Below are positions 1 through 64,000 of a DNA stretch of 64,000 nucleotides, in pieces. The position numbers were made by a program, and so were the translations under genes. How positions within the stretch are numbered: the first letter of the stretch is position 1; the number at the start of each line of letters is the position of its first letter. The notes beneath the pieces are model-generated. The model was not told the DNA's origin. It searched no databases and saw only the letters and a list, made by a program, of their open reading frames with translations. Source of the stretch: a virus (lineage: Duplodnaviria > Heunggongvirae > Uroviricota > Caudoviricetes); the IMG/VR virus record IMGVR_UViG_2513237361_000012, positions 1 to 64,000 of that record; one strand, written 5' to 3'.

Positions 1-318
1 TTATTGATTAAATGGCGCTTCGTGTTTAAGAACTTTATCGATAATGTCCAGTACGCCTTCATGGTTATTGGAGCCTGCACGGTATTTCGCCGCCGCTACG
101 ACTGCGTTGCCAGCATTTTCCATTGCAAAGCTAAAGCCCGCCTGACGCAGCATCTCAATATCATTACCGCCATCGCCAAAAACCACCACTTCGCTGTCGT
201 CTATGTCCCATAATTTCTGGAGTTGACGCAGGCCATTGGCTTTATGTACGCCGGGGATAATCAAATCGATACTACCGTTGCCGGTATGGACTGGCACCAT
301 AATATCTAAAGCGCGCAA
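1..318 (-). pseudogene. ybjI: HAD/Cof-type phosphatase gene, 3' portion (gene split by prophage insertion)
   Basis: Translation carries HAD motif (FGDGGNDIEM); matching 5' portion lies at 36250-36771; frame runs straight into prophage end. Confidence 0.8.
302..306. repeat. 5-bp target-site duplication (ATATC), copy 1
   Basis: ATATC at 302-306 and 36254-36258; codons GAT-AT (Asp-Ile) appear at the end of the 5' fragment and the start of the 3' fragment of the split HAD gene. Confidence 0.6.
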
Positions 319-323
319 AATTA

Positions 324-389
324 TTCAAGATAGATATGGAATTCTTTCAAGATAAGCCAGAAGCGCACATATGGAAGTTATTCAAGATA
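324..389 (+). repeat. Terminal repeat array, 3 x TTCAAGATA (mom-proximal end), candidate transposase binding sites
   Basis: TTCAAGATA at 324-332, 346-354, 381-389; same 9-mer in inverted orientation three times at the other prophage end. Confidence 0.55.
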
Positions 390-432
390 AAACAGCGGCA
401 TTGGCCGCTGCTTTTTTATTCATTAAGTGGGC

Positions 433-1170
433 TCACTTCGGGTATGGCTGAACCCTGAATAGCTTGGTGTTTAGGCGCTTTTTTGCGCGCTTATTCAGGA
501 ATCTGATGTAGCGATACTGATTAAATTTGTGTACCACGGCCCGCTCCTTATTAGCCCGCAAATACACACCTCGTTGCCCTCCGCGCTTAATCGCGTTCAT
601 CGCTATCTCGTGATACCACTCGCCGTCCAGTTCGTAGAACGTGCTTTCGTGGCTGCCTATAAAATCAAAATTCGACGCCTGATATACCACGCCAGCACGT
701 CCGCAGCGTTCATCTGCAAAGGACTGAACCCACTCCACTGACGGGTACAGTAACCTGATGGTTTTCAGCGCGTAGCTGATGGCCCGTGATTCAGAATTGC
801 GGGGCATGTCGTCGTGTAGCCACATGCGGTTCAGTTCCATATAGCCCCGGTTATCCGTTTCCAGCACAACACGACGCCCTGAGCTGGGGTTAAGGGCATA
901 TCCCCACTGAAGAACGCCAACCAGATCACGTCCGCTGAATACGCCCAGATGCAGGTAGGAGTTATTCACAAAACGGCGGGAATAGTGTTTTGTCTGAATG
1001 ATTGTGCGGGCCAGCCAGCAGGATATGGTTTCAACGCGCAGCTCCTTTGAACCATAGCCGACAATCCGGCCTTCATACTCAATAACGCAGGGTTTTGTCA
1101 GAATGCGTGATTTCTTCTCTTTTCCCACAATACAGCTCCGTGGGATGCTCTTTGGCATTCGATATGACAA
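433..1170 (-). CDS. mom: Mom DNA-modification protein (start codon uncertain)
   Basis: Translation matches the phage Mu Mom protein from memory; sits at distal prophage end directly downstream of and overlapping com. Confidence 0.8.
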
Positions 1171-1264
1171 TGTAACGTTTACAGCGAGGACATTTTATTT
1201 CTATATGCTTAAAACCTCCTTTAAACAGTAATTTATTGCAGTTTTTACAGCGAACAGAGTCCAT
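1079..1264 (-). CDS. com: Com zinc-finger translational activator of mom
   Basis: [16 protein letters not shown]...CPRCKR: Cys4 zinc finger matching Mu Com; overlaps mom start; ORF-track start at 1291 is probably too long. Confidence 0.8.
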
Positions 1265-1336
1265 GATTCCCCCTGTGTAATAACCAGACATGAGCGCCCG
1301 GAGGGCTGGGGGTATTTAATCACAACCGATGCAAAC

Positions 1337-1366
1337 CGACGATCGATATGATGTTATCGATCGTCA
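1337..1366. promoter_or_regulatory. GATC-containing palindrome upstream of com-mom (candidate Dam-sensitive control region)
   Basis: Inverted repeat CGACGATCGATA / TATCGATCGTCA with GATC at 1341-1344 and 1359-1362, about 75-100 bp upstream of com. Confidence 0.45.
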
Positions 1367-1387
1367 TAAACTATACAAACTGATTAT

Positions 1388-1963
1388 TTAACCACCGGGC
1401 GTTAACGCTCTTACCTCGTCCAGCGTGGACAGCCGGGAAAGCTGCTCCTTCATTTCACGCTGGCGCTGATAAATCTCGTTATTGCGATCGACCTGTGCCT
1501 GAACCATTGCTGTAAGCAGTTCATCCAGTTTCTGCATCGACAGTTTCACCTGCTGGTTTTCCGCATCGCCCCATACCATGGTTTTTCGCGCTGTGTCAGA
1601 CTTTGATGCCATAACTGCCGGATAAAGACGAGCCATTGAGTCGGGGCCAGCGTTCCAGGTATGACCGTTCCATTCGAACGTGAACGGCAGTGCTTCCTGT
1701 TCTGTTCGCCACGCCTCGATTTCCCGCTTTTTGGCATCCTTCGCCGCGGCGATAAGTTCGGGTGTAATAGTGAACGGGGCGATTTCACCCCATTTGCCGC
1801 TCTGTAACTCTTCCCAGATGCGCTGGCCTGTCATTGCGGTATCATCCTGCATGGCGGTATACGGGACGAATTCCGTTTCACCTTCAAATAACACCTCGCA
1901 GTCAACCGCACCATTTTCAAGATAATGCGCGCTTCTGATGCCTTTTACCGCTCTGATTTTCAT
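1388..1963 (-). CDS. Tail fiber assembly protein (Tfa/U-like)
   Basis: Position immediately downstream of a tail-fiber gene; size and sequence character typical of Tfa chaperones. Confidence 0.65.
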   Translation of the reverse strand: MKIRAVKGIRSAHYLENGAVDCEVLFEGETEFVPYTAMQDDTAMTGQRIWEELQSGKWGEIAPFTITPELIAAAKDAKKREIEAWRTEQEALPFTFEWNGHTWNAGPDSMARLYPAVMASKSDTARKTMVWGDAENQQVKLSMQKLDELLTAMVQAQVDRNNEIYQRQREMKEQLSRLSTLDEVRALTPGG

Positions 1964-1977
1964 GTTTTATTTCCTCA

Positions 1978-4900
1978 TTACTCAATGCGCATGAACAGAC
2001 ACACATATCCGGTATCTCCACTTGATGTGGTCGACCTGCTCCCTGACAGAGCCTGATAGCGCCCTGGAAATGCTCCATGACGTGGGTCCGCTGCGCAGAA
2101 TTGCGGCGTTGAGACATAATTAGAAGCCTCACTCGCTTTGCAGGTGACAACCAGTGCTCCAAGCCGTGAGCCGGGAACAATATCGCCAAGCCCTATTTTT
2201 TTCTCTTTGTCATCTGCACTGCTCCCCCTGTAAACAGCAAGAATCGGCACACCCACTGCAGGATATTTGTAATATGAGTGCGTGCCGTTGCCCGCCGTCC
2301 TGGACAGCAGGAACGCCAGCGAATCGCCGTCGTAAATAATGGGGCTTACTGTTGCATTCCAGTTGTTTCCACTCCAGCGGTAAGTCAGGCGATGAATACT
2401 GTGCTCACCTTCGTAATACTGGTTAAAACACAGCAGTGTTTTGAATTTACGCGTTGTGTCCGATTCATCGTTATCAAAGGGCGACCACATCACATCAATG
2501 ATGCCGTTAAATTTCGTGGTGCCCGCCAGCAGCGTGGAAGAGTCCGCAATACTGACCGCATAACGCCCCGGCGTGGCCTCTTTCAGCCATTCAGCAAAAT
2601 CGGCCTGTCCGGTAAATGTCAGGGCATCGGTGCTGGTAAATGCCTGACCGAATCCATACATGCCGGACAGCGCCAGCCTGCCTGGTGTGCGGTCGCGGAT
2701 ATCGCTCTGGGGCTCCATCGTAGCAGCCGCTTTCAGCTCAAGCTCCGTGCGCATGGCTTCAGGCGTGTCCAGTGCCAGTAATGCGCGGGCTTTTTCTGAC
2801 AGTTGCGCCAGTAAAATCCGGCCCTCTTCACTGAAATAAGGCAGCGTGTTTTCTTCCGGTATTATCTGGCTGACAGCCGTTAACACGTCATTAAGCGGCT
2901 GTTTACCCGCCAGCGCCTTAGTGACCGTCGTCGCAAAATTAGGGTCGTTGCCCAGCGCCGCTGCCAGTTCGTTCAGCGTATCCAGGGCTTCCGGGGACGA
3001 GTCAACCAGTGCGGCAAGCAGTTTGCGGACAAACTCCGCATTGGCTATTTCATTACCTGCTGCGTCATCTGGCGGGGTTGGTGTTGTCGGTGCTCCGGTC
3101 AGTGCCGGGCTTTTCAGGGGCGCGCGTGCTTCAATCTGTGCAATGAGTGAAGCCTCATCAACCTTCAGGTTTTCCCAGCCAACCAGATAACCACCACCTG
3201 ATGCCACCGCGCAACGGTTATAATAAATATGACCATTAACACCGTAATAAATAATTATCTTATAGGCATACTCATCATTCGGGCTGGTTTTAGGTTGTGG
3301 CCAGATAATTTCAATAACACCGTTTGTCTGTATGCCAGGTACCACCACATTTGTGTCCGCAAATACGGTATAACGACCGGGCTTTGCTGTTTTTACCCAC
3401 CTGAGAAAATCAGTCCCTGATTTAAATTCAATTCTGTCGCTACTGGAAAATATTTTCCCGAAACCGAACATGCCAGGAATCGCCAGTCGGCCTTCGGTGC
3501 GGTCATAAATATTCTCCTGTGCATCCTTTTGTGCTGCATTGCCAAGTTGTGGCGTCAGATTCGTCCAGGTGACCGGGGCGGAGATATTATCGCCACGAAC
3601 GGTCATGAGTATCCGTCCGTCTTTTCCAAAAAACAGAACCAGCTTTGTTGCTGTCTGGCTGGTTTTATCGCCCCAGCCATTATCCAGCCAGATAATTTCT
3701 GTTATTCCGGTGGTTTCTTCCGTTCGCGTGGAAAAGGTGTAATACCGCCCCGGGTGCAGGTTGTGCGCAGTTCTGGCTACAGTCGCCATATCGCTGGCAA
3801 TAATTGAACGCGCTCCGGCGTCCGTCATTCCGTAACCATACGCACCGGGAAGCGCAACACGGCCTTCCGTGCTGTCGTAAAGGTCTGTCTGAATATCCCT
3901 TACCGCTGCGCTTTTCAGCTCAAGCTCATTGCGCATGGCTTCCACTGTGGCCTGTGCCAGCAGTGACCGGGCTTTTTCTGACAGCGGAGACAGTGAAGCA
4001 TTCCCGTCCTGATTAAAGCACAGAAGGTTATCTGCCCGCTCTTCCAGATTGCTGATAGCTGTCAGCACGTCGTTCAGCGGTTGTTTGCCTGCCAGCGCGT
4101 TCATGATTGTTGTCGCAAACTCCGGGTCATTGCCCAGCGCCGCTGCCAGCTCGTTCAGTGTGTCCAGGGCTTCCGGTGACGAGTCAACCAGTGCAGCAAG
4201 CAGTTTGCGGACAAAAGCCGCATTCGCTGTTTCCAGACCGGCAGCATCATCCGGTGGTGTTGGTGTGGTTGGCGTGCCGGTGAACGCCGGGCTGTCCAGT
4301 GGCGCTTTTGTTTTCGTCTCGTCCATGACGGTTTTGACAGCCTTTGGTGTGGCGGCCAGTTCTTCGCTGTCGTTGTCCGTATCACTACAGAGTTGCACCA
4401 GACCTTTTTCTGTCGTGGAAGCATTGCTTCCCTTCAGGTCATCAACTATCCGTTGTGCCTCGTCCCTGTGCTGTTTCGCGCTCTGCTCGCTTTTTGCTGC
4501 CGCTTCGGCGCTGGCTTTTGCCTCGCCGGTCAGCGTTGCTGCTTCACCGAGTTTATCGACCGCTTTCTGGACTATCTTATCGGCATCTTTGACCGCCTGT
4601 TCTGCCCGGGCGGCATTCTGGTTTGTTTCAGAGGCCAGCTCTTCAGCTTTCTGGACATTACTCGCAATTTCTTCTGCATCCTGCCGTATTTCCCCTGCGA
4701 GGGTTTCTGTATCCTGGCGGGCCTGTTCAGCAGCGTCCGCATGCTCTCTGGCTTTTTCTGCGCTTTGCTGCGCCTGTTGCGCCAGTTCCTCGAATTTCTT
4801 CAGGGCTTCCGGGCGCAGGTCAATATCGGTTGCCCCCAGAAAATCATTCAGCGAACCGTCTGTCGAATCTTCATAAACGCGAATGACACCGATTTCTGAA

Positions 4901-5099
4901 AGGCGCTGTGTGCTTTGTGTCAGGCGAACGCTGTACACACCCGGCAGAACGGGGAAGTCGTACTCCCCGCTCTGTGTGGTGACGTGGCTGAAAACACCTT
5001 TCAGAATCCCTGCGCGGTTGTGCAGGGAGGTCAGTGTAATGGTTGCGCCGCCCAGCGGTTCTCCCGTGGGCGTTTTAATCACACCTTTAAGCTGCGGCA
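1978..5099 (-). CDS. Side tail fiber protein, lambda Stf-like N-terminus, with internally duplicated conserved segment and several tip-like modules
   Basis: N-terminus resembles E. coli prophage Stf proteins; Ala/Glu-rich coiled-coil region; two copies of the ...PTTPTPPDDAAG...LDTLNELAAALGNDP... block; start set at MPQLKG just after upstream tfa stop. Confidence 0.75.
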
Positions 5100-5527
5100 T
5101 CGGGACGCTCCGGCCAGTTGATGGAATTAAAGGAGGCTTCATCGGTAACGGTGCTTAAATCCAGCGCCTTCAGTGATTTGATATGCGCCATCCACCGCGC
5201 CAGACGGGCTTTATCGTCATCGCTGATGATTCCCAGTTCCAGCTCAGTTTTCCAGTCGGAGGTGATTTCCCTTGCTTCAGCCAGCAGGTGCTGGCGTTGC
5301 GTTTCCGCTTTCTGCTGCCAGTTAATTACGGGTTCTTTTAATACCGGATATCCGTTTTCGCCAGATACAATAATAAAACCGTCAGTCTGGCCCTGTAACA
5401 GTCTCTGATATTCTTCATCCGTGATTTCCTGTAAATCATTCGGCCACGTTCCCGCATTTTCATAATCACCCTGAAGGCCAGAATGATAAAAACCGTTTGT
5501 TGATGGGCTGAAATAAATAGTCATCAT
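5087..5527 (-). CDS. Tail fiber assembly protein (Tfa/U-like)
   Basis: 146 aa, directly downstream of tail-fiber gene 5527-6414. Confidence 0.65.
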   Translation of the reverse strand: MMTIYFSPSTNGFYHSGLQGDYENAGTWPNDLQEITDEEYQRLLQGQTDGFIIVSGENGYPVLKEPVINWQQKAETQRQHLLAEAREITSDWKTELELGIISDDDKARLARWMAHIKSLKALDLSTVTDEASFNSINWPERPDAAA

Positions 5528-6414
5528 TAATACCCTATCGCTGTCCAGTACATAACGCCGTTATTCTCGCTGTTGAATGTCGCACCTGCTGCTGATAACG
5601 ATTTCAGGGAAATAGAGTAATCAGCACGGGTGTATGCGTTGGTAATAGTGATGCTGGTACATGCTGACGGAAATGATATCGGAAACGTCAGCCCGGCACT
5701 GGCATTGCCGAGATACCCCCACTGAATAATCACCCCGGTGGACGTGTCCTTAAACCAGCCATTACCGGCTTTTGACGCCGTGTTTTTTTGCTGGTAACGG
5801 TTGTCACCTTCAGTTTGTGACATTCCCGCAGAAATCGTGATATCGCGGCTGCCATCAAACAGCACATTGTTAATCCTGCGGGCCGTCTGAAGGCGGGTTG
5901 CCGTTCCGGCGTTGCCGCTGATGTTGTTGATGGTGATATCCGACATCAGAGCCATGCCGTTGACCTTGCGGGTATTCGGTACGGCATTACTGGCTTTATT
6001 TACCGTGTCACGTAATGAAAGCGCATTGATAATTTCATCGGCTGTGGTTTTCCCGAGAATACCGCGCACAAACGCACTGAGCGGCGTTAATGCCATTGTG
6101 TCTTCGCCCGTAAAATACGGGAACGTATTATTCTGACCGGTTAATCCGGCAATAGCTCCGGCTGAACCACTGTTCGTAATAAACAGTTTTTTCAGCGCCG
6201 TCATAATCTGGTCGGTGGTGTTTTTATCCGGTTTGATATTTGCCTGCCGGAGAATTTCCAGCAGTTCAGACTGAATAATATTAAACCAGTCCGGCCCCGG
6301 ATAGGTGGGCGGAATACCGTTCCCGCCTTCGGTGAAATAAAGCGTTGTTTTGCTTAATTCAGCCGCGACAGGTGGCATTACCGGTACACCCGTCGGGTTA
6401 TCCACATGAAACAT
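5527..6414 (-). CDS. Tail fiber protein (Mu S-like position)
   Basis: Follows baseplate genes and precedes tfa; Gly/Ser/Thr/Asn-rich C-terminus typical of fiber tips. Confidence 0.55.
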   Translation of the reverse strand: MFHVDNPTGVPVMPPVAAELSKTTLYFTEGGNGIPPTYPGPDWFNIIQSELLEILRQANIKPDKNTTDQIMTALKKLFITNSGSAGAIAGLTGQNNTFPYFTGEDTMALTPLSAFVRGILGKTTADEIINALSLRDTVNKASNAVPNTRKVNGMALMSDITINNISGNAGTATRLQTARRINNVLFDGSRDITISAGMSQTEGDNRYQQKNTASKAGNGWFKDTSTGVIIQWGYLGNASAGLTFPISFPSACTSITITNAYTRADYSISLKSLSAAGATFNSENNGVMYWTAIGY

Positions 6415-6417
6415 AAA

Positions 6418-7002
6418 TTATTCTCCGGTGTAATAATATTCATATTCCGTGCCCGCCAGCCGGTAATGCTTCAGCAGGCATTCCAGCTCGCGGGTCCGTT
6501 CGCTGATTAATGGCGTCATGACGTCATCAATACAGGTAAACCGCCCGGCATCTTTATCCGGGACTTCAACTTTCAGCAGCCAGCGATACCGTGCCGGATG
6601 CAGCGGGTACATGCAGTCACGCAGGCAGTGGTGCGGCAGAACGGCCGTCACCTTAATGGTGAAGCCCAGCGCCGCCGCAGCGGCTTCAATCTGCCAGGTT
6701 GCCAGCCCGCCTTTGCGGCGGTATTTCTCCACCACGGCCCGGCGGCGGGCTTCCGTTGTGGTGGCGGCAATTCCGCATTCCGGCAGCGCCAGATATTGCT
6801 CCCACTCCGGCAACAGCTGGAGCGTGGTTTCCGGTCGCATCTCCACATGCAGACGCGAGGCGTCGTATTCAACGCGGGTCAGACGCTCTGCAAGCGCTCT
6901 TAAAAAACGGTTTAAATCCGCGTCGTTATCACGCGGCCATGCCTTACCCCGTGGCATGACCTGTTGCAGTGCGGTCAGCCATTCCGTCACGCTGTGAGCC
7001 AT
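6418..7002 (-). CDS. Baseplate protein (P2 gpI-like)
   Basis: Position in baseplate cluster between J-like gene and tail fiber; size about 194 aa. Confidence 0.55.
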   Translation of the reverse strand: MAHSVTEWLTALQQVMPRGKAWPRDNDADLNRFLRALAERLTRVEYDASRLHVEMRPETTLQLLPEWEQYLALPECGIAATTTEARRRAVVEKYRRKGGLATWQIEAAAAALGFTIKVTAVLPHHCLRDCMYPLHPARYRWLLKVEVPDKDAGRFTCIDDVMTPLISERTRELECLLKHYRLAGTEYEYYYTGE

Positions 7003-8063
7003 GTCACCTCCCCGATGGTGATAAGCTCATCCACATCACTGGTGGTGTCTTCCCCGATGTTGAGAAAGTAATCCGTAATGCCGGACGTCATACCGATGGC
7101 CGTGCGCAGCGAGGACACCGGCAGCATCTGACCGGGGGCCAGCGTTTTCTGTAATGCGGTCAGGTTTGCCCGGACGGCGTTCCTGTTCGCCTGGCTGTCC
7201 GGTGTCAGACGGATGGACAGGTCGAGCTTCTTCAGCCTGACCTGCACCGGCCAGACCTCGATGCCGCCCGGTTTACCCACCATCACGCCGGTGGCCGGGT
7301 GTTTGTGGCAGAACAGATACTGCTCCATTGTCTTCAGGTCGTCCCGTGTGGGGATAATGTCTTCACGGTCATCATAAAGCCATGCCAGCCCGACCGTGCC
7401 GGGGCCGTGCCACGCATCCCATGCCCACGCGCGGCTGACGCCCGGCACTTCACGCGCCCAGATGACGTAATCATGTAGTGCACCGCCCACCGGGGGATTG
7501 CGGCGCACATACAGCAGACGGTCCAGCAGCTCTGCGATGGATTCAATATCTGCGCCACCGGTGATGCCACTTTCAGTCACCGCGCCGGTGCTGCCCGTTC
7601 CGGGTAGCGGGGACAACAGAGTGAGCACGGCACCGGCAGCAAGATTGCCCGCCACACCGGCTTCTTCAGCCTGCACGATGACGGTGACCTCGCCGTCCTG
7701 TACCTCGCCGGATGTGAGTACCTGATACACCTGATTCGTGTCGGACTGCATCCGGGTTTCTGCCGGAATGGGGGACTGACTGGTGAAGGTCACCGGCCCG
7801 CTGGCAAAGGTGGCCTGCTTGCGGATAACCCCTTCATACGTTGCTGTTTTGATAATGGTTTCATCATCAGACGTAGTGGACGGAATTATCTGGTCCTTAA
7901 TCCAGCTCTGGTGGTCGTATAAATCCCGGACCTGACTGCTGAATGACACGTTCAGCGCCTGCTCAACACTGACAGGCGGCAGCTTTTGCAGACCGAGTTC
8001 ATACGCAATATCTTTTTCGCCGTCGGCAATCAGTTTGCCCAGCGTGGGGATTTCATACGGCAT
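6987..8063 (-). CDS. Baseplate J-like protein
   Basis: 358 aa, synteny gp25-like then J-like then I-like as in Mu/P2 baseplates. Confidence 0.65.
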   Translation of the reverse strand: MPYEIPTLGKLIADGEKDIAYELGLQKLPPVSVEQALNVSFSSQVRDLYDHQSWIKDQIIPSTTSDDETIIKTATYEGVIRKQATFASGPVTFTSQSPIPAETRMQSDTNQVYQVLTSGEVQDGEVTVIVQAEEAGVAGNLAAGAVLTLLSPLPGTGSTGAVTESGITGGADIESIAELLDRLLYVRRNPPVGGALHDYVIWAREVPGVSRAWAWDAWHGPGTVGLAWLYDDREDIIPTRDDLKTMEQYLFCHKHPATGVMVGKPGGIEVWPVQVRLKKLDLSIRLTPDSQANRNAVRANLTALQKTLAPGQMLPVSSLRTAIGMTSGITDYFLNIGEDTTSDVDELITIGEVTWLTA

Positions 8064-8505
8064 TAATGGTGGCCTCCCATCGGCGGGTGATTTCGATTGT
8101 GAGCGTGGTTTTGTCCGGGCGGGTTAACACCACCTGAAAGGCAATACGGTCAGGGACGATGATTCTGGCCGTGACGGTGGCGTTACGGGCGTAACCGGCC
8201 CGCAGCAGCGGTTGCATGGACAGCCGCGCGTAATCTTCCACGCGCAGGCGGACATCTTCCGTCAGCTTTTCACGCTCAAGCAGCCACAGGCGGGAACCCC
8301 ACGAAAAATCGCTGTACGTGTCGCCCGGCCAGCCGCGCGGGTCGCCAGAGCCGTCAGGAATGACATCATCGTCATCAGCACGGGCATCGGTGAAAAGGCA
8401 GATAAGAACCTGAGTGACCAGCCCCTCATCCAGTGAGAGGCCGTTATGGGTGACGGTGATGTCACCCCGTGAGAGCATGTTATTCCAGCGGATTCCTGTC
8501 GTCAT
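8053..8505 (-). CDS. Baseplate wedge protein (gp25/W-like)
   Basis: 150 aa, position between spike and J-like gene. Confidence 0.6.
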   Translation of the reverse strand: MTTGIRWNNMLSRGDITVTHNGLSLDEGLVTQVLICLFTDARADDDDVIPDGSGDPRGWPGDTYSDFSWGSRLWLLEREKLTEDVRLRVEDYARLSMQPLLRAGYARNATVTARIIVPDRIAFQVVLTRPDKTTLTIEITRRWEATINAV

Positions 8506-9038
8506 ACGGGCGGTGATGTATTCTCATTGTCGCCGTCCTTATGAATGTGTTCGATGAATGATTTACCGTTGATTCTGACATCTTCAGTAAATTCACAGGG
8601 ACCGACGAATTTCATTTGTTTACCGATAATATTCAGCAATTCGTCGGCGGTGAGATTTACCGTTTTCCCTGAAACGTTTAATTGTTCTCCTGTGATTTCA
8701 ATGACGCCGTTTTCCTTCAGGGTGATGTGTGATTTGCCGTCCCGGTGATAAAGCCGGACATCGCCGGGGGACAGTCCTTTCGGGCGACATCGCTTGTCCT
8801 CCACCGCGATGGCAACCAGCCCGTCACGCCGTCCGCCAACGGCCAGCACAATGGCTTCAGAACCTTCCGGCGGAACGGAAGTAAACCCGTAGTTCTGGAA
8901 GCGTTCCACGTCGTCGTCAGTAGCATCTGCCAGCGTCTGGATTTGCAGATTCTGCCGCTCCAGACTGTCAGACACCATGCGGACAACGGCACGATCAACC
9001 AGCAGCCGCAGACGGCGGGCAATGGCGTTTAATCCCAT
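8502..9038 (-). CDS. Baseplate assembly/spike protein (gpV-like)
   Basis: 178 aa, position in baseplate cluster. Confidence 0.5.
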   Translation of the reverse strand: MGLNAIARRLRLLVDRAVVRMVSDSLERQNLQIQTLADATDDDVERFQNYGFTSVPPEGSEAIVLAVGGRRDGLVAIAVEDKRCRPKGLSPGDVRLYHRDGKSHITLKENGVIEITGEQLNVSGKTVNLTADELLNIIGKQMKFVGPCEFTEDVRINGKSFIEHIHKDGDNENTSPPV

Positions 9039-10099
9039 GTGGCCACCGCCTTTGTTTTCTTCGTCTTCGCTTTCATTTCCGGCATATCCAGTGATTCAGG
9101 CGGAACCAGCGCCAGAACCGTCATCCGCCCCTGTGCGCCATCCGTCCAGGTCACCCCGGATATCAGCCAGGTGGTTTTCAGGTTCTGAATGCTGTCGTCG
9201 ATATCGACAAGGCGGTTGGTCTGCCACAGCGGGCCGCTGTCGCCCTGTTCGCGCCAGCCTGCCACCGTGATTTCCGTCGTGCGGGATTCCCCCAGCATCC
9301 GGGCTTTGTACCATTCCCCGCGAATGCTGGCCCCGCCCACGGTCAGGCTGTCTTCATTGACCAGAATGCGCGGGCGGTAACGGTTAATTTCCGGGTCTTC
9401 GGTGATGTACTGGCGACCACCCACCATCGAGGCAGGCTGGCTGTCCCACAGTTTGCCACCGGCACTGGTGGTGCCCTTGATGATGTACTGGCTGTTACGC
9501 TCCCGCCAGCTGAAGCGCCCACGGGCAGCGAGGATATTTTTCCCCAGCACCAGTGACACACCCGCGCGAACGGAAGAGGCGCGGGTGATAATCAGGTTAC
9601 CTGCGCCGTCAGACGTCAGCAGAACGCCGCGCTGTTTTGCCAGCCGGTCGAGCAGTTCAAAGCCCGTTTCACCCTGTTCCAGAACAACGGACGCAAACGC
9701 CTCCCCGGTCGGGGTTTCCGTGATGACGGTTATCCCGAACGGGCGGCAGACATCAGCCGCCACCTGTTCAAGCCGCACGCCTTTCCATTTCCCGGATGAA
9801 TGCACCACAGAGCAGTCCACCAGGTCACCGGTTTTGTCGCGCCCCATGACGCGGATCTCCACGTTATCTGCGTCATAGCTGGGGATAAAATCATCAATAT
9901 ACCCCGTCAGCACGGTATCCGCGCCCAGCCTGACCGTGCAGGGTTGCCCCTCACGAATCACGCGCGGTGCCGCCGCTGACCAGCGGGTTGTCACACTGAG
10001 ATCAAACTCACCGGCAATCGCCTTCAGGGAACGACTGACGGACATTTCCGTCCAGCCTTCCCACAATTTGCCGTCAACGGTAAGAATCACGGATTCCAT
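9029..10099 (-). CDS. Tail/baseplate protein (Mu P / P2 gpD-like)
   Basis: 356 aa following tape-measure and N-like genes, conserved myovirus order. Confidence 0.6.
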   Translation of the reverse strand: MESVILTVDGKLWEGWTEMSVSRSLKAIAGEFDLSVTTRWSAAAPRVIREGQPCTVRLGADTVLTGYIDDFIPSYDADNVEIRVMGRDKTGDLVDCSVVHSSGKWKGVRLEQVAADVCRPFGITVITETPTGEAFASVVLEQGETGFELLDRLAKQRGVLLTSDGAGNLIITRASSVRAGVSLVLGKNILAARGRFSWRERNSQYIIKGTTSAGGKLWDSQPASMVGGRQYITEDPEINRYRPRILVNEDSLTVGGASIRGEWYKARMLGESRTTEITVAGWREQGDSGPLWQTNRLVDIDDSIQNLKTTWLISGVTWTDGAQGRMTVLALVPPESLDMPEMKAKTKKTKAVATWD

Positions 10100-10350
10100 C
10101 AGTCGGTAATCTCCACAGGTTGCGTTGGCAGTATGAATGACGGATGGCGCAGGCGGTTACGCTGCACGATTTCATCCCGTCGGCTGGTGTCACCATGCTC
10201 GCGCCATGCCAGCAATGCGGCAGATGTGGTTGTGGTCAGCGTCACCTGCCGGGTTTCCGGCAGACGGGCGGCACGCTCGCGGGCATCCGTAATCACGGCC
10301 TGCCGTAAATCGCGCAGCGTTCGCCACAATGCCCGCTGGTTATTTTCCAC
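10099..10350 (-). CDS. Small ORF, either a separate gene or the displaced 3' part of the N-like gene
   Basis: Fills the gap between N-like ORF and next gene; frames would join with +1 nt in the G4/C4 run at 10350-10353. Confidence 0.3.
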   Translation of the reverse strand: MENNQRALWRTLRDLRQAVITDARERAARLPETRQVTLTTTTSAALLAWREHGDTSRRDEIVQRNRLRHPSFILPTQPVEITD

Positions 10351-11372
10351 CCCGCCACCGCCTGCTCATGCAGTTCAGCCGCCAGCGTGTCACCGGCAGA
10401 TAATGCCGCATCACTGGTATCGAACGTCATCGAGGCCACGGCATTTGCCTGTCCCAGCAGGGTTTCCAGCACAACCACCTGGCGGAAGTCGTCAATGTTC
10501 TTCTGCAGGCTGTCAGATACCGGCTGATAATCCGGTGACAGCCCGATAGCAAAGCCTATTTCACCGTCTGCCACGCTGCCGGGCTTCACGGTGATATCTT
10601 CCGGCAGTGCGCCGGTGGCAACCTGTCGGGCACGTTCTCCGGCCCACTGGTTGCGTAATGTCGTGTAAACCGCCAGTGCTTCGGGTGGTTCCGTCACCAG
10701 ATCAACCACGCCGTCGATGAACGAGAACAGCTCACTGACCAGACGCCCCGGTGTGGCAATGATGGTTCCGGCCATCTCCTTAAAATGGTTCAGCCTGTCC
10801 ATCCACTGATTCAGTGCTGCCGGTAACGTGGGCAGGTTAGCCACAAGGTTTTCCATATCGGCCAGAAAGCTGTCGGCCATCTCACCCAACCCGTCGAGTG
10901 CGCCGAACCAGTCGCCATCGTCAATGGCGGCTTTCACCGCATCAATGCCCGTCAGCACTTCCTGCTGCGTGTTATCCGCCGCAGACGGGAACAGGCGCTC
11001 GCCTGCCTCAAACACTTCAAAAGTGACATACGCAATGCCGTCTTCCTCCGTGCTGAGGCGATGGGTGACCTTGCCAACCTGTACGGTCTGTATCCCGAAC
11101 CACGGGTGGATAAGCTCGCCGGGGCCGGGGGTATTGAGCGCGTCTAAAAGGGCGTTTAAATCATCCTGGAAGTTTTTACCCAGCAGCTTTGCGTTAATCT
11201 GCTGTTGACCGGGAACGGCCCCGTTATCATCAGTCCAGGCGGTTTCACGCCGGGGATACGCGCGGGGAATAGCCCTGCGGCCACCGGTGCCTTCCGTATC
11301 CACCAGAAAGAAGGGGACACCGCGAAACGAGGCATCGCGCAGCCCGTCCCATTTGCCGTTACTCATTGTCAT
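10293..11372 (-). CDS. DNA circularization protein N-like
   Basis: 359 aa immediately downstream of tape measure, Mu gene order. Confidence 0.55.
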   Translation of the reverse strand: MTMSNGKWDGLRDASFRGVPFFLVDTEGTGGRRAIPRAYPRRETAWTDDNGAVPGQQQINAKLLGKNFQDDLNALLDALNTPGPGELIHPWFGIQTVQVGKVTHRLSTEEDGIAYVTFEVFEAGERLFPSAADNTQQEVLTGIDAVKAAIDDGDWFGALDGLGEMADSFLADMENLVANLPTLPAALNQWMDRLNHFKEMAGTIIATPGRLVSELFSFIDGVVDLVTEPPEALAVYTTLRNQWAGERARQVATGALPEDITVKPGSVADGEIGFAIGLSPDYQPVSDSLQKNIDDFRQVVVLETLLGQANAVASMTFDTSDAALSAGDTLAAELHEQAVAGWKITSGHCGERCAIYGRP

Positions 11373-13228
11373 TAACCCTGCTCCACACTGGTGACGCCAG
11401 CCTGCGCACTGAGTCTGACGCCGGGTTGATCCACTCTGACACTTTTCACGCGGGCGTCACCTTCCACCACCACGCGGATTTCCCCCTGCAATTGCTGCGG
11501 AAGGAAAGGATAATTCTGTGTGGGTTGCATACCTGCCCACGGTCGCGGGTCGGCAATGTTCTTGTCACCCAGCGAGTTGAACCAGTCCGTTACCTTACGC
11601 CAGACGGACTCGAGCGCTTTCTGATTGTCCTGACTCTGTTGCGCGAACTCACGCTCCCACAGGCTGGCACTGGTATCACCGGCAACGGATTTTGTAAGGC
11701 TGTCAACCTCACCCGGCAGGGCGTATTGCGTGGTCAGAAAATCGTAAAACTCCAGAGCACCGGCAATGATGCCAGCGCCTTTACCTGCCTTTCCTCCACG
11801 GTTACCCGGACCTCGTGGATTGCGAGGGTTACGGGGATTGCGCGATGGATCCGGTGTATCCGGCAGACCGCCGGTATTACCATTCATCCCGCCACTGCCC
11901 ATATTAACCACATAAACCGGCATCACACCGGAGCCGAAAACATCCGTAATGCCACCAGGTATCCCTTTGCCTTTCCCTTTGGGATTCATGATGTCGTGGA
12001 TGGTTTTACCGAACTGATACGTCTTTCTGATGGCGATAATGCCACCCAGCGCGATCGCCATATATTTACCGACCTGCAACCAGTTCTGGACAGTGTTCTG
12101 GTCCACGCTGTTGAGCGCATCCGCCAGGTCCTGAACGGGCTTTGCCAGTTGTCCTTCAGCAAAACGTTGCCATTCGTTATTCAGTGATTGCATCGCAGCA
12201 TTAAAGCCTTCGGCATTGGTCTGTGCGGCCTTTTGCGTGGAACCCAGCTCAATCGTGCCGTAAATCATTTGTTCCATCAGTTGCCGGTTTTCAGGGTTAA
12301 GCAGCGCCTTAATTCCCTGCATCCCGGTCTGATCAAACACATCCTGAAGTTTCAGCGGGTCGTATCTGGCCCGTTTAAGGATTTCCATCATCAGTTCATA
12401 GGGCTTTTTGATGTCTTTTGTGCCTTTGACAAAAACGTCAATGCCGTTTTTTTTCAGGAACTCAATGTTCTTTTTGTCCGACAGGGAAGCATACATGGCC
12501 TGAATACTGGTTACCGTCTCATCAATGCTGCCTTTGTTTTTGGCGAACACCTGAGCAAATGCCCCCATCTGGGCAATGGCTTCCGGTCCCTGATCCTGAA
12601 TGATGGAAAACAGTTTCGGGGCAGCGCGGGCAACATCGGCAACGCTTACAGACCCCACTGCGAACTGCGAATACAGCCTGTCCATCATGTTACTGACCGC
12701 ATCAGCGCCCCGGACGTTTTTTTCCCAGAACTGGGCCATCAGTCCGGCGGCAACCTGACCGTCAACGCCGAACGCCTGCATGAACACCCCCATGTTGCGC
12801 AGGTTATCCATCACATACTGATAATCACCGGTTTTCCCCAGCAGGGCATCAACCCCTTCGCCGAGGGCTGATGCATCAATACGGATATCCTGCTGATTTG
12901 ACACATCCCTGATCGCAGTTCTCAGCTCGCTGACCTGCTCTTCGGTCAGTTTTGCGTTGGTCCCCATACGCCGCATCTGGGCATCAAAATCCGCAACGCC
13001 TTTTACTGTCACGCTGCCCCCAAGCCCGGCTATGACCGCCGTGTAGCGGTTACCCAGCGCATCCAGACTGCGCCCGGCAGCCTCCGTTGTGGCTTTGACA
13101 AGGCGCATGGCCTTCTGGTTATTCCGGGCGAACTGCGACATATTTGCGCCGTATTGCCGGGCTTTGGCGGTCAGGTTCCCGGCAAGGTTGATCATGATTT
13201 CCGTGCTGAGACGGTTACCTGTTGCCAT
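11372..13228 (-). CDS. Tail tape measure protein
   Basis: 618 aa, Ala/Gln-rich with Gly-rich segment, located after tube/chaperone genes. Confidence 0.7.
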   Translation of the reverse strand: MATGNRLSTEIMINLAGNLTAKARQYGANMSQFARNNQKAMRLVKATTEAAGRSLDALGNRYTAVIAGLGGSVTVKGVADFDAQMRRMGTNAKLTEEQVSELRTAIRDVSNQQDIRIDASALGEGVDALLGKTGDYQYVMDNLRNMGVFMQAFGVDGQVAAGLMAQFWEKNVRGADAVSNMMDRLYSQFAVGSVSVADVARAAPKLFSIIQDQGPEAIAQMGAFAQVFAKNKGSIDETVTSIQAMYASLSDKKNIEFLKKNGIDVFVKGTKDIKKPYELMMEILKRARYDPLKLQDVFDQTGMQGIKALLNPENRQLMEQMIYGTIELGSTQKAAQTNAEGFNAAMQSLNNEWQRFAEGQLAKPVQDLADALNSVDQNTVQNWLQVGKYMAIALGGIIAIRKTYQFGKTIHDIMNPKGKGKGIPGGITDVFGSGVMPVYVVNMGSGGMNGNTGGLPDTPDPSRNPRNPRNPRGPGNRGGKAGKGAGIIAGALEFYDFLTTQYALPGEVDSLTKSVAGDTSASLWEREFAQQSQDNQKALESVWRKVTDWFNSLGDKNIADPRPWAGMQPTQNYPFLPQQLQGEIRVVVEGDARVKSVRVDQPGVRLSAQAGVTSVEQG

Positions 13229-13314
13229 GCTGTTTCTCCAGTTGCTTTATCAGGCGGAACAGCTGCCGCAAGGGCAGCTGTTCCAGGTACTGAATACTGA
13301 ATCTCTGGGACAGG

Positions 13315-13710
13315 TTAACCAGCAGGTTCATCAGTGCCGCCGCCAGCGGCATCAGTTCGCCCCCGCGTTGCCACCTCCTCAAGCATCTCATCCAGCGCAG
13401 CAGCTTTCGTGCTGATAAGCTCAAGGTCTGCCGGGTGGAGCATTCGCAGCTGTTTCATGTCCAGTGGGCCGGGAATGCTGCCGATGGCCGCAACCTGACG
13501 GCGCATCATCTCCAGCCCCATCAGCACTTCTGAGCAGTAGGCCACCGCCTTTCCGTTCCCGCCCATGACGACGCGTTCTGCGGCCAGTTGCGCATCAATC
13601 ACATCACTGGCAGTCAGTTCGCGCAGCTTCACGGTTTTATGCAGGGTTTCATCTGCCGTGCCTTTGCCGGTCAGAAGCCCGTGTTTCAGTTCAAATTCCA
13701 TTTCAGCCAT
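13315..13710 (-). CDS. Tail assembly chaperone-like protein
   Basis: 131 aa between tail tube and tape measure. Confidence 0.45.
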   Translation of the reverse strand: MAEMEFELKHGLLTGKGTADETLHKTVKLRELTASDVIDAQLAAERVVMGGNGKAVAYCSEVLMGLEMMRRQVAAIGSIPGPLDMKQLRMLHPADLELISTKAAALDEMLEEVATRGRTDAAGGGTDEPAG

Positions 13711-13711
13711 G

Positions 13712-14068
13712 TCACACCTTCACGCATTTTTCACCGATAAAGTTGGCACTGATGGTGCCGGAATCCTCGTCCAGCTCCGCCGGGTTATCCGTGGCGGAAC
13801 CCGTCATCATGTAGTTCAGGCCGTTGTCGCCGTAGAACATCACCGTGACATCTTCCCAGCTGCTGATTTCAATCACGTCCATATCCGCTGCCGCTGCAAT
13901 GGTCACCTTGATGGACGGCGAGGCCATCTTGCTGGAGATGCCCCAGACCTTGCCGCCGCCCATATGCTGGGTGCGGCTGAAGCCGCCCGGGTTCAGCGTG
14001 GATTTCCCCTCGGTTTTAATTTCGCGGCCATTCACGCGAATGGTCGCCATGCCAAGAATTTTTGCCAT
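13712..14068 (-). CDS. Tail tube protein
   Basis: 118 aa directly downstream of sheath gene. Confidence 0.65.
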   Translation of the reverse strand: MAKILGMATIRVNGREIKTEGKSTLNPGGFSRTQHMGGGKVWGISSKMASPSIKVTIAAAADMDVIEISSWEDVTVMFYGDNGLNYMMTGSATDNPAELDEDSGTISANFIGEKCVKV

Positions 14069-14077
14069 GCGGCCCCC

Positions 14078-15553
14078 TTAAAGTTTGAACTGAATCAGGC
14101 CTGCCAGCACACGCAGCTGGTTCACCAGATTCGGGTGGCAGATAAAGTTCAGGCGGTTTTTATCGCTGCTGTCGCGTGTCACCTGAAGCGTGTCCTTGTA
14201 ATCGCTGAAGTTCTCCACAAGGCCCGCCGGGAGAAGTTCGGTCTGGCAGATATCCAGCAGCTCTGCGGTGCACAGCTTCGGCGTCATCACCGGCTGCCCC
14301 GCATCCAGCGAGTCCAGCACGTCATCATCCGCCAGCTTGTGGCGCGGATAACGGTTCGTGAAACGGTTCTTGATGATGTAACGGATACGGCCCAGCGTGG
14401 CTGGTGACTGCACATCCAGGTACGACACATCCGCATCACCGTACTGGTTAACCCGGTACATGGTGATTTCTCGCTCGATGCAGACGTTATCACCGGCGTC
14501 CACCATGTGTGTGGCAATGCCGTCATGCAGCAGCAGGTTACGTTCCGGCATATCCCAGCGAACATTACGCGCAGGCGGCAGAATGCCGGTCAGAACCAGC
14601 GTCTGAAGCGGACGTGCCGGGTCAATGGCGAGGTAATACGCTGCCGTTGCGCCGTATGACGCGGCCCACATCCACGCCGGGTGCGGTGACAGGTTGGTGC
14701 CGATACAGCTAATCAGCCAGTCATTGCGGGTTTCACCAAACGTACCGGTTTCCCCGTGTGTGCCACGAAACGCCGTCCACAGCTGCGCTTCCATCATCTT
14801 GAGCGGCCCCCAGCGGTTCAGCAGTTCATCACGCAGGGTGTTCAGGCTTTTCGTGTCGGTGAACGGGGCGATGATATCGGTAAACCACTCCGGGCCGATG
14901 GCCGCAACGGCACCCGCCATTTCCGGTGTCCCGGTGCCGCCGGTAAACGCGGTGGCTGTCACCTTCACACCTGCCGGGAAGGCTTCTCCGGTGTAGTAGT
15001 TCAGGCGAACGTCGGCACCGTTGCCGGTGACGCCGTGCCAGTTCATGGTCAGCTCCACGGTATCCGTGGCATCATCCTTCACCGCAGCGGCCACCTGCGT
15101 GGCAGGCTTTTTCGTCACCGCATCAGCAATGGCTTTTGCAATGTTTTCCTTCGTGTCCCCGGCGCTCACGCTCACCTGAACGGAGACACCGTTAATCAGC
15201 AGCGCCATCGTTCCGGCCTCAGTCGCTGTACCCAGCACGGTCAGCGTGGCTTTTGCGGCAGCGCCTTCTGGCGCGGCAACCGGCATTGCCCAGGTTTCCG
15301 TGTACGTGTTGGCACGACGCAGCATTTTGAGCATTTCAGCCAGCATCGACCCTTTGCCATAAAGCTGGTCTGCCTGGCTGTCACTGGTGATGCGGGTCAG
15401 TGACAGGGCGTCTGCGCTGCCGGACGATACCGCATGGCCCATGACCAGAATTTTTCGGCTTTGCGCGGATGCACCATCCAGCGCCTGTGAATTGTCGATA
15501 TCGATCCAGACAAGCGGGACGCGGATATCATCAGGAATTGAACCCAGCGACAT
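14078..15553 (-). CDS. Contractile tail sheath protein
   Basis: 491 aa, sheath-like sequence and position ahead of tube gene. Confidence 0.8.
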   Translation of the reverse strand: MSLGSIPDDIRVPLVWIDIDNSQALDGASAQSRKILVMGHAVSSGSADALSLTRITSDSQADQLYGKGSMLAEMLKMLRRANTYTETWAMPVAAPEGAAAKATLTVLGTATEAGTMALLINGVSVQVSVSAGDTKENIAKAIADAVTKKPATQVAAAVKDDATDTVELTMNWHGVTGNGADVRLNYYTGEAFPAGVKVTATAFTGGTGTPEMAGAVAAIGPEWFTDIIAPFTDTKSLNTLRDELLNRWGPLKMMEAQLWTAFRGTHGETGTFGETRNDWLISCIGTNLSPHPAWMWAASYGATAAYYLAIDPARPLQTLVLTGILPPARNVRWDMPERNLLLHDGIATHMVDAGDNVCIEREITMYRVNQYGDADVSYLDVQSPATLGRIRYIIKNRFTNRYPRHKLADDDVLDSLDAGQPVMTPKLCTAELLDICQTELLPAGLVENFSDYKDTLQVTRDSSDKNRLNFICHPNLVNQLRVLAGLIQFKL

Positions 15554-15753
15554 TATTTTTTCCCTCTGGTTTTGTTGTTATTTTTCGTAAGTGTGGTTAT
15601 TTCCACATCTCCCTCGGCTTCACGGCGCAGCCAGTAAGCGCAGACGTCGAGACGTTCCCCTTCCGGAGATAAATGCGCGCCATCCGGTTTACGGACACGG
15701 ACGTTTTCCCGCGCTGGCTTAATCAGTTTCTGTTCCATCGTCACCCCGTACAT
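15553..15753 (-). CDS. Small hypothetical virion-module protein
   Basis: 66-aa ORF in conserved position between head and tail modules. Confidence 0.35.
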   Translation of the reverse strand: MYGVTMEQKLIKPARENVRVRKPDGAHLSPEGERLDVCAYWLRREAEGDVEITTLTKNNNKTRGKK

Positions 15754-16330
15754 GGATCACGTCGTTAATTTCAGTGTATTCACCGCTACGCAGCGTTGCC
15801 CCGAGGCGCAGGAAGTCCGGGAGCGCGGCGAGATCAATCTCTTCATCCAGCTGAAATTCCTGCTCCCACGTCACCGCCCACATGGTGACGCCCAGCCCGT
15901 CGAGGCTGGCGGAGTAAATGTTGTCTGCCCGCACATCAGCAGCCAGGCGTTCAGCCCCCATGCCCCCGGTGGCATCCGACGACAACAGGCGTTTGATCAC
16001 CTTTCCGGCCAGCACTTCACAGCGCACGTCGCGGGAATACCCCCACGAATCCGTCGCCATGATGTAAGCCACCCAGGTGACCAGACCGGACAGTCCGCCG
16101 CGCGGGTTGATATCCCGGACACGCAGGGCAGCTATTCGGATACAGCCGGTACGACCGGACAGATAGCGCTTCACTTCTTCCGGGCTGTTGAACTGGCCGA
16201 TGTGACGCTCCACCACGTCGGCCCGGTCAGGGGTTTTCCCCTGAAGTGCTGTTTTCAGCCAGGCCACAATGCGCTCTGCGGCCGCAACGGTGCTCCCCGG
16301 TGTGCGCAGTTCAGGGCGTTGTTCTGTCAT
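15719..16330 (-). CDS. Hypothetical head-tail joining protein (Mu gp37 position)
   Basis: 203-aa ORF, synteny only. Confidence 0.45.
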   Translation of the reverse strand: MTEQRPELRTPGSTVAAAERIVAWLKTALQGKTPDRADVVERHIGQFNSPEEVKRYLSGRTGCIRIAALRVRDINPRGGLSGLVTWVAYIMATDSWGYSRDVRCEVLAGKVIKRLLSSDATGGMGAERLAADVRADNIYSASLDGLGVTMWAVTWEQEFQLDEEIDLAALPDFLRLGATLRSGEYTEINDVIHVRGDDGTETD

Positions 16331-16872
16331 GGCAGAACCTCCTTCCAGAAATGACTGATAACCTGTTGCAGCTCCTGCTGGTTGGCAGAAGACAGCCCCA
16401 GAAATTCTCGTTGCGGAATGTTCATCATGCGGTTATGTGCGCCGACGGTCTGCCAGACCGGATATTTCAGCGCCCGCCCGAAACACTGCGAGATAAGCCG
16501 TTTGTGGGCGCTGACCGGCACACTGCCGGAAAAGCCGTCATTCATGATGCGGGCATAATCCAGCGGTGAACCGATACGCACCACGCGGTTTTCCACGATG
16601 TACTGGATACTCTCCAGCAGATGGCCTTCACCGCGCAGCAGACTCTGGTTGCCGTGGCGGGTCTTTTTGTACCCGTCAGACCAGTCTGGCCAGCGTTCGC
16701 CACCCGGACTGGTTTTCTCATCGATGATGCGGCGGCGGGTCTGTGATTCCACCACCGCACCGATGCTCTCCAGCAGCTCTGCCTGCAATGAACCATCTGC
16801 CAGCTTTTCAACGGCGCGGCGGATATCCTCCAGACGCTGGTCACCGCTGACCTGTACAGAAATCCCCATCAC
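16327..16872 (-). CDS. Virion morphogenesis protein (Mu G-like)
   Basis: 181 aa, synteny downstream of major head gene cluster. Confidence 0.5.
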   Translation of the reverse strand: MMGISVQVSGDQRLEDIRRAVEKLADGSLQAELLESIGAVVESQTRRRIIDEKTSPGGERWPDWSDGYKKTRHGNQSLLRGEGHLLESIQYIVENRVVRIGSPLDYARIMNDGFSGSVPVSAHKRLISQCFGRALKYPVWQTVGAHNRMMNIPQREFLGLSSANQQELQQVISHFWKEVLP

Positions 16873-17306
16873 AGCACCCCTTTCAGGTTGTTACGGGTGA
16901 ACAGCCGGGCATTGGCACCCACCACAATGATTTTCCCGTGGTCGGTTTCTGCCGGGGTGGCATACGTTGGCAGACCCAGGTCACGGGTGCCGTTCGCCAT
17001 CTCACGCAGGGTTTTAATGGCGTCGTCGTAGCGTTTCTGGATCAGCTCCGTGATTTGATTGTCACGCTCTGATAGCCAGTAAAACGCCAGCGATACCGCC
17101 ACGCGTTGCAGCGGGCGCGGGATTTCCGTCACCCCCAGCGGCAGCTGGTAGCGGCGGGACAGAAACGAATCAATTTCCGCTTCGGCATCACTGATGGCCT
17201 GACGGATTTTGTCTTCATCCAGTTCGTTGGTTTCCCGGTTAATCGCCATGTTCCAGACAAGATTGCCGTCCGCGCGTAACAGGTCTTCCTGCGTGATATA
17301 CCCCAT
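16869..17306 (-). CDS. Hypothetical head protein (Mu gp36 position)
   Basis: 145-aa ORF, synteny only. Confidence 0.45.
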   Translation of the reverse strand: MGYITQEDLLRADGNLVWNMAINRETNELDEDKIRQAISDAEAEIDSFLSRRYQLPLGVTEIPRPLQRVAVSLAFYWLSERDNQITELIQKRYDDAIKTLREMANGTRDLGLPTYATPAETDHGKIIVVGANARLFTRNNLKGVL

Positions 17307-17617
17307 CAGCCTTTCTCCGCTTCCCGGACAATCAGATTCGGCTCTGCCATCAGGCGGGTGGCAACCGCAGCGGTCACCGCCACATCCTCACCGGCATGTG
17401 ACCAGAAACGGCCACAGCGCCAGAACCCGTTTTCAGACACGGCCCGGACGTTCAGCCGGACAGGGGCGTCACCCTGTACAGTAACCGGGTCTTCAGCCGG
17501 ACGTGGTTCATTCGCCTGACCGTCAGCCACAATAACGTCTGCCAGCGGTGCCGGGTTTTCCTGTGCTGCGCTGTTCTTTGCGGCTTTCGCGCCTTTGGTT
17601 CCTGCTTTTTCACTCAT
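17306..17617 (-). CDS. Hypothetical head-associated protein
   Basis: 103 aa, Ala-rich, directly downstream of major head gene. Confidence 0.4.
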   Translation of the reverse strand: MSEKAGTKGAKAAKNSAAQENPAPLADVIVADGQANEPRPAEDPVTVQGDAPVRLNVRAVSENGFWRCGRFWSHAGEDVAVTAAVATRLMAEPNLIVREAEKG

Positions 17618-17698
17618 GACTCTGCCTTTTAAAAGGCAGTTAAAAGGGCATTCACAGCGCCTTTTAACTGCGGGTTACAACAGATTACGGATGACGGG

Positions 17699-18601
17699 TT
17701 ATGCCGGGGTGGTGATGAACGGACTGACCACGATGTCCACATCCTTGTACCAGATGTTGGAATCGCCGCCGTTAACCAGCATGGCGTCAATGATGCGCTT
17801 CGCGGCTGCACGGTTTTTCGGCCCCACCACAAGGGTGGTCGGGCGGATGCCCAGCGGTTCACCGTTGGTGGCCTTCATACCCAGCAGCAGATTGCTGGCC
17901 TTCTCGTAGTTCTCCGCTGTCAGTGCCGCACGGGAACCGACGGCGGTCTGCCAGAAGCCGAAGCCCGCATTGCAGCGACCGTCCACCCCGTAAAGGAACT
18001 CGTTATTCTTGAAGGTGTGCTCGCTGTTCAGATCATCCAGGGCTTCAAACTTAAAGGCGCGTCGCGTCTGCCAGATGATGGGTTTCAGTACCTGAGAATC
18101 ATCAATCAGAAACCACGGTTCCCCCTGGTCTGATGCCGGGGTGCCGACAACGTTGCTGTATGTGCCGTCGCCCAGCGGGTGGTCTTCATCAAAGAAGTTC
18201 TGACCGTCAAAACACAGGGTGTTAAACCCGGCACACAGCAGGGGGTAACACAGCTTGTCCGGGAACTCCGACGTCTGGCGGCCATAGCGTTCAGCGATAA
18301 TGCTGTACTGACCAATCTGATCGTCTTCAATGTGTTCGCGTTTAACGCGGATCGAACTTTCCCAGGTTTTGTTCGCAAGGGTGTAACCATAACCGTCCAG
18401 CGTTGCCATCTGACGGGCGCTGACCCATTCCTTAATCTCCGGTAAATCTTTCATCCAGCCGTAGGTATTGGAGGCGGACGAACTCGGGATTTCAGAGGCG
18501 ATGCGCTGCCACTGTGGGGTGACACCACTCAGCCCACGGGTATAAGCGGCGCTCAGACAGGTGGTCAGCGCGTGAAGGACTTCGGAAGTGACTGCTCCCA
18601 T
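17699..18601 (-). CDS. Major head (capsid) protein, Mu T-like
   Basis: 300 aa, located after protease/scaffold gene. Confidence 0.75.
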   Translation of the reverse strand: MGAVTSEVLHALTTCLSAAYTRGLSGVTPQWQRIASEIPSSSASNTYGWMKDLPEIKEWVSARQMATLDGYGYTLANKTWESSIRVKREHIEDDQIGQYSIIAERYGRQTSEFPDKLCYPLLCAGFNTLCFDGQNFFDEDHPLGDGTYSNVVGTPASDQGEPWFLIDDSQVLKPIIWQTRRAFKFEALDDLNSEHTFKNNEFLYGVDGRCNAGFGFWQTAVGSRAALTAENYEKASNLLLGMKATNGEPLGIRPTTLVVGPKNRAAAKRIIDAMLVNGGDSNIWYKDVDIVVSPFITTPA

Positions 18602-19563
18602 CAGTTATTCTCCTGTTTCGGTTTAGCGGCGAGGAACTCTTCCCCGGTAATACCCATGCTGCGGCACATCGCCAGTTCGGCGTCGGTCAGTGTCTGCGCG
18701 GGTTTATCCTTGCCCTGGCTGGGCTTGTCGTTGTTCACCAGCGGCTGTGCACCTTTGGTGTATTCCGCAAACTGTTTGCGGCCTTCTTCCGTGCGGCAGG
18801 TGGCAAGGAACATGTCACGGTTTGCCGGGGCCACTTTTCCGGCTTCGATGGCCGCATCCACAAGCGCTTCTGCTTCCTTCTCCTCCAGTTGCTGAAGGCG
18901 TTGTTCTGCGGTTTCGGCACGGTTCAGTGCCAGATTGTGGGTTTCCACCGGTACAAACTTCGTCAGGTCAGGTGTCTGTGCGCGGTTCAGCGCCACCTGT
19001 TCGTTCTCCTGAAGTTGTTTAATGGCAGCCACGGTATCGTCCACCGTGGCAGATTCAGCCAGCCCAAGCAGGCCGGTGATTTGCACAGGTACTGTCATCG
19101 GGTTTTTCTCCGTATTCAGTGCAGGAAAGTCCAGGTTAGGTTTGTTGGTCAGCCCGACGCTGGACAGGCGCGTCACCACACCCTCCGCGTCAAAGAAAAA
19201 CGCCGGGCTGTAATAGCGGTAACGGCGTTCGCTCAGCATCCACCGGGCGTACTCGCTCCAGACAACACGGCCTTCAATGGTGCCGCTGTCCGTCACGCGC
19301 AGTTCTTCCACCCAGCCATACGCCGGGGCTTCATCACCGCGTTGCCCTTTAATTTCGGTGGCGTGTTCAATGTCCACCGGAATTTTGATGTCGGACGAGC
19401 GGGTGACCACCTCATGCGGATTGCGGTTAATCCACGTCCGGCCATCGCGCCCGGTGAACTCACCCGCAGGGACGAGTTCAAGCCATTCCGGCAGTTGAGC
19501 AGGTGTCAGCTCAGGGATGGGTTCTGGCAGGGAAAAACACAGCGCCAGCAGTTCCGGTTGCAT
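18601..19563 (-). CDS. Head protease/scaffold protein, Mu I-like
   Basis: 320 aa with coiled-coil C-terminal half, upstream of major head gene. Confidence 0.7.
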   Translation of the reverse strand: MQPELLALCFSLPEPIPELTPAQLPEWLELVPAGEFTGRDGRTWINRNPHEVVTRSSDIKIPVDIEHATEIKGQRGDEAPAYGWVEELRVTDSGTIEGRVVWSEYARWMLSERRYRYYSPAFFFDAEGVVTRLSSVGLTNKPNLDFPALNTEKNPMTVPVQITGLLGLAESATVDDTVAAIKQLQENEQVALNRAQTPDLTKFVPVETHNLALNRAETAEQRLQQLEEKEAEALVDAAIEAGKVAPANRDMFLATCRTEEGRKQFAEYTKGAQPLVNNDKPSQGKDKPAQTLTDAELAMCRSMGITGEEFLAAKPKQENN

Positions 19564-19610
19564 GTCAGTCTCCGTCGTTTGGGGTTACCGACGGTAAGTA
19601 TGCGGAAGGC

Positions 19611-19641
19611 AGAAAAAAAGCCGGATTTACCGGCTTCACTG
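19611..19641 (-). terminator. Rho-independent terminator-like hairpin
   Basis: AAGCCGG-ATTTA-CCGGCTT stem-loop followed by T-run on minus strand; identical element at 27343-27372. Confidence 0.5.
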
Positions 19642-19776
19642 AAAACGGGGAAATACCCCCTTCAAAACCCCTTCAAAAACGCCACAGCATCTTCAAAAAC
19701 GTCAGAATGCACATTCACGCCATCAGAATAAAAAACGCGTTTCTGATGCGTTTCAGGGGGATTTACGGCGGGAGGG

Positions 19777-20540
19777 TTACTCACTGTCAAAACGGGCCTG
19801 TTTTGTCGCCAGCTGGCGCGCCAGCTCCTGCTCACGGTTTATGCCGGGATTGTAGTTCCAGCCCGGATCAATCCCTTCCGGCACATCTTCCTCTTCGCCC
19901 GTGCGTTTGTTCACCCAGCGGACAGTTCTGATTTCCGGCGCTTCGGTGTGAATGGTGCCCTGTGCCGCCAGTTGCGCATATTCACCACGGCTGACCTGAC
20001 GGATGGTGCATTTGCAGCCCCAGCCGTTAGGGGCGAAATGCGTCTGCCAGAACGGGTGGTCTACAGGCAGACACAGACGCGCCCATTTCACATGCTCCGC
20101 CCGGTGGTCGCGGGATGGCCCCAGCTCGTAAATCAGATACGGCATGGCCCGCTTTGTCCGTTGAATGCGTTCCCACTGGCCCGCCGCGCGGGCGGTGCGC
20201 ATGTTGGTATCGTAAATCGTGCGGAGGCGGCGGTCGCTGCCCAGCTGTACGGTTCGGGTTTCGCCCGTCAGCGGATCATCCATCTCCTGTACGCCCCACC
20301 ATCCGCGTTTTATCAGCAGCGGTTGCAGCGCCTCCCGGAACTCGCTGAACGTCTGCCCGCTTTGCAGGGCGTCTTCCACAAGGGCTTTCACATCCGACAA
20401 CAAATCCAGTTGCAGCATTTTTGCCACGGTGAAGCTGTTCCGGTGTTCTTCCCGCCATACATCCCGGTAATCAAAACCGGGGCGCAGCTTCTTCGCCTTC
20501 AGCCACGCCAGCGCCTCTTTCGGGATGAGAGTTTCACGCA
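19777..20540 (-). CDS. Head morphogenesis protein, Mu F-like
   Basis: Downstream of portal gene, Mu F-like; start taken at MRETLIP. Confidence 0.65.
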
Positions 20541-22104
20541 TGACCGGTGTCCCCCAGCGCACGCGCCTTAAAGCACACCTCCGCCAGTTGCAGGGCAAAG
20601 TCGTCCGCGTTCAGCGTTTCCTGAAGCTCAGGCAGGCGTTTCAGAAAGTCATCAAAACTGTCGCATTCCTGCGCCAGTGTCAGCACCGGGTTCGTGAACG
20701 CCTCGCCGGTTTTCTGCCAGTCACGCAGGGCATCATCCACCATCTGTGCCAGTTCATCGGGGTGTTCCCGGTTCAGGGCGACGCGCTCGCGGTTCATCGC
20801 CACATCACCTGACATTCCGGCAGACACCGGATGCAGAACATCAGCCCCGTCGTCCGGTTCAGCCAGGCCGAACCGGTCCCGCAGCTCCGATTCCTGAACC
20901 CGCATCCCCCGGTCAATCAGCGGCACCAGAGCATCTGTCAGCGCCTTCAGATCTTCCGCTTCACTGATACGCAGAACAACACGGGGGTAGTGTTCCTGTG
21001 GCCCGTAGTTGGCCTCGATGTAGGGCCGCACCAGATATTCATTCAGCGTGTTAGCCAGCTGCCGCGCGTCCCAGCGCACAATGTCCATGCGCACCTGATT
21101 GTGCACGTCCGCCTGTGAACGCGAACTGCCGTTATCCGTGGTCATGGTCTGCCCCAGCACAGCCTTACTGATTTGCGCATCACACCATTCCGCCATTTCA
21201 CGGAACAGTGCGCCGCCGTTATTCCGGCTGGCGGTTTCCTTCATTTCCAGTTGCATGGACTGCGGAATGGCACACCCGGCATCCGAGGCAATGGAAGCAA
21301 TCGCATCAATCAGCACGCGGATTTGCTCCTCCGTGGCGTTGGGGCCGTATTTCCCCACCGTGACCGGAATGCCGAATTTTTCCGCAAATGCCCACCAGTC
21401 GCGCACGGTAAAGGATTTCAGCATGTACATCACCGCCACCAGACGGGCCAGACCGTTACGCAGCGGCAGACCGGATTTCAGACGCGGCTGGTGAACAATG
21501 AATTTTCCCGGTGTCAGCGGTACGCCATCCACCGGTTCATCGTCAGTCAGCAGGCGGAACTGGCGCAGCGTGGGTTTTTCGGCTTTCAGAAAACGGGGAT
21601 CAACCCACTCATAATCACGGGGCACCCAGTGGTTGTTGCGGGTGTTCCACAAAATTTCACAGACCGCCACGCCTTTTCCCAGCCCGTCGAGCAGATCAAA
21701 CATCAGCTCAGGGATTTGCGGTGCCTCCATCAGTGCACGGATGGCGTCCGCCAGTTGCACGTCAGCATCGTCATCACTGGCGGCCACCACCACCGGTTCG
21801 ATACCCGCCACCGTCAGCTTGCGGGTGCGCAGTACCGAGGCGTAATGCAAATCGCGTTCTTCCATCTCTTCAGCAAGGTAAAAAAATCACGCGTGATGCC
21901 GTCAGTAGCATTGCGCAGAATGCCTGCCAGCCTGCCGGGGTTCAGCCCGGAGGCGACGCTGATACCCGGCGAGGCCGAACGCACACCGGCATGACGCGGA
22001 CGGGCCTGTGCTTCGTTGAGCGCCTCTTTTTTCAGCGTGTCTTCCTCACCGGTTGCCGGGTTCAGCAGACGGCGAACGGCCCCGGCCAGTTGTTTCAGGT
22101 TCAC
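20534..22104 (-). CDS. Portal protein gene, apparently split by a 1-nt frameshift
   Basis: N-terminal 96-aa ORF (21814-22104) and 443-aa ORF (20534-21865) are in different frames; one extra T in the T7 run (A7 on plus strand, 21880-21886) would fuse them. Confidence 0.7.
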
Positions 22105-23636
22105 AGTAAACCTCCCTCATTTTTCAGGCCGCGCGTCAGCTTCATCTGGCGGCGCGCGTTGCGTTCTTCCGGTTTCGCCGGGCGGTTCAGGCGGTGCAAC
22201 TCGTAACGGTGGCAGTCATCCTTGCTGGCAAGGAAGCCCAGGAAAATGGCCACAGCGGCGTCGCCGTGACGTTTGTGACCGTCGCTGCCTTTGGTTCGTG
22301 AATCATCAATGCCGGGAACGCCACGCAGTAACTGAATGGCTCCGAGGTCATTGATCACGTCTTCATGCTTCGGAAGGATCAGCTCATCATCTTCAAACGC
22401 CGCACGGAAACGGGGCATGTTTTCGCGGTAAAACGCCACGGACAGCATCACCTGTTCCACTTCATCGCCGTACCGCTCTGCCGCCTGTTCTGCCAGATAC
22501 TGACCATTCCCCCGCGCATCCATTTTGATGCCGTCACGGCGGGGCAGACGATCGCAAAGCCAGAACAGCACCTGCTCCTGCTGTTTAAACGGCACATTGC
22601 CAAGCTCAACCAGGAACGGCACCTCGCGGGTGGTGTCATCGTTCACCGTCACCGGGGCCAGTACGGTCAGGTCACCCGAACGCGCAAAGTCTTCCCCCAG
22701 ACAGTGGCGCAGGTTCTTCGGGAGTTTTTCCAGTTCAGGGCGCACCACTGTTTCCAGCCATTCCCGGATATCTGCCCGGCGCTGGCTTTCCGTCAGTGCG
22801 TTAAATTCCGGTGTGCCGGTAAAGCGCAACACTTTCCCGGTGCCACGGGCCGCACGTTCACGCAGTGAGCGGGGGATATACGTGCCGCCGCCGTTTTTCG
22901 GGACGCAGTAATACTCCTCCAGCGCGTCTTCGCGGGTGGCGGTATTTCGCAGCAGGCCTTCTTTCCATTCCGCCTCGGCTTCCGGTGACCACACCATGCC
23001 GCGCACCTGACAGATACGTCGGTACAGCCCGTCATTGCAGGCGTCGTCCAGCGTGATGGTGTGAATGCTGTAATCTTTTTTGCCCGCGCGGCTTTCCTGA
23101 ATAAGCTGATTAAACAGGTTGTCCACGCCGTCATGGGTGGAAATAAGGCGAATTTTGCCGCCCCATGTTTTCAGCGGCAGCACCGCCTTCAGCAGCTCGT
23201 CCAGTTTTTCATGGAACGCGGCCTCGTCGATGGTGACATTCCCCTGCATCCCGCGAATGTTGCTCGGGTTGCTGGACAGTGCCTTGACCTTAAAACCGCT
23301 GGCGAAGTACACGACGAACGTCAGAATGTCCTTGTCTTCGTCGGTGATCACTTCCTCGCAGATTTCTTCCGCTGCCGCATTAAACGCTTTCGCCCACATC
23401 GCCACGGCGTCGATAAATTCGCGGGCCATCTCCTTATTCGAACCGATATAAAAGTGATCGCGCCCGCCGTCTTCCTTCTTCAGCGATGCCGTCAGTGCCG
23501 CATCTGCCGCCTCCGCCCAGGTTAAACCGGTACGGCGGGATTTCTCGGCGATTTTCAGGTCGGCATCATCCGCCACCCAGCGTTTCTGATACGGCAGCAG
23601 AACATCATATTCACTGAACGTGTCCATTTGTGTCAT
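22101..23636 (-). CDS. Terminase large subunit
   Basis: 511 aa, terminase-like, upstream of portal. Confidence 0.8.
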   Translation of the reverse strand: MTQMDTFSEYDVLLPYQKRWVADDADLKIAEKSRRTGLTWAEAADAALTASLKKEDGGRDHFYIGSNKEMAREFIDAVAMWAKAFNAAAEEICEEVITDEDKDILTFVVYFASGFKVKALSSNPSNIRGMQGNVTIDEAAFHEKLDELLKAVLPLKTWGGKIRLISTHDGVDNLFNQLIQESRAGKKDYSIHTITLDDACNDGLYRRICQVRGMVWSPEAEAEWKEGLLRNTATREDALEEYYCVPKNGGGTYIPRSLRERAARGTGKVLRFTGTPEFNALTESQRRADIREWLETVVRPELEKLPKNLRHCLGEDFARSGDLTVLAPVTVNDDTTREVPFLVELGNVPFKQQEQVLFWLCDRLPRRDGIKMDARGNGQYLAEQAAERYGDEVEQVMLSVAFYRENMPRFRAAFEDDELILPKHEDVINDLGAIQLLRGVPGIDDSRTKGSDGHKRHGDAAVAIFLGFLASKDDCHRYELHRLNRPAKPEERNARRQMKLTRGLKNEGGLL

Positions 23637-24235
23637 GCGCTAATCCCCAGAATTTCACGTTTGATGGTGTCAGCCGCACCGCCCGACAGACCGCCCGTTC
23701 TGACCAGCTCTTCGGTTTTCTCTGCCATCTCCTGCGCAAACGCATCGCGGATCGCTTTCTCGCGTTTATGGCTGGTCATGGCTGCCACTTCCAGACGCTG
23801 GGCAACCAGCGCCAGTTGGCCCAGCGCCTTCGGTGCAACAGGTTTGTCGTCTTCTGCCATCGACATGGACGTTTCAAAGGCCAGCGTTTTTACAAACTCC
23901 ATCAGCAGCTTGCCGACGTCTGATGTTGGCGCGGAACCCAGCTTTGCCGCCCAGACTTCGGCCATTTCGCGGGAGGCACGGATTTTTGCCCCGACTTTTT
24001 CCATGCGGATGGCGTAGCGGTTTAAGCCCGTCCGGCTTAACTGCATCTCTTCCGGCAGGTTATGTTCGTCAATCAGGGCATTGATGGCTTCGCGGATTTC
24101 TTCCTGCGTGTGCCGCTTTTCCCGCAGCATCTGATGCAACTGCTCCCGGATGCTGTCCGGGAGTAAATCCACTTTGGAAAGACGGCCACGGGTGGGGCGT
24201 TGTTCATTTTCCATGTGTGCGCTCCTGTTGCTCAC
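23633..24235 (-). CDS. Terminase small subunit-like protein
   Basis: 200 aa immediately upstream of large terminase. Confidence 0.6.
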   Translation of the reverse strand: MSNRSAHMENEQRPTRGRLSKVDLLPDSIREQLHQMLREKRHTQEEIREAINALIDEHNLPEEMQLSRTGLNRYAIRMEKVGAKIRASREMAEVWAAKLGSAPTSDVGKLLMEFVKTLAFETSMSMAEDDKPVAPKALGQLALVAQRLEVAAMTSHKREKAIRDAFAQEMAEKTEELVRTGGLSGGAADTIKREILGISA

Positions 24236-24350
24236 TACGCTGTAAACTTTCGTATGCAGATTTCAGTGCGCCGTTCTGGATTTCCCGCCATGTCGGTTGT
24301 GCGCCAGACGGCGGAGTTCATCACGGGACGCTTTACTTATCGGATTCTTT

Positions 24351-24650
24351 TTACGGTTCACGACGGCCCCCGTCTTCAGTTCCCGGTGTTTTCAGACCGG
24401 CGTATATTTCTTCGCGAACGGAGCGGATATCCTTACCCAGCAGCTTCCACAGCCGCGCACATGCCGGTGATGAACGCAGGGCACGTTTCATGGGGGTATC
24501 CGGTGCATCCGGGTTCCAGGGCTTTCCGGTCTGTTGTTCATATGCACGGGCGATGGCGTTTTTCTCAATATCCGCGAGCACAAGACAGTACGCCAGCTGC
24601 CGCACGACGGCCCGTTCTCCGCGACTTAACGGCTTCAGTTTTCGGGCCAT
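24351..24650 (-). CDS. Hypothetical protein
   Basis: 99-aa ORF between lysis-region genes and terminase. Confidence 0.35.
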   Translation of the reverse strand: MARKLKPLSRGERAVVRQLAYCLVLADIEKNAIARAYEQQTGKPWNPDAPDTPMKRALRSSPACARLWKLLGKDIRSVREEIYAGLKTPGTEDGGRREP

Positions 24651-24652
24651 GC

Positions 24653-24946
24653 TCAGTCCCTCGCACGGGGTTTTTTAACGCCCGGAACGCTGGACAGGCC
24701 GTTTGCCACATCCTCGCCGCTGCCGGTGATTTCAGCCACGTAACAGCCGCCCACATCAGACAGACGAACCAGCCCCTGCTCGCGCAGCCATGCAAGCTGG
24801 GTGCGCACCACATCACGGGATACCTTATGACCGTAGGCCTGAAGGCAGGTCTGCAACACGGATTCATTCGCGCTGTCGCCACAATCCAGCAGGGAACGCA
24901 GCAACACCAGACGACGGTCTTCAGTGAGGATCTCTTTCATCGCCAT
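24653..24946 (-). CDS. Hypothetical protein
   Basis: 97-aa ORF, tightly packed with neighbours. Confidence 0.4.
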   Translation of the reverse strand: MAMKEILTEDRRLVLLRSLLDCGDSANESVLQTCLQAYGHKVSRDVVRTQLAWLREQGLVRLSDVGGCYVAEITGSGEDVANGLSSVPGVKKPRARD

Positions 24947-25251
24947 TAATTTTTTTCCTTTAACTCGTTCTCTAATAACAAATCGCTGATGCGGGATACC
25001 TGGCGGATGGATGGCCCCAGCTCTTTGATTTCTCCCCGCAGGTTGCTGATATCCAGTTGCAGGCGGTGGAACTCATCACGATCAGGTAGCTGATGTACCT
25101 GGCTTTCCATCACCGACACGCGGGAACGCAGCAAATCAAACTCTTCGCGCTTGACGTAGGTCTTTGCCAGAATCAACTGAAGCAGGTTTATTCCTGTCAT
25201 CAGCAATGCCCACAGAATGGGCCAGTTGGCTCTGATCATTTCCCAGGACAC
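24946..25251 (-). CDS. Hypothetical membrane protein
   Basis: 101 aa with N-terminal hydrophobic helix. Confidence 0.4.
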   Translation of the reverse strand: MSWEMIRANWPILWALLMTGINLLQLILAKTYVKREEFDLLRSRVSVMESQVHQLPDRDEFHRLQLDISNLRGEIKELGPSIRQVSRISDLLLENELKEKN

Positions 25252-25463
25252 GTTTTCCTCCTGCGTTCCCGCATCTGCTGACAGTCAATACAGGTCACCA
25301 CATCCGGCAGCGCCGCAAGGCGCTGTGCCGGAATAACGTTCCCGCAGTCATTGCAGAAGCCCCGGCTGTGGGGCGTTTCTTTTGTCCGTGTCTGCCAGGC
25401 TTTAACGACGCTCTGACGCTCGTTCAGAACCACTTCACTGATGCGATCGATTTCGTCGGTCAT
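25236..25463 (-). CDS. TraR/DksA-type zinc-finger protein
   Basis: C-terminal CxxC...CxxC (CNDCGNVIP...CIDCQ) pattern, 75 aa. Confidence 0.55.
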   Translation of the reverse strand: MTDEIDRISEVVLNERQSVVKAWQTRTKETPHSRGFCNDCGNVIPAQRLAALPDVVTCIDCQQMRERRRKTCPGK

Positions 25464-26071
25464 TTCGGCCCCGCAGACATTTTGTGACGGCTTGATTTGC
25501 TGTAACGGGCAAAGCCGTCAAGGGTTCTTACACCGAGATAGCCCAGCGCCGGGGTAAGCAACATCAGCGTGATATCCCAGTCCGGTGATGGCATATGCAG
25601 CGTGATACCTCTGGCACCGGCAATGGCTCCGGCAATCTGGCCGCAGGAGAGCAACAGCACATAGGCCAGACTGCTGTAACAGGAAAGGCGGGCCAGCAGC
25701 GGGCGTGTCTGGCGCACATAGCTGTCCGTGGCGTTGTCACCATTGCGGATGGTTTCCTGCTGTTCGTGGTGTGCGGCCTGCTGGTCAGCCAGCACTAGCT
25801 TCTGCCGTTCCACCTCCAGCTGTTGCAACTGAATTTTCAGGGTTTCCATCTGCATCAGTTGCTCCGGTGACAGCATCACCAGTTTTTGTTCCAGAATGCG
25901 TTGCTGTTCAGCCACCGGCAGGCTTTCCCGGACACTTTCCACCATACCGGCCACCGAGTCAGCGGCGGCAGATGTGCTGCCACCAAACCAGCGCCCGACG
26001 GAACGAATCAGCCCCGGCCCGGCTTTCAGCAGAACAGAGGCGATGCCTGAAAGGGTTAACGGATCCACGGG
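25460..26071 (-). CDS. Putative lysis-associated membrane protein (start uncertain)
   Basis: Hydrophobic segments at both ends with central coiled coil; downstream of endolysin. Confidence 0.4.
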   Translation of the reverse strand, partial: PVDPLTLSGIASVLLKAGPGLIRSVGRWFGGSTSAAADSVAGMVESVRESLPVAEQQRILEQKLVMLSPEQLMQMETLKIQLQQLEVERQKLVLADQQAAHHEQQETIRNGDNATDSYVRQTRPLLARLSCYSSLAYVLLLSCGQIAGAIAGARGITLHMPSPDWDITLMLLTPALGYLGVRTLDGFARYSKSSRHKMSAGPK

Positions 26072-26466
26072 AAACCTCCATACAGATAACGCTGAAGACA
26101 GAGCAGACCGCCGCAACTGCCACCGCACAGCCAGAACACCGGATGCACCGGTGACATCATCATCAGCGTGCTGAAGACGCAGCAGAAATATCCCAGCGCC
26201 CAGACCACCCATGACCACACGATGATGTGGCGACCAAAAGCCCGGTAACGGACCTCAGGCAGCAGGCGAAATGGCACATTCCCGAGGCTTGCGCTGTATG
26301 AAAACAACACCACCCCGGCAAAGGACAACAACATCAGCACGAACGATCGCCAGCCACATAACATGCTGATGATGAACATGCAGAGTGTCAGTCCGGCCAG
26401 TGGCCACGGCGTTCTCATCAGTCGGGAACAAAGCAGCCAGTCACACAGTTTTAAAATTTTGTTCAT
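26056..26466 (-). CDS. Putative holin-like membrane protein (start uncertain)
   Basis: Multiple predicted transmembrane helices, Cys/Trp-rich, close to endolysin. Confidence 0.4.
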   Translation of the reverse strand: MNKILKLCDWLLCSRLMRTPWPLAGLTLCMFIISMLCGWRSFVLMLLSFAGVVLFSYSASLGNVPFRLLPEVRYRAFGRHIIVWSWVVWALGYFCCVFSTLMMMSPVHPVFWLCGGSCGGLLCLQRYLYGGFPWIR

Positions 26467-26692
26467 TACCTTTTTCCACATTGAATTTTTCCCTGTACTT
26501 CTGGCACTGCCAGAAAATGTCCCGTGTATCCACGGAGTTCCAGCCACGCATGTAGTAGCTGGCGTGTGTGCCATCATGGCCGGTATAGTCCAGCGGTTTC
26601 GGGGGCGGGCCTCCGGCCATGCGGTGCAGAACCTCCTGACGCAGGCGGTCACGCCGCCCGGTTTTCAGTGAGGCATCCCAGCCTTTGCCCAT
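26441..26692 (-). CDS. Hypothetical protein
   Basis: 83-aa ORF directly downstream of endolysin. Confidence 0.35.
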   Translation of the reverse strand: MGKGWDASLKTGRRDRLRQEVLHRMAGGPPPKPLDYTGHDGTHASYYMRGWNSVDTRDIFWQCQKYREKFNVEKGNEQNFKTV

Positions 26693-26693
26693 A

Positions 26694-27290
26694 TCACCCC
26701 CGCGTGGCGGACATGATGCCCAGAGGGGTATCGATGATTTCCAGACAGGCGTCGGTCAGTTTTTCCATGCGGTTAAACCAGCCGTTCAGGTATTTGCCCT
26801 GGGCGGGTTTTGATTTGATGATGTCGGCATAAAAGCGGGAACGACGGACAATGCAGCGGGCCAGCAGCCAGTCCGGGGAGGACAGGCTCACGGCCTTGCG
26901 GGTACGCGGGCCGATGATGCCGTCAGCATCCACATCAGCGGCTTCCTGCAAAATCCTGATGGCTTTTTTAACGCCATGCTGAACCGCCGCATCGAACACA
27001 AACATCGCCACGCCATCAGGCCACTGGTCACATCCGGCAGGCAGCCAGTAATCGCGCCAGTAAATCTGCGCAACCTGTTCGCGGGTTAAATCCTTAATGC
27101 GGGTATCCGGTTTGCCGTCACCGTTGACATCGGTTTTGCCGTCAATCACACCGTCGCGGCGGTCAGAAATGCCGTATTTGGTTTCACCGCCGCTGTCTGT
27201 GGGGTCATTGACATAGCCGCCTTCAATATCAGGACGCAGAATAAAATTCAGCGCATGTTCAAAGGCCGGGGAGAATTTTTGATTTTCCAT
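26694..27290 (-). CDS. Endolysin, GH108-type muramidase with peptidoglycan-binding domain
   Basis: N-terminal EGGYVNDPTDSGGETKYGI motif characteristic of GH108 lysozymes; sits downstream of mor. Confidence 0.7.
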   Translation of the reverse strand: MENQKFSPAFEHALNFILRPDIEGGYVNDPTDSGGETKYGISDRRDGVIDGKTDVNGDGKPDTRIKDLTREQVAQIYWRDYWLPAGCDQWPDGVAMFVFDAAVQHGVKKAIRILQEAADVDADGIIGPRTRKAVSLSSPDWLLARCIVRRSRFYADIIKSKPAQGKYLNGWFNRMEKLTDACLEIIDTPLGIMSATRG

Positions 27291-27342
27291 AAAAGCACCT
27301 GTGAAGCAGATTTAAACGTGGTCTGCTTCATGGTGCCGGAGG

Positions 27343-27372
27343 CATAAAAAAAGCCGGATTTACCGGCTTCAT
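27343..27372 (-). terminator. Rho-independent terminator-like hairpin
   Basis: Same AAGCCGGATTTACCGGCTT hairpin plus T-run as at 19611-19641, directly after mor. Confidence 0.5.
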
Positions 27373-27375
27373 TGA

Positions 27376-27825
27376 TTAAGGGCGTCGTGGCGGACGACGA
27401 ACGGGATGAGGCAGATTCGGGGAGTGGTAAAACAAATCCGGCTGGTATTTATTACGCTCCAGACGTCGCATCCGTTTGATGGCCTTGTAGACAGTTTTAT
27501 ATGTCACTCCGTAACGCTGAACCAGTTCAGGAATATTATGGCCGTTAAAATCACGCCAGATACGCATATCCCGGACAAGATTCTCCAGAATATTCCCCCT
27601 CGGAACATAAACCTGCATCCCGCCGATATGGCGACAAATCGCCACAACCAGCTCAAGGGAATGGGCAGGGTCTGCGCCAATCCGGGCCAGCTCTTTACGC
27701 AGCAGTGCGTTCAGTTCAGAAAGTAACGCCGGATAAGCGGTGTTTTCCTGATAATCATGAAGGTATTCCAGAACGCTGTCGTCCCGGAGGTCTTCGAATA
27801 AATCCTGCTCTTTCATCTGTTTCAT
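27376..27825 (-). CDS. mor: Middle operon regulator Mor-like
   Basis: 149 aa, position after gemA, Mu Mor-like. Confidence 0.65.
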   Translation of the reverse strand: MKQMKEQDLFEDLRDDSVLEYLHDYQENTAYPALLSELNALLRKELARIGADPAHSLELVVAICRHIGGMQVYVPRGNILENLVRDMRIWRDFNGHNIPELVQRYGVTYKTVYKAIKRMRRLERNKYQPDLFYHSPNLPHPVRRPPRRP

Positions 27826-28373
27826 ACAGCAATTCTCCCGCTGTTTCGTGCGCGGGCATATGCACTGGTCATTGCATCATAGCCGCGCAGTTCCCGCCCG
27901 GTTTCGCTCACAGGTAAAGGCACACCATGTCGGACAAAGGCTTCCCGGATGCAGCGCATATGCCACTGTTTGAGCGTTTCGAGCACAACATGCAACGATT
28001 CCCCGTGACACCAGGCCAGCGTGGAAACACCCTGACCACCATTACGTCTGGCCGTCAGGCGTTCAACGTATTTGTCCAGCGCGGCGTCGCTGATATCGGA
28101 GACGAAACCATCAAGAAACATCTGCTGCCAGATTTTATAAATCTTCTCGCGCGGTGTGACATGCTCCTTAAAGCGACGGCGGGGATGTTTTTTCTGCTTC
28201 TTAAAACCGCGCTCTTTCATGGCATCGAGCACCTGTTCCAGTTGTGCGACAGTCAGTTCGCGGCAACTGGTCTTGCCTGTGCACTGCACCAGAAAGGCGC
28301 GGTAAGTGTCATCGTCGAGTTGTAGATCACGACGGGCAACATGAATTAACTTAATAAGCGATGTGCGACTCAT
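27822..28373 (-). CDS. gemA: GemA-like protein (Mu gp16 family)
   Basis: Resembles Mu GemA by recall; start taken at MSRTSLIK, the ORF-track N-terminus being AT-rich extension. Confidence 0.6.
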   Translation of the reverse strand: MSRTSLIKLIHVARRDLQLDDDTYRAFLVQCTGKTSCRELTVAQLEQVLDAMKERGFKKQKKHPRRRFKEHVTPREKIYKIWQQMFLDGFVSDISDAALDKYVERLTARRNGGQGVSTLAWCHGESLHVVLETLKQWHMRCIREAFVRHGVPLPVSETGRELRGYDAMTSAYARARNSGRIAV

Positions 28374-28403
28374 TTTGTCACCTCTCATATTAAGGAATGA
28401 GAT

Positions 28404-28808
28404 ATGAAAATTGATTACGATGAACTGGCAAGAATCCTTGATACTTTCCTGAATGCAGACAGCGCATTTATTACCCTTAAGGATGTTGGAATCGACACAA
28501 CCGACGATGAAGATAAACTGATATTTCATTTATTACTGCTCGTCGAAAATGGTCTTATCGGTAACAGAGAACTGCAAACTGGCACCCCGGAGTGCATCGG
28601 TCTGAAGTTCACCACAACAGGTATTGGCTGGCGAAACGTACCAATAAGGCTGACTCAGGACGGACATGATTTTGCCAATGCATTGCATCAAAAACCTATT
28701 CTTGAACGAATCAAAAAAGAATTTGCCGAAGCCCCGTTTGATGTTGTCAAAGACCTCGGCAAGGGGTTTTTAACTCAGTTATTTAAAAAGAAACTCGGTA
28801 TTGAATAA
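28404..28808 (+). CDS. Hypothetical protein on opposite strand (AT-rich moron)
   Basis: 134-aa ORF with RBS-like AAGGAATGAGAT upstream; lower GC than surroundings; only plus-strand gene in the early operon. Confidence 0.5.
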   Translation: MKIDYDELARILDTFLNADSAFITLKDVGIDTTDDEDKLIFHLLLLVENGLIGNRELQTGTPECIGLKFTTTGIGWRNVPIRLTQDGHDFANALHQKPILERIKKEFAEAPFDVVKDLGKGFLTQLFKKKLGIE

Positions 28809-29081
28809 CTCCTTACTCATTCGCTGTAGCACATCAAGGGCGGCAACTGCCGCCACTTTATCCTGACCGGCAATGATTTTTCGTAATTCCTCAATAATCC
28901 AGGCATGGCTTAATGATTCAGCAATCATCGTGCGTTTTTCTGAAATTAAATTTTCTCTGGCCTGCTCATAGTGCTGGTATACAACATTATCCAGAAAATA
29001 ATTTACATCTTGTTCTGACATGCCACTGGAAATTAAGGTTGCAGCCATTAAATCAGCATCAGTAATCATCTGTATTTTCAT
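28779..29081 (-). CDS. Hypothetical protein (AT-rich moron, convergent with 28404-28808)
   Basis: About 100-aa ORF, low GC, 3' ends of the two genes overlap by about 30 bp. Confidence 0.4.
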   Translation of the reverse strand: MKIQMITDADLMAATLISSGMSEQDVNYFLDNVVYQHYEQARENLISEKRTMIAESLSHAWIIEELRKIIAGQDKVAAVAALDVLQRMSKELFNTEFLFK

Positions 29082-29256
29082 TTCGTAATACCTCTTCGCA
29101 ATAAAAGACTTCATTGGGATAACGTTTTTGTATGCGCTCCATCACCTGCATACATGCCTGCTCTGTGGGCCAGATTTTTTCCGTTACCGGAATGGCATCG
29201 CAGGCATCATTCCCACAAGTGCCAACCAGCAGGACAAAGCCAATTGACTTAATCAT
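29059..29256 (-). CDS. Small putative exported/lipoprotein
   Basis: MIKSIGFVLLVGTCGNDAC: signal-peptide-like N-terminus with Cys, about 65 aa. Confidence 0.4.
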   Translation of the reverse strand: MIKSIGFVLLVGTCGNDACDAIPVTEKIWPTEQACMQVMERIQKRYPNEVFYCEEVLRNENTDDY

Positions 29257-29788
29257 GCTCGCTGATTTCCTGTGTTTCCGCCGGAACCGGTGAATAATCA
29301 AGAATGAGATAGCGCAGGACGTGGTCGGTGATATTCCAGCCACTGGAACCACAAATAAAGCGCCCCAGCCGGATATCGATATACGCCATCACAAAACGGG
29401 GCATCCCCTGTTTGCACATCTCGTCATCCACTTCAGCAACGATGTAAACCGACTCGCAGGTCAGTACGCCTGTCGCAAATTCTTTTGCCAGTGCCGGAAT
29501 GGCATTGCCTTCCAGCCAGGGCAAAGAGCGGCGGAACGCGCACCATTGAGCATCATCAACAGCGGGGTGCTCCGTTGCGTTTCGTCTTACAGGAGGCGTC
29601 GGACGAGGGCGCGGAACGTCATAAAATCCGTTGCATTCAGTGAGAACTCCGGCATCAACCGCATCACGCAGGAAATACACCATTGAGGAAGGTGGCATCT
29701 TCATTTTTTCAGCCAGAACGCCACAGGTCAGACGCCCGTAACCCCGTAGTAATGTGCTGACACCGTTCAGAATTTTTGCATCAATCAT
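29249..29788 (-). CDS. Hypothetical early-region protein
   Basis: 179-aa ORF immediately downstream of gam. Confidence 0.45.
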   Translation of the reverse strand: MIDAKILNGVSTLLRGYGRLTCGVLAEKMKMPPSSMVYFLRDAVDAGVLTECNGFYDVPRPRPTPPVRRNATEHPAVDDAQWCAFRRSLPWLEGNAIPALAKEFATGVLTCESVYIVAEVDDEMCKQGMPRFVMAYIDIRLGRFICGSSGWNITDHVLRYLILDYSPVPAETQEISEHD

Positions 29789-29885
29789 TTTTATTTCTCA
29801 GATATCAGATTCAGGCGCGAGCAATCCCCTGACGCATCGCGCCATAATTAAAAGAAAGTGAATTAATTAAATATTCGTGGTGGTA

Positions 29886-30410
29886 TTAAATACCGGCTTC
29901 CTGTTCAAACGGAATAATAGAAAAATCTTCAATACCTGATTTGACTGTAATTCCGGCAACACCTGCGACCGCTTTCGGTTCCAGTAAAATCGCTTCCTTG
30001 TTGATTTCCTGTTTCGTGCGAATAAAGCGTTGCAGGCCAAGACGCTCCAGCGTTTCCATCACCGCATCCACACCGCGAATACTTACCGATGGTGGGCGCT
30101 GACGCCATGACACATCACCGGTTACCAGGTTTGCCGTCTTCACCTTGCCGCCGTTCGTCAGTTCGTCACGGTTCGCTTCACACCACCCCTGAACGCCTTT
30201 TGAAAGGGTTTCAATACTGGTTTTAAGGGGTGCAATCTGTGAGGCGTATTTCTCCGTAATCTCAGCGATAGCGTCATTCATCTCCGTTTCAAGCCGTGCC
30301 GCTTCGCGTTGCAGGTCACCAATCCGGCGAATATCACATACCACGGCATCGCGGGATTGTGGAACATAAGCCGCTGCGGCGTTCTTGATTCGTTTTGCTG
30401 GTTTAGCCAT
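29886..30410 (-). CDS. gam: Gam host-nuclease inhibitor (Ku-like DNA end binding)
   Basis: 174 aa, near-identical over its length to phage Mu Gam as I recall it. Confidence 0.85.
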   Translation of the reverse strand: MAKPAKRIKNAAAAYVPQSRDAVVCDIRRIGDLQREAARLETEMNDAIAEITEKYASQIAPLKTSIETLSKGVQGWCEANRDELTNGGKVKTANLVTGDVSWRQRPPSVSIRGVDAVMETLERLGLQRFIRTKQEINKEAILLEPKAVAGVAGITVKSGIEDFSIIPFEQEAGI

Positions 30411-30430
30411 ATAAATAAAGCTCCTGTTAA

Positions 30431-30730
30431 TTAATATTCGCTGTATACAATGCTGGATACAGCACGATTGCTTAATTCCATCTTTTGGGCTATCACATGA
30501 ATAGCCACCCCTTCTTTATAAAGTTCACGACACAAATATTTGTCGTGCTCACTGACCCGGTATGCACACAACGATATTCCGTGCCTTCTGGCATGTGCCT
30601 GTAGGGCGGTTGGGGCAACGTTCAGTTTTTTCGCCATTTCCTCGACGGTCATTTTTCCGACACTGGCTTCGATAAATTCCCGGTCTTCGCGTGACCAGCG
30701 TTTACGCTTACACATCATTCCGGTCACCAC
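30431..30730 (-). CDS. Hypothetical small DNA-binding protein
   Basis: 99 aa with helix-turn-helix-like segment. Confidence 0.4.
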   Translation of the reverse strand: MVTGMMCKRKRWSREDREFIEASVGKMTVEEMAKKLNVAPTALQAHARRHGISLCAYRVSEHDKYLCRELYKEGVAIHVIAQKMELSNRAVSSIVYSEY

Positions 30731-41135: not shown

Positions 41136-41327
41136 TTATCGTGAGTTTTTAGTACAGATTTTTTTGGATTTACTAATAGTTCCATCATTGCAAACGAATT
41201 TGCCATCAGAGGTACAGTGAGAAACACCTCCCTTTTTCCCTGAGCAGGGATAATTTCTAGCATAGGTAGCTAGTGGGTTTAATAACAAAGAACATGACAA
41301 AACCACAAAAAATACCTTACCAAGCAT
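41136..41327 (-). CDS. Small Cys-rich exported protein (hypothetical)
   Basis: 63 aa, hydrophobic signal-like N-terminus, 6 Cys; between int and cI. Confidence 0.3.
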
Positions 41328-41342
41328 AATTTCCTCCCGGTA

Positions 41343-41918
41343 CTATTTAACATACTTGACTGTTAAACTTATAATTTTACCAATTATTTCAATGTCTTCT
41401 ATCTTGCATTCGAAGGCTCTGTTTCCACCCTCGACGAAGATTCTTCCACCGGGTAAACGAGTAATGTCACGGATCGTTATTTTGCCATCAATACTTATTA
41501 CCCATTTACCATCACGTATATCATCAAATTCCTTATCACAAATAAATTCAGAATTATTATCTGTGATTACAAAAAGATTCTTGAATGCCGACGGTAGAAA
41601 TTCTCTATCGAAAATATAAAAACCGTCTTCACACAAGGCCCCATCAGATAATACATATTTAGCAACTTCCATAGTATTTGTATTACCTGAAGTTTGCTTT
41701 GAACCATGCCCGGTTGTGAGCCAATTAAGCGAGGCGCCTGTTTCAAGGGCGCACTGGATTACCCATTCTGCTGGGAATGAGTCACGCATGTAGCGTGTGG
41801 CGAGTGTACTTTTAGAGATTCCTAAATGATCGCACAACGCCTGTCGAGTCTTGAATCCATAAGCTTCTACCATGCGCTCTATAGCGCCTCGTCCGCCTTT
41901 CTCCAAATTCATGGTCAC
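41343..41918 (-). CDS. cI: Immunity repressor CI (186 type)
   Basis: 191 aa with N-terminal HTH (QALCDHLGISKSTLATRY); position int-cI-apl-cII. Confidence 0.75.
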   Translation of the reverse strand: MTMNLEKGGRGAIERMVEAYGFKTRQALCDHLGISKSTLATRYMRDSFPAEWVIQCALETGASLNWLTTGHGSKQTSGNTNTMEVAKYVLSDGALCEDGFYIFDREFLPSAFKNLFVITDNNSEFICDKEFDDIRDGKWVISIDGKITIRDITRLPGGRIFVEGGNRAFECKIEDIEIIGKIISLTVKYVK

Positions 41919-42037
41919 TCCAAGTGAACTTTTATCTTGACGATTTCACCGTGCGATCGTATGTTTATGGTGTTCACAAAATACAAACGATCCGTATTCG
42001 TCCTGATTAATCATCATTAAACGAGGAATGTTGCATC
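41919..42037. promoter_or_regulatory. cI/apl switch region with candidate lytic promoter
   Basis: TTGACG-17 bp-TATGTT upstream of apl; intergenic region between divergent cI and apl. Confidence 0.4.
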
Positions 42038-42259
42038 ATGAGAACTAACATTTCAATCACTCTTACCACGCCTCATGTGACTATTGAACGCTATAGCGAG
42101 CTGACAGGGCTATCCATCGATACCATCAATGACATGTTGGCTGATGGACGCCTTATCCGTCACCGTCTGCGCAAAGATAAAAAACGCGAAAAAGTGATGA
42201 TCAACATAGCAGCAATGACCGTTGATGCGCTTTCAGAATGCAATCTAAACCTTAATTAG
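42038..42259 (+). CDS. apl: Apl/Cox-like excisionase-regulator
   Basis: 73 aa small basic protein in the apl position immediately upstream of cII. Confidence 0.55.
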
Positions 42260-42285
42260 TTCGATTCTGAAATACATCAGAGGCA

Positions 42286-42801
42286 TTGACCATGTTTGAT
42301 TACCAAGTTTCCAAACATCCACATTTTGATGAAGCCTGTCGTGCATTCGCATTGCGCCACAACCTGGTGCAACTGGCAGAACGTGCTGGCATGAATGTGC
42401 AGATTCTGCGGAACAAGCTGAACCCAGCTCAACCTCATTTATTAACCGCACCAGAAATCTGGCTGCTTACCGATCTGACTGAAGATTCAACGCTGGTAGA
42501 TGGTTTTCTGGCTCAGATTCACTGCCTGCCATGCGTACCGATTAATGAGGTTGCAAAAGAGAAACTGCCGCATTACGTCATGAGCGCAACTGCAGAGATC
42601 GGACGTGTTGCAGCAGGTGCGGTATCTGGTGATGTAAAAACTAGTGCCGGTCGTCGTGATGCTATCAGCAGCATTAACTCTGTAACACGACTGATGGCGC
42701 TGGCTGCTGTTTCATTGCAGGCCCGTTTACAGGCTAATCCTGCGATGGCGAGTGCAGTTGATACCGTGACTGGCCTCGGTGCTTCATTCGGTTTGCTGTG
42801 A
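42286..42801 (+). CDS. cII: CII lysogeny-establishment activator (186 type)
   Basis: High similarity to phage 186 CII over its whole length ([11 protein letters not shown]...SFGL) by recall. Confidence 0.85.
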
Positions 42802-43009
42802 GGTGCTTATGCTGACGAAAGAACCATCATTTGCATCGCTGCTGGTAAAACAAAGCCCGGCAATGCACTACGGTCACGGCTGGATCATGGGTGAGGATGG
42901 TAAACGCTGGCATCCGTGCCGTTCACAAGATGAATTGCTGGCAGAACTATCTACGAAAAAACGGGGGAACAAATGGCTATTGAAGGCGCTGCGGCTACTG
43001 TTCCATTAA
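42779..43009 (+). CDS. Hypothetical early protein (fil position)
   Basis: 76-aa ORF following cII. Confidence 0.35.
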   Translation: MLHSVCCEVLMLTKEPSFASLLVKQSPAMHYGHGWIMGEDGKRWHPCRSQDELLAELSTKKRGNKWLLKALRLLFH

Positions 43010-43314
43010 GCCCCGGTGAACGCCTGAATGGACTTAATCACATAGCGGAATTAAGGGCGAAAGTTTTTGGCCTGAATATTGAGTCAGAGCTTGAGCGGTT
43101 TATTAAAGATATGCGTGATCCACGGGATATCAATAACGAACAAAATAAACGAGCACTGGCAGCCATATTCTTTATGGCAAAAATTCCGGCTGAACGTCAT
43201 AGCATCAGCATCAATGAGCTGACCACTGACGAAAAGCGGGAGTTGATTAAAGCAATGAATCATTTTCGTGCAGTGGTGAGCTTATTTCCCAGACGGCTAA
43301 CCATGCCGAATTAA
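42973..43314 (+). CDS. Hypothetical early protein
   Basis: 113-aa ORF in early operon. Confidence 0.4.
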   Translation: MAIEGAAATVPLSPGERLNGLNHIAELRAKVFGLNIESELERFIKDMRDPRDINNEQNKRALAAIFFMAKIPAERHSISINELTTDEKRELIKAMNHFRAVVSLFPRRLTMPN

Positions 43315-43375
43315 CCAACTAATGAAATTAATGGCGTAAACCCGCCGGGCATCCCTTTATCTAAATTCAGGAGAA

Positions 43376-43615
43376 TTGATTATGCGTAATATTGAAATCC
43401 TCACGACTAAAACCGGACCGGATGATGCAGGGCTTAATATTTTACTGACAGAGGCTCGTCTGGAAGAACGCCGGGCAAGGGCTGAAGCAATGGCAGCTCG
43501 CCTTGATAGCCTGGCGTGTCATATCTCATCCCGTCAGCTAAACCACGTGGAAGCGGCAGAACTGCTGCGTGTGGCTGCTGAAGCAATCCAGAACGAAGCG
43601 CAGGAGATCCACTAA
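43376..43615 (+). CDS. Hypothetical early protein
   Basis: 79-aa ORF with RBS (AGGAG) upstream. Confidence 0.45.
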   Translation: MIMRNIEILTTKTGPDDAGLNILLTEARLEERRARAEAMAARLDSLACHISSRQLNHVEAAELLRVAAEAIQNEAQEIH

Positions 43616-43842
43616 TGGCTGATGCAATGGATCTCGTACAGCAGCGCGTTGAAGAAGAACGCCAGCGCCATATCCGTGCTGCCCGTGCCAAAACACCGGG
43701 CGTGTCTCGCGTGCTTTGCATTGAGTGTGAAGCGCCAATTCCGCCAGCACGCCGCCGTGCCATTCCGGGTGTGCAGCTTTGCATTACCTGCCAGGAAATT
43801 GCAGAGCTGAAAGGCAAACATTACAACGGAGGTGCTGTATGA
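43615..43842 (+). CDS. TraR/DksA-family zinc-finger protein
   Basis: CIECEAPIP...CITCQ four-Cys motif; overlaps dam start by ATGA. Confidence 0.6.
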   Translation: MADAMDLVQQRVEEERQRHIRAARAKTPGVSRVLCIECEAPIPPARRRAIPGVQLCITCQEIAELKGKHYNGGAV

Positions 43843-44696
43843 GCACCATTCTGAAATGGGCGGGTAATAAAACCGCCATTATGTCCGAACTGAAAAAATA
43901 CCTTCCTGCTGGCCCGCGACTGGTTGAACCTTTCGCGGGTTCTTGTGCTGTGATGATAGAGACGGATTACCCCAGCTATCTTGTTGCGGATATTAATCCT
44001 GATTTAATCAACCTCTATAAAAAGGTTGCTGCTGATTGCGAGGCGTTTATATCTCGTGCCAGAGCTTTATTTGAGGAAGCAAACAGTGAGCTGGCTTATT
44101 ACAACATAAGGCAGGAGTTTAATTACTCAACTGAAATTACTGATTTCATGAAAGCGGTATATTTCCTGTATCTCAATCGTCACGGTTACCGTGGGTTATG
44201 TCGCTATAACAAGAGCGGGTATTTCAACATTCCCTACGGTAATTATAAAAATCCGTATTTCCCTGAAAAAGAAATTCGCGCATTTGCAGAGAAAGCCCAG
44301 CGATCAACGTTTATCTGCGCCAGCTTTGATGAAACGCTGGCGATGCTGCAGGTGGGGGATGTGGTGTATTGCGATCCGCCTTATGACGGTACGTTTTCCG
44401 GTTATCACACTGACGGCTTCACTGAAGATGACCAGTATCACCTGGCATCCGTTCTTGAACATCGGTCATCAGAAGGACATCCCGTCATTGTTTCTAACAG
44501 TGACACATCCCTGATCCGTTCGCTGTATCGCAATTTTACTCACCACTACATCAAGGCAAAACGCAGCATCAGTGTGGCAGCTGGTGATAGTAAATCTGCA
44601 ACAGAAATCATTGCTGTTTCCGGGGCGCGCTGCTGGGTGGGATTTGATCCTTCGCGTGGCGTAGATAGTTCTGCTGTGTACGAGGTGCGTGTATGA
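43839..44696 (+). CDS. dam: DNA adenine methyltransferase (Dam-like, N6-A MTase)
   Basis: N-terminal KWAGNK...PFAGS (SAM binding) and DPPY catalytic motif. Confidence 0.85.
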
Positions 44697-47107
44697 GTCA
44701 TGACGATATGAGCAACTCTAGCGGCTTTAACGAGGCCGCTGCATCATTTTCATGGAACGGCCCGAAAAAGGCCATTAACCCTTATCTGGACCCGGCGGAA
44801 GTTGCGCCGGAGTCTGCACTTTCAAACCTGATCACTCTGTATGTTGCCGATAACGAGCAGGAACAACTGCGCCGCGAGGCACTGAGTGAGCAGGTCTGGG
44901 AGCGTTATTTCTTTAATGAATCCCGTGATCCTGTCCAGCGCGAAATGGAGCAGGATAAGCTCATTAGCCGGGCAAAGCTGGCGCATGAGCAGCAGCGTTT
45001 TAATCCAGACATGGTCATTCTGGCTGACGTCAACGCCCAGCCTTCCCATATCAGCAAGCCGCTGATGCAACGTATTGAATACTTCAGCAGCTTGGGCAGG
45101 CCAAAGGCTTATTCCCGCTATTTGCGTGAGACGATTAAGCCATGTCTGGAACGACTGGAGCATGTACGCGACAGTCAGCTATCCACTTCTTTTCGCTTTA
45201 TGGCAAGCCATGAAGGGCTGGACGGCCTGCTGATCCTGCCTGAAATGAGTCAGGATCAGGTGAAACGCCTGTCTACCCTTGTCGCTGCGCATATGAGCAT
45301 GTGTCTTGATGCCGCTTGTGGTGATTTGTACGCCACCGATGATGTTAAGCCAGAAGAAATCCGCAAGACATGGGAAAAGGTGGCAGCGGAAACCCTACGT
45401 TTGGATGTCATCCCGCCTGCGTTTGAGCAACTCCGTCGGAAAAGAAACCGCCGTAAACCAGTGCCCTATGAACTCATTCCGGGCTCGCTGGCGCGTATGC
45501 TGTGCGCCGACTGGTGGTATCGGAAATTGTGGAAGATGCGTTGCGAATGGCGGGAAGAGCAGTTGCGTGCTGTCTGCCTGGTCAGCAAAAAAGCATCTCC
45601 CTATGTCAGCTATGAAGCTGTGATGCATAAACGTGAGCAGCGCCGTAAGTCGCTGGAGTTTTTCCGTTCTCATGAACTGGTGAACGAAGACGGAGACGCG
45701 CTGGATATGGAAGATGTGGTAAACGCCAGCTGCAGCAACCCGGCGCATCGCCGCAATGAGATGATGGCCTGTGTTAAAGGTCTGGAGCTTATCGCGGAAA
45801 TGCGCGGTGACTGCGCCGTTTTCTACACCATTACCTGTCCGTCACGTTTCCATTCCACGCTCAATAACGGCAGACCCAACCCGACCTGGAAAAACGCGAC
45901 GGTAAGACAAAGCAGCGATTATCTGGTCGGTATGTTTGCTGCATTTCGTAAGGCGATGCACAAAGCCGGGTTGCGCTGGTATGGCGTGCGGGTGGCTGAG
46001 CCGCATCACGACGGCACAGTTCACTGGCACCTGTTGTGTTTCATGCGCAAAAAAGACCGCCGCGCCATTACTGCATTGTTGCGTAAGTTTGCTATCCGTG
46101 AAGACCGCGAGGAGCTGGGCAATAACACGGGGCCGCGCTTTAAGTCTGAGCTGATTAACCCGCGCAAAGGAACGCCGACAAGCTACATAGCGAAATACAT
46201 CAGTAAGAACATTGACGGGCGTGGTCTGGCTGGCGAGATCAGCAAGGAAACGGGTAAATCTCTTCGTGATAACGCTGAATACGTGAATGCCTGGGCGTCT
46301 TTGCATCGTGTTCAGCAATTCCGCTTCTTTGGTATTCCGGGGCGTCAGGCTTACCGTGAACTGCGATTGCTGGCTGGTCAGGCGGCAAGGCAGCAGGGTG
46401 ACAAAAAAGCAGGTGTGCCGGTACTGGATAACCCGCGCCTTGATGCCATTCTGGCTGCTGCTGATGCTGGTTGTTTTGCCACCTATATCATGAAGCAGGG
46501 AGGTGTACTGGTTCCCCGTAAATATCACCTCATCAGAACCGCTTATGAAATTAACGAAGAGCCGACCGCCTATGGCGATCACGGTATTCGTATTTATGGC
46601 ATCTGGTCACCCATTGCAGAGGGCAAGATCTGCACTCATGCAGTGAAGTGGAAAATGGTTCGTAAGGCCGTTGACGTTCAGGAGGCGGCAGCCGACCAGG
46701 GCGCTTGTGCCCCTTGGACTCGTGGCAATAACTGTCCCCTTGCTGAAAATTTGTACCAACAGGAGAAAGATAAATCAGCTGATGGGGACACCAGAACAGA
46801 CATTACCCGCATGGATGACAAGGAGTTGCACGATTACCTGCACAGTATGAGCAAAAAAGAGCTCCGGGAACTGGCAGCAAGGTTACGCCTGGTTAAGCCG
46901 AAACGGCGTAAAGACTACAAACAGCGAATTACAGATCATCAGCGACAGCAGCTCGTCTATGAACTGAAGTCCAGAGGATTTGATGGCAGCGAGAAAGAGG
47001 TCGATTTACTCCTTCGCGGTGGCAGTATTCCGTCAGGAACAGGCCTGCGTATCTTCTATCGGAACCAGCGTTTGCAGGAAGATGATAAGTGGCGGAACCT
47101 GTATTAA
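44693..47107 (+). CDS. A: Replication initiation endonuclease A (P2/186 gpA family)
   Basis: 804 aa, rolling-circle initiator-like, canonical position after early genes. Confidence 0.8.
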
Positions 47108-47199
47108 TTACGCGGGTTAACAATTCGTGCTCTTAATAATACCAGGCATATCAGGCTGATGAACGTAAAAAAACGTTTTACATCAGTAAGATTATTATA

Positions 47200-47219
47200 T
47201 ACTGTAAATATAAACAGTG
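47200..47219. promoter_or_regulatory. LexA (SOS) box
   Basis: TACTGTAAATATAAACAGTG fits CTGT-N8-ACAG consensus; upstream of DinI/Tum-like gene. Confidence 0.65.
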
Positions 47220-47388
47220 GATATGCATACAGTATTGCTTGTGGTGTCATAGGAGGAAAAATGCAGGACTATTTTTTGGAGTCTTTGAAGCTCCAGCGCA
47301 TTGATTTTTTTTCTTAAGCTTGTAGCGGCTAGTGAGTGTAGTGATGAAGAGAAGGGGCTGGCTTTGCAGTGGGTTTCTGAATTGACTG

Positions 47389-47682
47389 ATGAACTCATGG
47401 CAAAAATCAGAACCCACGAATACAACCGCTCAATGGATGTCATCAGTTGAGGTGACTTTTATGCGCATTGAAATAATGATCGATAAAGAGCAGAAGATTA
47501 GCCAGTCTATCCTGGACGCCCTTGAATCCGAGCTTTACCGCAATTTGCGCCCCCTGTATCCAAAAACGGTAATTCGTATCCGCAAAGGTAGCTCTAACGG
47601 TGTGGAACTGACCGGACTGCAACTGGACGAAAGAAAGGAAGCAAGTGATGAAAATTATGCAGAAGGTGTGGGAAGACGATAG
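47389..47682 (+). CDS. DinI-family protein (Tum-like SOS-inducible factor); start may be at 47461
   Basis: C-terminal about 74 aa (MRIEIMIDKEQ...) resemble DinI family; LexA box upstream as for 186 tum. Confidence 0.55.
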   Translation: MNSWQKSEPTNTTAQWMSSVEVTFMRIEIMIDKEQKISQSILDALESELYRNLRPLYPKTVIRIRKGSSNGVELTGLQLDERKEASDENYAEGVGRR

Positions 47683-47870
47683 CTGGCTGCATTAAGAAAC
47701 GTTGCCCCCAGTAGGGTTCATTCTGATGGGGGCTAGTTTGAGCAACGAGTGAAACGAGGCGTTAGGTGGGAGGCCATTTTGATAAGTTATCACCCACTTT
47801 ATACCAATAACAGAACTGCGTAATAACTATTTACCTCGGGGGGGAGATGTGAGCCATACAAATTTCAGTA

Positions 47871-48929
47871 TTAATTTTCAATTCCCTCCATTTTACAATG
47901 AGTTTTTTCCCAGAACTGTAATACAACAGGACTAGCCCACTCTGGCATCAGTGCGTTATTTAAAAAACTGAAAACATCATGAGACGCATCAGCATTTTTT
48001 CTAAGGAATTTCCAGCCTTTTCTAGTATTTATCTCAACAATACCTAACCCACCATCATCAAACATATGCATCTTGAATTCAGGATTGTTTACACCTAGAG
48101 ATTTTATTTCTTTTATGTATGGACTATCTTCATCCATAAATATTTTCTCTATGTGCTTAGCACAATGATATATTTTATTTCGATAAGTTGATACGCTCAC
48201 AGCGGTACGCGCTGTTGTTATTCCCATTCCTAATGGGGCATATGCTTTTCCATCCATCACTACGGGCAGATTTATTCCATTTTTTCTTAAGTTTGCAATA
48301 TCTGAATCTGTAGTTGGATGAATACAAGCTAAGCCTGAAATACCTTTCATTTCAAATATTTCTGCTGCTTCTGGCCAGTTGCGTATGAATGTTTCTACCA
48401 AATCTCTTTGAGAAAAAAGATTTGGTTCTATGTTTTTATCATGATGTTTTATATCAATAAAAAGCACAGCGTTTGAGTACACCTTCAGGAATAATACCCA
48501 CTCAGCACGATCTGAGTATTTTTTACTTGAACTTACTGGATTTAATGGCAGATGGAGGTGATGAATCCCCCAATCAGCCCATAGGTTATCCGTTCTTTTC
48601 GTCGCCTTTTTACCGCTTGTGTCATTGAATAATGTTAATGTTTTACTCTGATAAGGATTTACATCACCACCAGTAGTAAACAACATCTCGATTCTCTGCA
48701 ATCCAACCCTTGCGCCATCGTGAATATTTTCAGGAAATCGATCTGATTTTAAAATTATTCGTTTTTGTGGAACAATGTAGCGTAAAAGAAAATCACACCA
48801 CCTCAGTAGAGGATCGTGAAGATTTGAGTGCCCGGATTCATCATATAATAACCCAAATGCTTGAATTCCCTTCTCTGAAATTTCGTCAATATCTTTGATT
48901 AGATTAATATTTTTTCGTGCGTCCAACAT
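47871..48929 (-). CDS. Hypothetical 352-aa protein, accessory cargo
   Basis: Long uninterrupted AT-rich ORF between tum-like gene and cos/retron; no family recognised by eye. Confidence 0.6.
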   Translation of the reverse strand: MLDARKNINLIKDIDEISEKGIQAFGLLYDESGHSNLHDPLLRWCDFLLRYIVPQKRIILKSDRFPENIHDGARVGLQRIEMLFTTGGDVNPYQSKTLTLFNDTSGKKATKRTDNLWADWGIHHLHLPLNPVSSSKKYSDRAEWVLFLKVYSNAVLFIDIKHHDKNIEPNLFSQRDLVETFIRNWPEAAEIFEMKGISGLACIHPTTDSDIANLRKNGINLPVVMDGKAYAPLGMGITTARTAVSVSTYRNKIYHCAKHIEKIFMDEDSPYIKEIKSLGVNNPEFKMHMFDDGGLGIVEINTRKGWKFLRKNADASHDVFSFLNNALMPEWASPVVLQFWEKTHCKMEGIEN

Positions 48930-49323
48930 ACTAACTCCGTTTAAATATAATTTTTTAGTATTTCAGTTAATTAATATCTATACGCCGTTATAGCTGAATT
49001 TTCCGGTGATTTCAGGGCACATTAACCAATTTAGATAATACTATAGTAATGGTTGGGCTGATTTTTCAAGAACAAAAGTAATTTTCAAGCTTTGTAACAT
49101 GTTGATTTTCCACTTTTCGCTCAAGCGAGCTTTCATCTTTGCAAGCCCATATGTTCGTTTTTCAAGCGATTATTCAGATACGTTAACTTCCCATGGCAGT
49201 GCATGACTATGCTGCATGAAATCGCATGATCGATCGAGGATCGTCTATGCTTAGACCAGCCAGAAATGGCGGGCTTTTGCTCATGTCATGCAGCTGCATG
49301 AAAACCACTGCATAAAGTGGGCA

Positions 49324-49342
49324 GGCGTGGCGGGGATACGAG
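49324..49342. other. cos-like cohesive-end site
   Basis: GGCGTGGCGGGGA matches the first 13 nt of the 186/P2 cos sequence as I recall it; position between A-side genes and Q. Confidence 0.4.
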
Positions 49343-49412
49343 GGCGCGCTATCACGTAAAATAGGCAAAATACTTCTGGAAAACAGAAAGTTGAAGTGAT
49401 ATGTTCATAAAC

Positions 49413-51342
<1,930 letters not shown>

Positions 51343-51383
51343 TGAACAGCCCTAACGTTATGAACGCTAAGGCTGATTTTTCG

Positions 51384-52412
51384 TTAAAATTTATATGGTT
51401 TGAATTGTAATATATTATCTTCAAGCCATTTATTTAATTCCTGCATCCTTTTCTGTAAGGGTATTAATTCGTTCCTCACAAACACTAAACTCGCTTTTTC
51501 CACATCCCCAAACCCCCCGACATTATTTGGCATAATCCCCATCATTTGCGGCGGCACACGATGTGCTGCCATCATGTCATCCCGACTCACGTTCTTGATA
51601 TTCAAAAACTCATCCTTCGCTGCGACCTCTGACAACGGGATAATCTGAAGTCCGTCCTTTTTGCCGTTAGGCGAGTACATAAACAGATTGCGGAAGTTGC
51701 CAGGGCCTTTGGCGCTTTTCATCGCATTGCGGAGGTTGTTCACATCCTCCTGGTTCTGCGCTGCATCGGTCATGTACATGATGAAGCCTGCATGACTGCC
51801 GTTAATGTAATACTTGCGGCGGAACAGCGTGGCGGACTCGTTGAGCAGAGCTGACGGAATGGCAGAAAGATAACCGGGCAGGCCGTAGATCTCCTGGTTG
51901 ATGTCCGGTTCCATCAGATGAAAAATGTTGCCTTTCGTGAACTGATACGGCTGCGTAGTCATGCCGTATTGCACAAACCAGTAGGTATCCAGGTCTAACC
52001 CGCGTCGGGTGTATTTTGCCAGTGCAGGCTCAAGGGCGATAACTTCACCGAAGCGGTTCGTGCGTTTCTCCAGGTAGGCGTTACCAAAAACCAGATAGTC
52101 CTGTACAAAACGCGAAAAAGCCTGCTGGCTGAGCAGCGGGTGAGGGATGTAGGTGCTGGTCAGAATGTTGCACTTCACTGCAATCGGTGAGCTGTGATGC
52201 ACGGCGGCGCGGAAGGTTCGCGCCAGTCCGTCGAAACTCACAGGCGGCTCATACCAACGATCCATCTGTACGCATTCCACATAGTCCAGCAGTTCGCGGC
52301 GGTCCAGAACAGGAACGGGATCACCGAAGCTGAATGCTTCGGCTGAAGTCTGGCTTTTATGCTGGCTCTGTTTCGTCGACGCAGCGCGGTTCTTCTTACT
52401 CTTTCCCATCAA
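51384..52412 (-). CDS. Q: Portal protein (P2 gpQ-like)
   Basis: 342 aa, position and orientation as P2 Q next to terminase P. Confidence 0.85.
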   Translation of the reverse strand: MMGKSKKNRAASTKQSQHKSQTSAEAFSFGDPVPVLDRRELLDYVECVQMDRWYEPPVSFDGLARTFRAAVHHSSPIAVKCNILTSTYIPHPLLSQQAFSRFVQDYLVFGNAYLEKRTNRFGEVIALEPALAKYTRRGLDLDTYWFVQYGMTTQPYQFTKGNIFHLMEPDINQEIYGLPGYLSAIPSALLNESATLFRRKYYINGSHAGFIMYMTDAAQNQEDVNNLRNAMKSAKGPGNFRNLFMYSPNGKKDGLQIIPLSEVAAKDEFLNIKNVSRDDMMAAHRVPPQMMGIMPNNVGGFGDVEKASLVFVRNELIPLQKRMQELNKWLEDNILQFKPYKF

Positions 52413-54175
52413 AAAATCTCCACAATATTGCTGGTATTGGCGGACTCGCCCTGCAGCGGTTCGTTAAACAGTGCGTGCATTGTTGCCCAGGCCAGATCGG
52501 CATGGCTGGCTTCTTCGCTGCGGCTGGCTTCATAGGTCGGGCGGTTGCCACTGGCAGTGGTAGCGCGACGGATTGCCATAAATGACTGCGCAATGTCGGT
52601 GTGCCCGGCGTCAAACTCCAGACGGCGGTGGCTGATAATGTCGTAGGCCTTGAGTACCAGGGCGTTTTTAACGTTGGGGTTATAGACAAACTCCCTGACG
52701 GCAGGAAAAAACGCTTTCACGTTCTCGTAAACCCCGTGACCGACGCCGGTCGAGTCGATACCGATATAGGTCACGTTATACTGTTCGGTCAGTTTTTTGA
52801 TGGCGTCAGCCTGGGCGCGGAAGTCCATCCCGCGCCACTGGTGACGCTCAAGAATGCGGAACTTACCACCCGGCACGGCTGGCGGAGCCACCACCACGCA
52901 TCCGGCACTGTCGCCGTTCTGCGTACCTTTTGCCGGGTCATAACCGATCCACACTTCGTGCCAGCCAAACGGGCGCAGGGCCAGTGCATGAAAGTCGGTC
53001 CAGACTTCCCAGCTGTCCACCATGCACGCCTGCAGTTCGCTGAGCGGGAACACGGACGCGAGATCGTCCACGAACTCGCACATCAGCAGGTTCTGGTATT
53101 CGTCCGGGCTGTACTCCATGCGCAGCTGGTCGAGGTCGAACAGGTTACAGCCGCCGCGCACCGCATCTTCCACGGTGACTATCTGGCGGTATTGCCCGTC
53201 TGCGCACAGCAGGCCGGGGGCCAGATTGTTGTGGGACAGGTCGATGTCCACCTTATCGGCTTTGTTGCGCCCACGGTTAAACAGAGCACCGGACCAGAAC
53301 GGATAAGCACTGTGTGTCAGGCTGGATGGCGTGGAAAAATAGGTTTGTCGCCATTTCTTGTGAATAGCCATCCCGGAAGCCACTTTGCGCAGCTCCTGGA
53401 ATTTCGGTATCCAGAAATATTCATCCAGATACAGGTTGCCGTGATAACTCTGGGCCGTGCGGGCATTGGTGCCGAGGAAGTAAAGAGTGGCTCCGTTAGG
53501 AAGCACCATCGGATCGCCTTTTAGCTCCACCTCGACTTCTTTGGCGAAGTCGATGATGTATTGTTTAAAGACGTGGGCCTGAGCCTTACTGGCAGAAAGG
53601 AAAATCTGGTTACGTCCGGTAAGCAGGGCGTCAATCAGGGCTTCACGGGCAAAATAGAAGGTCGCGCCGATCTGGCGAGACTTCAGCAGGTTGCGGATGC
53701 GGTTGGTTTTTCCGGCTTCCCACCAGTGGCGCTGGTAGTTGAACATGGAGGAATGGAAGATTTCTTCCAGCTTCTCAATCTGCTCATCGGTGAAAACATT
53801 CTTTTCCGGCTGACGGCGTGGGCCTTTATTGCGGTTGGCGACGTTAGGGTTTAAGTCGGCTTCGTTGCCGCCATTGTTAAACTTGCCGATCCGCGCGTGG
53901 CGCTCAGACTGGCGCGCCAGCAGGTCAATCTCTTTGAAATCTTTCCCTTCTTTGTGCTCCTTCATGATGAGCTGGCAGTAGCGTGCGGCGGTGGTGAGCT
54001 GCATCTGATCCAGCGGCCCATAGTCACCCCACTTGTCGCGTTTTTTCCAGCTGTGAACGGTTGCAACTTTCTCGCCCAGCATTTCAGCAATGCGGGCTAC
54101 GCGGTATCCCTGAAAGTACAGCAGCATGGCCTGCCGACGGGGATCGAGATCTGCGGGTGTCAGTGTGGTGTTCAT
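52409..54175 (-). CDS. P: Terminase ATPase subunit (P2 gpP-like)
   Basis: 588 aa, divergent from O-N-M-L operon as in P2. Confidence 0.85.
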   Translation of the reverse strand: MNTTLTPADLDPRRQAMLLYFQGYRVARIAEMLGEKVATVHSWKKRDKWGDYGPLDQMQLTTAARYCQLIMKEHKEGKDFKEIDLLARQSERHARIGKFNNGGNEADLNPNVANRNKGPRRQPEKNVFTDEQIEKLEEIFHSSMFNYQRHWWEAGKTNRIRNLLKSRQIGATFYFAREALIDALLTGRNQIFLSASKAQAHVFKQYIIDFAKEVEVELKGDPMVLPNGATLYFLGTNARTAQSYHGNLYLDEYFWIPKFQELRKVASGMAIHKKWRQTYFSTPSSLTHSAYPFWSGALFNRGRNKADKVDIDLSHNNLAPGLLCADGQYRQIVTVEDAVRGGCNLFDLDQLRMEYSPDEYQNLLMCEFVDDLASVFPLSELQACMVDSWEVWTDFHALALRPFGWHEVWIGYDPAKGTQNGDSAGCVVVAPPAVPGGKFRILERHQWRGMDFRAQADAIKKLTEQYNVTYIGIDSTGVGHGVYENVKAFFPAVREFVYNPNVKNALVLKAYDIISHRRLEFDAGHTDIAQSFMAIRRATTASGNRPTYEASRSEEASHADLAWATMHALFNEPLQGESANTSNIVEIF

Positions 54176-54317
54176 GGCACAAACCTACAGCCTTGAATGA
54201 AGGCTTTCCCCGCCTGCGGTTTGTGTGGTTGTCGGTACAAATACCGCGCATTGTTTCACTGCCCCCATCACCGCAACCATAAGGCTCCAGTAAGTTTTTT
54301 CTAACGGAGCACGGCTC

Positions 54318-55151
54318 ATGACAGTGAAAGCAAAGCGTTTTCGCATCGGGGTGGAAGGTGCCACCACCGACGGACGCGAAATCCAGCGTGAATGGCTGGA
54401 ACAGATGGCAGCCAGCTACAACCCGGCGGTGTATACCGCGCTGATTAACCTTGAGCACATCAAGTCTTATCTGCCGGACAGCACCTTTAACCGCTACGGC
54501 AAGGTGACGGCGCTGTTTGCTGAAGAAATCACGGAAGGTCCGCTGGCAGGCAAGATGGCGCTGTATGCCGACGTTGAGCCAACGGAGTCCCTGGTGGAAC
54601 TGGTGAAAAAAGGCCAGAAATTATTCACCTCTATGGAAGTCAGCCCGAAGTTCGCTGATACGGGCAAAGCCTACCTGGTCGGCCTGGCTGCCACTGATGA
54701 CCCTGCCAGTCTGGGCACTGAAATGCTGACATTCAGCGCCAGTGCAGCCCATAACCCGCTGGCAAACCGCAAGCAGAATCCCGCCAATCTCTTTACCGCC
54801 GCAGAGGAAACGGTGATCGAACTGGAAGAAATCCAGGATGACAAACCGTCCCTGTTTGCCCGTGTCACGGCGCTGTTTACCAAAAAAGAGCAGTCCGATG
54901 ACGCCCGGTTCTCTGATGTGCATAAGGCCGTGGAGCTGGTCGCCACTGAGCAGCAGAACCTGAGCGCACGCACCGAAAAATCCCTGTCTGAGCAGGAAGA
55001 ACGCCTGTCTGAACTGGAGACTGCTCTGCAGGAGCAGCAAACCGCCTTTAACGAACTGGTGAATAAGCTGAGTCATGAAGACAGCCGCCAGGACTACCGC
55101 CAGCGTGCAACAGGCGGTAACGCCCCCGCTGACACTCTGACCAATTGCTGA
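54318..55151 (+). CDS. O: Capsid scaffolding protein (gpO-like)
   Basis: 277 aa, first gene of rightward late operon. Confidence 0.8.
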   Translation: MTVKAKRFRIGVEGATTDGREIQREWLEQMAASYNPAVYTALINLEHIKSYLPDSTFNRYGKVTALFAEEITEGPLAGKMALYADVEPTESLVELVKKGQKLFTSMEVSPKFADTGKAYLVGLAATDDPASLGTEMLTFSASAAHNPLANRKQNPANLFTAAEETVIELEEIQDDKPSLFARVTALFTKKEQSDDARFSDVHKAVELVATEQQNLSARTEKSLSEQEERLSELETALQEQQTAFNELVNKLSHEDSRQDYRQRATGGNAPADTLTNC

Positions 55152-55167
55152 TGGAGCACAAAACCTG

Positions 55168-56226
55168 ATGAAGAAGAATACCCGCTTTGCTTTTAACGCT
55201 TACCTGCAGCAGCTGGCGCGTCTGAACGGTGTGGCAGTTGAAGAACTGTCCAGCAAGTTCACCGTGGAGCCGTCTGTACAGCAGACGCTGGAAGACCAGA
55301 TCCAGCAGTCCGCCGCTTTCCTGACGCTGATTAACGTCACGCCAGTGACTGAGCAGTCCGGTCAGTTGCTGGGGTTGGGTGTTGGTAGCACCATTGCCGG
55401 AACCACTGACACCACCGCGAAAGAGCGTGAACCTGTCGATCCTACGCTGATGGTCGATGTGGAATACAAATGCGAGCAGACCAACTTTGACACGGTACTG
55501 ACCTACGCGAAGCTGGACCTGTGGGCGAAGTTTCAGGATTTCCAGGTGCGTATCCGTGACGCCATCGTGAAACGTCAGGCACTGGACCGCATCATGATCG
55601 GCTTTAACGGCGTGAAGCGTGCGAAAACCTCCAACCGTAGCGAAAACCCGCTGCTGCAGGATGTGAACAAAGGCTGGTTACAGAAAATCCGTGAGGATGC
55701 ACCGGATCACGTCATGGGCAGCAGCACCACGGGCGGTGAAACCACACCGGGTGCGGTGAAAGTCGGTAAAGGTGGCGAATATGCCAACCTGGACGCCGTG
55801 GTGATGGATGCCGTCAATGAGCTTATCGACGTTGTCTACCAGGACGATGACGATCTGGTGGTGATTTGCGGGCGTGAACTGCTGTCTGACAAGTATTTCC
55901 CGCTGGTCAACAAAGAGCAGGAAAACAGTGAAAAACTGGCTGCCGATATGATCATCAGTCAGAAACGCATGGGTGGCCTGCAGGCGGTGCGTGCGCCGTT
56001 CTTCCCGCCGAATGCGCTGCTGATCACCCGTCTGGATAACCTGTCCATCTACTGGCAGGAAGACACCCGCCGCCGTTCAGTTATCGACAACCCGAAACGT
56101 GACCGGATTGAAAATTTTGAATCCGTTAACGAAGCCTATGTGGTTGAGGACTATCGCTGCGCTGCACTGGTGGAAAATATCCAGATTGGTGACTTCAGCG
56201 CCGCCGCAGCAGAAACCGGAGCGTAA
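55168..56226 (+). CDS. N: Major capsid protein (gpN-like)
   Basis: 352 aa following scaffold gene. Confidence 0.85.
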   Translation: MKKNTRFAFNAYLQQLARLNGVAVEELSSKFTVEPSVQQTLEDQIQQSAAFLTLINVTPVTEQSGQLLGLGVGSTIAGTTDTTAKEREPVDPTLMVDVEYKCEQTNFDTVLTYAKLDLWAKFQDFQVRIRDAIVKRQALDRIMIGFNGVKRAKTSNRSENPLLQDVNKGWLQKIREDAPDHVMGSSTTGGETTPGAVKVGKGGEYANLDAVVMDAVNELIDVVYQDDDDLVVICGRELLSDKYFPLVNKEQENSEKLAADMIISQKRMGGLQAVRAPFFPPNALLITRLDNLSIYWQEDTRRRSVIDNPKRDRIENFESVNEAYVVEDYRCAALVENIQIGDFSAAAAETGA

Positions 56227-56229
56227 TTC

Positions 56230-56880
56230 ATGAGCCTGAGTCCCGCACGGCAGCATCGCCTGCGCGTTCAGGCTGAACAGGCCGCCCGTGAGGGCGGCAG
56301 CGTTCGCCACGCGTTGGGCTATGACCTGATGCTGCTGCAACTGGCGGAAGACCGCCGCCGTCTCAAGGGCGTTCAGTCCACGGTCAAAAAAGCGGAAATC
56401 AAGGTGGAACTGCTGCCGAAATACGCCGCCTGGGCAGAGGGTGTCCTGGCTAGCGGAGGCGCGCAACAGGATGACGTGCTGATGTACGTGATGCTGTGGC
56501 GCATTGATGCCGGAGATTATGCCGGGGCGCTGGAGATCGGGCGTCACGCCCTGCGTCATGGCTGGGTGATGCCGTTGGGTAACCGCAACGTGCAGACCGT
56601 GCTGGCAGAGGAAATGGCAGACGCGGCGCAGAGCGCAATGCTTGCCGTTACCGGCTTTGATGCCGATCTGTTGCTGCAGACGCTGGAGCTGACAGACGGT
56701 CTGGATATGCCGGACCAGTCACGGGCGCGTCTGCATAAAGCGATTGGCGCTGTCCTGAGTGAAACTAATCCGGCTTCCGCCCTTAATCATCTCAACCATG
56801 CGTTACAGCTCGATCCCCGCTGTGGCGTGAAAAAAGACAAACAGCAGCTGGAGCGCAGACTGCGCAATGACAGCCGCTGA
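56230..56880 (+). CDS. M: Terminase endonuclease (small) subunit (gpM-like)
   Basis: 216 aa following capsid gene, P2 order. Confidence 0.8.
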   Translation: MSLSPARQHRLRVQAEQAAREGGSVRHALGYDLMLLQLAEDRRRLKGVQSTVKKAEIKVELLPKYAAWAEGVLASGGAQQDDVLMYVMLWRIDAGDYAGALEIGRHALRHGWVMPLGNRNVQTVLAEEMADAAQSAMLAVTGFDADLLLQTLELTDGLDMPDQSRARLHKAIGAVLSETNPASALNHLNHALQLDPRCGVKKDKQQLERRLRNDSR

Positions 56881-56975
56881 CAGAACGTGCCCCCGCGCAC
56901 GGGCGGCACGGGGTGGCGAAAGGCACTGCCACATCAAAACCCCGTCCACCGCCCTTTATTTCAGGAGAAAGCAGC

Positions 56976-57440
56976 ATGAAGTTTGTTGCGCCAGAACAGG
57001 CACCGGAACAGGCGGAAATCATCAGAAATACGCCGTTCTGGCCTGATGTGGACCTGTCGGAGTTTCGCAGTGTCATGCGCACTGACGGCACGGTGACGCA
57101 GCCGCGTTTAAAGCAGGTTGCGCTGTCGGCAATTTCGGAGGTTAACGCAGAGCTGTATGAGTTTCGCAGACGCCAGCAGATGCTGGGGTATGCCTCGCTG
57201 GCAGAGGTTCCGGCGGAACAGCTGGACGGCAAAAGTGAGCGCATTCAGCACTATTTCAACGCGGTTTACTGCTGGGCACGCGCCATGCTCAACGAACGAT
57301 ACCAAGACTATGACGCCACGGCATCCGGTGTGAAGCGGGGCGAGGAACTGGCGGAAGCCAGCGGTGATTTATGGCGTGACGCCCGCTGGGCCATCAGCCG
57401 GGTACAGGACGCGCCGCACTGCACAGTGGAGCTTATCTGA
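56976..57440 (+). CDS. L: Head completion protein (gpL-like)
   Basis: Start at ATG 56976 with RBS AGGAGA upstream. Confidence 0.75.
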   Translation: MKFVAPEQAPEQAEIIRNTPFWPDVDLSEFRSVMRTDGTVTQPRLKQVALSAISEVNAELYEFRRRQQMLGYASLAEVPAEQLDGKSERIQHYFNAVYCWARAMLNERYQDYDATASGVKRGEELAEASGDLWRDARWAISRVQDAPHCTVELI

Positions 57441-57643
57441 TGAAAGTGCGTGCGCATCAGTATGACACGGTGGACGCGCTTTGCTGGCGTCATTACGGGC
57501 GCACGCAGGGTGTCACGGAGCAGGTACTGAAGGCAAATCCGGGGCTTGCCGAATATGGCCCCTTTTTACCTCACGGGCTGCAGGTGGAGCTGCCGGACAT
57601 TCCGACAACCACCACCGTGCAGACCGTCCAGCTATGGGACTGA
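57440..57643 (+). CDS. X: Tail protein X-like
   Basis: 67 aa, P2 X-like position. Confidence 0.7.
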   Translation: MKVRAHQYDTVDALCWRHYGRTQGVTEQVLKANPGLAEYGPFLPHGLQVELPDIPTTTTVQTVQLWD

Positions 57644-57646
57644 ATT

Positions 57647-57862
57647 ATGACGCTTGAGCGAGTCAGCGCCTTTATCACGTATTGCATCGCCGTCGTGCTG
57701 GCCTGGCTGGGCGATTTGTCCATCAAGGATGCCTCAACGCTGGGCGGCCTGATGATCGGTGTGCTGATGCTGGCTATCAACTGGTACTACAAACACAAAG
57801 CCTACCAGCTTCTGCGCGACGGGCAGATCACGCGGGAGGACTATGAATCCATCAATCGTTAA
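57647..57862 (+). CDS. Holin
   Basis: 71 aa with two hydrophobic helices and charged C-terminus, directly upstream of endolysin. Confidence 0.6.
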   Translation: MTLERVSAFITYCIAVVLAWLGDLSIKDASTLGGLMIGVLMLAINWYYKHKAYQLLRDGQITREDYESINR

Positions 57863-58355
57863 ACGCTGCCTTGTCGGGACCGTGCTGGCTATTGCTGCCA
57901 CGCTGCCGGGTTTTCAGCAGCTTCACACCTCCGTGGAGGGACTGAAACTGATTGCCGATTACGAAGGCTGTCGTCTGCAGCCGTATCAGTGCAGCGCGGG
58001 TGTATGGACTGACGGCATTGGTAATACGTCGGGCGTCATTCCCGGCAAAACCATTACGGAACGACAGGCAGCAGAAGGGCTTATCTCCAACGTGCTGCGT
58101 GTGGAGCGGGCGCTGGAAAGATGTGTGAAGCAACAGCCGCCACAAAAGGTGTATGACTCGGTGGTGTCGTTTGCCTTCAACGTGGGGACAGGCAATGCCT
58201 GCAGCTCCACGCTGGTGAAATTGCTCAATCAGCGGCGCTGGGCGGATGCGTGCCGACAGTTGCCGCGCTGGGTTTATGTGAAAGGTGTGTTTAATCAGGG
58301 GCTGGATAACCGCCGTGCGCGGGAGATGGCCTGGTGTTTACAGGGAGCAAACTGA
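57843..58355 (+). CDS. K: Endolysin (lysozyme family, signal-anchor type)
   Basis: N-terminal hydrophobic segment then lysozyme-like core (LKLIADYEG...WTDGIGNT). Confidence 0.75.
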   Translation: MNPSIVKRCLVGTVLAIAATLPGFQQLHTSVEGLKLIADYEGCRLQPYQCSAGVWTDGIGNTSGVIPGKTITERQAAEGLISNVLRVERALERCVKQQPPQKVYDSVVSFAFNVGTGNACSSTLVKLLNQRRWADACRQLPRWVYVKGVFNQGLDNRRAREMAWCLQGAN

Positions 58356-58356
58356 G

Positions 58357-58734
58357 ATGAAAAAGAAAGTAATTAGCGGGCTGTTTCTGATGTTATGGAT
58401 GGGGCTGTTAATCGAAGCAATGGTGTATCCGCAGGGGATTTTTCCGGTACTGGCAGCGTCCGGTGTCTGGGTAGCCTGTCTGCTGACATGGGCGGTAATT
58501 CCGGTAGCACTGGCTGCGTTAATTAAGAATGGCCCGCTCTGGCAGGAGTTGAGGGCATCTTTGCTGAAGACAATTACCCGAAAAGAAAACGTATTTATCA
58601 GCTGGGTGATGCGATTGCTGATTGTCGTCAGTCTCGCCTGGACGGGGTGGGCTATTACCCTGGTCTTTTATCTGCTGACCGTTATTGCCTTCTGGATGAC
58701 CCGTAATCAGATTGCGCAACAGGTATCAGCATGA
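58357..58734 (+). CDS. lysA: LysA-like membrane protein
   Basis: Multi-pass hydrophobic 125-aa protein after endolysin. Confidence 0.55.
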   Translation: MKKKVISGLFLMLWMGLLIEAMVYPQGIFPVLAASGVWVACLLTWAVIPVALAALIKNGPLWQELRASLLKTITRKENVFISWVMRLLIVVSLAWTGWAITLVFYLLTVIAFWMTRNQIAQQVSA

Positions 58735-59159
58735 ACCGGTTGCTGCTGGTTGTGCTGGCGTTATTACTGGCGGCGCTGGGCTGGCAGACGTGGCGGCTGG
58801 CTGATGCCAGCCAGACCATCAGCACGCAGGCAGACGAGCTGCAGAGCAAAAGCCAGGCACTGGCAAAGAGCAACAGCCAGCTTATCAGCCTGTCCATTCT
58901 GACTGAAACCAATAACCGGGAGCAGGCGCGGCTCTATGCCGAAGCAGAACAGACCAGCGCGCTGCTGAGACAACGACAACACCGGATCGGGGAACTGAAA
59001 CGTGAGAACGAGGATTTACGCCGCTGGGCTGATACTCCTTTGCCTGCTGACATTATCCGGCTGCGGAAACGTCCGGCATTCACCGGAGGTGCAGCTTACC
59101 GTCAGTGGTTGTCCGCGAGTGACGCCGTGTCGGCTGGATCAGGCAACGCCGCGCACTAA
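58731..59159 (+). CDS. lysB: LysB (Rz-like inner-membrane spanin)
   Basis: N-terminal TM helix then coiled coil. Confidence 0.6.
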   Translation: MNRLLLVVLALLLAALGWQTWRLADASQTISTQADELQSKSQALAKSNSQLISLSILTETNNREQARLYAEAEQTSALLRQRQHRIGELKRENEDLRRWADTPLPADIIRLRKRPAFTGGAAYRQWLSASDAVSAGSGNAAH

Positions 59160-59292
59160 CGGTGATCTGAACGCGTTGCTGGATGAAACGGAGGCCGCCT
59201 GGGCGGTCTGTGCAGACAAAGTGGACATGATTATTGCGTGTCAGGAGCGAAACAGTGAACAAACCACAATCCCTGCGCCACGCCCTCAATAA
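59002..59292 (+). CDS. lysC: LysC (Rz1-like outer-membrane lipoprotein spanin), overlapping lysB out of frame
   Basis: Lipobox LTLSGC after signal peptide; embedded/overlapping arrangement. Confidence 0.5.
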   Translation: MRTRIYAAGLILLCLLTLSGCGNVRHSPEVQLTVSGCPRVTPCRLDQATPRTNGDLNALLDETEAAWAVCADKVDMIIACQERNSEQTTIPAPRPQ

Positions 59293-59686
59293 AGCGGTGC
59301 CTTATGTCCGCAATAACCCGGACAAACTGCATCTGTTTGTGGATAACGGTTCGCTGGTTGCCACGGGGGCCAGCTCCATGTCATGGGAGTACCGCTATAC
59401 CCTGAACGTGGTGATAGAGGATTTCAGCGGCGACCAGAATCTGCTGATGGCCCCGGTTTTACTGTGGCTGCGGGATAACCAGCCCGATGCCATCAATAAC
59501 CCGGCGTTACGGGAAAAGCTATTCACCTTTGAGGTGGATATTCTGCGCAACGATGTCTGTGATATCAGCCTTAACCTGCAACTGACGGAGCGTGTGCTGG
59601 TCAGCACTGACGGCGGTGTGTCGAGCGTTGAAGCTGTAGCAGAACCCGATGAACCTGAAGAAATGTGGACGGTGAAACGTGGCTGA
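59234..59686 (+). CDS. R: Tail completion protein R-like (start uncertain)
   Basis: 150 aa, P2 R-like position. Confidence 0.7.
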   Translation: MRVRSETVNKPQSLRHALNKAVPYVRNNPDKLHLFVDNGSLVATGASSMSWEYRYTLNVVIEDFSGDQNLLMAPVLLWLRDNQPDAINNPALREKLFTFEVDILRNDVCDISLNLQLTERVLVSTDGGVSSVEAVAEPDEPEEMWTVKRG

Positions 59687-60125
59687 ACTGCAGAAGGTGG
59701 ACGACTGGCTTAGTGCCTTGCTGGCGAATCTGGAGCCAGCCGCAAGAAGCCGCATGATGCGCCAGCTGGCGCAGGAACTGCGCCGGACACAGCAGCAGAA
59801 TATCAGGATGCAGCGCAACCCTGACGGCAGCAGCTATGAACCGCGACGGGTAACAGCACGCAGTAAAAAAGGCCGTATCAAACGTCAGATGTTTGCAAAG
59901 CTGCGCACCACAAAATACCTGAAAACTGCCGCCAGCGCCGACTCTGCCAGCGTGCAGTTTGAAGGCAAGGTACAGCGTATTGCCCGTGTTCACCATTACG
60001 GCCTGCGTGATCGCGTCAGTCGCAAAGGACCGGAGGTCCGTTACGCAGAGCGCCGCCTGCTGGGTGTAAATGATGATGTTGAGGCAATGACCCGCGACAT
60101 GATTCTGCAATGGCTGGCGGGGTGA
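59679..60125 (+). CDS. S: Tail completion protein S-like
   Basis: 148 aa, P2 S-like position. Confidence 0.7.
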   Translation: MAELQKVDDWLSALLANLEPAARSRMMRQLAQELRRTQQQNIRMQRNPDGSSYEPRRVTARSKKGRIKRQMFAKLRTTKYLKTAASADSASVQFEGKVQRIARVHHYGLRDRVSRKGPEVRYAERRLLGVNDDVEAMTRDMILQWLAG

Positions 60126-60193
60126 TCTTTGTATCAGCACTGATACAAGTTGCAGCACTGCCGCCTTTCTTCCCCTGATGGCAACCTTTCCCT

Positions 60194-60772
60194 ATGAACG
60201 CACAATTAACCGAAATCATGCGCCTTATCACCAACCTGATCCGCATAGGTGTAGTCACCGAAGTGGACAGGGCAAATTGGCTGTGTCGGGTGAAAACTGG
60301 CGACCTCGAAACCAACTGGATTAACTGGCTGACACTGCGCGCGGGCAAATCGCGCACCTGGTGGAAACCGTCTGTGGGTGAGCAGGTTGTGCTGTTCAGC
60401 CTTGGCGGCAATCTGGAAACCGCGTTTGCCCTGCCTGCGGTCTACTCAAACCAGTTTCCGCCACCTTCAGGCTCTGAGGACGGCAACGTGACGGAATACC
60501 CGGACGGCGGCTGGTTTGAATACGAACCCGCCACCGGGCGCTGGTATGTCAGGGGCATCAAATCAATGGTCATTGAGGCCGCTGACAATATCACCCTGAA
60601 AACCAGTGAGTTTGTGCTGGAGGCTGACCGCACGCGTATTAACAGCGAAGTGGTGATCAATGGTGGCGTTACCCAGGGCGGCGGAGCGATGAGCTCTAAC
60701 GGGATTGTGGTTGATGCGCATCAGCATACTGGCGTCCTGAAGGGCGGTGATACAACCGGAGGCCCGGTATGA
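60194..60772 (+). CDS. V: Baseplate spike protein V-like
   Basis: 192 aa, P2 gpV-like. Confidence 0.75.
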   Translation: MNAQLTEIMRLITNLIRIGVVTEVDRANWLCRVKTGDLETNWINWLTLRAGKSRTWWKPSVGEQVVLFSLGGNLETAFALPAVYSNQFPPPSGSEDGNVTEYPDGGWFEYEPATGRWYVRGIKSMVIEAADNITLKTSEFVLEADRTRINSEVVINGGVTQGGGAMSSNGIVVDAHQHTGVLKGGDTTGGPV

Positions 60773-61128
60773 CGCTTTATAGCGGGATGAACAATACCAG
60801 CGGCAAAGTCATTACTGATATTGATCATCTGCGCCAGTCGGTGCGGGACATTCTGCTGACACCGCAGGGTAGCCGCATTGCCCGCCGGGAATATGGTTCC
60901 CTCCTGTCGGTTTTAATAGATCAGCCACAAAATCCGGCATTACGCCTGCAGGTCATGTCGGCAGTGTATGTGGCGCTGAGTCGCTGGGAGCCACGGCTGA
61001 CGCTGGATTCCATCACCATCAACAGCAACTTTGACGGTTCTATGGTGGTGGAGCTGACCGGGCGGCGGAATAACGGTGTGCCTGTGTCCCTTTCCGTATC
61101 AACAGGAGCAGAGAATGGCAGTGATTGA
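60769..61128 (+). CDS. W: Baseplate wedge protein W-like (gp25 family)
   Basis: 119 aa, P2 gpW-like. Confidence 0.75.
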   Translation: MTLYSGMNNTSGKVITDIDHLRQSVRDILLTPQGSRIARREYGSLLSVLIDQPQNPALRLQVMSAVYVALSRWEPRLTLDSITINSNFDGSMVVELTGRRNNGVPVSLSVSTGAENGSD

Positions 61129-62023
61129 CCTTTCGCAGTTGCCTGCACCGCAGATTGTGGATGTGCCGGACTTTGAGACGCTGCTTGCCGAACGCAAGGC
61201 AGAATTTGTGGCGCTTCATCCGAAAGATGAGCAGGAAGCCGTGATCCGCACGCTGGAACTGGAATCTGAACCCGTCACTAAATTGTTGCAGGAGAACGCT
61301 TACCGTGAGTTGCTTCTGCGCCAGCGCATTAACGAAGCCGCGCAGGCGGTGATGGTGGCTTACGCGATGGGCGGCGATCTTGACCAGCTCGCTGCCAACT
61401 ACAACGTGACACGCCTGACGGTGACGCCTGCTGATAATGATGCTGTGCCGCCTGTTGCGGCTGTGATGGAAAGTGATGAAGCGTTACGCCTGCGTGTGCC
61501 TGCAGCCTTTGAAGGGCTTTCTGTTGCGGGGCCAACTGCAGCTTATGAATTTCATGCCCGAAGCGCCGACGGTCGGGTGGCGGATGCCAGTGCAACCAGC
61601 CCGGCACCTGCAGAGGTGGTGCTGACTGTCCTTAGCCGCGAAGGCGATGGAACTGCAGAAAAAGACCTGCTGGATGTGGTGGAAAAAGCTCTGAACAGTG
61701 AGAACGTCCGCCCGGTGGCTGACCGTCTGACGGTTCGCAGCGCAGAAATCATCCCGTACCGAGTGGAAGCCACCATTTTTCTCTATCCGGGGCCGGAAGC
61801 AGAGCCGGTAATGGCAGCGGCAAAAGCCAGCCTGCAGAAGTACATCGCCAGTCAGACGCGGCTTGGTCGGGATATTCGCCGTAGCGCCATCTTTGCCGCC
61901 CTGCATGTTGAGGGAGTGCAGCGTGTGGAGCTGGCTTCGCCACTGGCGGATGTGGTCCTGAACAAAACACAGGCGGCATCATGTACGCAGTGGAGCGTGA
62001 CCAACGGAGGAACGGATGAATAG
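61115..62023 (+). CDS. J: Baseplate protein J-like
   Basis: Start at ATG 61115; P2 gpJ-like. Confidence 0.8.
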   Translation: MAVIDLSQLPAPQIVDVPDFETLLAERKAEFVALHPKDEQEAVIRTLELESEPVTKLLQENAYRELLLRQRINEAAQAVMVAYAMGGDLDQLAANYNVTRLTVTPADNDAVPPVAAVMESDEALRLRVPAAFEGLSVAGPTAAYEFHARSADGRVADASATSPAPAEVVLTVLSREGDGTAEKDLLDVVEKALNSENVRPVADRLTVRSAEIIPYRVEATIFLYPGPEAEPVMAAAKASLQKYIASQTRLGRDIRRSAIFAALHVEGVQRVELASPLADVVLNKTQAASCTQWSVTNGGTDE

Positions 62024-62621
62024 TCTGCTGCCACCGGGTTCAACTTCACTGGAGCGACGACTGGCGCAAACCTGCAGTGGGATTTCTGATCTGCAGGTGC
62101 CGCTGCGTGACTTGTGGAATCCGGCAACCTGTCCGGTCAGTTTCCTGCCTTATCTCGCCTGGGCGTTCTCTGTGGATCGCTGGGACGAGAGCTGGACAGA
62201 AAGCGTCAAGCGCCAGGTGGTGAAGGATGCTTTTTATATTCATCAGCATAAAGGGACCACCAGTGCCGTGCGGAGGGTGGTGGAGCCGTTCGGCTTTCTG
62301 ATCCGCATTATTGAGTGGTGGCAGACCGGAGAGACACCGGGCACGTTTCGTCTGGATATCGGCGTGCAGGACCAGGGCATCACTGAAGATACCTATCTGG
62401 AACTTGAGCGACTGATAAGCGATGCCAAACCATGTAGCCGTCACATGATCGGCATGTCCATCAACCTGCAGACCAGCGGCCCGCATTGGGTGGGAGTCGC
62501 CAGCTATCTTGGCGAAGAAATCACGATCTATCCGTATATCAACGAAACGATTATTTCCGGTGGCACCGCGCATGAAGGCGGGGCGGTCCATGTTATTGAC
62601 ACAATGAGAGTGAATCCATGA
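62016..62621 (+). CDS. I: Baseplate protein I-like
   Basis: 201 aa, P2 gpI-like. Confidence 0.75.
   Translation: MNSLLPPGSTSLERRLAQTCSGISDLQVPLRDLWNPATCPVSFLPYLAWAFSVDRWDESWTESVKRQVVKDAFYIHQHKGTTSAVRRVVEPFGFLIRIIEWWQTGETPGTFRLDIGVQDQGITEDTYLELERLISDAKPCSRHMIGMSINLQTSGPHWVGVASYLGEEITIYPYINETIISGGTAHEGGAVHVIDTMRVNP

Positions 62622-64000: not shown

Follow-up and report, generated by a model that had tools for sequence, protein, structure and literature searches.

Six tip repeats of a Mu-like prophage as putative transposase sites of an Sp18-type transposition module with a probable switch in end specificity

Phage Mu serves as the model for replicative DDE transposition, and transposable prophages are recognised by rules taken from it: TG/CA termini, a 5-bp target duplication and 22-bp Iβγ sites. 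The prophage considered here lies in a stretch of 64,000 nucleotides of viral DNA, the whole of which is called the window, and it raises the question of which protein reads a 9-mer, TTCAAGATA, that stands three times at one of its ends and three times, inverted, at the other. A sequence-only reading had likened this layout to the L1-L3/R1-R3 transposase sites of Mu, and the coordinates and orientations that it gave for the six copies proved to be exact throughout. They are listed below together with a hairpin that adjoins one of them.

324..332, + strand: R1-equivalent 9-mer TTCAAGATA, nt 18-26 from the tip, a position constant in all relatives
346..354, + strand: R2-equivalent 9-mer, 22 bp from R1, like Mu R1-R2
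381..389, + strand: R3-equivalent 9-mer, oriented as R1 and R2
389..414, no strand: hairpin with a T-run on both strands (inverted repeat I3), adjoining R3; from its sequence probably the mom terminator
36106..36114, - strand: L3-equivalent 9-mer, nt 141-149 from the tip
36158..36166, - strand: L2-equivalent 9-mer, nt 89-97 from the tip
36229..36237, - strand: L1-equivalent 9-mer, nt 18-26 from the tip

The repeats are inverted between the two ends, and the three at each end all run the same way relative to the tip; their similarity reaches slightly past the 9-mer itself (AAATTATTCAAGATA, CCTATCTTGAAT). Exact TTCAAGATA occurs 7 times on the two strands of the 64 kb, where dinucleotide-preserving shuffles predict 0.35 copies; of 100 such shuffles none contained as many as seven. 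Six of the seven copies are gathered at the prophage tips, no more than 83 nt from the one and 149 nt from the other. The seventh (1916-1924, + strand) is found about 1.6 kb inside from the mom-side tip, in or near small ORFs downstream of the tail-fibre gene, and as a single extra copy it is compatible with chance. The L2 and L3 repeats are overlapped by a 55-aa ORF (36011-36178, - strand), which has no Pfam match and is probably not a gene.

The meaning of these positions depends on where the element begins and ends. The tips and the target duplication that encloses them are as follows.

303..306, no strand: left target-site duplication TATC, in host ybjI
307..323, + strand: outermost 17 nt on the mom side (Mu 'right end'), TAAAGCGCGCAAAATTA, with TA at the start; common to the STEC346 and IMG/VR copies, which have different flanks
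36238..36254, - strand: outermost 17 nt on the c side (Mu 'left end'); read inward from the tip they are TATGACTAGGTAATTTA, with TA at the start
36255..36258, no strand: right target-site duplication TATC

An alignment of independent insertions defines the prophage as 307-36254 (35,948 bp). Homology to host ybjI ends at 306; other insertions of the element, in the alanine racemase gene of E. coli STEC346 and in fliH of STEC388, have their common sequence from 307 and up to 36254, and past 36254 the three flanks (ybjI, STEC346 and STEC388) diverge in a three-way alignment. The stop of host homology and the independent insertions thus agree on both borders, and position 307, proposed by the sequence-only reading as the start, is the true terminus. 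The prophage splits ybjI, whose flanking parts (1-306 and 36259-36771, - strand) are about 92% identical to the E. coli gene, suggesting an Escherichia-like host outside E. coli proper. In E. coli genome annotation, ybjI is named as the 5-amino-6-(5-phospho-D-ribitylamino)uracil phosphatase gene. The window corresponds to contig AEME01000001.1 of NCBI assembly GCA_000208565.2.

Within these borders the element reads 5'-TAAAGCGCGC...CTAGTCATA-3', with a longer right end of ...CCTAGTCATA-3', and both tips begin 5'-TA inward. The termini are 5'-TA...TA-3' and not the 5'-TG...CA-3' of Mu-like phages, a departure that had been noticed from the sequence alone. The mom-side tip is TA in every member seen, next to 24 different flanks, and the window-type c-side tip, TATGACTAGG..., was found with nine different flanks (ybjI, the alanine racemase gene, fliH and six others). 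Terminal base 1 is an invariant T against about 27 different flanks, and base 2 is A in the window and G or A in Sp18-like relatives. Judged by the sites at which they are found, nine for the window type and five for TA-tipped Sp18-like variants, TA-ended elements are mobile. A comparison of L037-L039, L049 and L059 with L010, L041 and others shows that the c-side tips of Sp18-like phages are either TGTAACCAGG or TATAACCAGG, and each variant occurs at several insertion sites, indicating that close relatives which are apparently active differ at position 2 of the terminus. The tip sequence also has a perfect 12-nt inverted copy (309-320 / 481-492, AAGCGCGCAAAA / TTTTGCGCGCTT), the second arm of which falls in the 3' end of mom; since the 10-nt core of this copy has an exact match in only 4 of 9 relatives, it is probably no conserved or required part of the end.

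The length of the target duplication was obtained from paired insertions. The empty K-12 site (...CATAATATCGCCG...) has a single TATC and is regenerated without a gap when the element and one TATC are deleted. The window junction is ambiguous when taken alone, a 5-bp ATATC fitting as well, and the other six of seven pairs are unambiguously 4 bp, with four bases matching exactly and a mismatch at the fifth: GAAT in STEC346, CATC in the Sp18-like phage in LC727881 (annotated as 4-bp in GenBank and re-derived here), and AGTC, AACA, TGCC and ATCA in four IMG/VR pairs. A 5-bp duplication produced by a one-base shift of either tip was tried and fails in STEC346, LC727881 and all four IMG/VR pairs, so that only 4 bp suits all seven paired insertions in this family. 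Insertion at many unrelated sites with a short target duplication is what is found in transposable Mu-like phages, as are a DDE transposase of the MuA family and, next to its gene A, a gene for a MuB-like AAA+ target-delivery protein, both of which the element carries. Transposase A and two of its segments are listed here.

32954..35041, - strand: transposase A, 695 aa, MuA family, with a winged-helix Iα-like N-terminus, Iβ-like and Iγ-like regions, DDE core and Mu-transpos_C
34862..35041, - strand: residues 1-60 of A, Iα-like
34472..34681, - strand: codons 121-190 of A, which follow the repeat class, inside the Iβ-like end-binding subdomain (about 88-212)

The transposase has about 23% amino acid identity to MuA, and its DDE residues align with D269, D336 and E392 of MuA. 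Two Pfam models, HTH_Tnp_Mu_1 and Mu-transpos_C, score above their cut-offs, and a third, for the integrase core (rve), scores only below its curated one. An AlphaFold2 model of residues 1-290 (pLDDT 79.5) has its best PDB matches in the Mu transpososome 4FCY (probability 0.99) and MuA Iα (1TNS), with 2EZL also among the fold matches; Foldseek ranked the same PDB entries first with weak E-values, the match of the Iβ-like part concerns a small helical domain, and a profile search of PDB sequences with A found the Iα domain alone. On this model, residues 121-190 would sit in an Iβ-type end-binding domain, followed by an Iγ-like region at residues about 215-280. Of the two halves of each site in Mu, Iβ reportedly binds the end-distal one (Schumacher et al. 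1997, EMBO J 16:7532). The 9-mer likewise sits in the end-distal half of its putative site (nt 18-26). The bipartite end sites of Mu are read by MuA Iβ and Iγ together (PMC5961161, PMC3362531).

Relatives of the transposase are found in the Yersinia phages vB_YpM_5/vB_YpM_6 (85% identity), the Sp18-like Mu-like phages of EHEC (75%), a Klebsiella phage (56%), SuMu and Mannheimia phages (about 44%) and D3112-type phages (32%). A full-length transposase scan of genome contigs yielded only 2 close loci, and a scan of IMG/VR was much more productive. The element shares with modules of the Sp18/vB_YpM_5 type an A that is at least 75% identical, the conserved tip and a first repeat at nt 18. It departs from them in the end repeat, (A)TTTGATAC, of which the form TTTGATAY has 0 copies at the window ends against 6 of TTCAAGATA. 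As far as these sequences tell, TTCAAGATA is a separate specificity class, which the window has in common with 7 other loci.

The tips of vB_YpM_5 (TATGAAGAGGTAAATC... and ...GATTTTGCGCGCTTTA) resemble those of the window, the first 15 nt on the mom side being identical, and three repeats stand at the same positions of each end, but the repeat is ATTTGATAC, of the other class. In both classes the mom-side sites begin 18, 40 and 75 nt from the tip, with spacings of 22 and 35. These 9-mers and spacings are kept in L087, where the spacer sequence is unrelated, and in L053 the spacer is likewise divergent and the 9-mers and spacing are invariant. Every c-side end has its first site at nt 18, and the others are at 89/141 in the window class (including the divergent L053), at 113/165 in Sp18-like phages and at 122/164 in YpM_5-like ones. 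A weak A-rich element, CG/GC-AAAA, on the tip-proximal side is common to both repeat classes. Because the relatives keep the same tip and site positions and carry ATTTGATAC there, the TTCAAGATA copies are most likely half-sites of switched specificity.

How closely repeat and transposase change together was followed in those relatives that have readable upstream DNA, a sample that includes close relatives of one another. Identity to the window in residues 121-190 is at least 76% in 8 transposases, each of which goes with three copies of TTCAAGATA, and all 27 with the other allele of this segment (50% identity or less) have three copies of TTTGATAY and no TTCAAGATA. The 25 positions that discriminate between the classes, with no residue shared, all fall in 121-190, most densely in 131-140 and 171-190 (RTISRDPLYQWVLKY vs R.LS.ITLKRWIAAFNK), and the rest of residues 1-660 has 0. 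The flanking segments of A do not predict the repeat class, as is seen in L079 and vB_YpM_5, both of which belong to the other class despite about 93-100% identity to the window outside 121-190. In L079, identity to the window is 90% in residues 61-120, 94% in 191-260 and 100% in 261-660, compared to only 39% in 121-190, and its repeat is TTTGATAC.

Residues 1-60 vary independently of the repeat class: they are 53% identical in L013, L014 and L024-L028, all with TTCAAGATA ends, and 85% identical in vB_YpM_5, which lacks TTCAAGATA. This suggests that the Iα-like winged helix is a second exchangeable module, perhaps matched to the immunity/enhancer region. Despite such a possible match, the repressor of the window is of the CI type and not homologous to Iα.

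Other readings of the repeats have to be weighed against these data. If the ends were canonical Mu ends (TGTATTGATTCAC... / ...CGCCGCTTCA, with the 22-bp MuA consensus) at shifted coordinates, the 9-mers would be incidental, and the approximately 89% DNA identity to Mu in mom and com near the left tip could lead one to expect Mu-type ends nearby. The sequence-only reading had judged the 9-mer to differ from the Mu end-binding consensus, and the ends of Mu and SfMu, here read directly (TGTATTGATTCAC... and ...GCGCCGCTTCA), show no similarity to those of the prophage. A search at shifted coordinates found no canonical Mu end: no end sequence of Mu, SfMu or D108 lies at or near the window junctions, and no Mu-consensus site is present between the host junctions and the 9-mers. 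Similarity to Mu/SfMu DNA stops at window 381-408, about 75-100 nt before the tip and just beyond the 3' end of mom; furthermore, the junctions (306/307 and 36254/36255) are fixed by the empty site and the independent insertions, and the transposase is just 23% identical to MuA. The probability of this reading is practically negligible, and with unrelated ends and so distant an A the element is no Mu in the strict sense, which would have Mu ends with the 22-bp MuA consensus and a MuA orthologue. Hardly any credence is due to the idea that the repeats are products of chance or low complexity, or a functionless relic of local duplication. The motif is short, as that idea would allow, but its copy number exceeds the shuffled expectation (7 against 0.35), the 9-mers and their spacing stay invariant where spacers diverge (L087 and L053), and the element moves, its ends being the same at nine or more sites.

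It is very improbable that the 9-mers bind a protein other than the transposase, such as the CI-type repressor, Ner, or host IHF or Fis. Some of the repeats do lie downstream of the repressor gene; however, they stand at both tips, inverted and 35 kb apart, and none is found in the repressor-ner intergenic region (35317-35420), the expected place of an operator. The repeat class tracks the transposase segment and not the repressor, since window and vB_YpM_5 differ in their repeats with repressor DNA that is 79% identical, and sites for host factors would not switch between phages of the same hosts. Somewhat less improbable, and still unlikely, is a reading in which the transposase does recognise the 9-mers, through its Iγ-like subdomain or through both subdomains jointly, and 121-190 affects specificity only indirectly. 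The assignment to Iβ is based on covariation and on analogy with Mu, which leaves room for this reading, but residues 191-260 are 86-97% identical between the repeat classes and contain zero class-discriminating positions, and the discriminating residues are densest in helix 178-190, the pattern typical of a recognition helix.

Considering these data together, we regard it as very likely that the six TTCAAGATA copies are the end-distal half-sites of six putative L1-L3/R1-R3-type transposase sites, belonging to a module that is derived from the Sp18/vB_YpM_5 lineage and has a switched Iβ specificity. The transposition module (ends, repressor, ner, A and B) would come from that lineage and not from Mu. 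Each site would probably be bipartite, by analogy with Mu: the 9-mer may be read by the Iβ-like helix-turn-helix subdomain (about 88-212), and the tip-proximal CG/GC-AAAA is a candidate half-site for the conserved Iγ-like subdomain. The recognition region 121-190 would have been exchanged along with all six repeats, giving a specificity unlike that for the ATTTGATAC of the relatives. Six transposase protomers may occupy L1-L3 and R1-R3, with Iβ on the 9-mer and Iγ on the tip-proximal half, the transposase at L1, R1 and R2 may form a Mu-type transpososome with its MuB-like partner, and the 3'-OH of the terminal ...TA-3' would attack target phosphates 4 bp apart instead of 5.

The rest of the genome is a mosaic. 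The genes that bear on its relation to Mu are given below.

433..1170, - strand: mom, Pfam Mom, 96% aa identity to Mu Mom
29886..30410, - strand: gam, 92.5% aa identity to Mu Gam
31925..32878, - strand: gene for a MuB-like AAA+ transposition protein, 40% aa identity to Mu B, Pfam Phage-MuB_C and AAA_22
35044..35316, - strand: ner-like gene, HTH_35, 46% aa identity to Mu Ner; its product is probably 78 aa long, from an internal ATG start
35421..36008, + strand: repressor gene, CI/HTH_3 type and not Mu c type, DNA 79% identical to vB_YpM_5

Mu-like regions are limited to kil-gam-gemA and com-mom. Kil, gp8, gp9, gp11 and GemA have 81-88% amino acid identity to their Mu counterparts, mom and com, which lie beside the left tip, have about 89% DNA identity, and the structural proteins are only 26-50% identical at the amino acid level. 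The sequence-only reading had described Gam, Mom and Com as almost identical to those of Mu, which is apt for Mom and Gam and overstated for Com (73% aa identity). Its view that repressor and endolysin are not Mu-like agrees with a CI/HTH_3 repressor unrelated to Mu c and with the absence of a homologue of the Mu endolysin from the element; homologues of Mu Gin and U were not found in the element either. Over 2393-4314, the tail-fibre gene (1978-5142, - strand, in the region 1388-5142) has about 90% identity to its counterpart in Escherichia phage Rac-SA53, and together with the lack of Gin and U this suggests that the host-range module is not the invertible G segment of Mu. The same reading's overall proposal, a mosaic Mu-family phage with its own transposase-end specificity, is supported by a MuA-family A of 23% identity, by the unrelated ends and by the covariation of repeat and transposase.

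Phage vB_YpM_5 (L111, MT374853.1, 3700-8100) is essentially Mu, with a B that is 99.4% identical, in which an Sp18-type module has taken the place of the two ends, the repressor, ner and residues 1 to about 670 of A. Within A, the crossover is at Mu nt ~3227, and homology to Mu on the mom side stops at Mu nt 36598. Accordingly, the last 26 residues of its A are a MuA C-terminal tail beside Mu B, and the joint replacement of the ends and of c-ner-A suggests that the DNA-binding part of A and the ends are passed on together.

The lineage has been encountered in the literature from several sides. Six putative sites in Sp18 reportedly go back to Morgan et al. 2002. Sp18 was recognised as Mu-like (PMC2669165), and it is credited, second-hand and with no sequence given, with six putative transposase sites in a paper that cites its reference 18 for them (PMC2628397). 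Mu-like phages inserted in Stx phages were linked to Sp18 (PMC10132054), and the vB_YpM phages were published in a paper that contains no analysis of their ends (PMC10434027). TG-CA was described as conserved in all Mu-like and B3-like phages until the Leptospira cases, with duplications of 5 or 6 bp, and TA-TA was reported only in Leptospira, its existence in other bacteria being posed as a question (PMC8705779). Our literature search found no paper with either motif as a transposase site or with a 4-bp duplication, and LC727881, in its GenBank annotation, offers the sole trace of the latter. Within the known, poorly characterised Sp18-type lineage the element represents a new variant in specificity, and several properties of that lineage appear to be unreported, namely the mom-side TA in every member, the c-side TA in the window type and the 4-bp duplication.

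We lean towards a broader view, in which the Sp18/vB_YpM_5/window lineage would have functional ...TA-3' termini, a 4-bp stagger and an exchangeable Iβ cassette of 70 residues, with at least one switch between ATTTGATAC and TTCAAGATA. If so, this would be a MuA-family system that breaks two supposedly fixed Mu rules, the near-universal ...CA-3' and the 5-bp stagger, and it could supply orthogonal Mu-type transposase/end pairs for Mu-based tools. As the hosts of the lineage are Escherichia, Shigella and Yersinia, direct genetic tests of the role of the terminal dinucleotide would be possible, and an enterobacterial lineage in a genetically tractable host would answer the question of TA-TA ends elsewhere (PMC8705779). 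End specificity maps to one 70-residue segment, and near-isogenic partners of other specificity exist (vB_YpM_5 and L079). Prophage finders that require TG...CA and 5-bp repeats will misplace the borders of such elements.

Compared to phage Mu, the window has the same 22-bp R1-R2 spacing, three sites per end (putative here) with the first a few nt from the tip, a long spacer between L1 and L2/L3, near-random insertion with a short duplication, and a transposase with the same domain order (Iα winged helix, Iβ, Iγ, DDE core and Mu-transpos_C) and a MuB-like ATPase partner. The specific half-site occupies nt 18-26, compared to nt 20-27 in Mu R1 (CGCGAAAG); the Mu R2 half-site is TGCGAAAA at 42-49. 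On the other hand, R3 is inverted in Mu whereas the three mom-side sites of the window are co-oriented, Mu has TG...CA termini and a 5-bp duplication whereas the window has TA...TA and 4 bp, the ends have no sequence similarity, A is 23% identical to MuA and, unlike in Mu, the repressor is of the CI type without homology to the N-terminus of A. The Leptospira transposable prophages also have TA at both termini, but they differ in their B3/Tn552-type transposase, 6-bp duplication and unrelated hosts and genomes, as against MuA-type domains and 4 bp in the window (PMC8705779).

Sp18 of E. coli O157:H7 Sakai and the Sp18-like phages (in Stx phages LC727881 and LC727895) are nearer, with an A of 75% identity, three repeats per end, the first at nt 18, and the same mom-side TA and 4-bp duplication. 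They differ in the repeat, (A)TTTGATAC, in residues 121-190 of A (just 34-37% identical), in a c-side tip that is mostly TG, and in cargo and structural genes. The closest A is that of vB_YpM_5/vB_YpM_6 (Muvirus), which is 93-98% identical outside residues 61-190; these phages have TA at both tips, and 10 of the first 14 nt of their c-side tip match the window, but they carry ATTTGATAC as the repeat, and the remainder of their genome, B included, is that of Mu itself (95-100% aa identity). A transposase segment that binds DNA and the sites that it binds are also exchanged as a module in the heteroimmunity of Mu and D108, in which Iα and the operator/enhancer are exchanged and the ends are unchanged, whereas the exchanged parts in the lineage of the window would be Iβ and the end sites.

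Follow-up and report, generated by a model that had tools for sequence, protein, structure and literature searches.

Mom belongs to a classic anti-restriction system, which has recently been re-solved as a tRNA-dependent hypermodification of DNA, and its expression is a textbook example of a multi-layer switch. The window (the whole stretch of 64,000 nucleotides that was analysed) contains a com-mom pair near its beginning, preceded by a palindrome with two GATC sites. This raises the question of whether the pair is controlled as in phage Mu, by Dam methylation at the level of transcription and by Com at the level of translation, as the original prediction had proposed. That prediction had not placed the genes within a Mu-like prophage. 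The locus is the known anti-restriction com-mom operon, as had been said, and it forms the right end of a Mu-like transposable prophage.

We delimited this prophage to positions 307-36253 (36 kb). It is inserted in the host gene ybjI, with a 5-bp target duplication (ATATC) at 302-306 and 36254-36258, and it encodes MuA, MuB, Ner, a repressor, Gam, GemA, Mor and Mu-type head and tail proteins. Three TTCAAGATA repeats are present at each end (307-400 and 36100-36253), in inverted orientation, and the terminus reads ...GCGCTTTA instead of ...GCTTCA as in Mu; this type of end is common to other IMG/VR prophages. Identity with Mu at the DNA level (88.8%) was confined to 408-1254, the rest of the prophage not being Mu-like by this measure. 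The gin gene and the G segment are absent, and com is directly preceded by a DUF4376 tail-fibre assembly gene (1388-1963). Some IMG/VR contigs were observed to combine the same type of end with a Mu-type com-mom promoter and the C gene. Therefore, the ends, the activator and the type of mom promoter assort independently.

The host flanks (ybjI-ybjJ-rcdA) are about 90-93% identical to E. coli, and the host is for this reason probably an Escherichia other than E. coli. Between rcdA and the integrase of a second, 186-like prophage there is a DUF4917 gene (PADLOC candidate PDC-S21; 38837-39820, minus strand), an arrangement that recurs in a few genomes of E. coli. Within the Mu-like prophage, gene N (DNA-circularization or baseplate-hub protein) is split at 10340-10360 on the minus strand into open reading frames 10293..11372 and 10099..10350. 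The split results from a 1-nt deletion, which changes GGCGGCGGTGG to GGCGG-GGTGG as judged from an E. coli prophage and an IMG/VR relative. The frameshift may mean that the prophage is defective or decaying, or it may be a sequencing error.

The features of the locus are collected in Table 1, together with the regulatory genes and sites found elsewhere in the window. We consider it likely that positions 307-1375 make up a right-end cassette, in which an OxyR/Dam control site and a weak promoter region are followed by com and mom and then by a terminator and the transposase-binding end. The coordinates and minus-strand orientation previously assigned to com and mom were confirmed, as was their overlap, which amounts to 50 nt if mom starts at the GTG and to 80 nt if it starts at the ATG.

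Table 1. Positions of the elements of the com-mom cassette and of the related regulatory genes and sites in the window
Feature	Position	Strand	Description	Basis
Right end of prophage	307..432		three TTCAAGATA repeats (324, 346, 381), terminator hairpin of the mom operon (393-410), terminal ...GCGCTTTA	
mom open reading frame	433-1170	-		
mom	433..1128	-	231 aa from GTG at 1128, equivalent to the annotated Mu start; alternative in-frame ATG at 1158 gives 241 aa	Pfam Mom PF25680
com	1079..1264	-	61 aa, ATG at 1264, stop 1079-1081; overlaps mom 5' end	Pfam Zn_ribbon_Com
Predicted translation-inhibition stem-loop	1124..1144	-	CCCACGG / UUGUGGG	RNA fold; stem identical to Mu in DNA alignment
Predicted Com-binding RNA hairpin	1145..1158	-	AUGC-CAAAGA-GCAU with CC(N3)GAG	RNA fold; architecture as in Mu
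Upstream region, type B variant	1265..1337	-	promoter-proximal	alignment with Mu; conservation profile of 16 type B sequences
com Shine-Dalgarno	1269-1273	-	GGGGG	
Weak -10 candidate	1285-1290	-	TGTCTG, inside variable stretch	
G+C dyad	within 1265..1337	-	GCCCTCCGGGC	
Conserved box	1306-1324	-	TGTGATTAAATACCCCCAG	
Degenerate third site	1328-1331	-	CATC	
Inverted repeat with GATC pair	1338..1365		GACGATCGATA-N6-TATCGATCGTC; arms 1338-1348 / 1355-1365	
TATAG	1371..1375	-	upstream edge of conserved cassette	ATAG invariant in window, Mu and agn43
Mor site, identical copy	19613-19636	-	AAGCCGGTAAATCCGGCTTTTTTT; upstream of head protease gene	
Mor site, Mu-Pm type	27346..27369	-	AAGCCGGTAAATCCGGCTTTTTTT; upstream of endolysin gene / lysis operon	
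Mor orthologue	27376..27825	-	only Mor/C-family gene in prophage	Pfam Mor E=3.6e-30
Dam-family adenine methyltransferase	43839..44696	+	in 186-like retron-carrying prophage	

Previous work has shown that Mom modifies the N6 of adenine in DNA in a Gly-tRNA(Gly)-dependent manner and that residues H58, Y59, R111, S124, D149, R151, Y159 and W181 (241-aa numbering) are important for catalysis (PMC13219725). The Mom protein of the window matched Pfam PF25680 with E=6e-75 and was 97% identical to Mom of Mu and of SfMu. It differs by only six substitutions, which are conservative, and none of them falls on these eight residues. We infer that it is a Gly-tRNA(Gly)-dependent GNAT enzyme with adenine N6-carbamoylmethyl DNA-modifying activity. 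Com matched its Pfam family with E=2.5e-07 and was 74% identical to its Mu counterpart, with the four zinc cysteines (CCCC) invariant; it is a putative zinc-ribbon translational activator of mom. The Pfam matches and the identity with Mu thus agreed with the genes having been named com and mom, and both reading frames are intact.

The RNA elements around the start of mom also resemble those of Mu. The predicted Com hairpin carries the CC(N)2-3GAG loop motif that has been defined as the Com target (PMC6483171), and it is directly followed by a stem that, in the fold, sequesters the GGAG Shine-Dalgarno sequence (1136-1139) and the GUG start (1126-1128) of mom, as in the translation-inhibition model described in the same study. 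The fold energy was not significant by itself (z = -0.42). The stems were retained, with other loops, in Scandinavium, an Enterobacteriaceae and Apirhabdus.

To compare the region upstream of com, we used Mom loci from IMG/VR (45) and from other genera (3), together with those of Mu and SfMu. The palindrome of the window proved to be a perfect repeat, with arms of 11 nt that are 100% complementary and a 6-nt spacer. It sits 74-101 bp upstream of com, in line with the earlier estimate of about 75-100 bp, and its GATC sites (1341 and 1359) are 98 and 80 nt upstream of the ATG of com. The comparison with the mom regulatory region of Mu, which had been proposed as a check, showed that the palindrome aligns base for base with GATC sites 1 and 2 of Mu, with an equal spacing of 18 bp, and that the motif GACGATCGA-N9-ATCGATCG is conserved with identical spacing. 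In a three-way alignment that also included the regulatory region of agn43 of E. coli K-12, which is a proven OxyR/Dam switch, ATAG, ACGATC and ATCGATCG were invariant. Two PvuI sites 18 bp apart have been mentioned in Pmom (PMC3378877), and transcription of Mu mom is Dam-dependent since OxyR binds the unmethylated region (PMC3378877; PMC2909390); the regulation of Mu mom is further described in PMC4461284. The palindrome is the homologue of GATC sites 1 and 2 of Mu, and as such a presumed target of Dam and binding site of OxyR, so that com-mom of the window would also depend on both proteins.

GATC counts do not by themselves single out this pair. The Mu-like prophage contains 53 GATC sites, one per 678 bp, and about 1.5 pairs as close as this one are expected among them; the argument that the pair is not random comes from its homology with the Mu sites and its conservation, not from density. 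We also scored the site against a simple OxyR consensus. The window site reached 12/20, a value attained by 14% of shuffles, and the proven Mu site reached only 13. Such scoring does not discriminate even for Mu and was therefore dropped.

Conservation was more informative. Among 16 distinct upstream sequences of the window type (type B) and 14 distinct sequences of the Mu type (type A), the palindrome was the most conserved intergenic block. In each family, TATAG, whose distance to the first GATC downstream is 12 nt, marked an abrupt onset of conservation, from which it follows that the mobile unit starts with the control site. Nearly all collected loci had two or three GATCs upstream of com, spaced by about 18 bp and then 13 bp, and only one of the versions examined lacked a pair about 18 bp apart. 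Two-GATC versions were also found in L004 and L048. In most of the divergent lineages (including Scandinavium, an Enterobacteriaceae, Apirhabdus and the remaining types from IMG/VR) GATC clusters with 18/19-bp and 13-bp spacings were again found upstream of com, in flanks that had diverged.

Between the palindrome and com, the region differed from that of Mu. The upstream regions fell into type A, type B and a few others. Type A (22 loci) has three GATCs, a C site (TTATGCCCCAATAA), a T6 spacer and a TAAGAT -10 sequence. Type B, to which the window belongs (17 IMG/VR loci, with the 16 distinct sequences mentioned above), has two GATCs that form the perfect palindrome. The third GATC of Mu is replaced by GCATCG, and TGTGATTAAATACCCCCAG-GCCCTCCGGGC and a variable stretch stand in place of the C site and promoter core, the region being 11 bp shorter than in Mu. 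Accordingly, neither the C-binding site (TTAT-N6-ATAA, centred near -43.5) nor the T6 spacer nor the TAAGAT -10 was found upstream of com in the window, where we observed TTGTGATTAAATAC...GCCCTCCGGGC...TGTCTG instead. Among type B sequences, the GATC region and the box were invariant while the spacer was variable, and type B was also found in E. coli genomes that differ in insertion site and type of end. The -10 candidate of the window (TGTCTG) is poorer than the corresponding sequences of sister type B loci (TATCTG or TATCCT). A scan from the tail-fibre assembly gene to com detected neither a consensus sigma-70 promoter nor a minus-strand terminator.

The C gene itself showed the same partition. 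Among contigs of at least 30 kb, we found Mu C in 7 of 7 with a type A region versus 0 of 7 with a type B region, in a scan that detects only fairly close relatives of C. Likewise, the annotation of another type B prophage, that of E. coli ETEC1732, contains just one gene of the Mor family. Type B is thus a coherent natural variant without the C layer of control. In the window, tblastn with Mu C matched the Mor orthologue alone. The small open reading frames from Mor to the terminase genes yielded no further Mor/C-like gene with Pfam, their matches being to a TraR/DksA zinc finger, DUF2730, gp27 and the like. The Mor orthologue is 63% identical to Mor and 32% identical to C of Mu, and its recognition helix is of the Mor type. 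We found two exact copies (0 expected) of the 24-bp sequence AAGCCGGTAAATCCGGCTTTTTTT, which is nearly identical to the dyad of Mu Pm. They are located where Mu has its C-dependent promoters Plys and PI. Because Mor sites occupy the positions of C-dependent promoters, the transcription cascade appears to be two-tier, with Mor alone, rather than three-tier. No match to the Mor site was found upstream of com.

The idea of a Mu-style control by Dam and Com was thus supported in part, by the homology of GATC sites 1 and 2 and of the Com elements; the third GATC, the C site and the promoter core of Mu are absent. The transcriptional scheme of Mu cannot be transferred as a whole, because the C site and promoter core have been replaced and the C gene is lacking. 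Our best guess is that com-mom is transcribed from a weak, activator-dependent late promoter located just downstream of the box, with a contribution of read-through from the tail-fibre operon.

We propose the following mechanism by homology to Mu. Host OxyR, whose gene lies outside the window as does host dam, would bind the palindrome when it is unmethylated or hemimethylated and keep the operon off, and methylation of both GATCs by Dam would block OxyR. During lytic growth, the operon would be transcribed and Com would be translated first. Com would then bind its hairpin and open the adjacent stem, which hides the ribosome-binding site and the GUG of mom. Finally, Mom would move glycine from Gly-tRNA(Gly) to the N6 of adenine in double-stranded DNA, yielding N6-carbamoylmethyl-adenine, which would block many restriction enzymes. 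We regard this scheme as probably correct for the window; the identity of the genes, the conservation of the elements, the homology of the GATC sites and the absence of the C gene and C site were observed directly.

Since the promoter is the part that differs most from Mu, we considered other ways in which the cassette could be expressed or silenced. It is conceivable, though rather improbable, that type B represents a C-independent re-wiring, in which the Mor and C tiers have been merged into one Mor activator and the OxyR/Dam gate has been kept, and in which the new element TGTGATTAAATACCCCCAG-GCCCTCCGGGC would be read by some factor or would act as an anti-Shine-Dalgarno sequence silencing com on read-through transcripts. 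If this were true, the smallest working Dam/OxyR unit would consist of a pair of GATCs spaced by 18 bp. Somewhat less likely still, com-mom may have no promoter of its own and be transcribed entirely from the late operon of the tail-fibre genes, the palindrome serving as an RNA hairpin or partial insulator and the box TGATTAAATACCCCC pairing with the ribosome-binding site of com (GGGGGAATCAUG) to damp its translation. Such read-through would fit the finding of neither a sigma-70-like promoter nor a terminator in the interval from the tail-fibre assembly gene to com. As RNA, the palindrome forms a 12-bp stem (-17.9 kcal/mol, z = -2.55). However, this hairpin has no U-tract and was not called in the terminator scan, so that we rejected it as an intrinsic terminator. 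The box (TGATT...CCCCC) is indeed complementary to the Shine-Dalgarno and start region of com (GGGGGAATCAUG; 1262-1330, minus strand), and this pairing is part of the minimum-energy fold. In 12 type B sequences, 98% of the cells were paired and there were eight one-sided changes that preserved pairing, but no compensatory double change, and shuffles attained equal values. An anti-Shine-Dalgarno helix was therefore not retained on the basis of covariation. The fold energy of the leader was also ordinary (z = -0.27), and Rfam scans yielded nothing in 1-2500, nor in the retron region. Moreover, these GATC contexts are also conserved in Mu and agn43, in which they function at the DNA level, and the fact that divergent lineages retain the exact GATCs at a fixed distance is better explained by DNA methylation than by an RNA stem.

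The absence of the C gene and its site, the weak -10 and the frameshift in gene N of this copy could also be taken to mean that the cassette is a silent relic, recombined from a Mu-type phage into a C-less backbone, as its Mu-like DNA in an otherwise dissimilar prophage might suggest. It would then be poorly transcribed, and the palindrome would be conserved by recent ancestry alone. We find this hard to believe, because Mom and Com are intact, with only conservative changes in Mom, and because type B comprises many loci, found in E. coli genomes with varied insertions and ends. Furthermore, the combination of an invariant GATC region and box with a variable spacer indicates constraint rather than drift. 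An OxyR/Dam-gated operon of the Mu kind remains our preferred reading.

We also considered whether the box marks a second late promoter elsewhere in the prophage, by analogy with the P promoter of Mu, which lies inside gene N. The window, as well as an E. coli relative, contains exactly two copies of the box sequence AATACCCCCRGCCC, one upstream of com and the other within gene N. The copy in gene N encodes a conserved peptide (NTPGP), which aligns with approximately residue 100 of Mu N, not with the promoter at residue 364. It varied freely, including non-synonymously, in 21 relatives, and did not co-vary with the box upstream of com. The promoter hypothesis was therefore rejected, and the exact copy (AATACCCCCGGCCC) at 11122-11135 (minus strand) is probably coincidental.

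The original prediction had also pointed out that a co-resident 186-like prophage encodes a Dam-like enzyme, and this was confirmed. The second prophage region (39.9-64 kb) contains an integrase and 186-type CI, CII and gpA genes and is 95% identical to P2-like phages of Klebsiella. Its methyltransferase matched the Pfam D12 class (E=5e-75), NCBIfam Dam (E=5.5e-95) and, over its full length, structures of E. coli Dam (E=6e-73), which makes GATC its likely target. A host Dam is to be expected in Escherichia. The dam gene of the prophage is part of the early lytic operon, with CII on one side and the replication gene A on the other, and should on this account, by analogy with 186, be repressed in the lysogen. 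With a host that is expected to be dam+, and with nothing that links the two prophages, it is very unlikely that the enzyme materially changes the control of mom, in spite of its being a close, full-length homologue of Dam. It is probably redundant with host Dam and may affect mom only in special circumstances. Its occurrence has precedents, since a Dam methylase has been reported for related 186-type prophages of the retron-Ec67 class (PMC7826664, citing Hsu et al. 1990).

The defence cargo of this prophage (47871-51342) is located between gene A and the portal gene and consists of PD-T4-7 (47871..48929, minus strand) and an Ec67-like retron reverse transcriptase of type I-C RT-Toprim (49513..51342); no msr match was found with Rfam. 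Three GATC sites are present within 12 bp (GATCGATCGAGGATC; 49228-49242) in the intergenic stretch upstream of the reverse transcriptase.

For annotation purposes the locus is ordinary and adds no new principle. What it does show is that the OxyR/Dam-com-mom cassette moves as a unit between unrelated Mu-like backbones, and that a widespread variant of it either works without the C activator or is silenced by the absence of C. For those working on Mu, this offers a natural experiment that sets the Dam/OxyR layer against the C layer.

The 186-like prophage resembles those of the retron-Ec67 class and phage 186 in its 186-type CI, CII and gpA genes, its RT-Toprim protein and its Dam-family enzyme; here, however, the latter is separate from com-mom, and an interaction between them is hypothetical. 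Compared with the Mor/Pm system of Mu, Mor is well conserved and two nearly identical dyads are present, but at the Plys and PI positions and not upstream of com. The similarity with agn43 (flu) extends over about 50 bp, with ATAG, ACGATC and ATCGATCG invariant and GATC spacings of 19/13 in agn43, 18/13 in Mu and 18 in the window. In agn43, three GATCs lie downstream of the promoter of a phase-varying gene, whereas here two GATCs lie upstream of the gene in a lytic operon of a phage. The closest known system is the com-mom operon of Mu with its Pmom regulatory region, and also those of D108 and SfMu. The differences with Mu are the degenerate third GATC (GCATCG), the replacement of the C site (TTATGCCCCAATAA), T6 spacer and TAAGAT in a shorter region, the absence of the C gene, gin and the G segment, the DUF4376 tail-fibre assembly gene upstream, and other transposase ends. 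The two share the high identity of Mom and the lower one of Com, the same gene overlap, the Com hairpin, the GUG stem, the terminator and the location at the extreme right end, as well as GATC sites 1 and 2 with their flanks, their 18-bp spacing and the upstream ATAG. Both the system and its place are thus known, and what the present locus adds is a widespread two-GATC, C-less variant whose control site travels with com-mom.

Follow-up and report, generated by a model that had tools for sequence, protein, structure and literature searches.

Split portal gene in a Mu-like prophage

We analysed a stretch of 64,000 nucleotides (the window; all positions refer to it) that carries a Mu-like transposable prophage. 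In the head module of this prophage, two minus-strand open reading frames (ORFs) of 96 and 443 amino acids overlap in different frames, as the original prediction had described; the overlap measures 52 nt. The features at this locus are the following.

20534..22104, minus strand: portal gene, a frameshifted pseudogene (gp29/gpH homologue, DUF935/Portal_Mu), assigned from Pfam, PDB portals and annotated relatives
21814..22104, minus strand: N-terminal fragment ORF, 96 aa, with a GTG start and a TGA stop at 21816..21814
20534..21865, minus strand: C-terminal fragment ORF, 443 aa, with its ATG at 21865
22101..23636, minus strand: intact terminase large subunit (TerL) gene, 511 aa (PF03237)
19777..20541, minus strand: gene for a Mu gpF-like head morphogenesis protein of 254 aa, counted from its ATG at 20541 (PF04233)

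In the 96-aa ORF, 75 native portal residues precede 21 out-of-frame ones and the TGA, and the 443-aa ORF corresponds to residues 81–523 of the intact portal. When both were compared with the intact 523-aa portal of the E. coli RM11911 prophage, residues 1–75 of the first fragment matched residues 1–75 of that protein, and the second fragment was identical to residues 81–523 at 440 of 443 positions. Because both fragments are collinear with this one intact portal, they are pieces of a single gene and not a chance pair of ORFs. Restoring the lost T, whose position is described below, yields a continuous portal of 523 aa. Adding one T to the neighbouring T7 run fuses the two ORFs as well, as had been predicted, and the continuous protein that results has 523 aa, close to the earlier estimate of about 530.

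The GTG start of the portal gene overlaps the TerL stop and is preceded, seven bases upstream, by a strong Shine-Dalgarno sequence (GAGGGAGG). The ATG of the 443-aa ORF has no usable ribosome-binding site, since the GAAGAG in front of it directly abuts the start codon. At the other end of the gene the gpF start overlaps the portal stop, and gpF therefore normally needs both translation and transcription through the portal gene.

Identity of the gene and its homologues

The repaired protein matched the Pfam family Portal_Mu (PF06074) over residues 77–414 with a score of 353.3 bits (E 1.9e-105), for which the family cutoff is 23.9 bits. Most of this signal resides in the second fragment: the 443-aa product alone scored 348.5 bits and keeps profile positions 7–336 of 336, and the 96-aa product alone had no Pfam match. 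Two portals of known structure in the PDB, 9khx_X (512 aa) and 8rka_A (phage JBD30 gp32), aligned with the repaired protein continuously across the junction, from about residue 37–51 to about residue 426–476 (E 1e-50 and 3e-49, respectively). Judged by its length, 9khx_X is likely to be phage Mu gp29. Pfam searches with the neighbouring genes, together with the annotation of relatives, gave the order gp27-like, TerL, portal, gpF, protease/scaffold and gpT. The bit score far above the cutoff and the fitting head-module gene order thus bear out the earlier identification of the gene as a Mu-like portal.

At this place the relatives are annotated with a single 1572-nt DUF935 coding sequence. The intact portal of the RM11911 type (WP_052924209.1, 523 aa) resembles the window in its DNA (98.8% identity over the region), in its gene order and in its T7 run, and the protein identity is 99% on both sides of the lesion. 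The intact E. coli DUF935 genes have a T after T7-A and one frame of 1572 nt, whereas the window lacks that T and is split. The structurally characterized homologues, 9khx_X and JBD30 gp32 (8rka), share only moderate identity with the repaired protein; they are intact and build virions, whereas in the window the chain is broken after residue 75. Instead of the single chain of about 510–525 aa that includes the N-terminal wing segment, the window has a 100-codon frame and a separate 443-aa ORF. By sequence and synteny, then, this gene belongs to the Portal_Mu family, and without the single chain it is a pseudogene of that family. Homology to 9khx and 8rka suggests that the intact protein would form a dodecameric ring at one capsid vertex. 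The JBD30 portal fold comprises a crown, a wing, a stem and a clip; its N-terminal residues contribute to the wing, and Arg13/Arg18 and Lys38/Lys44/Arg47 form wing rims that contact the packaged DNA and the inner capsid surface (PMC11445458).

Position of the lost base

To locate the lesion, we aligned the window with eight relatives, namely seven E. coli prophages (91–99% identical) and Klebsiella phage Kp4866-3 (70%). Two positions are relevant here.

21886..21880, minus strand (plus-strand A7 at 21880..21886): T7 run, unchanged with respect to relatives in the alignment
between 21879 (A) and 21878 (C), minus strand: 1-nt deletion, relatives A-T-CC, window A-CC

The relatives read GAT TTT TTT ATC CTT GC and the window reads GAT TTT TTT A-CC TTG C. 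The portal gene shows no other indel with respect to RM11911. The result was the same in a wider set of independent relatives, composed of E. coli genomes together with contigs from IMG/VR (18) and from metagenomes (6): T7-A-T-CC was present in all 38, and wherever the locus of a relative includes the complete gene, the frame runs uninterrupted for 523–527 codons, counted from stop to stop. A T8 run was found neither among the 38 relatives nor in any other dataset examined.

These results modify the original prediction of a single-base frameshift in a homopolymer. The frameshift is real in the window, but it does not lie in the homopolymer, as T7 is the ancestral length (38 of 38) and the lost T is an isolated base. 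Two findings that the prediction had named as able to refute it, two separate genes in related phages and reads confirming A8 (T8 on the coding strand), had no counterpart in the data: the relatives all have one continuous frame, and no dataset shows A8/T8. The ancestral protein reads RDFFILAEEM, and a repair to T8 would give RDFFYLAEEM (I76Y). Judged from these sequences, the T8 repair is a frame-restoring substitute and not the ancestral state. More generally, a frameshift beside a homopolymer need not be a homopolymer-length error; in this case, setting the window beside its relatives shifted the lesion one base, and the independent assemblies described below showed that it is real. Annotation of the TW09308 prophage should record its portal gene as a frameshifted pseudogene whose lesion is at A[T]CC, outside the homopolymer.

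Occurrence of the deletion in independent read sets

The window is 100% identical to contig AEME01000001.1 of assembly GCA_000208565.2, which represents strain TW09308 of Escherichia cryptic clade V, isolated from fresh water in Michigan (PMC7716201). The same T7-A-CC deletion, with the same split into 96 and 443 aa, was found on Logan contig SRR29904084_713009 (6149 nt). This contig aligns to the window with no gaps and with three substitutions (17446, 17482 and 17567), two of which are variants present in other relatives. Given the three SNPs, the contig is not a copy of the deposited assembly. A contig from a second run, SRR29904083, encodes the same 96-aa product followed by an ORF that starts at the same offset. 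The deletion thus occurs at the same exact position in independent read sets and is absent from all relatives.

The SNPs of the SRR29904084 contig all cluster in its last 170 nt (equivalent to window 17396..17567), which suggests that the prophage is a recombinant or that the sample contains several related prophages that break the assembly graph. The contig number 713009 suggests that the two runs are metagenomes; a literature search with both accessions returned no paper. If what was sequenced in these runs is TW09308 itself, the base call is confirmed by them, but a spread of the allele in nature is not. In a contig scan of species-representative genomes for both alleles, the prophage was absent.

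Proposed consequence for the portal and head assembly

Overall, we consider it very likely that the portal gene of the TW09308 Mu-like prophage has become a pseudogene through the real loss of one base. With the isolated T one base downstream of the conserved T7 missing, ribosomes that start at the GTG would translate 75 native residues before leaving the frame at codon 76, and would terminate 21 codons later. The 443-aa ORF would be poorly translated because GAAGAG abuts its ATG and leaves it with no ribosome-binding site of its own. Even if made, its product would contain nearly the whole Portal_Mu domain but no N-terminal wing segment. With this segment lost and no internal ribosome-binding site, little or no functional dodecameric portal is expected.

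The early termination may also act beyond the portal itself. Rho-dependent polarity is the general basis for lower expression after early termination, and here a stop about 1.3 kb before the natural one would probably lower the expression of gpF and of the downstream head genes. Procapsid assembly is nucleated by the portal, which also serves as the packaging channel; the prophage is therefore most likely unable to make filled heads. It should be defective in head assembly and in DNA packaging, so that loss of portal function and of virion production would be the expected outcome, and the original prediction that no particles can form is to that extent reasonable; if the lesion in the gpN-like gene described below is real, tail function would be affected as well. 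Proteolytic processing, which the Mu portal (gpH) reportedly undergoes, could lend plausibility to a portal that is short at its N-terminus, and a literature search on such trimming gave nothing usable. When phage content or inducibility is scored in cryptic-clade Escherichia, this prophage should be treated as probably defective.

Slippery heptamer next to the deletion

In the upstream frame, the T7 run reads GA[T TTT TTT] ACC and thus forms an X_XXY_YYZ heptamer (U_UUU_UUU) that is in register and lies inside the ORF overlap, with the deletion directly 3' of it. The −1 frame opens exactly at the heptamer, as a TGA at 21889..21887 is located just upstream. From this register and the open −1 frame it follows that a −1 slip, or a transcript with U8, would give a full-length I76Y portal. 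Portal position 76 aligns to Asp in 9khx, which indicates that this position varies within the family.

In E. coli, U_UU.U_UU.U supports more than 0.10% frameshifting without a stimulator, the background being about 0.055% and motif-to-background ratios reaching up to 10 (Sharma et al. 2014, PMC4066793). According to the same study, the motif belongs to the efficient H_HH.U_UU.Y class when a stimulator is present, and UUUUUUU is prone to transcriptional slippage and to indels (PMC4066793). We found no downstream stimulatory structure, as the 60 and 100 nt that follow fold less stably than shuffled sequences (z of +0.69 and +1.32, respectively), and inspection by eye of the 25 nt upstream of the heptamer showed no Shine-Dalgarno-like element. 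The two-frame arrangement is conserved in none of the 38 relatives. The locus thus shows only one of the three features that mark a programmed −1 frameshift site, the heptamer, and lacks both the stimulator and conservation; nothing here is programmed. At most, the site may allow trace adventitious read-through or occasional T7-to-T8 revertants, of which none was seen in the datasets.

Known −1 sites, such as those of dnaX and IS911/IS3, and the correction of frameshifts by a “savior indel” likewise have a heptamer in register at the start of the overlap (PMC5009743, PMC4066793). The window differs from them in that it has no hairpin or pseudoknot, its split is not conserved and its ancestor was unsplit, so that the likeness is one of mechanism only.

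Alternative explanations

The original prediction had left the choice between a homopolymer sequencing error and an inactivating mutation. The mutation is favoured by the independent contigs that share the deletion, and an error in the homopolymer itself is contradicted by the T7 run of all 38 relatives. In a wider form, the same doubt would be that the genome really has the T (or a T8) and an intact portal, and that the apparent split was introduced by the 2011 draft assembly. Such an error would be understandable beside a 7-nt homopolymer, since some platforms miscall bases neighbouring homopolymers, and the same prophage contains two more unique 1-nt deletions for which there is no independent confirmation (see below). 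However, the homopolymer has the length seen in all intact relatives, the missing base is not homopolymeric, and the identical deletion occurs in contigs assembled independently from two other runs, one of them three SNPs away from the window. With the lost base outside the homopolymer and the deletion present in independently assembled reads, a sequencing or assembly error is very unlikely. An even less credible explanation, which we regard as extremely improbable, is a naturally split, two-subunit portal, in which the 96-aa product and the 443-aa product would both be translated and would come together in trans as a working portal. The near-complete Portal_Mu profile retained by the 443-aa product (positions 7–336) and the persistence of the split allele in more than one dataset would agree with it, but the portal is a single chain in all 38 relatives and in both solved homologues, there is no ribosome-binding site for the internal ATG, and the last 21 residues of the first ORF are out of frame. 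Moreover, the split is what the simple loss of 1 nt would produce in a gene that is otherwise 99% identical.

The remaining alternative accepts the deletion and questions its effect. If the defect were leaky or reversible, three routes could supply enough full-length I76Y portal for some virion production: −1 slippage of ribosomes on U_UUU_UUU, slippage of transcription to U8, and reversion of T7 to T8 in some cells. The register of the heptamer is right, the −1 frame opens at this point, and the slip product would differ from the ancestor by a single residue at a family-variable position; the published behaviour of the motif, with more than 0.10% frameshifting without a stimulator and a slippage-prone U7, points in the same direction (PMC4066793). 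Yet one portal needs 12 subunits, and with neither a stimulatory structure nor a Shine-Dalgarno-like element the expected yield is about 0.1–0.5% of normal. The T8 allele is absent from every dataset examined, the split arrangement occurs in no relative, and the gpN-like gene is frameshifted too in the TW09308 assembly. We therefore judge a leaky defect to be unlikely. The more far-reaching proposal, that the slippery run buffers the deletion and that the prophage keeps a low, switchable capacity for making heads through ribosomal, transcriptional or replication slippage, appears to us slightly more doubtful still. If true, the adjacent heptamer would make the portal defect leaky, which is the only mildly interesting angle of the locus. 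The reading that we retain is inactivation of the portal gene by a genuine deletion.

The prophage, its insertion and further frameshifts

The portal pseudogene is part of an element whose outline and additional lesions are listed here.

307..36253, minus strand: entire transposable prophage of the Mu-like type (35,947 bp) within ybjI, for which other clade V genomes show the empty site
302..306 and 36254..36258: 5-bp target-site duplication, ATATC on the plus strand (GATAT on the minus strand), recognized from empty ybjI sites
10099..11372, minus strand: gpN-like DNA circularization gene, frameshifted by a unique 1-nt deletion near 10354
about 24225..24383 (approximate), minus strand: small ORF of 52 aa, frameshifted by a unique 1-nt deletion near 24295

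The 695-aa transposase of the MuA type matches PF02316 and PF09299, and the corresponding prophage of RM11911 is annotated with a transposase, an AAA ATPase, Mor, Gam and Mom/Com. With its 5-bp duplication and its MuA/MuB-type proteins, the element is a Mu-like transposable prophage. In the other clade V genomes with an identical YbjJ that we examined, ybjI is uninterrupted, which shows that the insertion is strain-specific. Its restriction to this strain, its intact ends and the target duplication make the insertion look recent, which is awkward beside three accumulated frameshifts.

Several other properties of the element were recorded. The interrupted gene, ybjI, encodes a HAD phosphatase. 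The prophage termini are 5'-ATGAC...CTTTA-3', unlike those of Mu, which are TG...CA. Motifs of the form TTCAAGATA are repeated at both prophage ends and are probably transposase-binding sites. At the right end of the prophage there is a mom/com-like DNA-modification module (window 433..1170 and about 1170..1400) that is 92% identical to that of RM11911.

In the gpN-like gene, the relatives read GGCGGCGG or GGCAGCGG and the window reads GGCGG-GG, which splits the gene into ORFs of 359 and 83 aa, compared with 424 aa in relatives. In the 52-aa ORF, the relatives read AACCTGACA and the window reads AACC-GACA. This hypothetical ORF sits between the gp27-like (DUF3486) gene and a 99-aa gene and is not called in all relatives. 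Both deletions were judged unique by comparison with RM11911 and about 10–25 other relatives, and neither falls in a homopolymer. Independent read support was found for neither of them: the lineage-specific neighbour proteins occurred only in the TW09308 assembly, and the look-up of widespread neighbour proteins returned longest contigs only. For the gpN deletion the choice lies between a second genuine inactivating mutation and a fault of the assembly, and the frameshift in the 52-aa ORF could likewise be an assembly error. The two further frameshifts fit prophage decay. All other structural genes of the prophage have the lengths seen in relatives.

Defective and cryptic prophages likewise have a one-base indel in an essential morphogenesis gene together with more lesions in the same element. 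The TW09308 prophage does not differ from them in any essential respect, its only peculiarity being that the portal lesion comes right after a slippery heptamer. The portal frameshift is thus a routine case of prophage gene inactivation in a well-known family and a well-populated Mu-like group, and is of an already known kind. As a separate observation, E. coli 06-00048 has two related copies of a Mu-like prophage, one on plasmid pCFSAN004178P_01 (136-kb record) and one on the chromosome. In the copy on pCFSAN004178P_01, TerL and gpF are annotated as frameshifted and the portal is intact.

Neighbouring retron prophage

A P2-like prophage occupies the window from about 38800 to 64000 and carries a reverse transcriptase of the retron Ec67 type (about 49513..51342). 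When compared with the copy in E. coli NCTC8623, the window is one base longer at 47305 (T8 against T7), at 47630 (A3 against A2) and at 49556 (T7 against T6). The difference at 49556 falls in the 5' part of the reverse transcriptase frame and shifts its predicted start, giving 609 aa from a GTG in the window and 626 aa in the annotation of NCTC8623. These differences are probably homopolymer errors in one of the two assemblies, that of the window or that of NCTC8623. This prophage is about 99.9% identical to the NCTC8623 copy, whereas the adjacent genes ybjI, ybjJ and rcdA are only about 90% identical. The disparity between the prophage and its flanking genes suggests that E. coli and clade V Escherichia have recently exchanged the retron phage, with integration at the same site.

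Follow-up and report, generated by a model that had tools for sequence, protein, structure and literature searches.

A reversed DUF2513-family gene upstream of gemA is an optional accessory gene of a Mu-like prophage of Escherichia coli

Results and Discussion

In a Mu-like prophage of E. coli, a 134-aa gene that we assign to the DUF2513 family runs against the early operon directly upstream of gemA, and comparison with E. coli prophages of the same type indicates that this gene alone is an optional extra, the pair that it forms with its convergent neighbor not having been inserted as a unit. We regard it as a feature of an ordinary kind, a moron-like accessory gene. As to what the gene does, the explanation that we favor, and to which we give an even chance, is a moron-type lysogeny function exerted in trans by a small DNA-binding protein, rather than a role as one half of a toxin-antitoxin pair. 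The place that it occupies, on the border between the semi-essential early region and gemA-mor, is a recurrent slot for backwards genes from at least two unrelated families. The slot itself is already known from Mu, in which gp15 is the positional counterpart of the reverse gene.

Layout and composition of the locus

The window, that is, the whole 64,000-nt stretch of viral DNA analyzed here (IMG/VR record IMGVR_UViG_2513237361_000012, positions 1 to 64,000), holds between 26.7 and 35.0 kb what its sequence identifies as the early and middle genes of an E. coli Mu-like prophage, encoded on the minus strand (Table 1). All neighbors from the transposase A gene through the lysozyme gene lie on this strand, and the reverse gene is the sole plus-strand ORF; its start lies 29 nt from the start codon of gemA, with which it forms a divergent pair, and its 3' end runs into a 100-aa minus-strand gene. 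The original prediction had described this convergent pair with its coordinates, ribosome-binding site and 30-bp overlap, all of which read from the sequence as described, and had placed B, gam, gemA and mor where we find them, with gam, the gp11-like gene, gemA and mor identified by Pfam and B by sequence. Its picture of an otherwise uniformly minus-strand early operon holds for this prophage apart from positions 28404-28808, but Mu and SfMu carry a reverse gene at the same position. The intrinsic terminator after mor is the equivalent of the Mu terminator found there, and an Rfam search of positions 26000-31000 returned just one match, a sub-threshold sroD-like one at this terminator.

The GC content was 41.0% for the plus-strand ORF and 38.0% for the 100-aa minus-strand gene, compared with 53.3% for gemA, 52.4% for the gp11-like gene and 50.8% for positions 20001-40000, a reference that takes in most of the early and middle region of the prophage. 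Both genes were thus lower in GC than these neighbors, as had been claimed, although some other early genes were also AT-rich, with 43% in the adjacent 65-aa gene and about 44% in both the gp7-like gene and an 84-aa gene.

Table 1. Positions of the features discussed, given in the coordinates of the window unless a locus label (L) precedes them.
Feature	Position	Strand	Remarks
Transposase A gene	32954-35041	-	
B (MuB-like ORF)	31925-32878	-	assigned by sequence; PF09077 on homologous loci
gam	29886-30410	-	Pfam
gp11-like gene	29249-29788	-	Pfam
65-aa gene, small lipoprotein-like protein	29059-29256	-	PHROG 16556
100-aa PHROG 1988 gene	28779-29081	-	ATG start, upstream GAGG
GC hairpin GGCGGCAACTGCCGCC, weak T tail	28839-28854	+	31 nt past the reverse-gene stop
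Convergent 3'-end overlap, 30 bp	28779-28808	both	codons in antiparallel register
134-aa DUF2513/PHROG 585 reverse gene	28404-28808	+	ATG start
Shine-Dalgarno-like AAGGAA	28392-28397	+	7 nt before the reverse-gene ATG, counted by hand
Indel segment, ~401 bp	28380-28780		reverse gene minus its last 28 nt; from alignments
gemA	27822-28373	-	Pfam GemA, E 2e-33
mor-family activator gene, 149 aa	27376-27825	-	Pfam Mor, E 4e-30
Intrinsic terminator after mor	27350-27370		terminator scans
GH108 lysozyme gene	26694-27290	-	
Bidirectional terminator-like hairpin in a Salmonella Mu-like prophage	L009:3952-3971		also in L023, L116, L019, L113

Evidence that both ORFs are genes

The plus-strand protein matched PHROG 585 over its full length (E 3e-23). 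Its own score against Pfam DUF2513 (PF10711), 18.7 bits, fell below the gathering score of 29.6, yet all 22 of its aligned relatives matched that model (best E 3e-6), and we therefore assign it, on sequence, to a divergent subfamily of DUF2513/PHROG 585. A protein 99% identical to it, which NCBI names DUF2513, is encoded in the same arrangement in E. coli GCA_001616655.1, and relatives at 50-72% identity were found in Salmonella, Enterobacter, Serratia, Edwardsiella, Pantoea and Yersinia. An exhaustive profile search gathered 354 clusters of the family at 50% identity, nearly all of them stand-alone proteins of ~135 aa. Given the PHROG 585 match, a family of this size and pairwise dN/dS values of 0.10-0.23, the ORF is a genuine gene under purifying selection and no chance reading frame. 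The AAGGAA motif in front of it is kept in the E. coli-type loci L005, L067 and L083. The literature searched yielded no mention of DUF2513, a family whose several hundred clusters come from temperate phages of Enterobacterales and Vibrio.

The convergent ORF is likewise a genuine gene, as judged from its full-length match to PHROG 1988 (E 2e-40) and a dN/dS of 0.17-0.23. With 40% identity to SfMu gp14, it is a homologue of that gene with the corresponding place in the early operon, of which it is an ordinary forward member. A longer reading of 111 aa starts from 29114, but it aligns with the PHROG only from its residue 12 onward. The AlphaFold2 model of the protein was all-helical and of low confidence (pLDDT 76, pTM 0.36); a fold search with this model gave no match (all E above 3), a result that is meaningless at such a pTM. 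Searches of Pfam and of PDB sequences gave no match either, and the sole hit among PADLOC and NCBIfam models was a sub-threshold, coiled-coil-like match of this protein to GpsB, which scored 23 bits where the cutoff is 91.

Presence and absence of the reverse gene

Two E. coli strains with the same prophage type, STEC1575 and FDAARGOS_943, carry PHROG 1988 alleles 92-93% identical to the one in the window that run directly into gemA with no reverse gene. When the loci were aligned, ~401 bp in the window stood against ~6 bp in the two strains, and homology picked up again within the last 28 nt of the reverse gene. Since near-identical alleles of the minus-strand gene abut gemA where the reverse gene is missing, this gene is a resident of the early operon that lies outside the insertion. 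The idea of an inserted pair, as originally proposed, is therefore retained only for its plus-strand half; the minus-strand gene occurs without any reverse gene in STEC1575 and FDAARGOS_943 and without any DUF2513 gene in SfMu. No target-site-like direct repeats flanked the ~401-bp segment, and no transposon ends were found around it. DNA homologues were present in just 5 of 5426 complete E. coli genomes. The comparison with other Mu-like phages that had been proposed as a check on whether these are core early genes showed them to be variable at this position.

In Pectobacterium and Brenneria Mu-like prophages, homologues of the 65-aa PHROG 16556 protein (MIIGFILLVSACG...) are encoded directly next to gemA, which suggests, from gene order, that variable genes were added between the 65-aa gene and gemA.

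A recurrent slot for reversed genes upstream of gemA

In RefSeq Mu, gp15 (88 aa) is encoded on the opposite strand immediately upstream of gemA and converges on gp14 with a 62-bp overlap. SfMu has a reverse gene at the same site and in the same layout, preceded by the SfMu PHROG 1988 homologue; in its numbering, gp16 is the counterpart of Mu gp15 and gp15 that of Mu gp14. The Mu pair and its SfMu counterparts thus agree with the pair studied here in position, in reverse orientation and in overlap with a forward gene of ~100 aa, but they differ from it in the length of the reverse product (88 aa against 134 aa) and show no sequence or profile similarity for either gene. Homology of DUF2513 to gp15 (PHROG 8747) was ruled out (BLASTP E 1.7, hhalign probability 0.4-2.6%), as was homology of the PHROG 1988 protein to Mu gp14, for which neither BLASTP nor hhalign gave a match.

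In the RefSeq entry of D108 (NC_013594), a gap of 376 bp between gene 14 and gemA is left unannotated (L001:2076-2435). It holds a 119-aa reverse ORF that is convergent with gene 14 and matches PHROG 38610 (E 8e-83), and this ORF looks like a gene missed in the reference annotation. The D108 ORF and gp15 are related (hhalign probability 89%), whereas hhalign detected no relationship between the D108 ORF and DUF2513.

With purpose-built profiles, we classed 80 IMG/VR Mu-like contigs by what lies upstream of gemA. In this redundant sample, whose counts are not independent events, a reverse ORF was present in 42 of the 80 contigs (DUF2513 in 15, gp15-type in 14, D108-type in 7 and another, unclassified ORF in 6), a PHROG 1988 gene adjoined gemA with no reverse gene in 8, and other forward genes abutted gemA in about 30. 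The gp15-type and D108-type genes all converged on gp14. Mu-like prophages that are more distant, in Pectobacterium, Brenneria, Photorhabdus, Pseudomonas and Kluyvera, had no reverse gene, and a small forward gene abutted gemA. The literature searched on Mu gp15, the gem promoter and strand-specific transcriptomes of Mu yielded nothing on the site before gemA; the slot picture offers a handle on the role of the gp15-type genes through existing Mu genetics.

There is also a second reverse-gene position, between gemA and mor. Two IMG/VR contigs, L148 and L149, carry the whole PHROG 1988 and DUF2513 pair there (~3000-3735). In a Salmonella prophage, the same interval holds a reverse ORF of 134 aa that is unrelated and matches neither PHROG nor Pfam models (L012:2982-3386).

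Linkage of the reverse gene with its convergent partner

Every Mu-like DUF2513 locus examined, at 37-63% identity, had a convergent partner of the PHROG 1988 family, including distant cases in Edwardsiella (E 2e-14), L124 (1.6e-9) and Klebsiella phage Kp4866-3 (3e-6). Among the 15 DUF2513 contigs of the census, the partner was intact in 14 and interrupted in the 15th (L118), where an apparent insertion sequence, presumably IS1-like as its family was recognized by eye from the translation, splits the PHROG 1988 gene and the DUF2513 gene beside it is intact (L118:1500-2100). The 3' ends overlapped at nearly all loci examined, by ~29-39 bp where a PHROG 1988 partner was read, with L139 as the exception; the overlap was 39 bp in the annotated homologous loci L005 and L009 and 30 bp in L008, and ORF-scan coordinates point to overlaps of ~29 bp for L019 and ~53 bp for D108.

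This constant company is an argument for taking the two genes as a functional module, be it a toxin-antitoxin, defense or effector-immunity pair or an antisense-coupled lysogeny/lysis toggle, in which one partner, made in the lysogen, would control or neutralize the other, made from the early operon. The module would also fit the pair between gemA and mor in L148 and L149, which looks as if it had moved as a unit, the near-universal overlap, and the parallel case of the gp15-type and D108-type reverse genes, which always accompany gp14. Even so, we consider it unlikely. PHROG 1988 genes abut gemA alone in alleles 93% identical to the one studied here, the SfMu PHROG 1988 gene precedes a gp14/gp15-type pair and not DUF2513, and DUF2513 genes stand alone in lambdoid prophages and in other phages. 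Because overlapping coding ends are hard for recombination to separate, the overlap alone would keep the two genes linked, and their linkage in Mu-like phages can be explained without a shared function. The toxin-antitoxin or defense pair named in the original prediction has no positive support: Pfam, NCBIfam and PADLOC gave no match to a toxin, antitoxin or defense family, the layout is convergent and not the co-directional, co-transcribed one of protein toxin-antitoxin systems, and each gene is found without the other.

A broader version would extend the idea to the whole gemA-proximal slot, which would then hold interchangeable two-gene convergent modules (PHROG 1988 with DUF2513; gp14 with gp15 or the D108 ORF), each coupling a lysogen-expressed to an early-operon protein through mutually antisense 3' ends as a lysogeny/lysis toggle. 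We think this improbable; if true, it would amount to a prophage-encoded defense that is shut off on induction or to a checkpoint on transcription into gemA-mor.

The reverse gene compared with morons

Outside Mu-like phages, DUF2513 relatives with ~50% identity were found alone, and reversed with respect to all neighbors, in the tail-gene region of Yersinia lambdoid prophages, and another of ~50% identity lies alone and reversed between the Q antiterminator and holin genes of a Serratia symbiotica prophage. More distant relatives (33-41% identity) are co-directional with their neighbors in phages Chlobot and vB_YpM_39, as they are in some IMG/VR contigs. A PHROG 1988 homologue was absent from all of these non-Mu loci (Yersinia, Serratia symbiotica, Chlobot, vB_YpM_39 and the IMG/VR contigs).

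Presence or absence among near-identical phages, AT-richness and orientation against the operon are what the reverse gene has in common with morons of the type described by Hendrix, such as lom and bor of lambda, and in lambdoid prophages close DUF2513 relatives lie at two sites that are classic for morons, the tail region and the Q-holin junction. Its variable presence is clear, and its composition contrasts with that of gemA and the gp11-like gene, though some neighbors are also AT-rich. Morons differ in having their own promoter and terminator, neither of which was recognized here for the reverse gene. The moron reading of the original prediction therefore carries over to the plus-strand gene, which is optional, of contrasting GC and reversed, with relatives that stand alone in lambdoid prophages, although no dedicated promoter or terminator was recognized.

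Predicted fold of the plus-strand protein

The AlphaFold2 model of the plus-strand protein, built on 22 sequences, reached a pLDDT of 90 and a pTM of 0.81. It predicts a winged helix resembling those of MarR, PadR and TubR, with flanking helices of the dimerization type, and a Foldseek search with the model returned MarR-family regulators alone, with weak E-values (9e-3 or above). In fold and size the model is like the MarR, PadR, HxlR and TubR proteins, including the N- and C-terminal helices around the winged helix. A conserved stretch, FHLLLLVENGLI...IRLTQDGHDF, corresponds to the motif xLLxENGLI...IRLTxxG, which we take to resemble the recognition-helix and wing signature of PadR and MarR.

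At the sequence level, membership in the MarR/PadR-type regulators is absent: the MarR, PadR and HxlR Pfam profiles matched none of the 22 members at E up to 1, a PDB sequence search with the plus-strand protein gave no match, and Pfam yields DUF2513 alone. DNA binding is thus suggested by the predicted fold only, and it calls for caution, as the protein is acidic (pI 5.2) and a loop rich in Asp and Glu, ahead of the presumed recognition helix, takes the position expected for the second HTH helix. With this caution, the product would act in trans, most likely as a small, probably dimeric DNA-binding protein, and an accessory regulator or a superinfection-exclusion factor are candidate roles for it.

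Expression signals and the likely time of action

Consensus scans, which are weak tests for promoters and terminators, found no sigma-70-like promoter for the reverse gene within 250 nt upstream at a relaxed threshold (8 of 12 matches) and none on the plus strand across the 1.1 kb of positions 27300-28404. A GC hairpin downstream of the reverse gene (Table 1), which scored as terminator-like, was considered as its dedicated terminator and ruled out: it falls on conserved Ala-Ala-Val-Ala-Ala codons of the forward PHROG 1988 gene, and as loci that lack the reverse gene have it just the same, it is no evidence for such a terminator. The Yersinia DUF2513 copy has a clear terminator-like hairpin past its stop.

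We infer expression in the lysogen from the orientation of the reverse gene and the behavior of the family in other prophages. Because the gene is antisense to the early transcript from Pe, its productive expression would be limited to times of low early transcription, as in the lysogen; once the prophage is induced, it would be silenced by convergent transcription and by full-length antisense RNA. A precedent comes from the Pseudomonas Mu-like phage Fc02, in which the overlapping opposite-strand genes olg1 and gene 10 are alternately expressed in lysogeny and lytic growth and give superinfection exclusion (PMC9936078); it is a precedent for the logic only, the Fc02 genes lying at a different locus (the repressor/ner region) and encoding unrelated proteins. 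If expressed in the lysogen, the DUF2513 protein would be a candidate lysogenic-conversion or exclusion factor, although its practical importance is modest at present.

Small accessory genes of the semi-essential early region of Mu, such as kil and gam, often act on host functions. By analogy, the plus-strand gene might be an anti-defense or host-takeover gene of lytic growth, but we hold this to be very improbable: the one early transcript known runs antisense to the gene and would oppose its expression, and in lambdoid prophages its close relatives likewise point against late operons.

A further possibility is that the reverse unit matters in cis, as a local gate on gemA-mor at which convergent transcription, or binding of the winged-helix protein, blocks leaky or early Pe transcription from reaching mor; the effect would be to stabilize lysogeny or to set the moment at which middle genes take over from early ones. 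Such a gate would account for a slot just upstream of gemA-mor that is found in most Mu-like phages with unrelated proteins in a constant orientation. Low-level transcription from Pe has been reported in Mu lysogens (PMC3820752), and gemA-gemB has been treated as a separate "gem operon" (PMC12407980), and the gate idea draws on both. In Salmonella-, Citrobacter- and Klebsiella-type Mu-like loci, the spacer between the reverse gene and gemA is 70 nt long and contains a strong bidirectional terminator-like hairpin, which on the early strand reads GGCGGTGCTGACACACCGCC and then TCTTTTTTTG and lies ~21 nt before gemA; its presence in the Salmonella- and Citrobacter-type loci also speaks for a gate. 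The 29-nt spacer in the window has no such hairpin. We nevertheless regard the gate as an improbable explanation, in that the reverse protein is under purifying selection and its family is present in lambdoid contexts without gemA, the DUF2513 gene of L148 and L149 lies away from the gemA start, a reverse gene is missing altogether from many Mu-like phages, and no promoter was found to drive the convergent transcription. A trans-acting lysogeny function remains the explanation that we prefer.

At loci of the L009 type, early transcripts would need to read through the hairpin to reach gemA-mor.

Other observations on the region and the family

In some Yersinia prophage contigs, a same-strand ORF of 148 aa precedes the DUF2513 gene (L144:2348-2794). 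Its N-terminus looks like a ribbon-helix-helix of the Arc/MetJ type (MAKEYSPYPFRMPAEIREALD...), and the two genes could form a two-gene regulatory unit.

The GH108 lysozyme gene of the window follows directly after mor and its terminator (26694-27825), with no counterparts of Mu gp18-20 or of the late activator C in between, whereas Mu, D108 and SfMu have gp18-20 counterparts and a separate late activator C between mor and lysozyme. The transcription cascade of this prophage may thus have one Mor/C-type activator fewer, or C may be sited elsewhere.

Just past the repressor end of the prophage (c-like ORF, 35421-36008), positions 38800-41800 are 100% identical to E. coli NCTC8623, which makes E. 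coli the host. Since the matching NCTC8623 segment is annotated with a phage integrase, a DUF4917 protein and a CI repressor, a second prophage-like element adjoins the Mu-like prophage.

Follow-up and report, generated by a model that had tools for sequence, protein, structure and literature searches.

A solitary Dam-family methyltransferase in the early operon of a 186-type prophage that carries retron Ec67

Introduction

Enterobacterial hosts possess a Dam methylase of their own, which acts on the same GATC sites as a phage-borne Dam would, and to our knowledge all known hosts of the phage Dam clade considered here are already Dam-positive. Why, then, do P2- and 186-type phages of such hosts retain a Dam gene that selection conserves? 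A literature search for experimental work on the Dam of P2-like prophages returned only general or unrelated papers. The question is raised here by a dam-like gene at 43839..44696 (+ strand) of the window, that is, of the whole stretch of viral DNA that was analysed (64,000 nucleotides, positions 1 to 64,000 of IMG/VR record IMGVR_UViG_2513237361_000012). We will argue that this reading frame encodes an active, solitary and most probably GATC-specific Dam, a conserved early lytic gene of 186/Fels-2-type phages that would top up the host Dam before packaging. To this reading we assign a probability of about 0.85.

Assignment of the methyltransferase

The gene starts with ATG and encodes a protein of 285 amino acids that belongs to the alpha-group (D12 class) of SAM-dependent N6-adenine DNA methyltransferases. 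An in-frame TTG start at 43779 also appears in the mechanical list of open reading frames; the annotated homologues agree with the ATG at 43839 and not with the TTG. PF02086 (Pfam) gives a single end-to-end match to the product, with 253.3 bits against a cutoff of 22 (E=3.8e-75, profile positions 1-253 of 253), and the Dam subfamily model TIGR00571 (NCBIfam) scores 318.1 bits, its cutoff being 114.85. Among solved structures, E. coli Dam is the best match (2G1P, E=6e-73), followed by DpnM and T4 Dam (1YFJ, E=1e-16), and the PHROGs assignment is phrog_56, DNA methyltransferase (E=1e-119). The full-profile match, the subfamily score and the structural hits together bear out the Dam-family identity that the first-pass annotation had proposed.

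The equivalog model for the housekeeping Dam, NF008152, scores 286.5 bits with this product, under its cutoff of 441, and an orthologue of the housekeeping enzyme is therefore not what was found. Judged by its sequence, the protein is a member of a phage clade distinct from the host dam.

The SAM-binding motif I, F32-A-G-S-C36 (43932..43946, + strand), aligns to FVGAG of E. coli Dam, and the Cys in place of its third Gly is shared by 105/105 aligned members of the phage clade. The catalytic motif IV, D179-P-P-Y182 (44373..44384, + strand), was located by sequence and alignment; DPPY is kept in 103-104 of the 105 relatives, and a GATC is present inside its codons. Both motifs had been named in the first description of the 285-residue protein, and both are there, within domain matches far above chance. 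In the chain, motif I precedes both the recognition domain and motif IV, which is the alpha order, and the protein is collinear with E. coli Dam over residues 4-260. Past the stretch that can be aligned to E. coli Dam follows a C-terminal tail of ~22 residues (about 263-285; 44625..44693, + strand), conserved throughout the phage clade with the pattern CW.GFD..RG.DS...

With E. coli Dam (EcoDam; PDB 2G1P, 4GOL, 4RTJ) the prophage enzyme thus shares the alpha-group architecture, DPPY and the GATC-contact residues. It differs from it in the changes N120->R, R137->N and G39->C (the last in motif I) and in the extra C-terminal tail, and also in that its gene is phage-borne and stands in a lytic operon, and is not the housekeeping orthologue. 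The clade-wide substitutions at R118 and N135 and the conserved tail are the only unusual traits of the prophage Dam, and they are mildly unusual.

Sequence specificity and activity

The residues that would read the target were compared in an alignment that combined the prophage Dam and E. coli Dam with 105 relatives at 70-94% identity. The prophage and E. coli enzymes are 47.5% identical over 255 aligned positions (residues 4-260). In the E. coli enzyme, discrimination depends mainly on R124, which reads guanine in the fourth base pair. Y119 is intercalated at the inner A:T pairs, the third base pair is contacted by L122 and P134 and the first is recognized by K9 and Y138, and N120 forms a hydrogen bond to a base; within the Dam family, the contacts to the first base pair are variable (PMC4417163). 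The DNA-recognition hairpin of the prophage Dam comprises residues 117-137 (44187..44249, + strand) and was placed by the alignment and by family conservation, with the residue roles taken from PMC4417163. Its residues Y117, L120, R122, P132 and Y136 correspond to Y119, L122, R124, P134 and Y138 of E. coli Dam. In E. coli numbering, K9, Y119, L122, R124, P134 and Y138 are kept in the prophage Dam and in at least 102 of the 105 relatives, which means that 6/7 of the GATC-reading set (these six and N120) are preserved. The seventh, N120, is replaced by R118, always Arg across the clade, and the DNA-contacting R137 is replaced by N135, which is Asn or His across the clade.

Three comparisons of dam have enough divergence for an estimate of selection. 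The Nei-Gojobori dN/dS is 0.19 against Salmonella phage RE-2010, 0.20 against the Klebsiella phage and 0.14 between those two, and the gene is under purifying selection. Since the GATC-reading residues are conserved and dN/dS is about 0.14-0.20, we infer an active GATC methylase; as far as the residues tell, the prophage Dam very probably methylates GATC.

It could be argued that the substituted clade enzyme has an altered or relaxed specificity and methylates a target other than strict GATC, in which case protection would cover another set of restriction enzymes. The changes N120->R and R137->N/H are indeed clade-wide and come together with an added conserved tail, and the NF008152 score is under the cutoff for the housekeeping equivalog. 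However, R124, the main discriminator at the fourth base pair, is kept, and so are L122/P134, Y119 and K9/Y138, and we regard a changed target as quite improbable. Another option considered is that dam is an inactive relic. Fused or shortened versions do exist among the database entries, and phage phi80 has a frameshifted dam pseudogene, but the copy in the window is full length with every motif present, its dN/dS is 0.14-0.20, and the identical protein sequence is found again on 35 contigs. A relic is extremely unlikely on these grounds, and an active, most probably GATC-specific Dam is the reading retained below.

Genomic setting and expression

The operon in which dam lies begins beside the gene of a 186-type CI repressor (41343..41918, - strand; PF07022, PF16452), which is transcribed divergently from it. 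The early genes, all on the + strand, were assigned with Pfam and PHROGs and have the same order in relatives: Cox/Apl-like (42038-42259), CII (42286-42801), Fil-like (within 42779-43009), DUF5347 (42973-43314) and DUF2732 (43376-43615). They are followed by a TraR/DksA C4 zinc-finger gene of 75 aa (43615..43842, + strand; PF01258, TIGR02419), by dam, and by gene A (44693..47107, + strand), the 804-aa replication initiator endonuclease (PF05840, E=5.5e-127). Beyond gene A come a DinI-like gene, two cargo genes, and then the portal, terminase and capsid genes. The order from the divergent CI through Cox/Apl, CII, Fil, DUF5347, DUF2732, TraR/DksA and Dam to gpA is that of the 186/Fels-2-type Peduoviridae early operon, and it is likewise annotated in E. 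coli NCTC8623, RE-2010, E. coli AMSHJX01, the Klebsiella phage and E. coli S10. The gene had been described as part of a prophage early operon, and its position between the CI-proximal early genes and gpA confirms this.

At both ends dam overlaps its neighbour by ATGA. Upstream, its ATG (43839-43841) shares bases with the TGA of the TraR/DksA gene (43840-43842), and downstream its own TGA (44694-44696) shares bases with the ATG of gene A at 44693. The overlaps and the place directly upstream of gene A, as first noted, can be read in the sequence. A hairpin of 10 pairs followed by a T-rich run is seen at 44719-44741 (+ strand), within gene A close to its 5' end and ~25 nt past the dam stop; it may have a regulatory or attenuator-like function, or have arisen by chance.

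A consensus scan of the + strand from cI to dam yields one promoter-like site, the sigma-70-type TTGACG-17-TATGTT at 41937..41965 (+ strand), between cI and the first early gene, and none that would belong to dam itself. From its position, this site is presumed to be the early lytic promoter of the dam operon. Because there is a single promoter-like site, and because each gene from DUF2732 through A either touches or overlaps the next, dam is expected to be co-transcribed and translationally coupled with gpA. Gene order and the consensus scan together suggest that Dam is most likely repressed in the lysogen and produced upon phage replication. The suggestion that it alters host gene expression is speculative, and such an effect would probably be redundant; the promoter of the operon adjoins the CI repressor gene, and dam has no promoter-like site of its own.

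On the far side of cI lies the integrase gene (39928-41103, - strand). The mechanical reading frame runs from an upstream ATG and has 391 aa; annotated homologues are shorter, with some 339 aa (in NCTC8623, 1020 bp), so translation probably begins at an internal start. Between rcdA and this integrase, at 38837-39820 (- strand), there is a gene whose DUF4917 product has a SIR2-like signal, though a weak one, and is a match to PDC-S21, a candidate defence family (E=8.8e-122). The gene is present in NCTC8623 and replaced in AMSHJX01, and it is probably cargo at the prophage end.

We also considered whether dam could belong, as the methylase, to a restriction-modification system or another kind of defence system with its partner nearby, for example PD-T4-7 or the retron. 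Defence genes are in fact found 3-5 kb downstream of dam, in a cargo region, known to be variable, that extends from gene A/DinI to the portal gene (47871..51342; PADLOC, NF038237). The immediate neighbours of dam, however, the TraR/DksA gene and gpA, are both core phage genes, and Pfam, NCBIfam and PADLOC detected no restriction-modification nuclease nearby. In addition, the cargo past gene A varies in every relative examined: it is an AIPR protein in Salmonella phage RE-2010, DprA in E. coli AMSHJX01, an Abi-alpha protein in the Klebsiella phage, and the retron without PD-T4-7 in E. coli S10. The dam-A module is unchanged in all of these and in NCTC8623. Since dam-A stays constant while the adjoining cargo varies, the methylase is solitary and has no co-inherited nuclease, and a defence partnership of this kind is scarcely tenable. 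The top PADLOC model for the product is accordingly orphan-MTase (E=4.7e-110), and the orphan status claimed at the outset, with no adjacent restriction endonuclease, stands.

The first gene of the cargo region, PD-T4-7 (47871-48929, - strand, 352 aa; PADLOC E=8.8e-144), is a single-gene defence system that adjoins the retron in the P2 cargo hotspot; its product has no match in Pfam, PHROG or NCBIfam.

Distribution and relation to known systems

The gene is common. By megablast it is found in 1239/5426 complete E. coli genomes at any coverage (23%), and in 1232 at a coverage of at least 80%, and a further 53 records with copies are those of phages of Klebsiella, Salmonella and Escherichia. At the protein level, a Dam-family homologue occurs in 475 phage records (E<=1e-20), and a search of 5.8 billion proteins gave 6559 Dam homologues at E<=1e-20, the best 120 of the 6559 spanning Enterobacterales. 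Close copies of dam carry the annotation DNA adenine methylase, and the NCBI name for the exact protein, found on 35 contigs, is 'MULTISPECIES: DNA adenine methylase [Escherichia]'. The nearest complete genome, E. coli NCTC8623, has the gene at 99.9% identity in the same arrangement, with a 'DNA adenine methylase' between a 'TraR/DksA family transcriptional regulator' and a 'replication endonuclease'.

The names in the exact-sequence cluster are generic, and the name 'Retron EC67' was not confirmed there. In the 90% cluster, Dam and gpA sequences occur together, probably through fused gene calls. The entries P0038, P0040, P0086, P0088 and P0139 join the Dam domain to gpA (PF05840) or gpD (PF05954) domains; such fusions probably stem from prophage remnants with frameshifts or deletions, or from artefacts of gene calling.

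The Dam ORF of the 1990 study of the Ec67 prophage reportedly also has 285 aa. That Dam was reported by Hsu, Inouye and Inouye (PNAS 87:9454; cited in PMC8989520 and described in PMC7826664). According to the description in PMC7826664, the Ec67 element is a 34-kb 186-related prophage that carries retron Ec67 and a Dam methylase ORF, its 186-related nature being credited there to Dodd and Egan (1996, Virology 219:115). The 186-type prophage of the window likewise contains an Ec67-family retron and dam. As far as this published description reaches, the likeness lies in the 186-type prophage, the Ec67-family RT-Toprim, the retron ncRNA and dam, which in the window is upstream of gene A; relative to the same description, the window adds PD-T4-7 beside the retron.

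Among named phages, gp10 of RE-2010 (Felsduovirus) and gp07 of ST512-KPC3phi13.2 (Kapieceevirus) are 94.9-95.9% identical to the window gene in nucleotides over 858 bp and are likewise placed between a DksA-like gene and gene A. The two phages differ from the window in their hotspot cargo, AIPR and Abi-alpha, and RE-2010 also has a different repressor type. T4 Dam (1YFJ), P1 Dmt and many other phage Dam homologues resemble the product as solitary GATC-type adenine methylases on phages, but they are far more distant, at 31-48% identity or less, and stand in other genome contexts.

The feature is therefore real, and it is an ordinary, widely annotated solitary phage Dam that has been known since 1990. 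The importance that the first-pass annotation gave to an orphan Dam holds with regard to its identity and context; its significance was overstated, the gene being present in 23% of the genomes and reported in 1990. Its discovery value is small, since 'DNA adenine methylase' is assigned automatically in thousands of enterobacterial prophages.

Proposed biological role

We now consider what an active, solitary Dam in this position would do. Using SAM, the enzyme would flip the adenine to be methylated into the DPPY pocket; the sequence that it reads is most probably GATC. Its gene would be coupled in translation to the upstream TraR-like gene and to gene A, and repression of the early promoter by CI would keep it silent in the lysogen; upon infection or induction, Dam would be made alongside gpA. 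Multicopy DNA is under-methylated by limiting host Dam, and an anti-restriction function is ascribed to phage Dams (bioRxiv 10.1101/2020.06.22.160242). The phage enzyme may thus add to the limiting host Dam, such that rapidly replicating phage DNA becomes fully methylated at GATC before it is packaged. Progeny DNA in this state would be shielded from GATC-cutting restriction enzymes of the next host, and full methylation may also avoid the consequences of under-methylated GATC, for example the action of MutH and SeqA. The presence of a host Dam in all known hosts counts against the selective benefit that we infer for the phage enzyme.

The features that mark the clade, namely R118, N135, the Cys of motif I, the ~22-aa tail and the invariable coupling to gpA, might also point to a Dam that is tied to phage replication or to sensing by co-resident defence cargo, which we hold to be a rather long shot. 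It could, for instance, mark the products of gpA-initiated replication, or control the retron promoter through the GATC cluster described below. The gene would become moderately interesting if its role went beyond anti-restriction and the topping up of methylation, as in replication, avoidance of mismatch repair or methylation sensing of the retron type.

The retron itself is a complete Ec67/Eco2 (type I-C) element at 49414-51342 (+ strand), consisting of an ncRNA and an RT-Toprim protein. The ncRNA (about 49414-49545, + strand) was placed by the inverted repeats on either side of it, CACGCATG/CATGCGT, and by the fact that it is 100% conserved in E. coli S10; Rfam at gathering thresholds gave no match over 36000-64000, the retron ncRNA included. 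The RT-Toprim (49582-51342, + strand) has 586 aa counted from the ATG at 49582 and is recognized by NF038237 with 706 bits (cutoff 450) and by PADLOC (2.2e-217). About 170 bp upstream of the ncRNA there are three GATCs within 15 bp, at 49228-49242, a cluster that lies among repeated TGCATGA motifs. The abstract of the 1990 Ec67 paper is said to remark on three GATCs in the RT promoter region and to raise the control of the retron by Dam.

A link dedicated to the retron was rejected. The retron region, at a coverage of at least 80%, is present in only 14 genomes, as against 1239 with dam, so dam is not maintained for the sake of the retron. The msr/msd region, moreover, contains no GATC; the msDNA could therefore not be methylated by a GATC-specific enzyme.

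A broader regulatory (epigenetic) role is compatible with the topping-up of methylation. In such a role the phage Dam would tune promoters of the phage or its cargo through particular GATCs, the candidates being those of the early-promoter spacer and the cluster upstream of retron Ec67. One GATC does lie in the promoter spacer, at 41955, and a second at 41989, in addition to the cluster at 49228-49242; furthermore, according to a review, Dam methylation favours excision of the P2-like prophage SopE-phi (PMC7380047). On the other hand, L003, a relative with another immunity type, keeps the same dam but lacks the GATCs of the switch region, the retron cluster is down to two GATCs in E. coli S10, and the disparity of 14 genomes with the retron region to 1239 with dam applies here as well. 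The same sites are, in addition, open to methylation by host Dam. We consider a regulatory role unlikely. The GATCs of the early promoter, taken as a conserved regulatory feature, were rejected, as they are missing from L003 with its different immunity region.

If Dam acts on phage DNA as a whole, the overall GATC content of the prophage is of interest. With expected counts from a Markov model, the P2-like prophage has 86 GATCs where 107 are expected (ratio 0.80), and GATC is not avoided; the ratio in the host flank is about 0.9. Such counts are consistent with a role of Dam in the methylation of phage DNA. In the neighbouring Mu-like prophage (320-36250), GATC is strongly depleted, with 53 observed and 154 expected (ratio 0.34).

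This neighbour, a transposable prophage of ~36 kb (about 307-36253) with MuA, MuB, a repressor, Com and Mom, bears on one further suggestion, that the phage Dam affects the mom control region. The com-mom pair is present, with Mom at 433-1170 (- strand; PF25680, E=6e-75) and Com from 1264 (- strand), each 89% identical to its counterpart in phage Mu, and some 80-100 bp upstream of com there are two GATCs, at 1341 and 1359. In principle these could be methylated by a phage Dam. An effect of the phage Dam on mom is speculative, and it would probably be redundant because host Dam would already methylate the same GATCs; dam is, besides, probably silent in the lysogen. The Mu-like prophage interrupts the host gene ybjI, with one half of the gene at 1-318 and the other at 36250-36771 (- strand), and it is flanked by ATATC at 302-306 and 36254-36258, an apparent target duplication of 5 bp. 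Its ends are unlike those of canonical Mu and contain repeated TTATTCAAGATA motifs.

Follow-up and report, generated by a model that had tools for sequence, protein, structure and literature searches.

The window, by which we mean the whole 64 kb stretch of DNA that was analysed, contains a Fels-2/186-like (Peduoviridae) prophage, and of 5426 complete E. coli genomes, 1125 contain the region 47100-47800. In the closest copy, the prophage of E. coli NCTC8623, the genes are ordered cI, cII, fil, dam, the replication endonuclease (gpA in the window), a 62-aa hypothetical protein and a 77-aa DinI-like protein, after which come a 352-aa gene of opposite orientation, the retron Ec67 reverse transcriptase, and the portal and terminase genes. 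The gpA gene occupies positions 44693-47107 of the window and is found 5' of tumA in 25 of 33 loci, and PD-T4-7 is the next gene after tumB, on the opposite strand. The features considered in this analysis, with their strand where one applies, are the following.

41343-41918, minus strand: cI, the 186-type immunity repressor gene (product 33% identical to 186 CI) and presumed target of TumA
47155-47187, plus strand: hairpin 3' of the gpA stop (47107), overlapping the -35 hexamer
47177-47205, plus strand: putative sigma-70 promoter, equivalent of 186 p95, with -35 TTTACA (47177-47182), a 17-nt spacer and -10 TACTGT (47200-47205)
47200-47219, no strand: SOS (LexA) box 1, TACTGTAAATATAAACAGTG, overlapping the -10 hexamer TACTGT
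47215-47234, no strand: SOS box 2, degenerate, CAGTGGATATGCATACAGTA, overlapping box 1 by 5 bp
47251-47256, plus strand: tumA ribosome-binding site AGGAGG, read from the sequence; (T)AGGAGG is conserved in related loci
47261-47450, plus strand: tumA, a 62-aa antirepressor homologue, frameshifted; its relatives encode WP_001154434
47305-47312, plus strand: T8 run, a +1 insertion in tumA (T7 in the closest aligned relatives) that breaks codons 16-18
47449-47455, plus strand: tumB ribosome-binding site GAGGTGA, overlapping the tumA stop TGA (47448-47450)
47461-47695, plus strand: tumB, a 77-aa DinI-family protein, frameshifted; as written it ends at 47682, with 73 aa and a wrong C-terminus
47630-47632, plus strand: AAA, a +1 insertion in tumB (AA in relatives); the frame shifts after codon 56
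47704-47733, plus strand: GC-rich hairpin past tumB (-20 kcal/mol, z = -2.87), with a weak U-tail

According to the initial annotation, a CTGT-N8-ACAG motif at 47202-47217 forms a near-consensus SOS box. The motif is exactly as described (CTGTAAATATAAACAG) and the surrounding 20-mer (47200-47219) agrees with 17 of the 20 positions of the LexA consensus (TACTGT-(AT)4-ACAGTA, with CTG and CAG 10 nt apart), both triplets being intact. The bare motif is not significant alone, being seen once against 0.71 expected in 64 kb and arising at least once in 49 of 100 shuffled sequences, but the 20-mer is the sole site of the window with three mismatches or fewer from the LexA consensus, and none of 100 shuffles produced one. 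Box 1 lies 42 nt from the tumA ATG. The second box matches 15 of 20 consensus positions and has GTG in its left arm where CTG is canonical. Eleven phage or prophage loci were compared (the window and, among others, 186, PSP3, Fels-2, ESSI-2 and Yersinia phages), and each has an equivalent LexA box, 38-96 nt 5' of tumA. Across 33 species-representative loci, for which a box was counted as present if at least 15 of the 20 consensus positions match, the box is kept in 31 while the flanks diverge; the two loci devoid of it are one that lies at a contig end and one with a decayed tumA (Siccibacter, L049).

The two boxes together form the composite CTGT-N9-CAGTG-N10-CAGT, which spans 47202-47233 in the window, is present in 19 of the 33 species loci and is also found in Fels-2, Kp ST13phi12.1, YpM_MLG42 and E. 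coli prophages. The same composite is contained in the operator of the colicin E1 gene of ColE1, TGCTGTATATAAAACCAGTGGTTATATGTACAGTA, which is identical to the Fels-2 version at 32 of 36 positions (hand count). The two overlapping boxes of colicin operators bind two LexA dimers and thereby ensure the tight repression of a lethal function (PMC2994835), and by analogy the tum double box may likewise bind two LexA dimers and be tightly repressed. The ColE1 operator drives a plasmid colicin gene, whereas the operator of the window would drive a prophage antirepressor gene.

A strict consensus promoter scan called no promoter at this place because TACTGT shares only three of six positions with TATAAT; the promoter assignment relies on the resemblance to 186 p95 and on conservation. 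In phage 186, the annotated p95 shows this layout, its -10 TACTGT lying inside the LexA site, and TTTACA or a one-base variant lies about 17 nt 5' of TACTGT, with a variable spacer, in most of 35 aligned loci, the Pantoea/Erwinia-type loci departing from this -35 pattern. From 186 p95 and the ColE1-type double box, we infer that this operator would be repressed by LexA and induced by DNA damage. The hairpin that follows the gpA stop folds as RNA with -12.2 kcal/mol (z = -5.05; none of 200 shuffles equally stable) and is devoid of a U-tract; it may function as a terminator or insulator separating early lytic transcription from the SOS promoter. Terminator-like palindromes precede the LexA boxes of the Gifsy SOS operons (Lemire et al., PMC3121763). 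At the other end, the GC-rich hairpin probably terminates the SOS operon and is comparable to 186 t95a, a partial terminator annotated at the corresponding place of that phage. An Rfam search of 46500-50500 found no RNA families.

The box had been placed upstream of a DinI-like gene, which is correct as to order, but the two are not adjacent: about 240 nt separate them, and tumA, with its strong AGGAGG ribosome-binding site and its ATG at 47261, lies between. As written, tumA meets a stop at 47317 after 18 codons (MQDYFLESLKLQRIDFFS and the stop) and is thus not an intact ORF of about 60 aa, whereas the gene is intact in NCTC8623 and FDAARGOS_497. Relative to FDAARGOS_497, all three substitutions within the gene are synonymous in the tumA frame, and the repaired TumA is 98.4% identical to Fels-2 STM2728. 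Two minus-strand ORFs, 47195-47443 and 47104-47250, were rejected as genes, because on the plus strand, in the frames of tumA and tumB, the substitutions of relatives are synonymous.

TumA matches phrog_698 (E = 3.6e-38) and, weakly, phrog_1993, the family of PSP3 TumA (0.0022), and the first 70 residues of 186 Tum match phrog_1993, phrog_8554 and phrog_698 (6.7e-6). No match between TumA and 186 Tum was obtained by pairwise BLASTP, the relationship being visible at the profile level only: using hhalign, a profile of 21 diverse members of the TumA family was aligned with a Tum-N profile (186 Tum-N, PSP3 TumA and Yersinia 'tum') with a probability of 96.95% and an E-value of 1.3e-10, residues 5-43 on residues 5-43. 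No Pfam family was found for TumA. Residues D3, E7, Q12, R13 and I14 are nearly invariant. AlphaFold2 models this acidic protein as a confident two-helix hairpin (pLDDT 89.3), for which a Foldseek search of the PDB returned generic helical hairpins only, none with E <= 0.001. Homology, a predicted LexA operator directly 5' of the gene that overlaps its promoter, a position after gpA and a prophage with a 186-type CI assign TumA, on sequence grounds, to the Tum/TumA family, and tumA is likely the antirepressor gene of the operon. Databases list its homologues under the names 'hypothetical' or 'levan regulatory protein'.

The resemblance to DinI that had been noticed for the second gene is real. 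The protein read from the ATG at 47461 matches Pfam DinI (PF06183) as written with E = 1.5e-11 and 44.9 bits, over profile positions 1-48 of 63 only, and after repair with E = 1.3e-22 and 80.4 bits (cut-off 24.2), over positions 1-63. The alignments that had been proposed with 186 Tum and E. coli DinI agree with this result: TumB shares 41% identity with the C-terminal 76 aa of 186 Tum and is aligned end to end with E. coli DinI (1GHH) by phmmer with E = 3.6e-6, a distant match in which the repaired protein shares the C-terminal W-E-x-x-D-W helix region. TumB also closely resembles PSP3 TumB, as judged by eye. The 97-aa ORF proposed at 47389-47682 exists mechanically and is an artefact, as relatives start at the equivalent of 47461 and encode 77 aa; the alternative product of about 74 aa had the right start, the one used by relatives, but it is in fact 73 aa long and its frame is broken at 47630-47632. 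The frame-breaking insertions thus account for the odd ORFs that had been seen and for the DinI profile match being cut short, and tumA, both frameshifts and the double SOS box had been overlooked.

As a consequence of the second frameshift, TumB of the window lacks its C-terminal helix, its last 20 residues (...VMKIMQKVWEDDSWLH) being replaced by out-of-frame residues, whereas this acidic helix is present in all relatives examined. Voloshin reportedly found in 2001 that the C-terminal acidic helix of DinI contacts RecA. From its family membership, TumB would probably be an accessory DinI half that modulates RecA filaments. Among the 20 loci with a tumB gene, 18 have 9-12 nt between the tumA stop and the start of tumB. 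In the other 13 of the 33 related loci, the LexA box and tumA are kept without tumB, and phages ESSI-2, ev015 and Yersinia YenM have this same arrangement, so that tumB appears dispensable for the core design. In Gifsy prophages, deletions of dinI homologues leave induction unaffected (PMC3121763).

The insertions were called against alignments with NCTC8623 and FDAARGOS_497. The window is 99.9% identical to the NCTC8623 prophage over 22.6 kb, with only six substitutions and three indels. Each indel lengthens an existing run by one base, the third being T6 to T7 at 49556, 26 nt 5' of the start of the retron reverse transcriptase gene. At a match of at least 99%, the T8 version was found in none of 1097 E. 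coli records and the AAA version in none of 552, and the exact T8 string has no match in 185,579 species-representative genomes. The exact 73-aa TumB product is encoded on one public contig only, AEME01000001.1 (GCA_000208565.2) of Escherichia sp. TW09308, and the insertions therefore belong to the deposited record. This strain is a member of cryptic clade V recovered from Michigan freshwater (PMC7716201).

This gene pair can be compared with several known systems. In Lemire et al. (PMC3121763), 186 Tum is described as seemingly an antirepressor fused to DinI, with tum split in two in Fels-2 and PSP3, and the antirepressor activity of PSP3 is placed in the upstream gene on the basis of a personal communication, which we cite second-hand. 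The gene pair of the window is that of Fels-2, STM2728 and STM2726.1 (the second carries an annotation of similarity to PSP3 TumB), and both Fels-2 and PSP3 share with the window the position after gpA, the LexA box, a 60-62-aa gene and a 77-aa gene of the DinI family. The intergenic gap is 3 nt in PSP3 and 10 nt in Fels-2; the double box is found in the window and Fels-2, whereas PSP3 has a single box, and PSP3 TumA falls in PHROG 1993 rather than in PHROG 698 as TumA of the window does. Fels-2 continues with an orf97-sized gene where the window has PD-T4-7 on the minus strand and then retron Ec67, and the window alone carries +1 insertions in both genes. Phage 186 resembles the window in its LexA-repressed promoter with the -10 in the box and in its 186-type CI target, and the N-terminal part of its Tum (146 aa) is homologous to TumA and the C-terminal part to TumB. 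By contrast, the two parts are fused in 186 into one ORF with internal starts, whereas the window has two genes in different frames, and 186 has a single box and orf97 downstream.

[quoted passage not shown] The order of these operons (dinI homologue, gfoA/gftA, irsA) is reversed relative to the window, with dinI first. Neither the antirepressors nor the repressors of the Gifsy prophages are known to be related to TumA or to the 186-type CI.

The repressor encoded by the window has the domains Phage_CI_repr (PF07022, 3.1e-33) and Phage_CI_C (PF16452, 1.9e-27) and is devoid of an S24 peptidase domain. As this CI lacks an autocleavage domain, induction should run from LexA cleavage through TumA to the inactivation of CI, which is the course described for 186, where the LexA-repressed p95 is derepressed and Tum sequesters CI (PMC7708051). 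We consider it very probable that 47155-47733 is a split tumA-tumB SOS induction operon of a Fels-2/186-like prophage that acts in this order, and the general idea of the initial annotation, an SOS-linked, 186-Tum-like induction module, was right, the prophage being of the P2/186 family. In the lysogen, LexA dimers on the double box would cover the -10 hexamer and the transcription start and shut the p95-like promoter, a step that we infer from the sequence, its conservation and the ColE1 and 186 precedents. Upon DNA damage, activated RecA would promote self-cleavage of LexA, the promoter would fire, and TumA and TumB would be made. By homology with 186 Tum and PSP3 TumA, TumA would then bind CI and block its binding to the operator, and the lytic promoter would be derepressed. 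TumB would be an optional accessory that probably tunes RecA filaments and hence the strength or the duration of the SOS signal, its role in induction being unproven.

The locus would thus explain the induction of a prophage carrying a retron and PD-T4-7 by a LexA-controlled antirepressor and not by repressor cleavage, and homologues of TumA are the likely induction trigger in about one-fifth of complete E. coli genomes. The module is already known from 186, Fels-2 and PSP3 and the current understanding of SOS-linked induction is unchanged; the small additions made here concern the frameshifts, the double operator of colicin type and the relation of TumA to the N-terminal domain of CI.

This relation was seen in phages with TumA proteins that are 98-100% identical, the CI proteins of which are 41-55% identical overall, with N-terminal domains 60-83% identical and C-terminal domains 27-56% identical. 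Over 36 pairs, TumA identity has a Spearman correlation of 0.71 with that of the CI N-terminal domain against 0.24 with that of the C-terminal domain, values that are descriptive only since the pairs are not independent. These sequence comparisons suggest that TumA contacts the DNA-binding domain of CI, and the modelled acidic two-helix hairpin would fit the binding of a DNA mimic. TumA might even be a generalist antirepressor directed at the conserved N-terminal DNA-binding domain of 186-type CI repressors, in which case SOS derepression of tumA in one prophage could cross-induce co-resident P2/186-like prophages of other immunity, which we regard as possible though rather doubtful.

Two other readings of the operon as a whole were weighed against the tumA-tumB induction operon. 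If the palindrome were chance AT-rich sequence, the genes would be constitutive or carried on the early lytic transcript and would have no SOS link; the expectation of 0.71 bare motifs in 64 kb and the negative consensus promoter scan agree with this, but the 20-mer is unique in the window and absent from all 100 shuffles, the box persists in 31 of 33 species with divergent flanks, and the homologous site of 186 belongs to the LexA-regulated p95 promoter (PMC7708051). The conservation data effectively refute this reading, to which we leave almost no weight. The initial annotation had also offered, as one possibility, that the DinI-like protein itself is a shortened or variant antirepressor, one that would trigger induction. 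TumB indeed shares homology with the C-terminal half of 186 Tum and is encoded behind a LexA-controlled promoter, but Lemire et al. place the activity of PSP3 in the upstream gene and report deletions of the Gifsy dinI homologues as being without effect (PMC3121763). The 186 record moreover gives the DinI-like product made from an internal start only as one that 'modulates SOS induction', and the DinI gene is absent from the 13 loci and several phages that have the box and tumA. We consider this proposal very improbable: the DinI-like tumB would be the accessory half, and the likely antirepressor gene is tumA, upstream.

The status of the two insertions in the tumA-tumB operon is more evenly balanced. 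If they are genuine, the SOS switch is inactivated and the prophage, with its defence genes retron Ec67 and PD-T4-7, is locked in the lysogen, a case of domestication in which DNA damage cannot release the phage; if they are errors, nothing distinguishes the module from the intact one of NCTC8623. A T7 tract is a natural slippage hotspot, the frameshifted product is found in a deposited 4.8-Mb contig of an assembly in its version 2, the Siccibacter locus (L049) also has a decayed tumA, without a LexA box, and lost inducibility is a plausible benefit; Lamont reportedly found in 1989 that tum mutants of 186 are not UV-inducible. The genuine-mutation case can also point to the 435-nt operon holding two of the three indels counted over 22.6 kb (P about 0.001 for a uniform placement), although this clustering is equally odd under the sequencing-error and the mutation models. 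Against real mutations, three of three indels are +1 run extensions, beside six substitutions, as is typical of homopolymer over-calls, and the insertions are absent from about 1100 (tumA) and 550 (tumB) E. coli records. A hit in tumA would also suffice, the second one, in tumB, having no evident selective explanation where the rest of the prophage is 99.97% identical, and the assembly dates from about 2011 and is presumably 454-based. Error and real mutation are about equally likely, and in view of the extended runs and an indel-to-substitution ratio of 1:2 we perhaps lean slightly to homopolymer sequencing error, so that the chance we give to genuine insertions falls just short of even. The idea that T8 is a phase-variable switch or is rescued by transcriptional slippage is unsupported, T8 being found in none of 1097 genomes, and reinitiation at the TTG at 47301 was rejected, as the restarted product would lack D3, E7, Q12, R13 and I14.

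In the source annotation, tumA is uncalled and the DinI gene is present in truncated form only. A Mu-like prophage in the same window shows isolated 1-nt indels relative to relatives that are 96-97% identical.

According to sequence comparison with the closest prophage copy, that of E. coli NCTC8623, the Fels-2/186-like prophage (41100-63681 of the window) and its chromosomal surroundings differ in how closely they are related. The flank from ybjI to rcdA (36251-41114) is only 94.5% identical to NCTC8623, whereas the prophage is 99.9% identical to its NCTC8623 copy; as the host is the clade V Escherichia sp. TW09308, this implies a recent exchange of the prophage between Escherichia lineages. 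The ybjI gene of the window is interrupted by a Mu-like prophage of ~36 kb (307-36250) that carries a DUF935 portal, sheath and Mor genes, with Mom/Com found in relatives. In NCTC8623, the counterparts of window positions 1-306 and 36251 onward are directly joined. Compared with relatives that are 96-97% identical, the Mu-like prophage contains isolated 1-nt indels, for example at 10351 and 21879, by which its DNA-circularization and portal genes appear to be truncated, judging by ORF lengths.

Genes with matches to defence systems are found beside the prophage integrase, which adjoins the first gene listed here, and in a defence hotspot directly downstream of the tum operon (LexA box, tumA and the DinI-like gene tumB):

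38837-39820, minus strand: DUF4917 / SIR2-like protein, match to PDC-S21, a candidate defence system in PADLOC (E=8.8e-122)
47871-48929, minus strand: PD-T4-7 homologue (PADLOC, E=8.8e-144)
49582-51342, plus strand: retron Ec67-type RT-Toprim, type I-C (E=4e-217)

The second relative aligned, FDAARGOS_497, has the same PD-T4-7 gene followed by a DUF262 gene, whereas the window has the retron in that place. No msr/msd family was found by Rfam at this hotspot. The third +1 insertion of the window relative to NCTC8623 (T6 to T7, 49556-49562) is located here, the T7 run lying 26 nt 5' of the retron RT start codon (49582); the RT of NCTC8623 as annotated by PGAP is a longer ORF, within which the site of this insertion falls.

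The source record of the window has no gene called at the position of tumA (47261-47450), and GenBank and UniRef list TumA homologues either as "levan regulatory (domain) protein" or as "hypothetical protein". The DinI-like gene is missing, although tumA and its LexA box are present, in ESSI2_ev015, ESSI-2 and Yersinia vB_YenM_06.16-2, and in 13 of the 33 related loci taken from species-representative genomes. The Pantoea/Erwinia group has a single box and a short leader. In Siccibacter turicensis, tumA is broken off after 20 codons and there is no upstream LexA box; this locus is an independent case of module decay. Alignment of the CI proteins, including those of 186 and the window, revealed a single N-terminal helix-turn-helix domain in all except PSP3 CI (286 aa; cI at 2219-3079 of the PSP3 locus, L007), which has two such domains in tandem.

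Follow-up and report, generated by a model that had tools for sequence, protein, structure and literature searches.

A PD-T4-7 defence gene carried as cargo between the tum-like gene and cos of a 186/P2-like prophage, with a predicted RelE/ParE-like core

INTRODUCTION

The cos-proximal region of P2 phages is a previously described hotspot (PMC9122126). In the 64,000 nucleotides of tailed phage DNA analysed here (positions 1 to 64,000 of IMG/VR record IMGVR_UViG_2513237361_000012; hereafter the window) this region carries a long AT-rich gene for a 352-aa protein close to a retron. What does this protein do, and does it act alone or together with the retron? A preliminary interpretation made from the letters and the open reading frames (the sequence-only reading) left the protein unrecognised, and suggested that it might be a degenerate PD-(D/E)xK-type nuclease, an independent single-gene defence, or a partner of the retron.

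RESULTS

The 352-aa protein is PD-T4-7

The ORF list and the sequence placed an intact frame, from ATG to TAA, at exactly 47871-48929 of the minus strand, in agreement with the long ORF of the sequence-only reading. The features discussed below are the following (window coordinates).

47706..49197, strand not assigned: whole PD-T4-7 cargo cassette, 1,492 bp (blastn against the sister prophage L019)
47871..48929, minus strand: PD-T4-7 CDS (ORF list; PADLOC PDLC04066; exact-sequence look-up, WP_000883169.1)
48435..48758, minus strand: codons for residues 58-165, predicted RelE/ParE-superfamily (BECR) toxin-like core
47874..48434, minus strand: codons for residues 166-352, variable C-terminal region
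48930..49197, minus strand: AT-rich 5′ region of the cassette (GC 0.33) with Shine-Dalgarno GGAG and candidate sigma-70 promoter
49198..49351, plus strand: conserved phage cos region, backbone and not cargo (alignment to the annotated phage 186 cos)
49352..51459, plus strand: retron Ec67/Eco2 cassette, independent of PD-T4-7 (NCBIfam, PADLOC, a1/a2 repeat, RNA fold)

The PADLOC model PDLC04066 (PD-T4-7) matched residues 1-342 over profile positions 1-335 of 337 (E 8.8e-144, 476.6 bits), and a second PADLOC model, PDLC04065, gave E 1.9e-39. With this match the protein ceases to be unrecognised. Searches of the 352-aa protein against Pfam, PHROGs and NCBIfam yielded nothing significant, and tblastn against 50,697 phage records yielded no match; the HMM search proposed by the sequence-only reading thus succeeded with PADLOC and failed with Pfam. 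Exact-sequence look-up returned WP_000883169.1, labelled 'hypothetical protein' in every source.

PD-T4-7 was identified in a functional selection by Vassallo et al. (2022, Nat Microbiol; PMC9519451). The published gene, from E. coli UMB0103 (RRN43039.1, ORF 337619-338677, 1059 bp), was cloned alone as 337452-339101 and grouped with toxin-antitoxin-like systems protecting by abortive infection (PMC9519451). Our ORF has the same length of 1059 bp. The published clone, which extends 167 bp beyond the ORF at its 3′ end and 424 bp at its 5′ end, maps to 47704-49353 of the window, a segment comprising the cargo cassette and cos but no retron sequence. The two genes share the full-length HMM match, the ORF length, the prophage slot and the cassette limits, and in both cases a single gene is accompanied by its own upstream region. 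The 352-aa protein is nearly identical to PD-T4-7 and in effect the product of the validated gene itself, and we infer residue-level identity with RRN43039.1. The present copy differs from most E. coli copies in having a retron across cos, where those have a GmrSD enzyme. PD-T4-7 is catalogued in PADLOC and DefenseFinder; the gene is therefore an already known, experimentally validated defence gene and does not represent a new system. Protection by abortive infection was reported for the published allele (PMC9519451), and by analogy the copy in the window would protect in the same way.

The cassette lies between the tum-like gene and cos

When the window was compared by blastn with L019, a sister prophage with an empty tum-to-cos slot, homology stopped at 47705 and restarted at 49198. 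The GC content of the PD-T4-7 ORF was 0.358, compared with 0.526 for the 186-type replication endonuclease gene (44693-47107) and 0.502 for the portal gene, confirming that it is far below that of the flanking core. The 268-bp region 5′ of the ORF had a GC content of 0.332. It contains the Shine-Dalgarno sequence GGAG 5 nt before the ATG, and a candidate sigma-70 promoter on the minus strand (-35 TTGAAA at 49069, -10 TATAGT ending at 49040; 10 of 12 matches), the count of such sites not exceeding shuffle expectation. The region 48930-49197 falls within the published active clone.

The neighbours in the window include portal and terminase genes and, on the other side of the ORF, a DinI/tum-like gene (47461-47682; Pfam DinI, E 2.7e-11). 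The 19-nt annotated cos of phage 186 aligned at 49324-49342 (15/19 identical). PD-T4-7 sits between these two elements, exactly where the sequence-only reading had located it. The cos-containing block, extending from 49198 to about 49351-49360, was conserved in 79 P2-like phage records, and separates the slot of PD-T4-7 from that of the retron.

Two side observations concern the same prophage. The DinI/tum-like protein has 73 aa in the window and in AEME01000001.1, and 77 aa in NCTC8623 and JALXJT010000002.1, a small C-terminal difference in a prophage otherwise 99.9% identical. Just upstream of the replication gene lies a gene for a Dam-type DNA adenine methylase (43779-44696). The element described in 1990 as retron-Ec67 reportedly encoded both a reverse transcriptase and a Dam methylase, an account that we take the gene at 43779-44696 to fit.

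Cos divides the hotspot into two cargo slots

A copy of PD-T4-7 with at least 99% identity was found in 48 of 5,426 complete E. coli genomes, and in 47 of the 48 homology to the window ended at approximately 49351. In three such cases that were inspected (ET350, MS6198 and a Logan contig), a gene for a 593-aa GmrSD-type (DUF262/DUF1524) protein occupied the cos-to-portal slot in place of the retron. The segment exchanged between retron and GmrSD prophages corresponds to 49352-51459 of the window. GmrSD-type genes across cos from PD-T4-7 were located at 7763-9544 in both L002 and L003, and at 1686-3467 in L018. The retron cassette was present in 14 complete genomes, of which NCTC8623 alone also has PD-T4-7. 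In the other retron genomes inspected the tum-to-cos slot was empty (H57) or held a gene for a 111-aa DUF8087 protein (H61, H65). In phage 186 this slot is occupied by orf97, which is annotated 'expression from plasmid blocks 186 infection'.

The comparison of the hotspot across related prophages, which the sequence-only reading had recommended, thus showed alternative contents on either side of cos: PD-T4-7, DUF8087, orf97 or no cargo in the tum-to-cos slot, and retron Ec67, GmrSD or no cargo in the cos-to-portal slot. Within the P2/186 gpA-to-portal hotspot, cos separates two cargo slots whose contents assort independently of each other. GmrSD and retron Eco2, the alternative neighbours across cos, would both be directed against T-even phages, as is PD-T4-7.

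The PD-T4-7 and DUF8087 cassettes have their outer approximately 113 bp (47706-47818) and 90 bp (49108-49197) in common, and these ends could serve as recombination handles. P2 tin/old and 186 orf97 resemble PD-T4-7 in occupying the slot between the replication/tum genes and cos, in low GC content and in superinfection exclusion, but the proteins are unrelated; orf97, in addition, is on the opposite strand, inside the SOS-induced p95 transcript.

The retron is genuine and independent of PD-T4-7

The retron next to PD-T4-7 is genuine. Its RT-Toprim protein belongs to the Ec67 family (NCBIfam NF038237, E 4e-212; PADLOC RT-Toprim_I-C) and has 586 aa when read from the ATG at 49582 (49582-51342). 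The ncRNA extends from about 49405 to 49555, is bounded by an a1/a2 inverted repeat (49413-49425/49531-49543) and folds with -59.3 kcal/mol (z -3.5). Scanning 47000-52000 with Rfam 15 (E up to 1) gave no match, including the Ec67/Eco2 retron ncRNA. The longest retron ORF has 609 aa and a GTG start (in the region 49513-49581), and the RefSeq CDSs of sister genomes have 626-646 aa; both begin inside or upstream of the msd. The 586-aa reverse transcriptase known for Ec67 begins at the ATG at 49582, and the RefSeq N-termini are probably over-extended.

That PD-T4-7 might be an accessory component of this retron, as the sequence-only reading had considered, is suggested by the adjacent and divergently oriented genes, and by the finding that all three context-bearing contigs with exactly this PD-T4-7 allele also carry the retron reverse transcriptase. 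The wider comparison speaks strongly against it, and we regard such a partnership as exceedingly improbable. The cos backbone sits between the two genes; the retron is present in one of the 48 PD-T4-7 genomes and PD-T4-7 in one of the 14 retron genomes; in other prophages PD-T4-7 occurs with GmrSD, and the retron lies across cos from DUF8087 or from a slot without cargo. Moreover, PD-T4-7 was active when cloned without the retron, and retron Eco2/Ec67 (type I-C1) is a minimal single-protein system without an associated gene cluster (PMC7736814). Since the slots assort independently and retron Eco2 is self-sufficient, the adjacency is a coincidence and does not reflect a functional partnership, an idea that is largely refuted. 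Retron Eco2 cuts tRNAs once phage DenB degrades its msDNA (PMC12916289); its trigger, DenB, is a T-even endonuclease.

PD-T4-7 has no obligatory partner

The neighbours of PD-T4-7 differ: a retron or GmrSD in E. coli, and other genes in distant genera. The Providencia homologue shares an integrase/AlpA island with genes for a PvuRts1I/SRA type IV enzyme and AAA ATPases; the Aeromonas homologue is flanked by amidase and metallo-beta-lactamase genes; in Variovorax gaps of 51 bp and 61 bp separate the gene from housekeeping genes, and in Methylophaga it adjoins pgsA. A conserved small, antitoxin-like neighbour was not found in any examined context, whether in E. coli or in distant genera. We also considered a small upstream antitoxin ORF and rejected it: the longest ORF upstream in the cassette has 31 aa and overlaps the candidate promoter, and the distant homologues leave no room for one. 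Because there is neither an upstream ORF longer than 31 aa nor a conserved neighbour, PD-T4-7 has no separate antitoxin. The variable neighbours and the published clone, which holds the PD-T4-7 ORF alone, identify it as a single-gene system. Of the roles suggested by the sequence-only reading, that of an independent single-gene defence was the one borne out.

A large family with a conserved central region

A word-index search retrieved 129 homologues, all unnamed, from Gamma- and Betaproteobacteria. Exhaustive search with an HMM profile gave 3,482 clusters (50% identity) at E≤1e-3 and 1,257 at E≤1e-30, among them a separate subfamily with proteins of about 290-300 aa; the word-index search greatly underestimates the size and spread of the family. 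In an alignment of 74 homologues R50, R57, N91, D114, L116, W120, H124, H126, D159 and H163 were invariant, as were P186, R215, G236, A240 and T242. Conservation was 0.61 in the core and 0.73 in the insert 87-121, and lowest (0.385) at residues 241-352. The segments WGIHHLH and FIDIKHH form the best-conserved part of these proteins. The motifs that had been singled out by eye are thus present, with W120, H124, H126, D159 and H163 invariant in all 74 sequences. The C-terminal region contains an invariant Gly/Thr-rich loop, PLGMGITTART (residues 232-242, codons 48204-48236), with G234, G236, T238, A240 and T242. This loop is the sole internal low-confidence, apparently flexible segment of the structural model (pLDDT <50 at residues 235-239).

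The predicted structure contains a RelE/ParE-like core

Structure prediction and fold search, also suggested by the sequence-only reading, pointed to a RelE/ParE-like core. The predicted order of elements is strand 58-61, helix 71-86, insert 87-121, strands 122-126, 144-150 and 154-162, and helix 175-184; 76 residues of the model align to RelE at 2.4 Å. We infer from the model that residues from about 58 to 165 fold like a RelE/ParE-superfamily (BECR) toxin. In the model H124 and H126 are on strand 122-126, D159 is on strand 154-162, and H163 follows directly. The published 'RelE-like' hint for PD-T4-7, itself weak, is supported by this confident prediction; the published 'sheath-like' hint found no structural support.

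Other searches were negative. Foldseek against the PDB gave nothing below E 0.4, the best weak matches being YafQ, Cami1, HigB and ParE. Pfam searches with the 74 aligned homologues at E up to 10 returned no consistent family; against the 13 Pfam BECR toxin families one of the 74 members matched ParE_toxin with E 0.042, and no member gave a significant match. Searching PDB sequences with a profile turned up chance matches only (e.g. ankyrin, MLKL). Alignment of the family profile with E. coli YafQ (identical in sequence to 4ml2_A) by hhalign gave a probability of 0.09, and an alignment made by eye, pairing DWILIYKL...TH87 of YafQ with EWVLFLKV...HH163, was discarded since at this probability it has no statistical support. 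RelE, YoeB, YafQ, HigB and YafO have no detectable sequence similarity to PD-T4-7. In contrast to the RelE/ParE type II toxins, PD-T4-7 lacks a cognate antitoxin gene and is four times larger, with a conserved insert of 35 residues and approximately 185 extra C-terminal residues. The family is also not uniformly basic: charge analysis found no basic core across it. For residues 166-352 no similar solved structure and no known sensor fold were matched; we propose that this variable region is the regulatory or sensor part.

DISCUSSION

The analysis identifies the 352-aa protein as PD-T4-7, and we consider it likely that it is a stand-alone abortive-infection defence, a moron-type cargo of a 186/P2-like prophage, acting through a BECR-toxin mechanism as suggested by the model. 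The sequence-only reading was right about defence cargo and about a single gene, and wrong about the type of nuclease and about the retron partnership.

Judging from the predicted fold, cells are probably killed by a RelE-type toxin domain rather than by a DNA nuclease. In the mechanism that we propose, H124, H126, D159 and H163, on or directly after strands of the sheet, would form together with R50, R57, N91 and D114 an endoribonuclease site. The site would cleave mRNA or another RNA, and translation would stop. As there is no separate antitoxin, the toxin must be restrained in cis; in the lysogen the core would be kept inactive by the N-terminal helices, by the variable C-terminal half, or by both. 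A signal of T4-type (T-even) infection would then release the toxin core, and the infected cell would stop growing or die before phage progeny are made, aborting the infection. The analogy with CapRel, a fused toxin-antitoxin defence (PMC9712102), is based on the stand-alone toxin-like gene with its variable C-terminal half. CapRel and Cami1 (CARF-RelE; PDB 8phb/8phj) share with the proposed PD-T4-7 logic a fused or sensor-coupled toxin. The CapRel toxin, however, is a tRNA pyrophosphokinase and not of BECR fold, and cyclic tetra-adenylate activates Cami1 through its CARF domain, a domain that PD-T4-7 lacks.

Other readings of the enzyme were weighed against this one. The BECR-like domain might not be an RNase: it could be a ParE-like gyrase poison, act by target sequestration, or use the His/Asp cluster as a metal or ligand site for another chemistry. 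We consider this unlikely, and slightly more so a different domain parse, in which residues 1-127 would be a portable sensor or adaptor and residues 128-352 an effector of unfamiliar fold. The latter is prompted by the hybrid protein P0116 (666-1562 of contig L022). Residues 12-129 of P0116 are 45% identical to residues 9-127 of PD-T4-7 and precede a DUF1780/PA4535-like domain (Pfam E 2.7e-15; PDB 1y0k, E 6e-13) with a PD...EVK motif. P0116, however, is known from a single 3.1-kb metagenomic contig of one sample; a search with residues 1-127 alone retrieved only fragments and no second fusion of the N-terminal module; residues 1-127 hold two short strands, too few for the 76 residues aligned to RelE; and the invariant D159 and H163 fall beyond residue 127. 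The PD-T4-7-like part of P0116 ends at WADWGIHHLH, the break point falling within the proposed toxin fold, and the protein may have arisen by natural domain exchange or as a chimera of the assembly.

The idea that PD-T4-7 is a degenerate PD-(D/E)xK nuclease degrading phage or host DNA, which came from the sequence-only reading, fared worse, and we give it very little credence. FIDIK superficially matches (D/E)xK, D159 is invariant, and many systems of the P2 hotspot have PD-(D/E)xK-like motifs (PMC9519451). P0116 does contain a true PD-ExK domain, although there it replaces this region of PD-T4-7. The predicted fold of PD-T4-7 is not the alpha/beta fold of restriction endonucleases, and no conserved D...(D/E)xK catalytic motif was found in the 74 members: at position 161 there is K in 26 of them, R in 33 and some other residue in 15. 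This reading is largely refuted, and the RelE-type RNase remains the one that we prefer.

The mechanism of PD-T4-7 is still unpublished, and the present work names four invariant residues, H124, H126, D159 and H163. The support for a RelE-like core, the candidate residues, the family size and the two-slot anatomy of the hotspot are useful but incremental. PD-T4-7 is absent from the survey by Gerdes of RelE/ParE toxins with one or several domains, which was based on Pfam families; this fits the failure of Pfam to detect the family. A more far-reaching possibility, which we put forward tentatively and think rather doubtful, is that PD-T4-7 founds a large Pfam-invisible class (3,482 clusters) of multidomain RelE/ParE-fold defence toxins, with an RNase-like core autoinhibited in cis and a C-terminal domain of unseen fold sensing a T-even component directly. 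If this is true, PD-T4-7 would be a RelE-based counterpart of CapRel, and P0116 would further suggest that the N-terminal approximately 127 residues are an exchangeable module driving different effectors.
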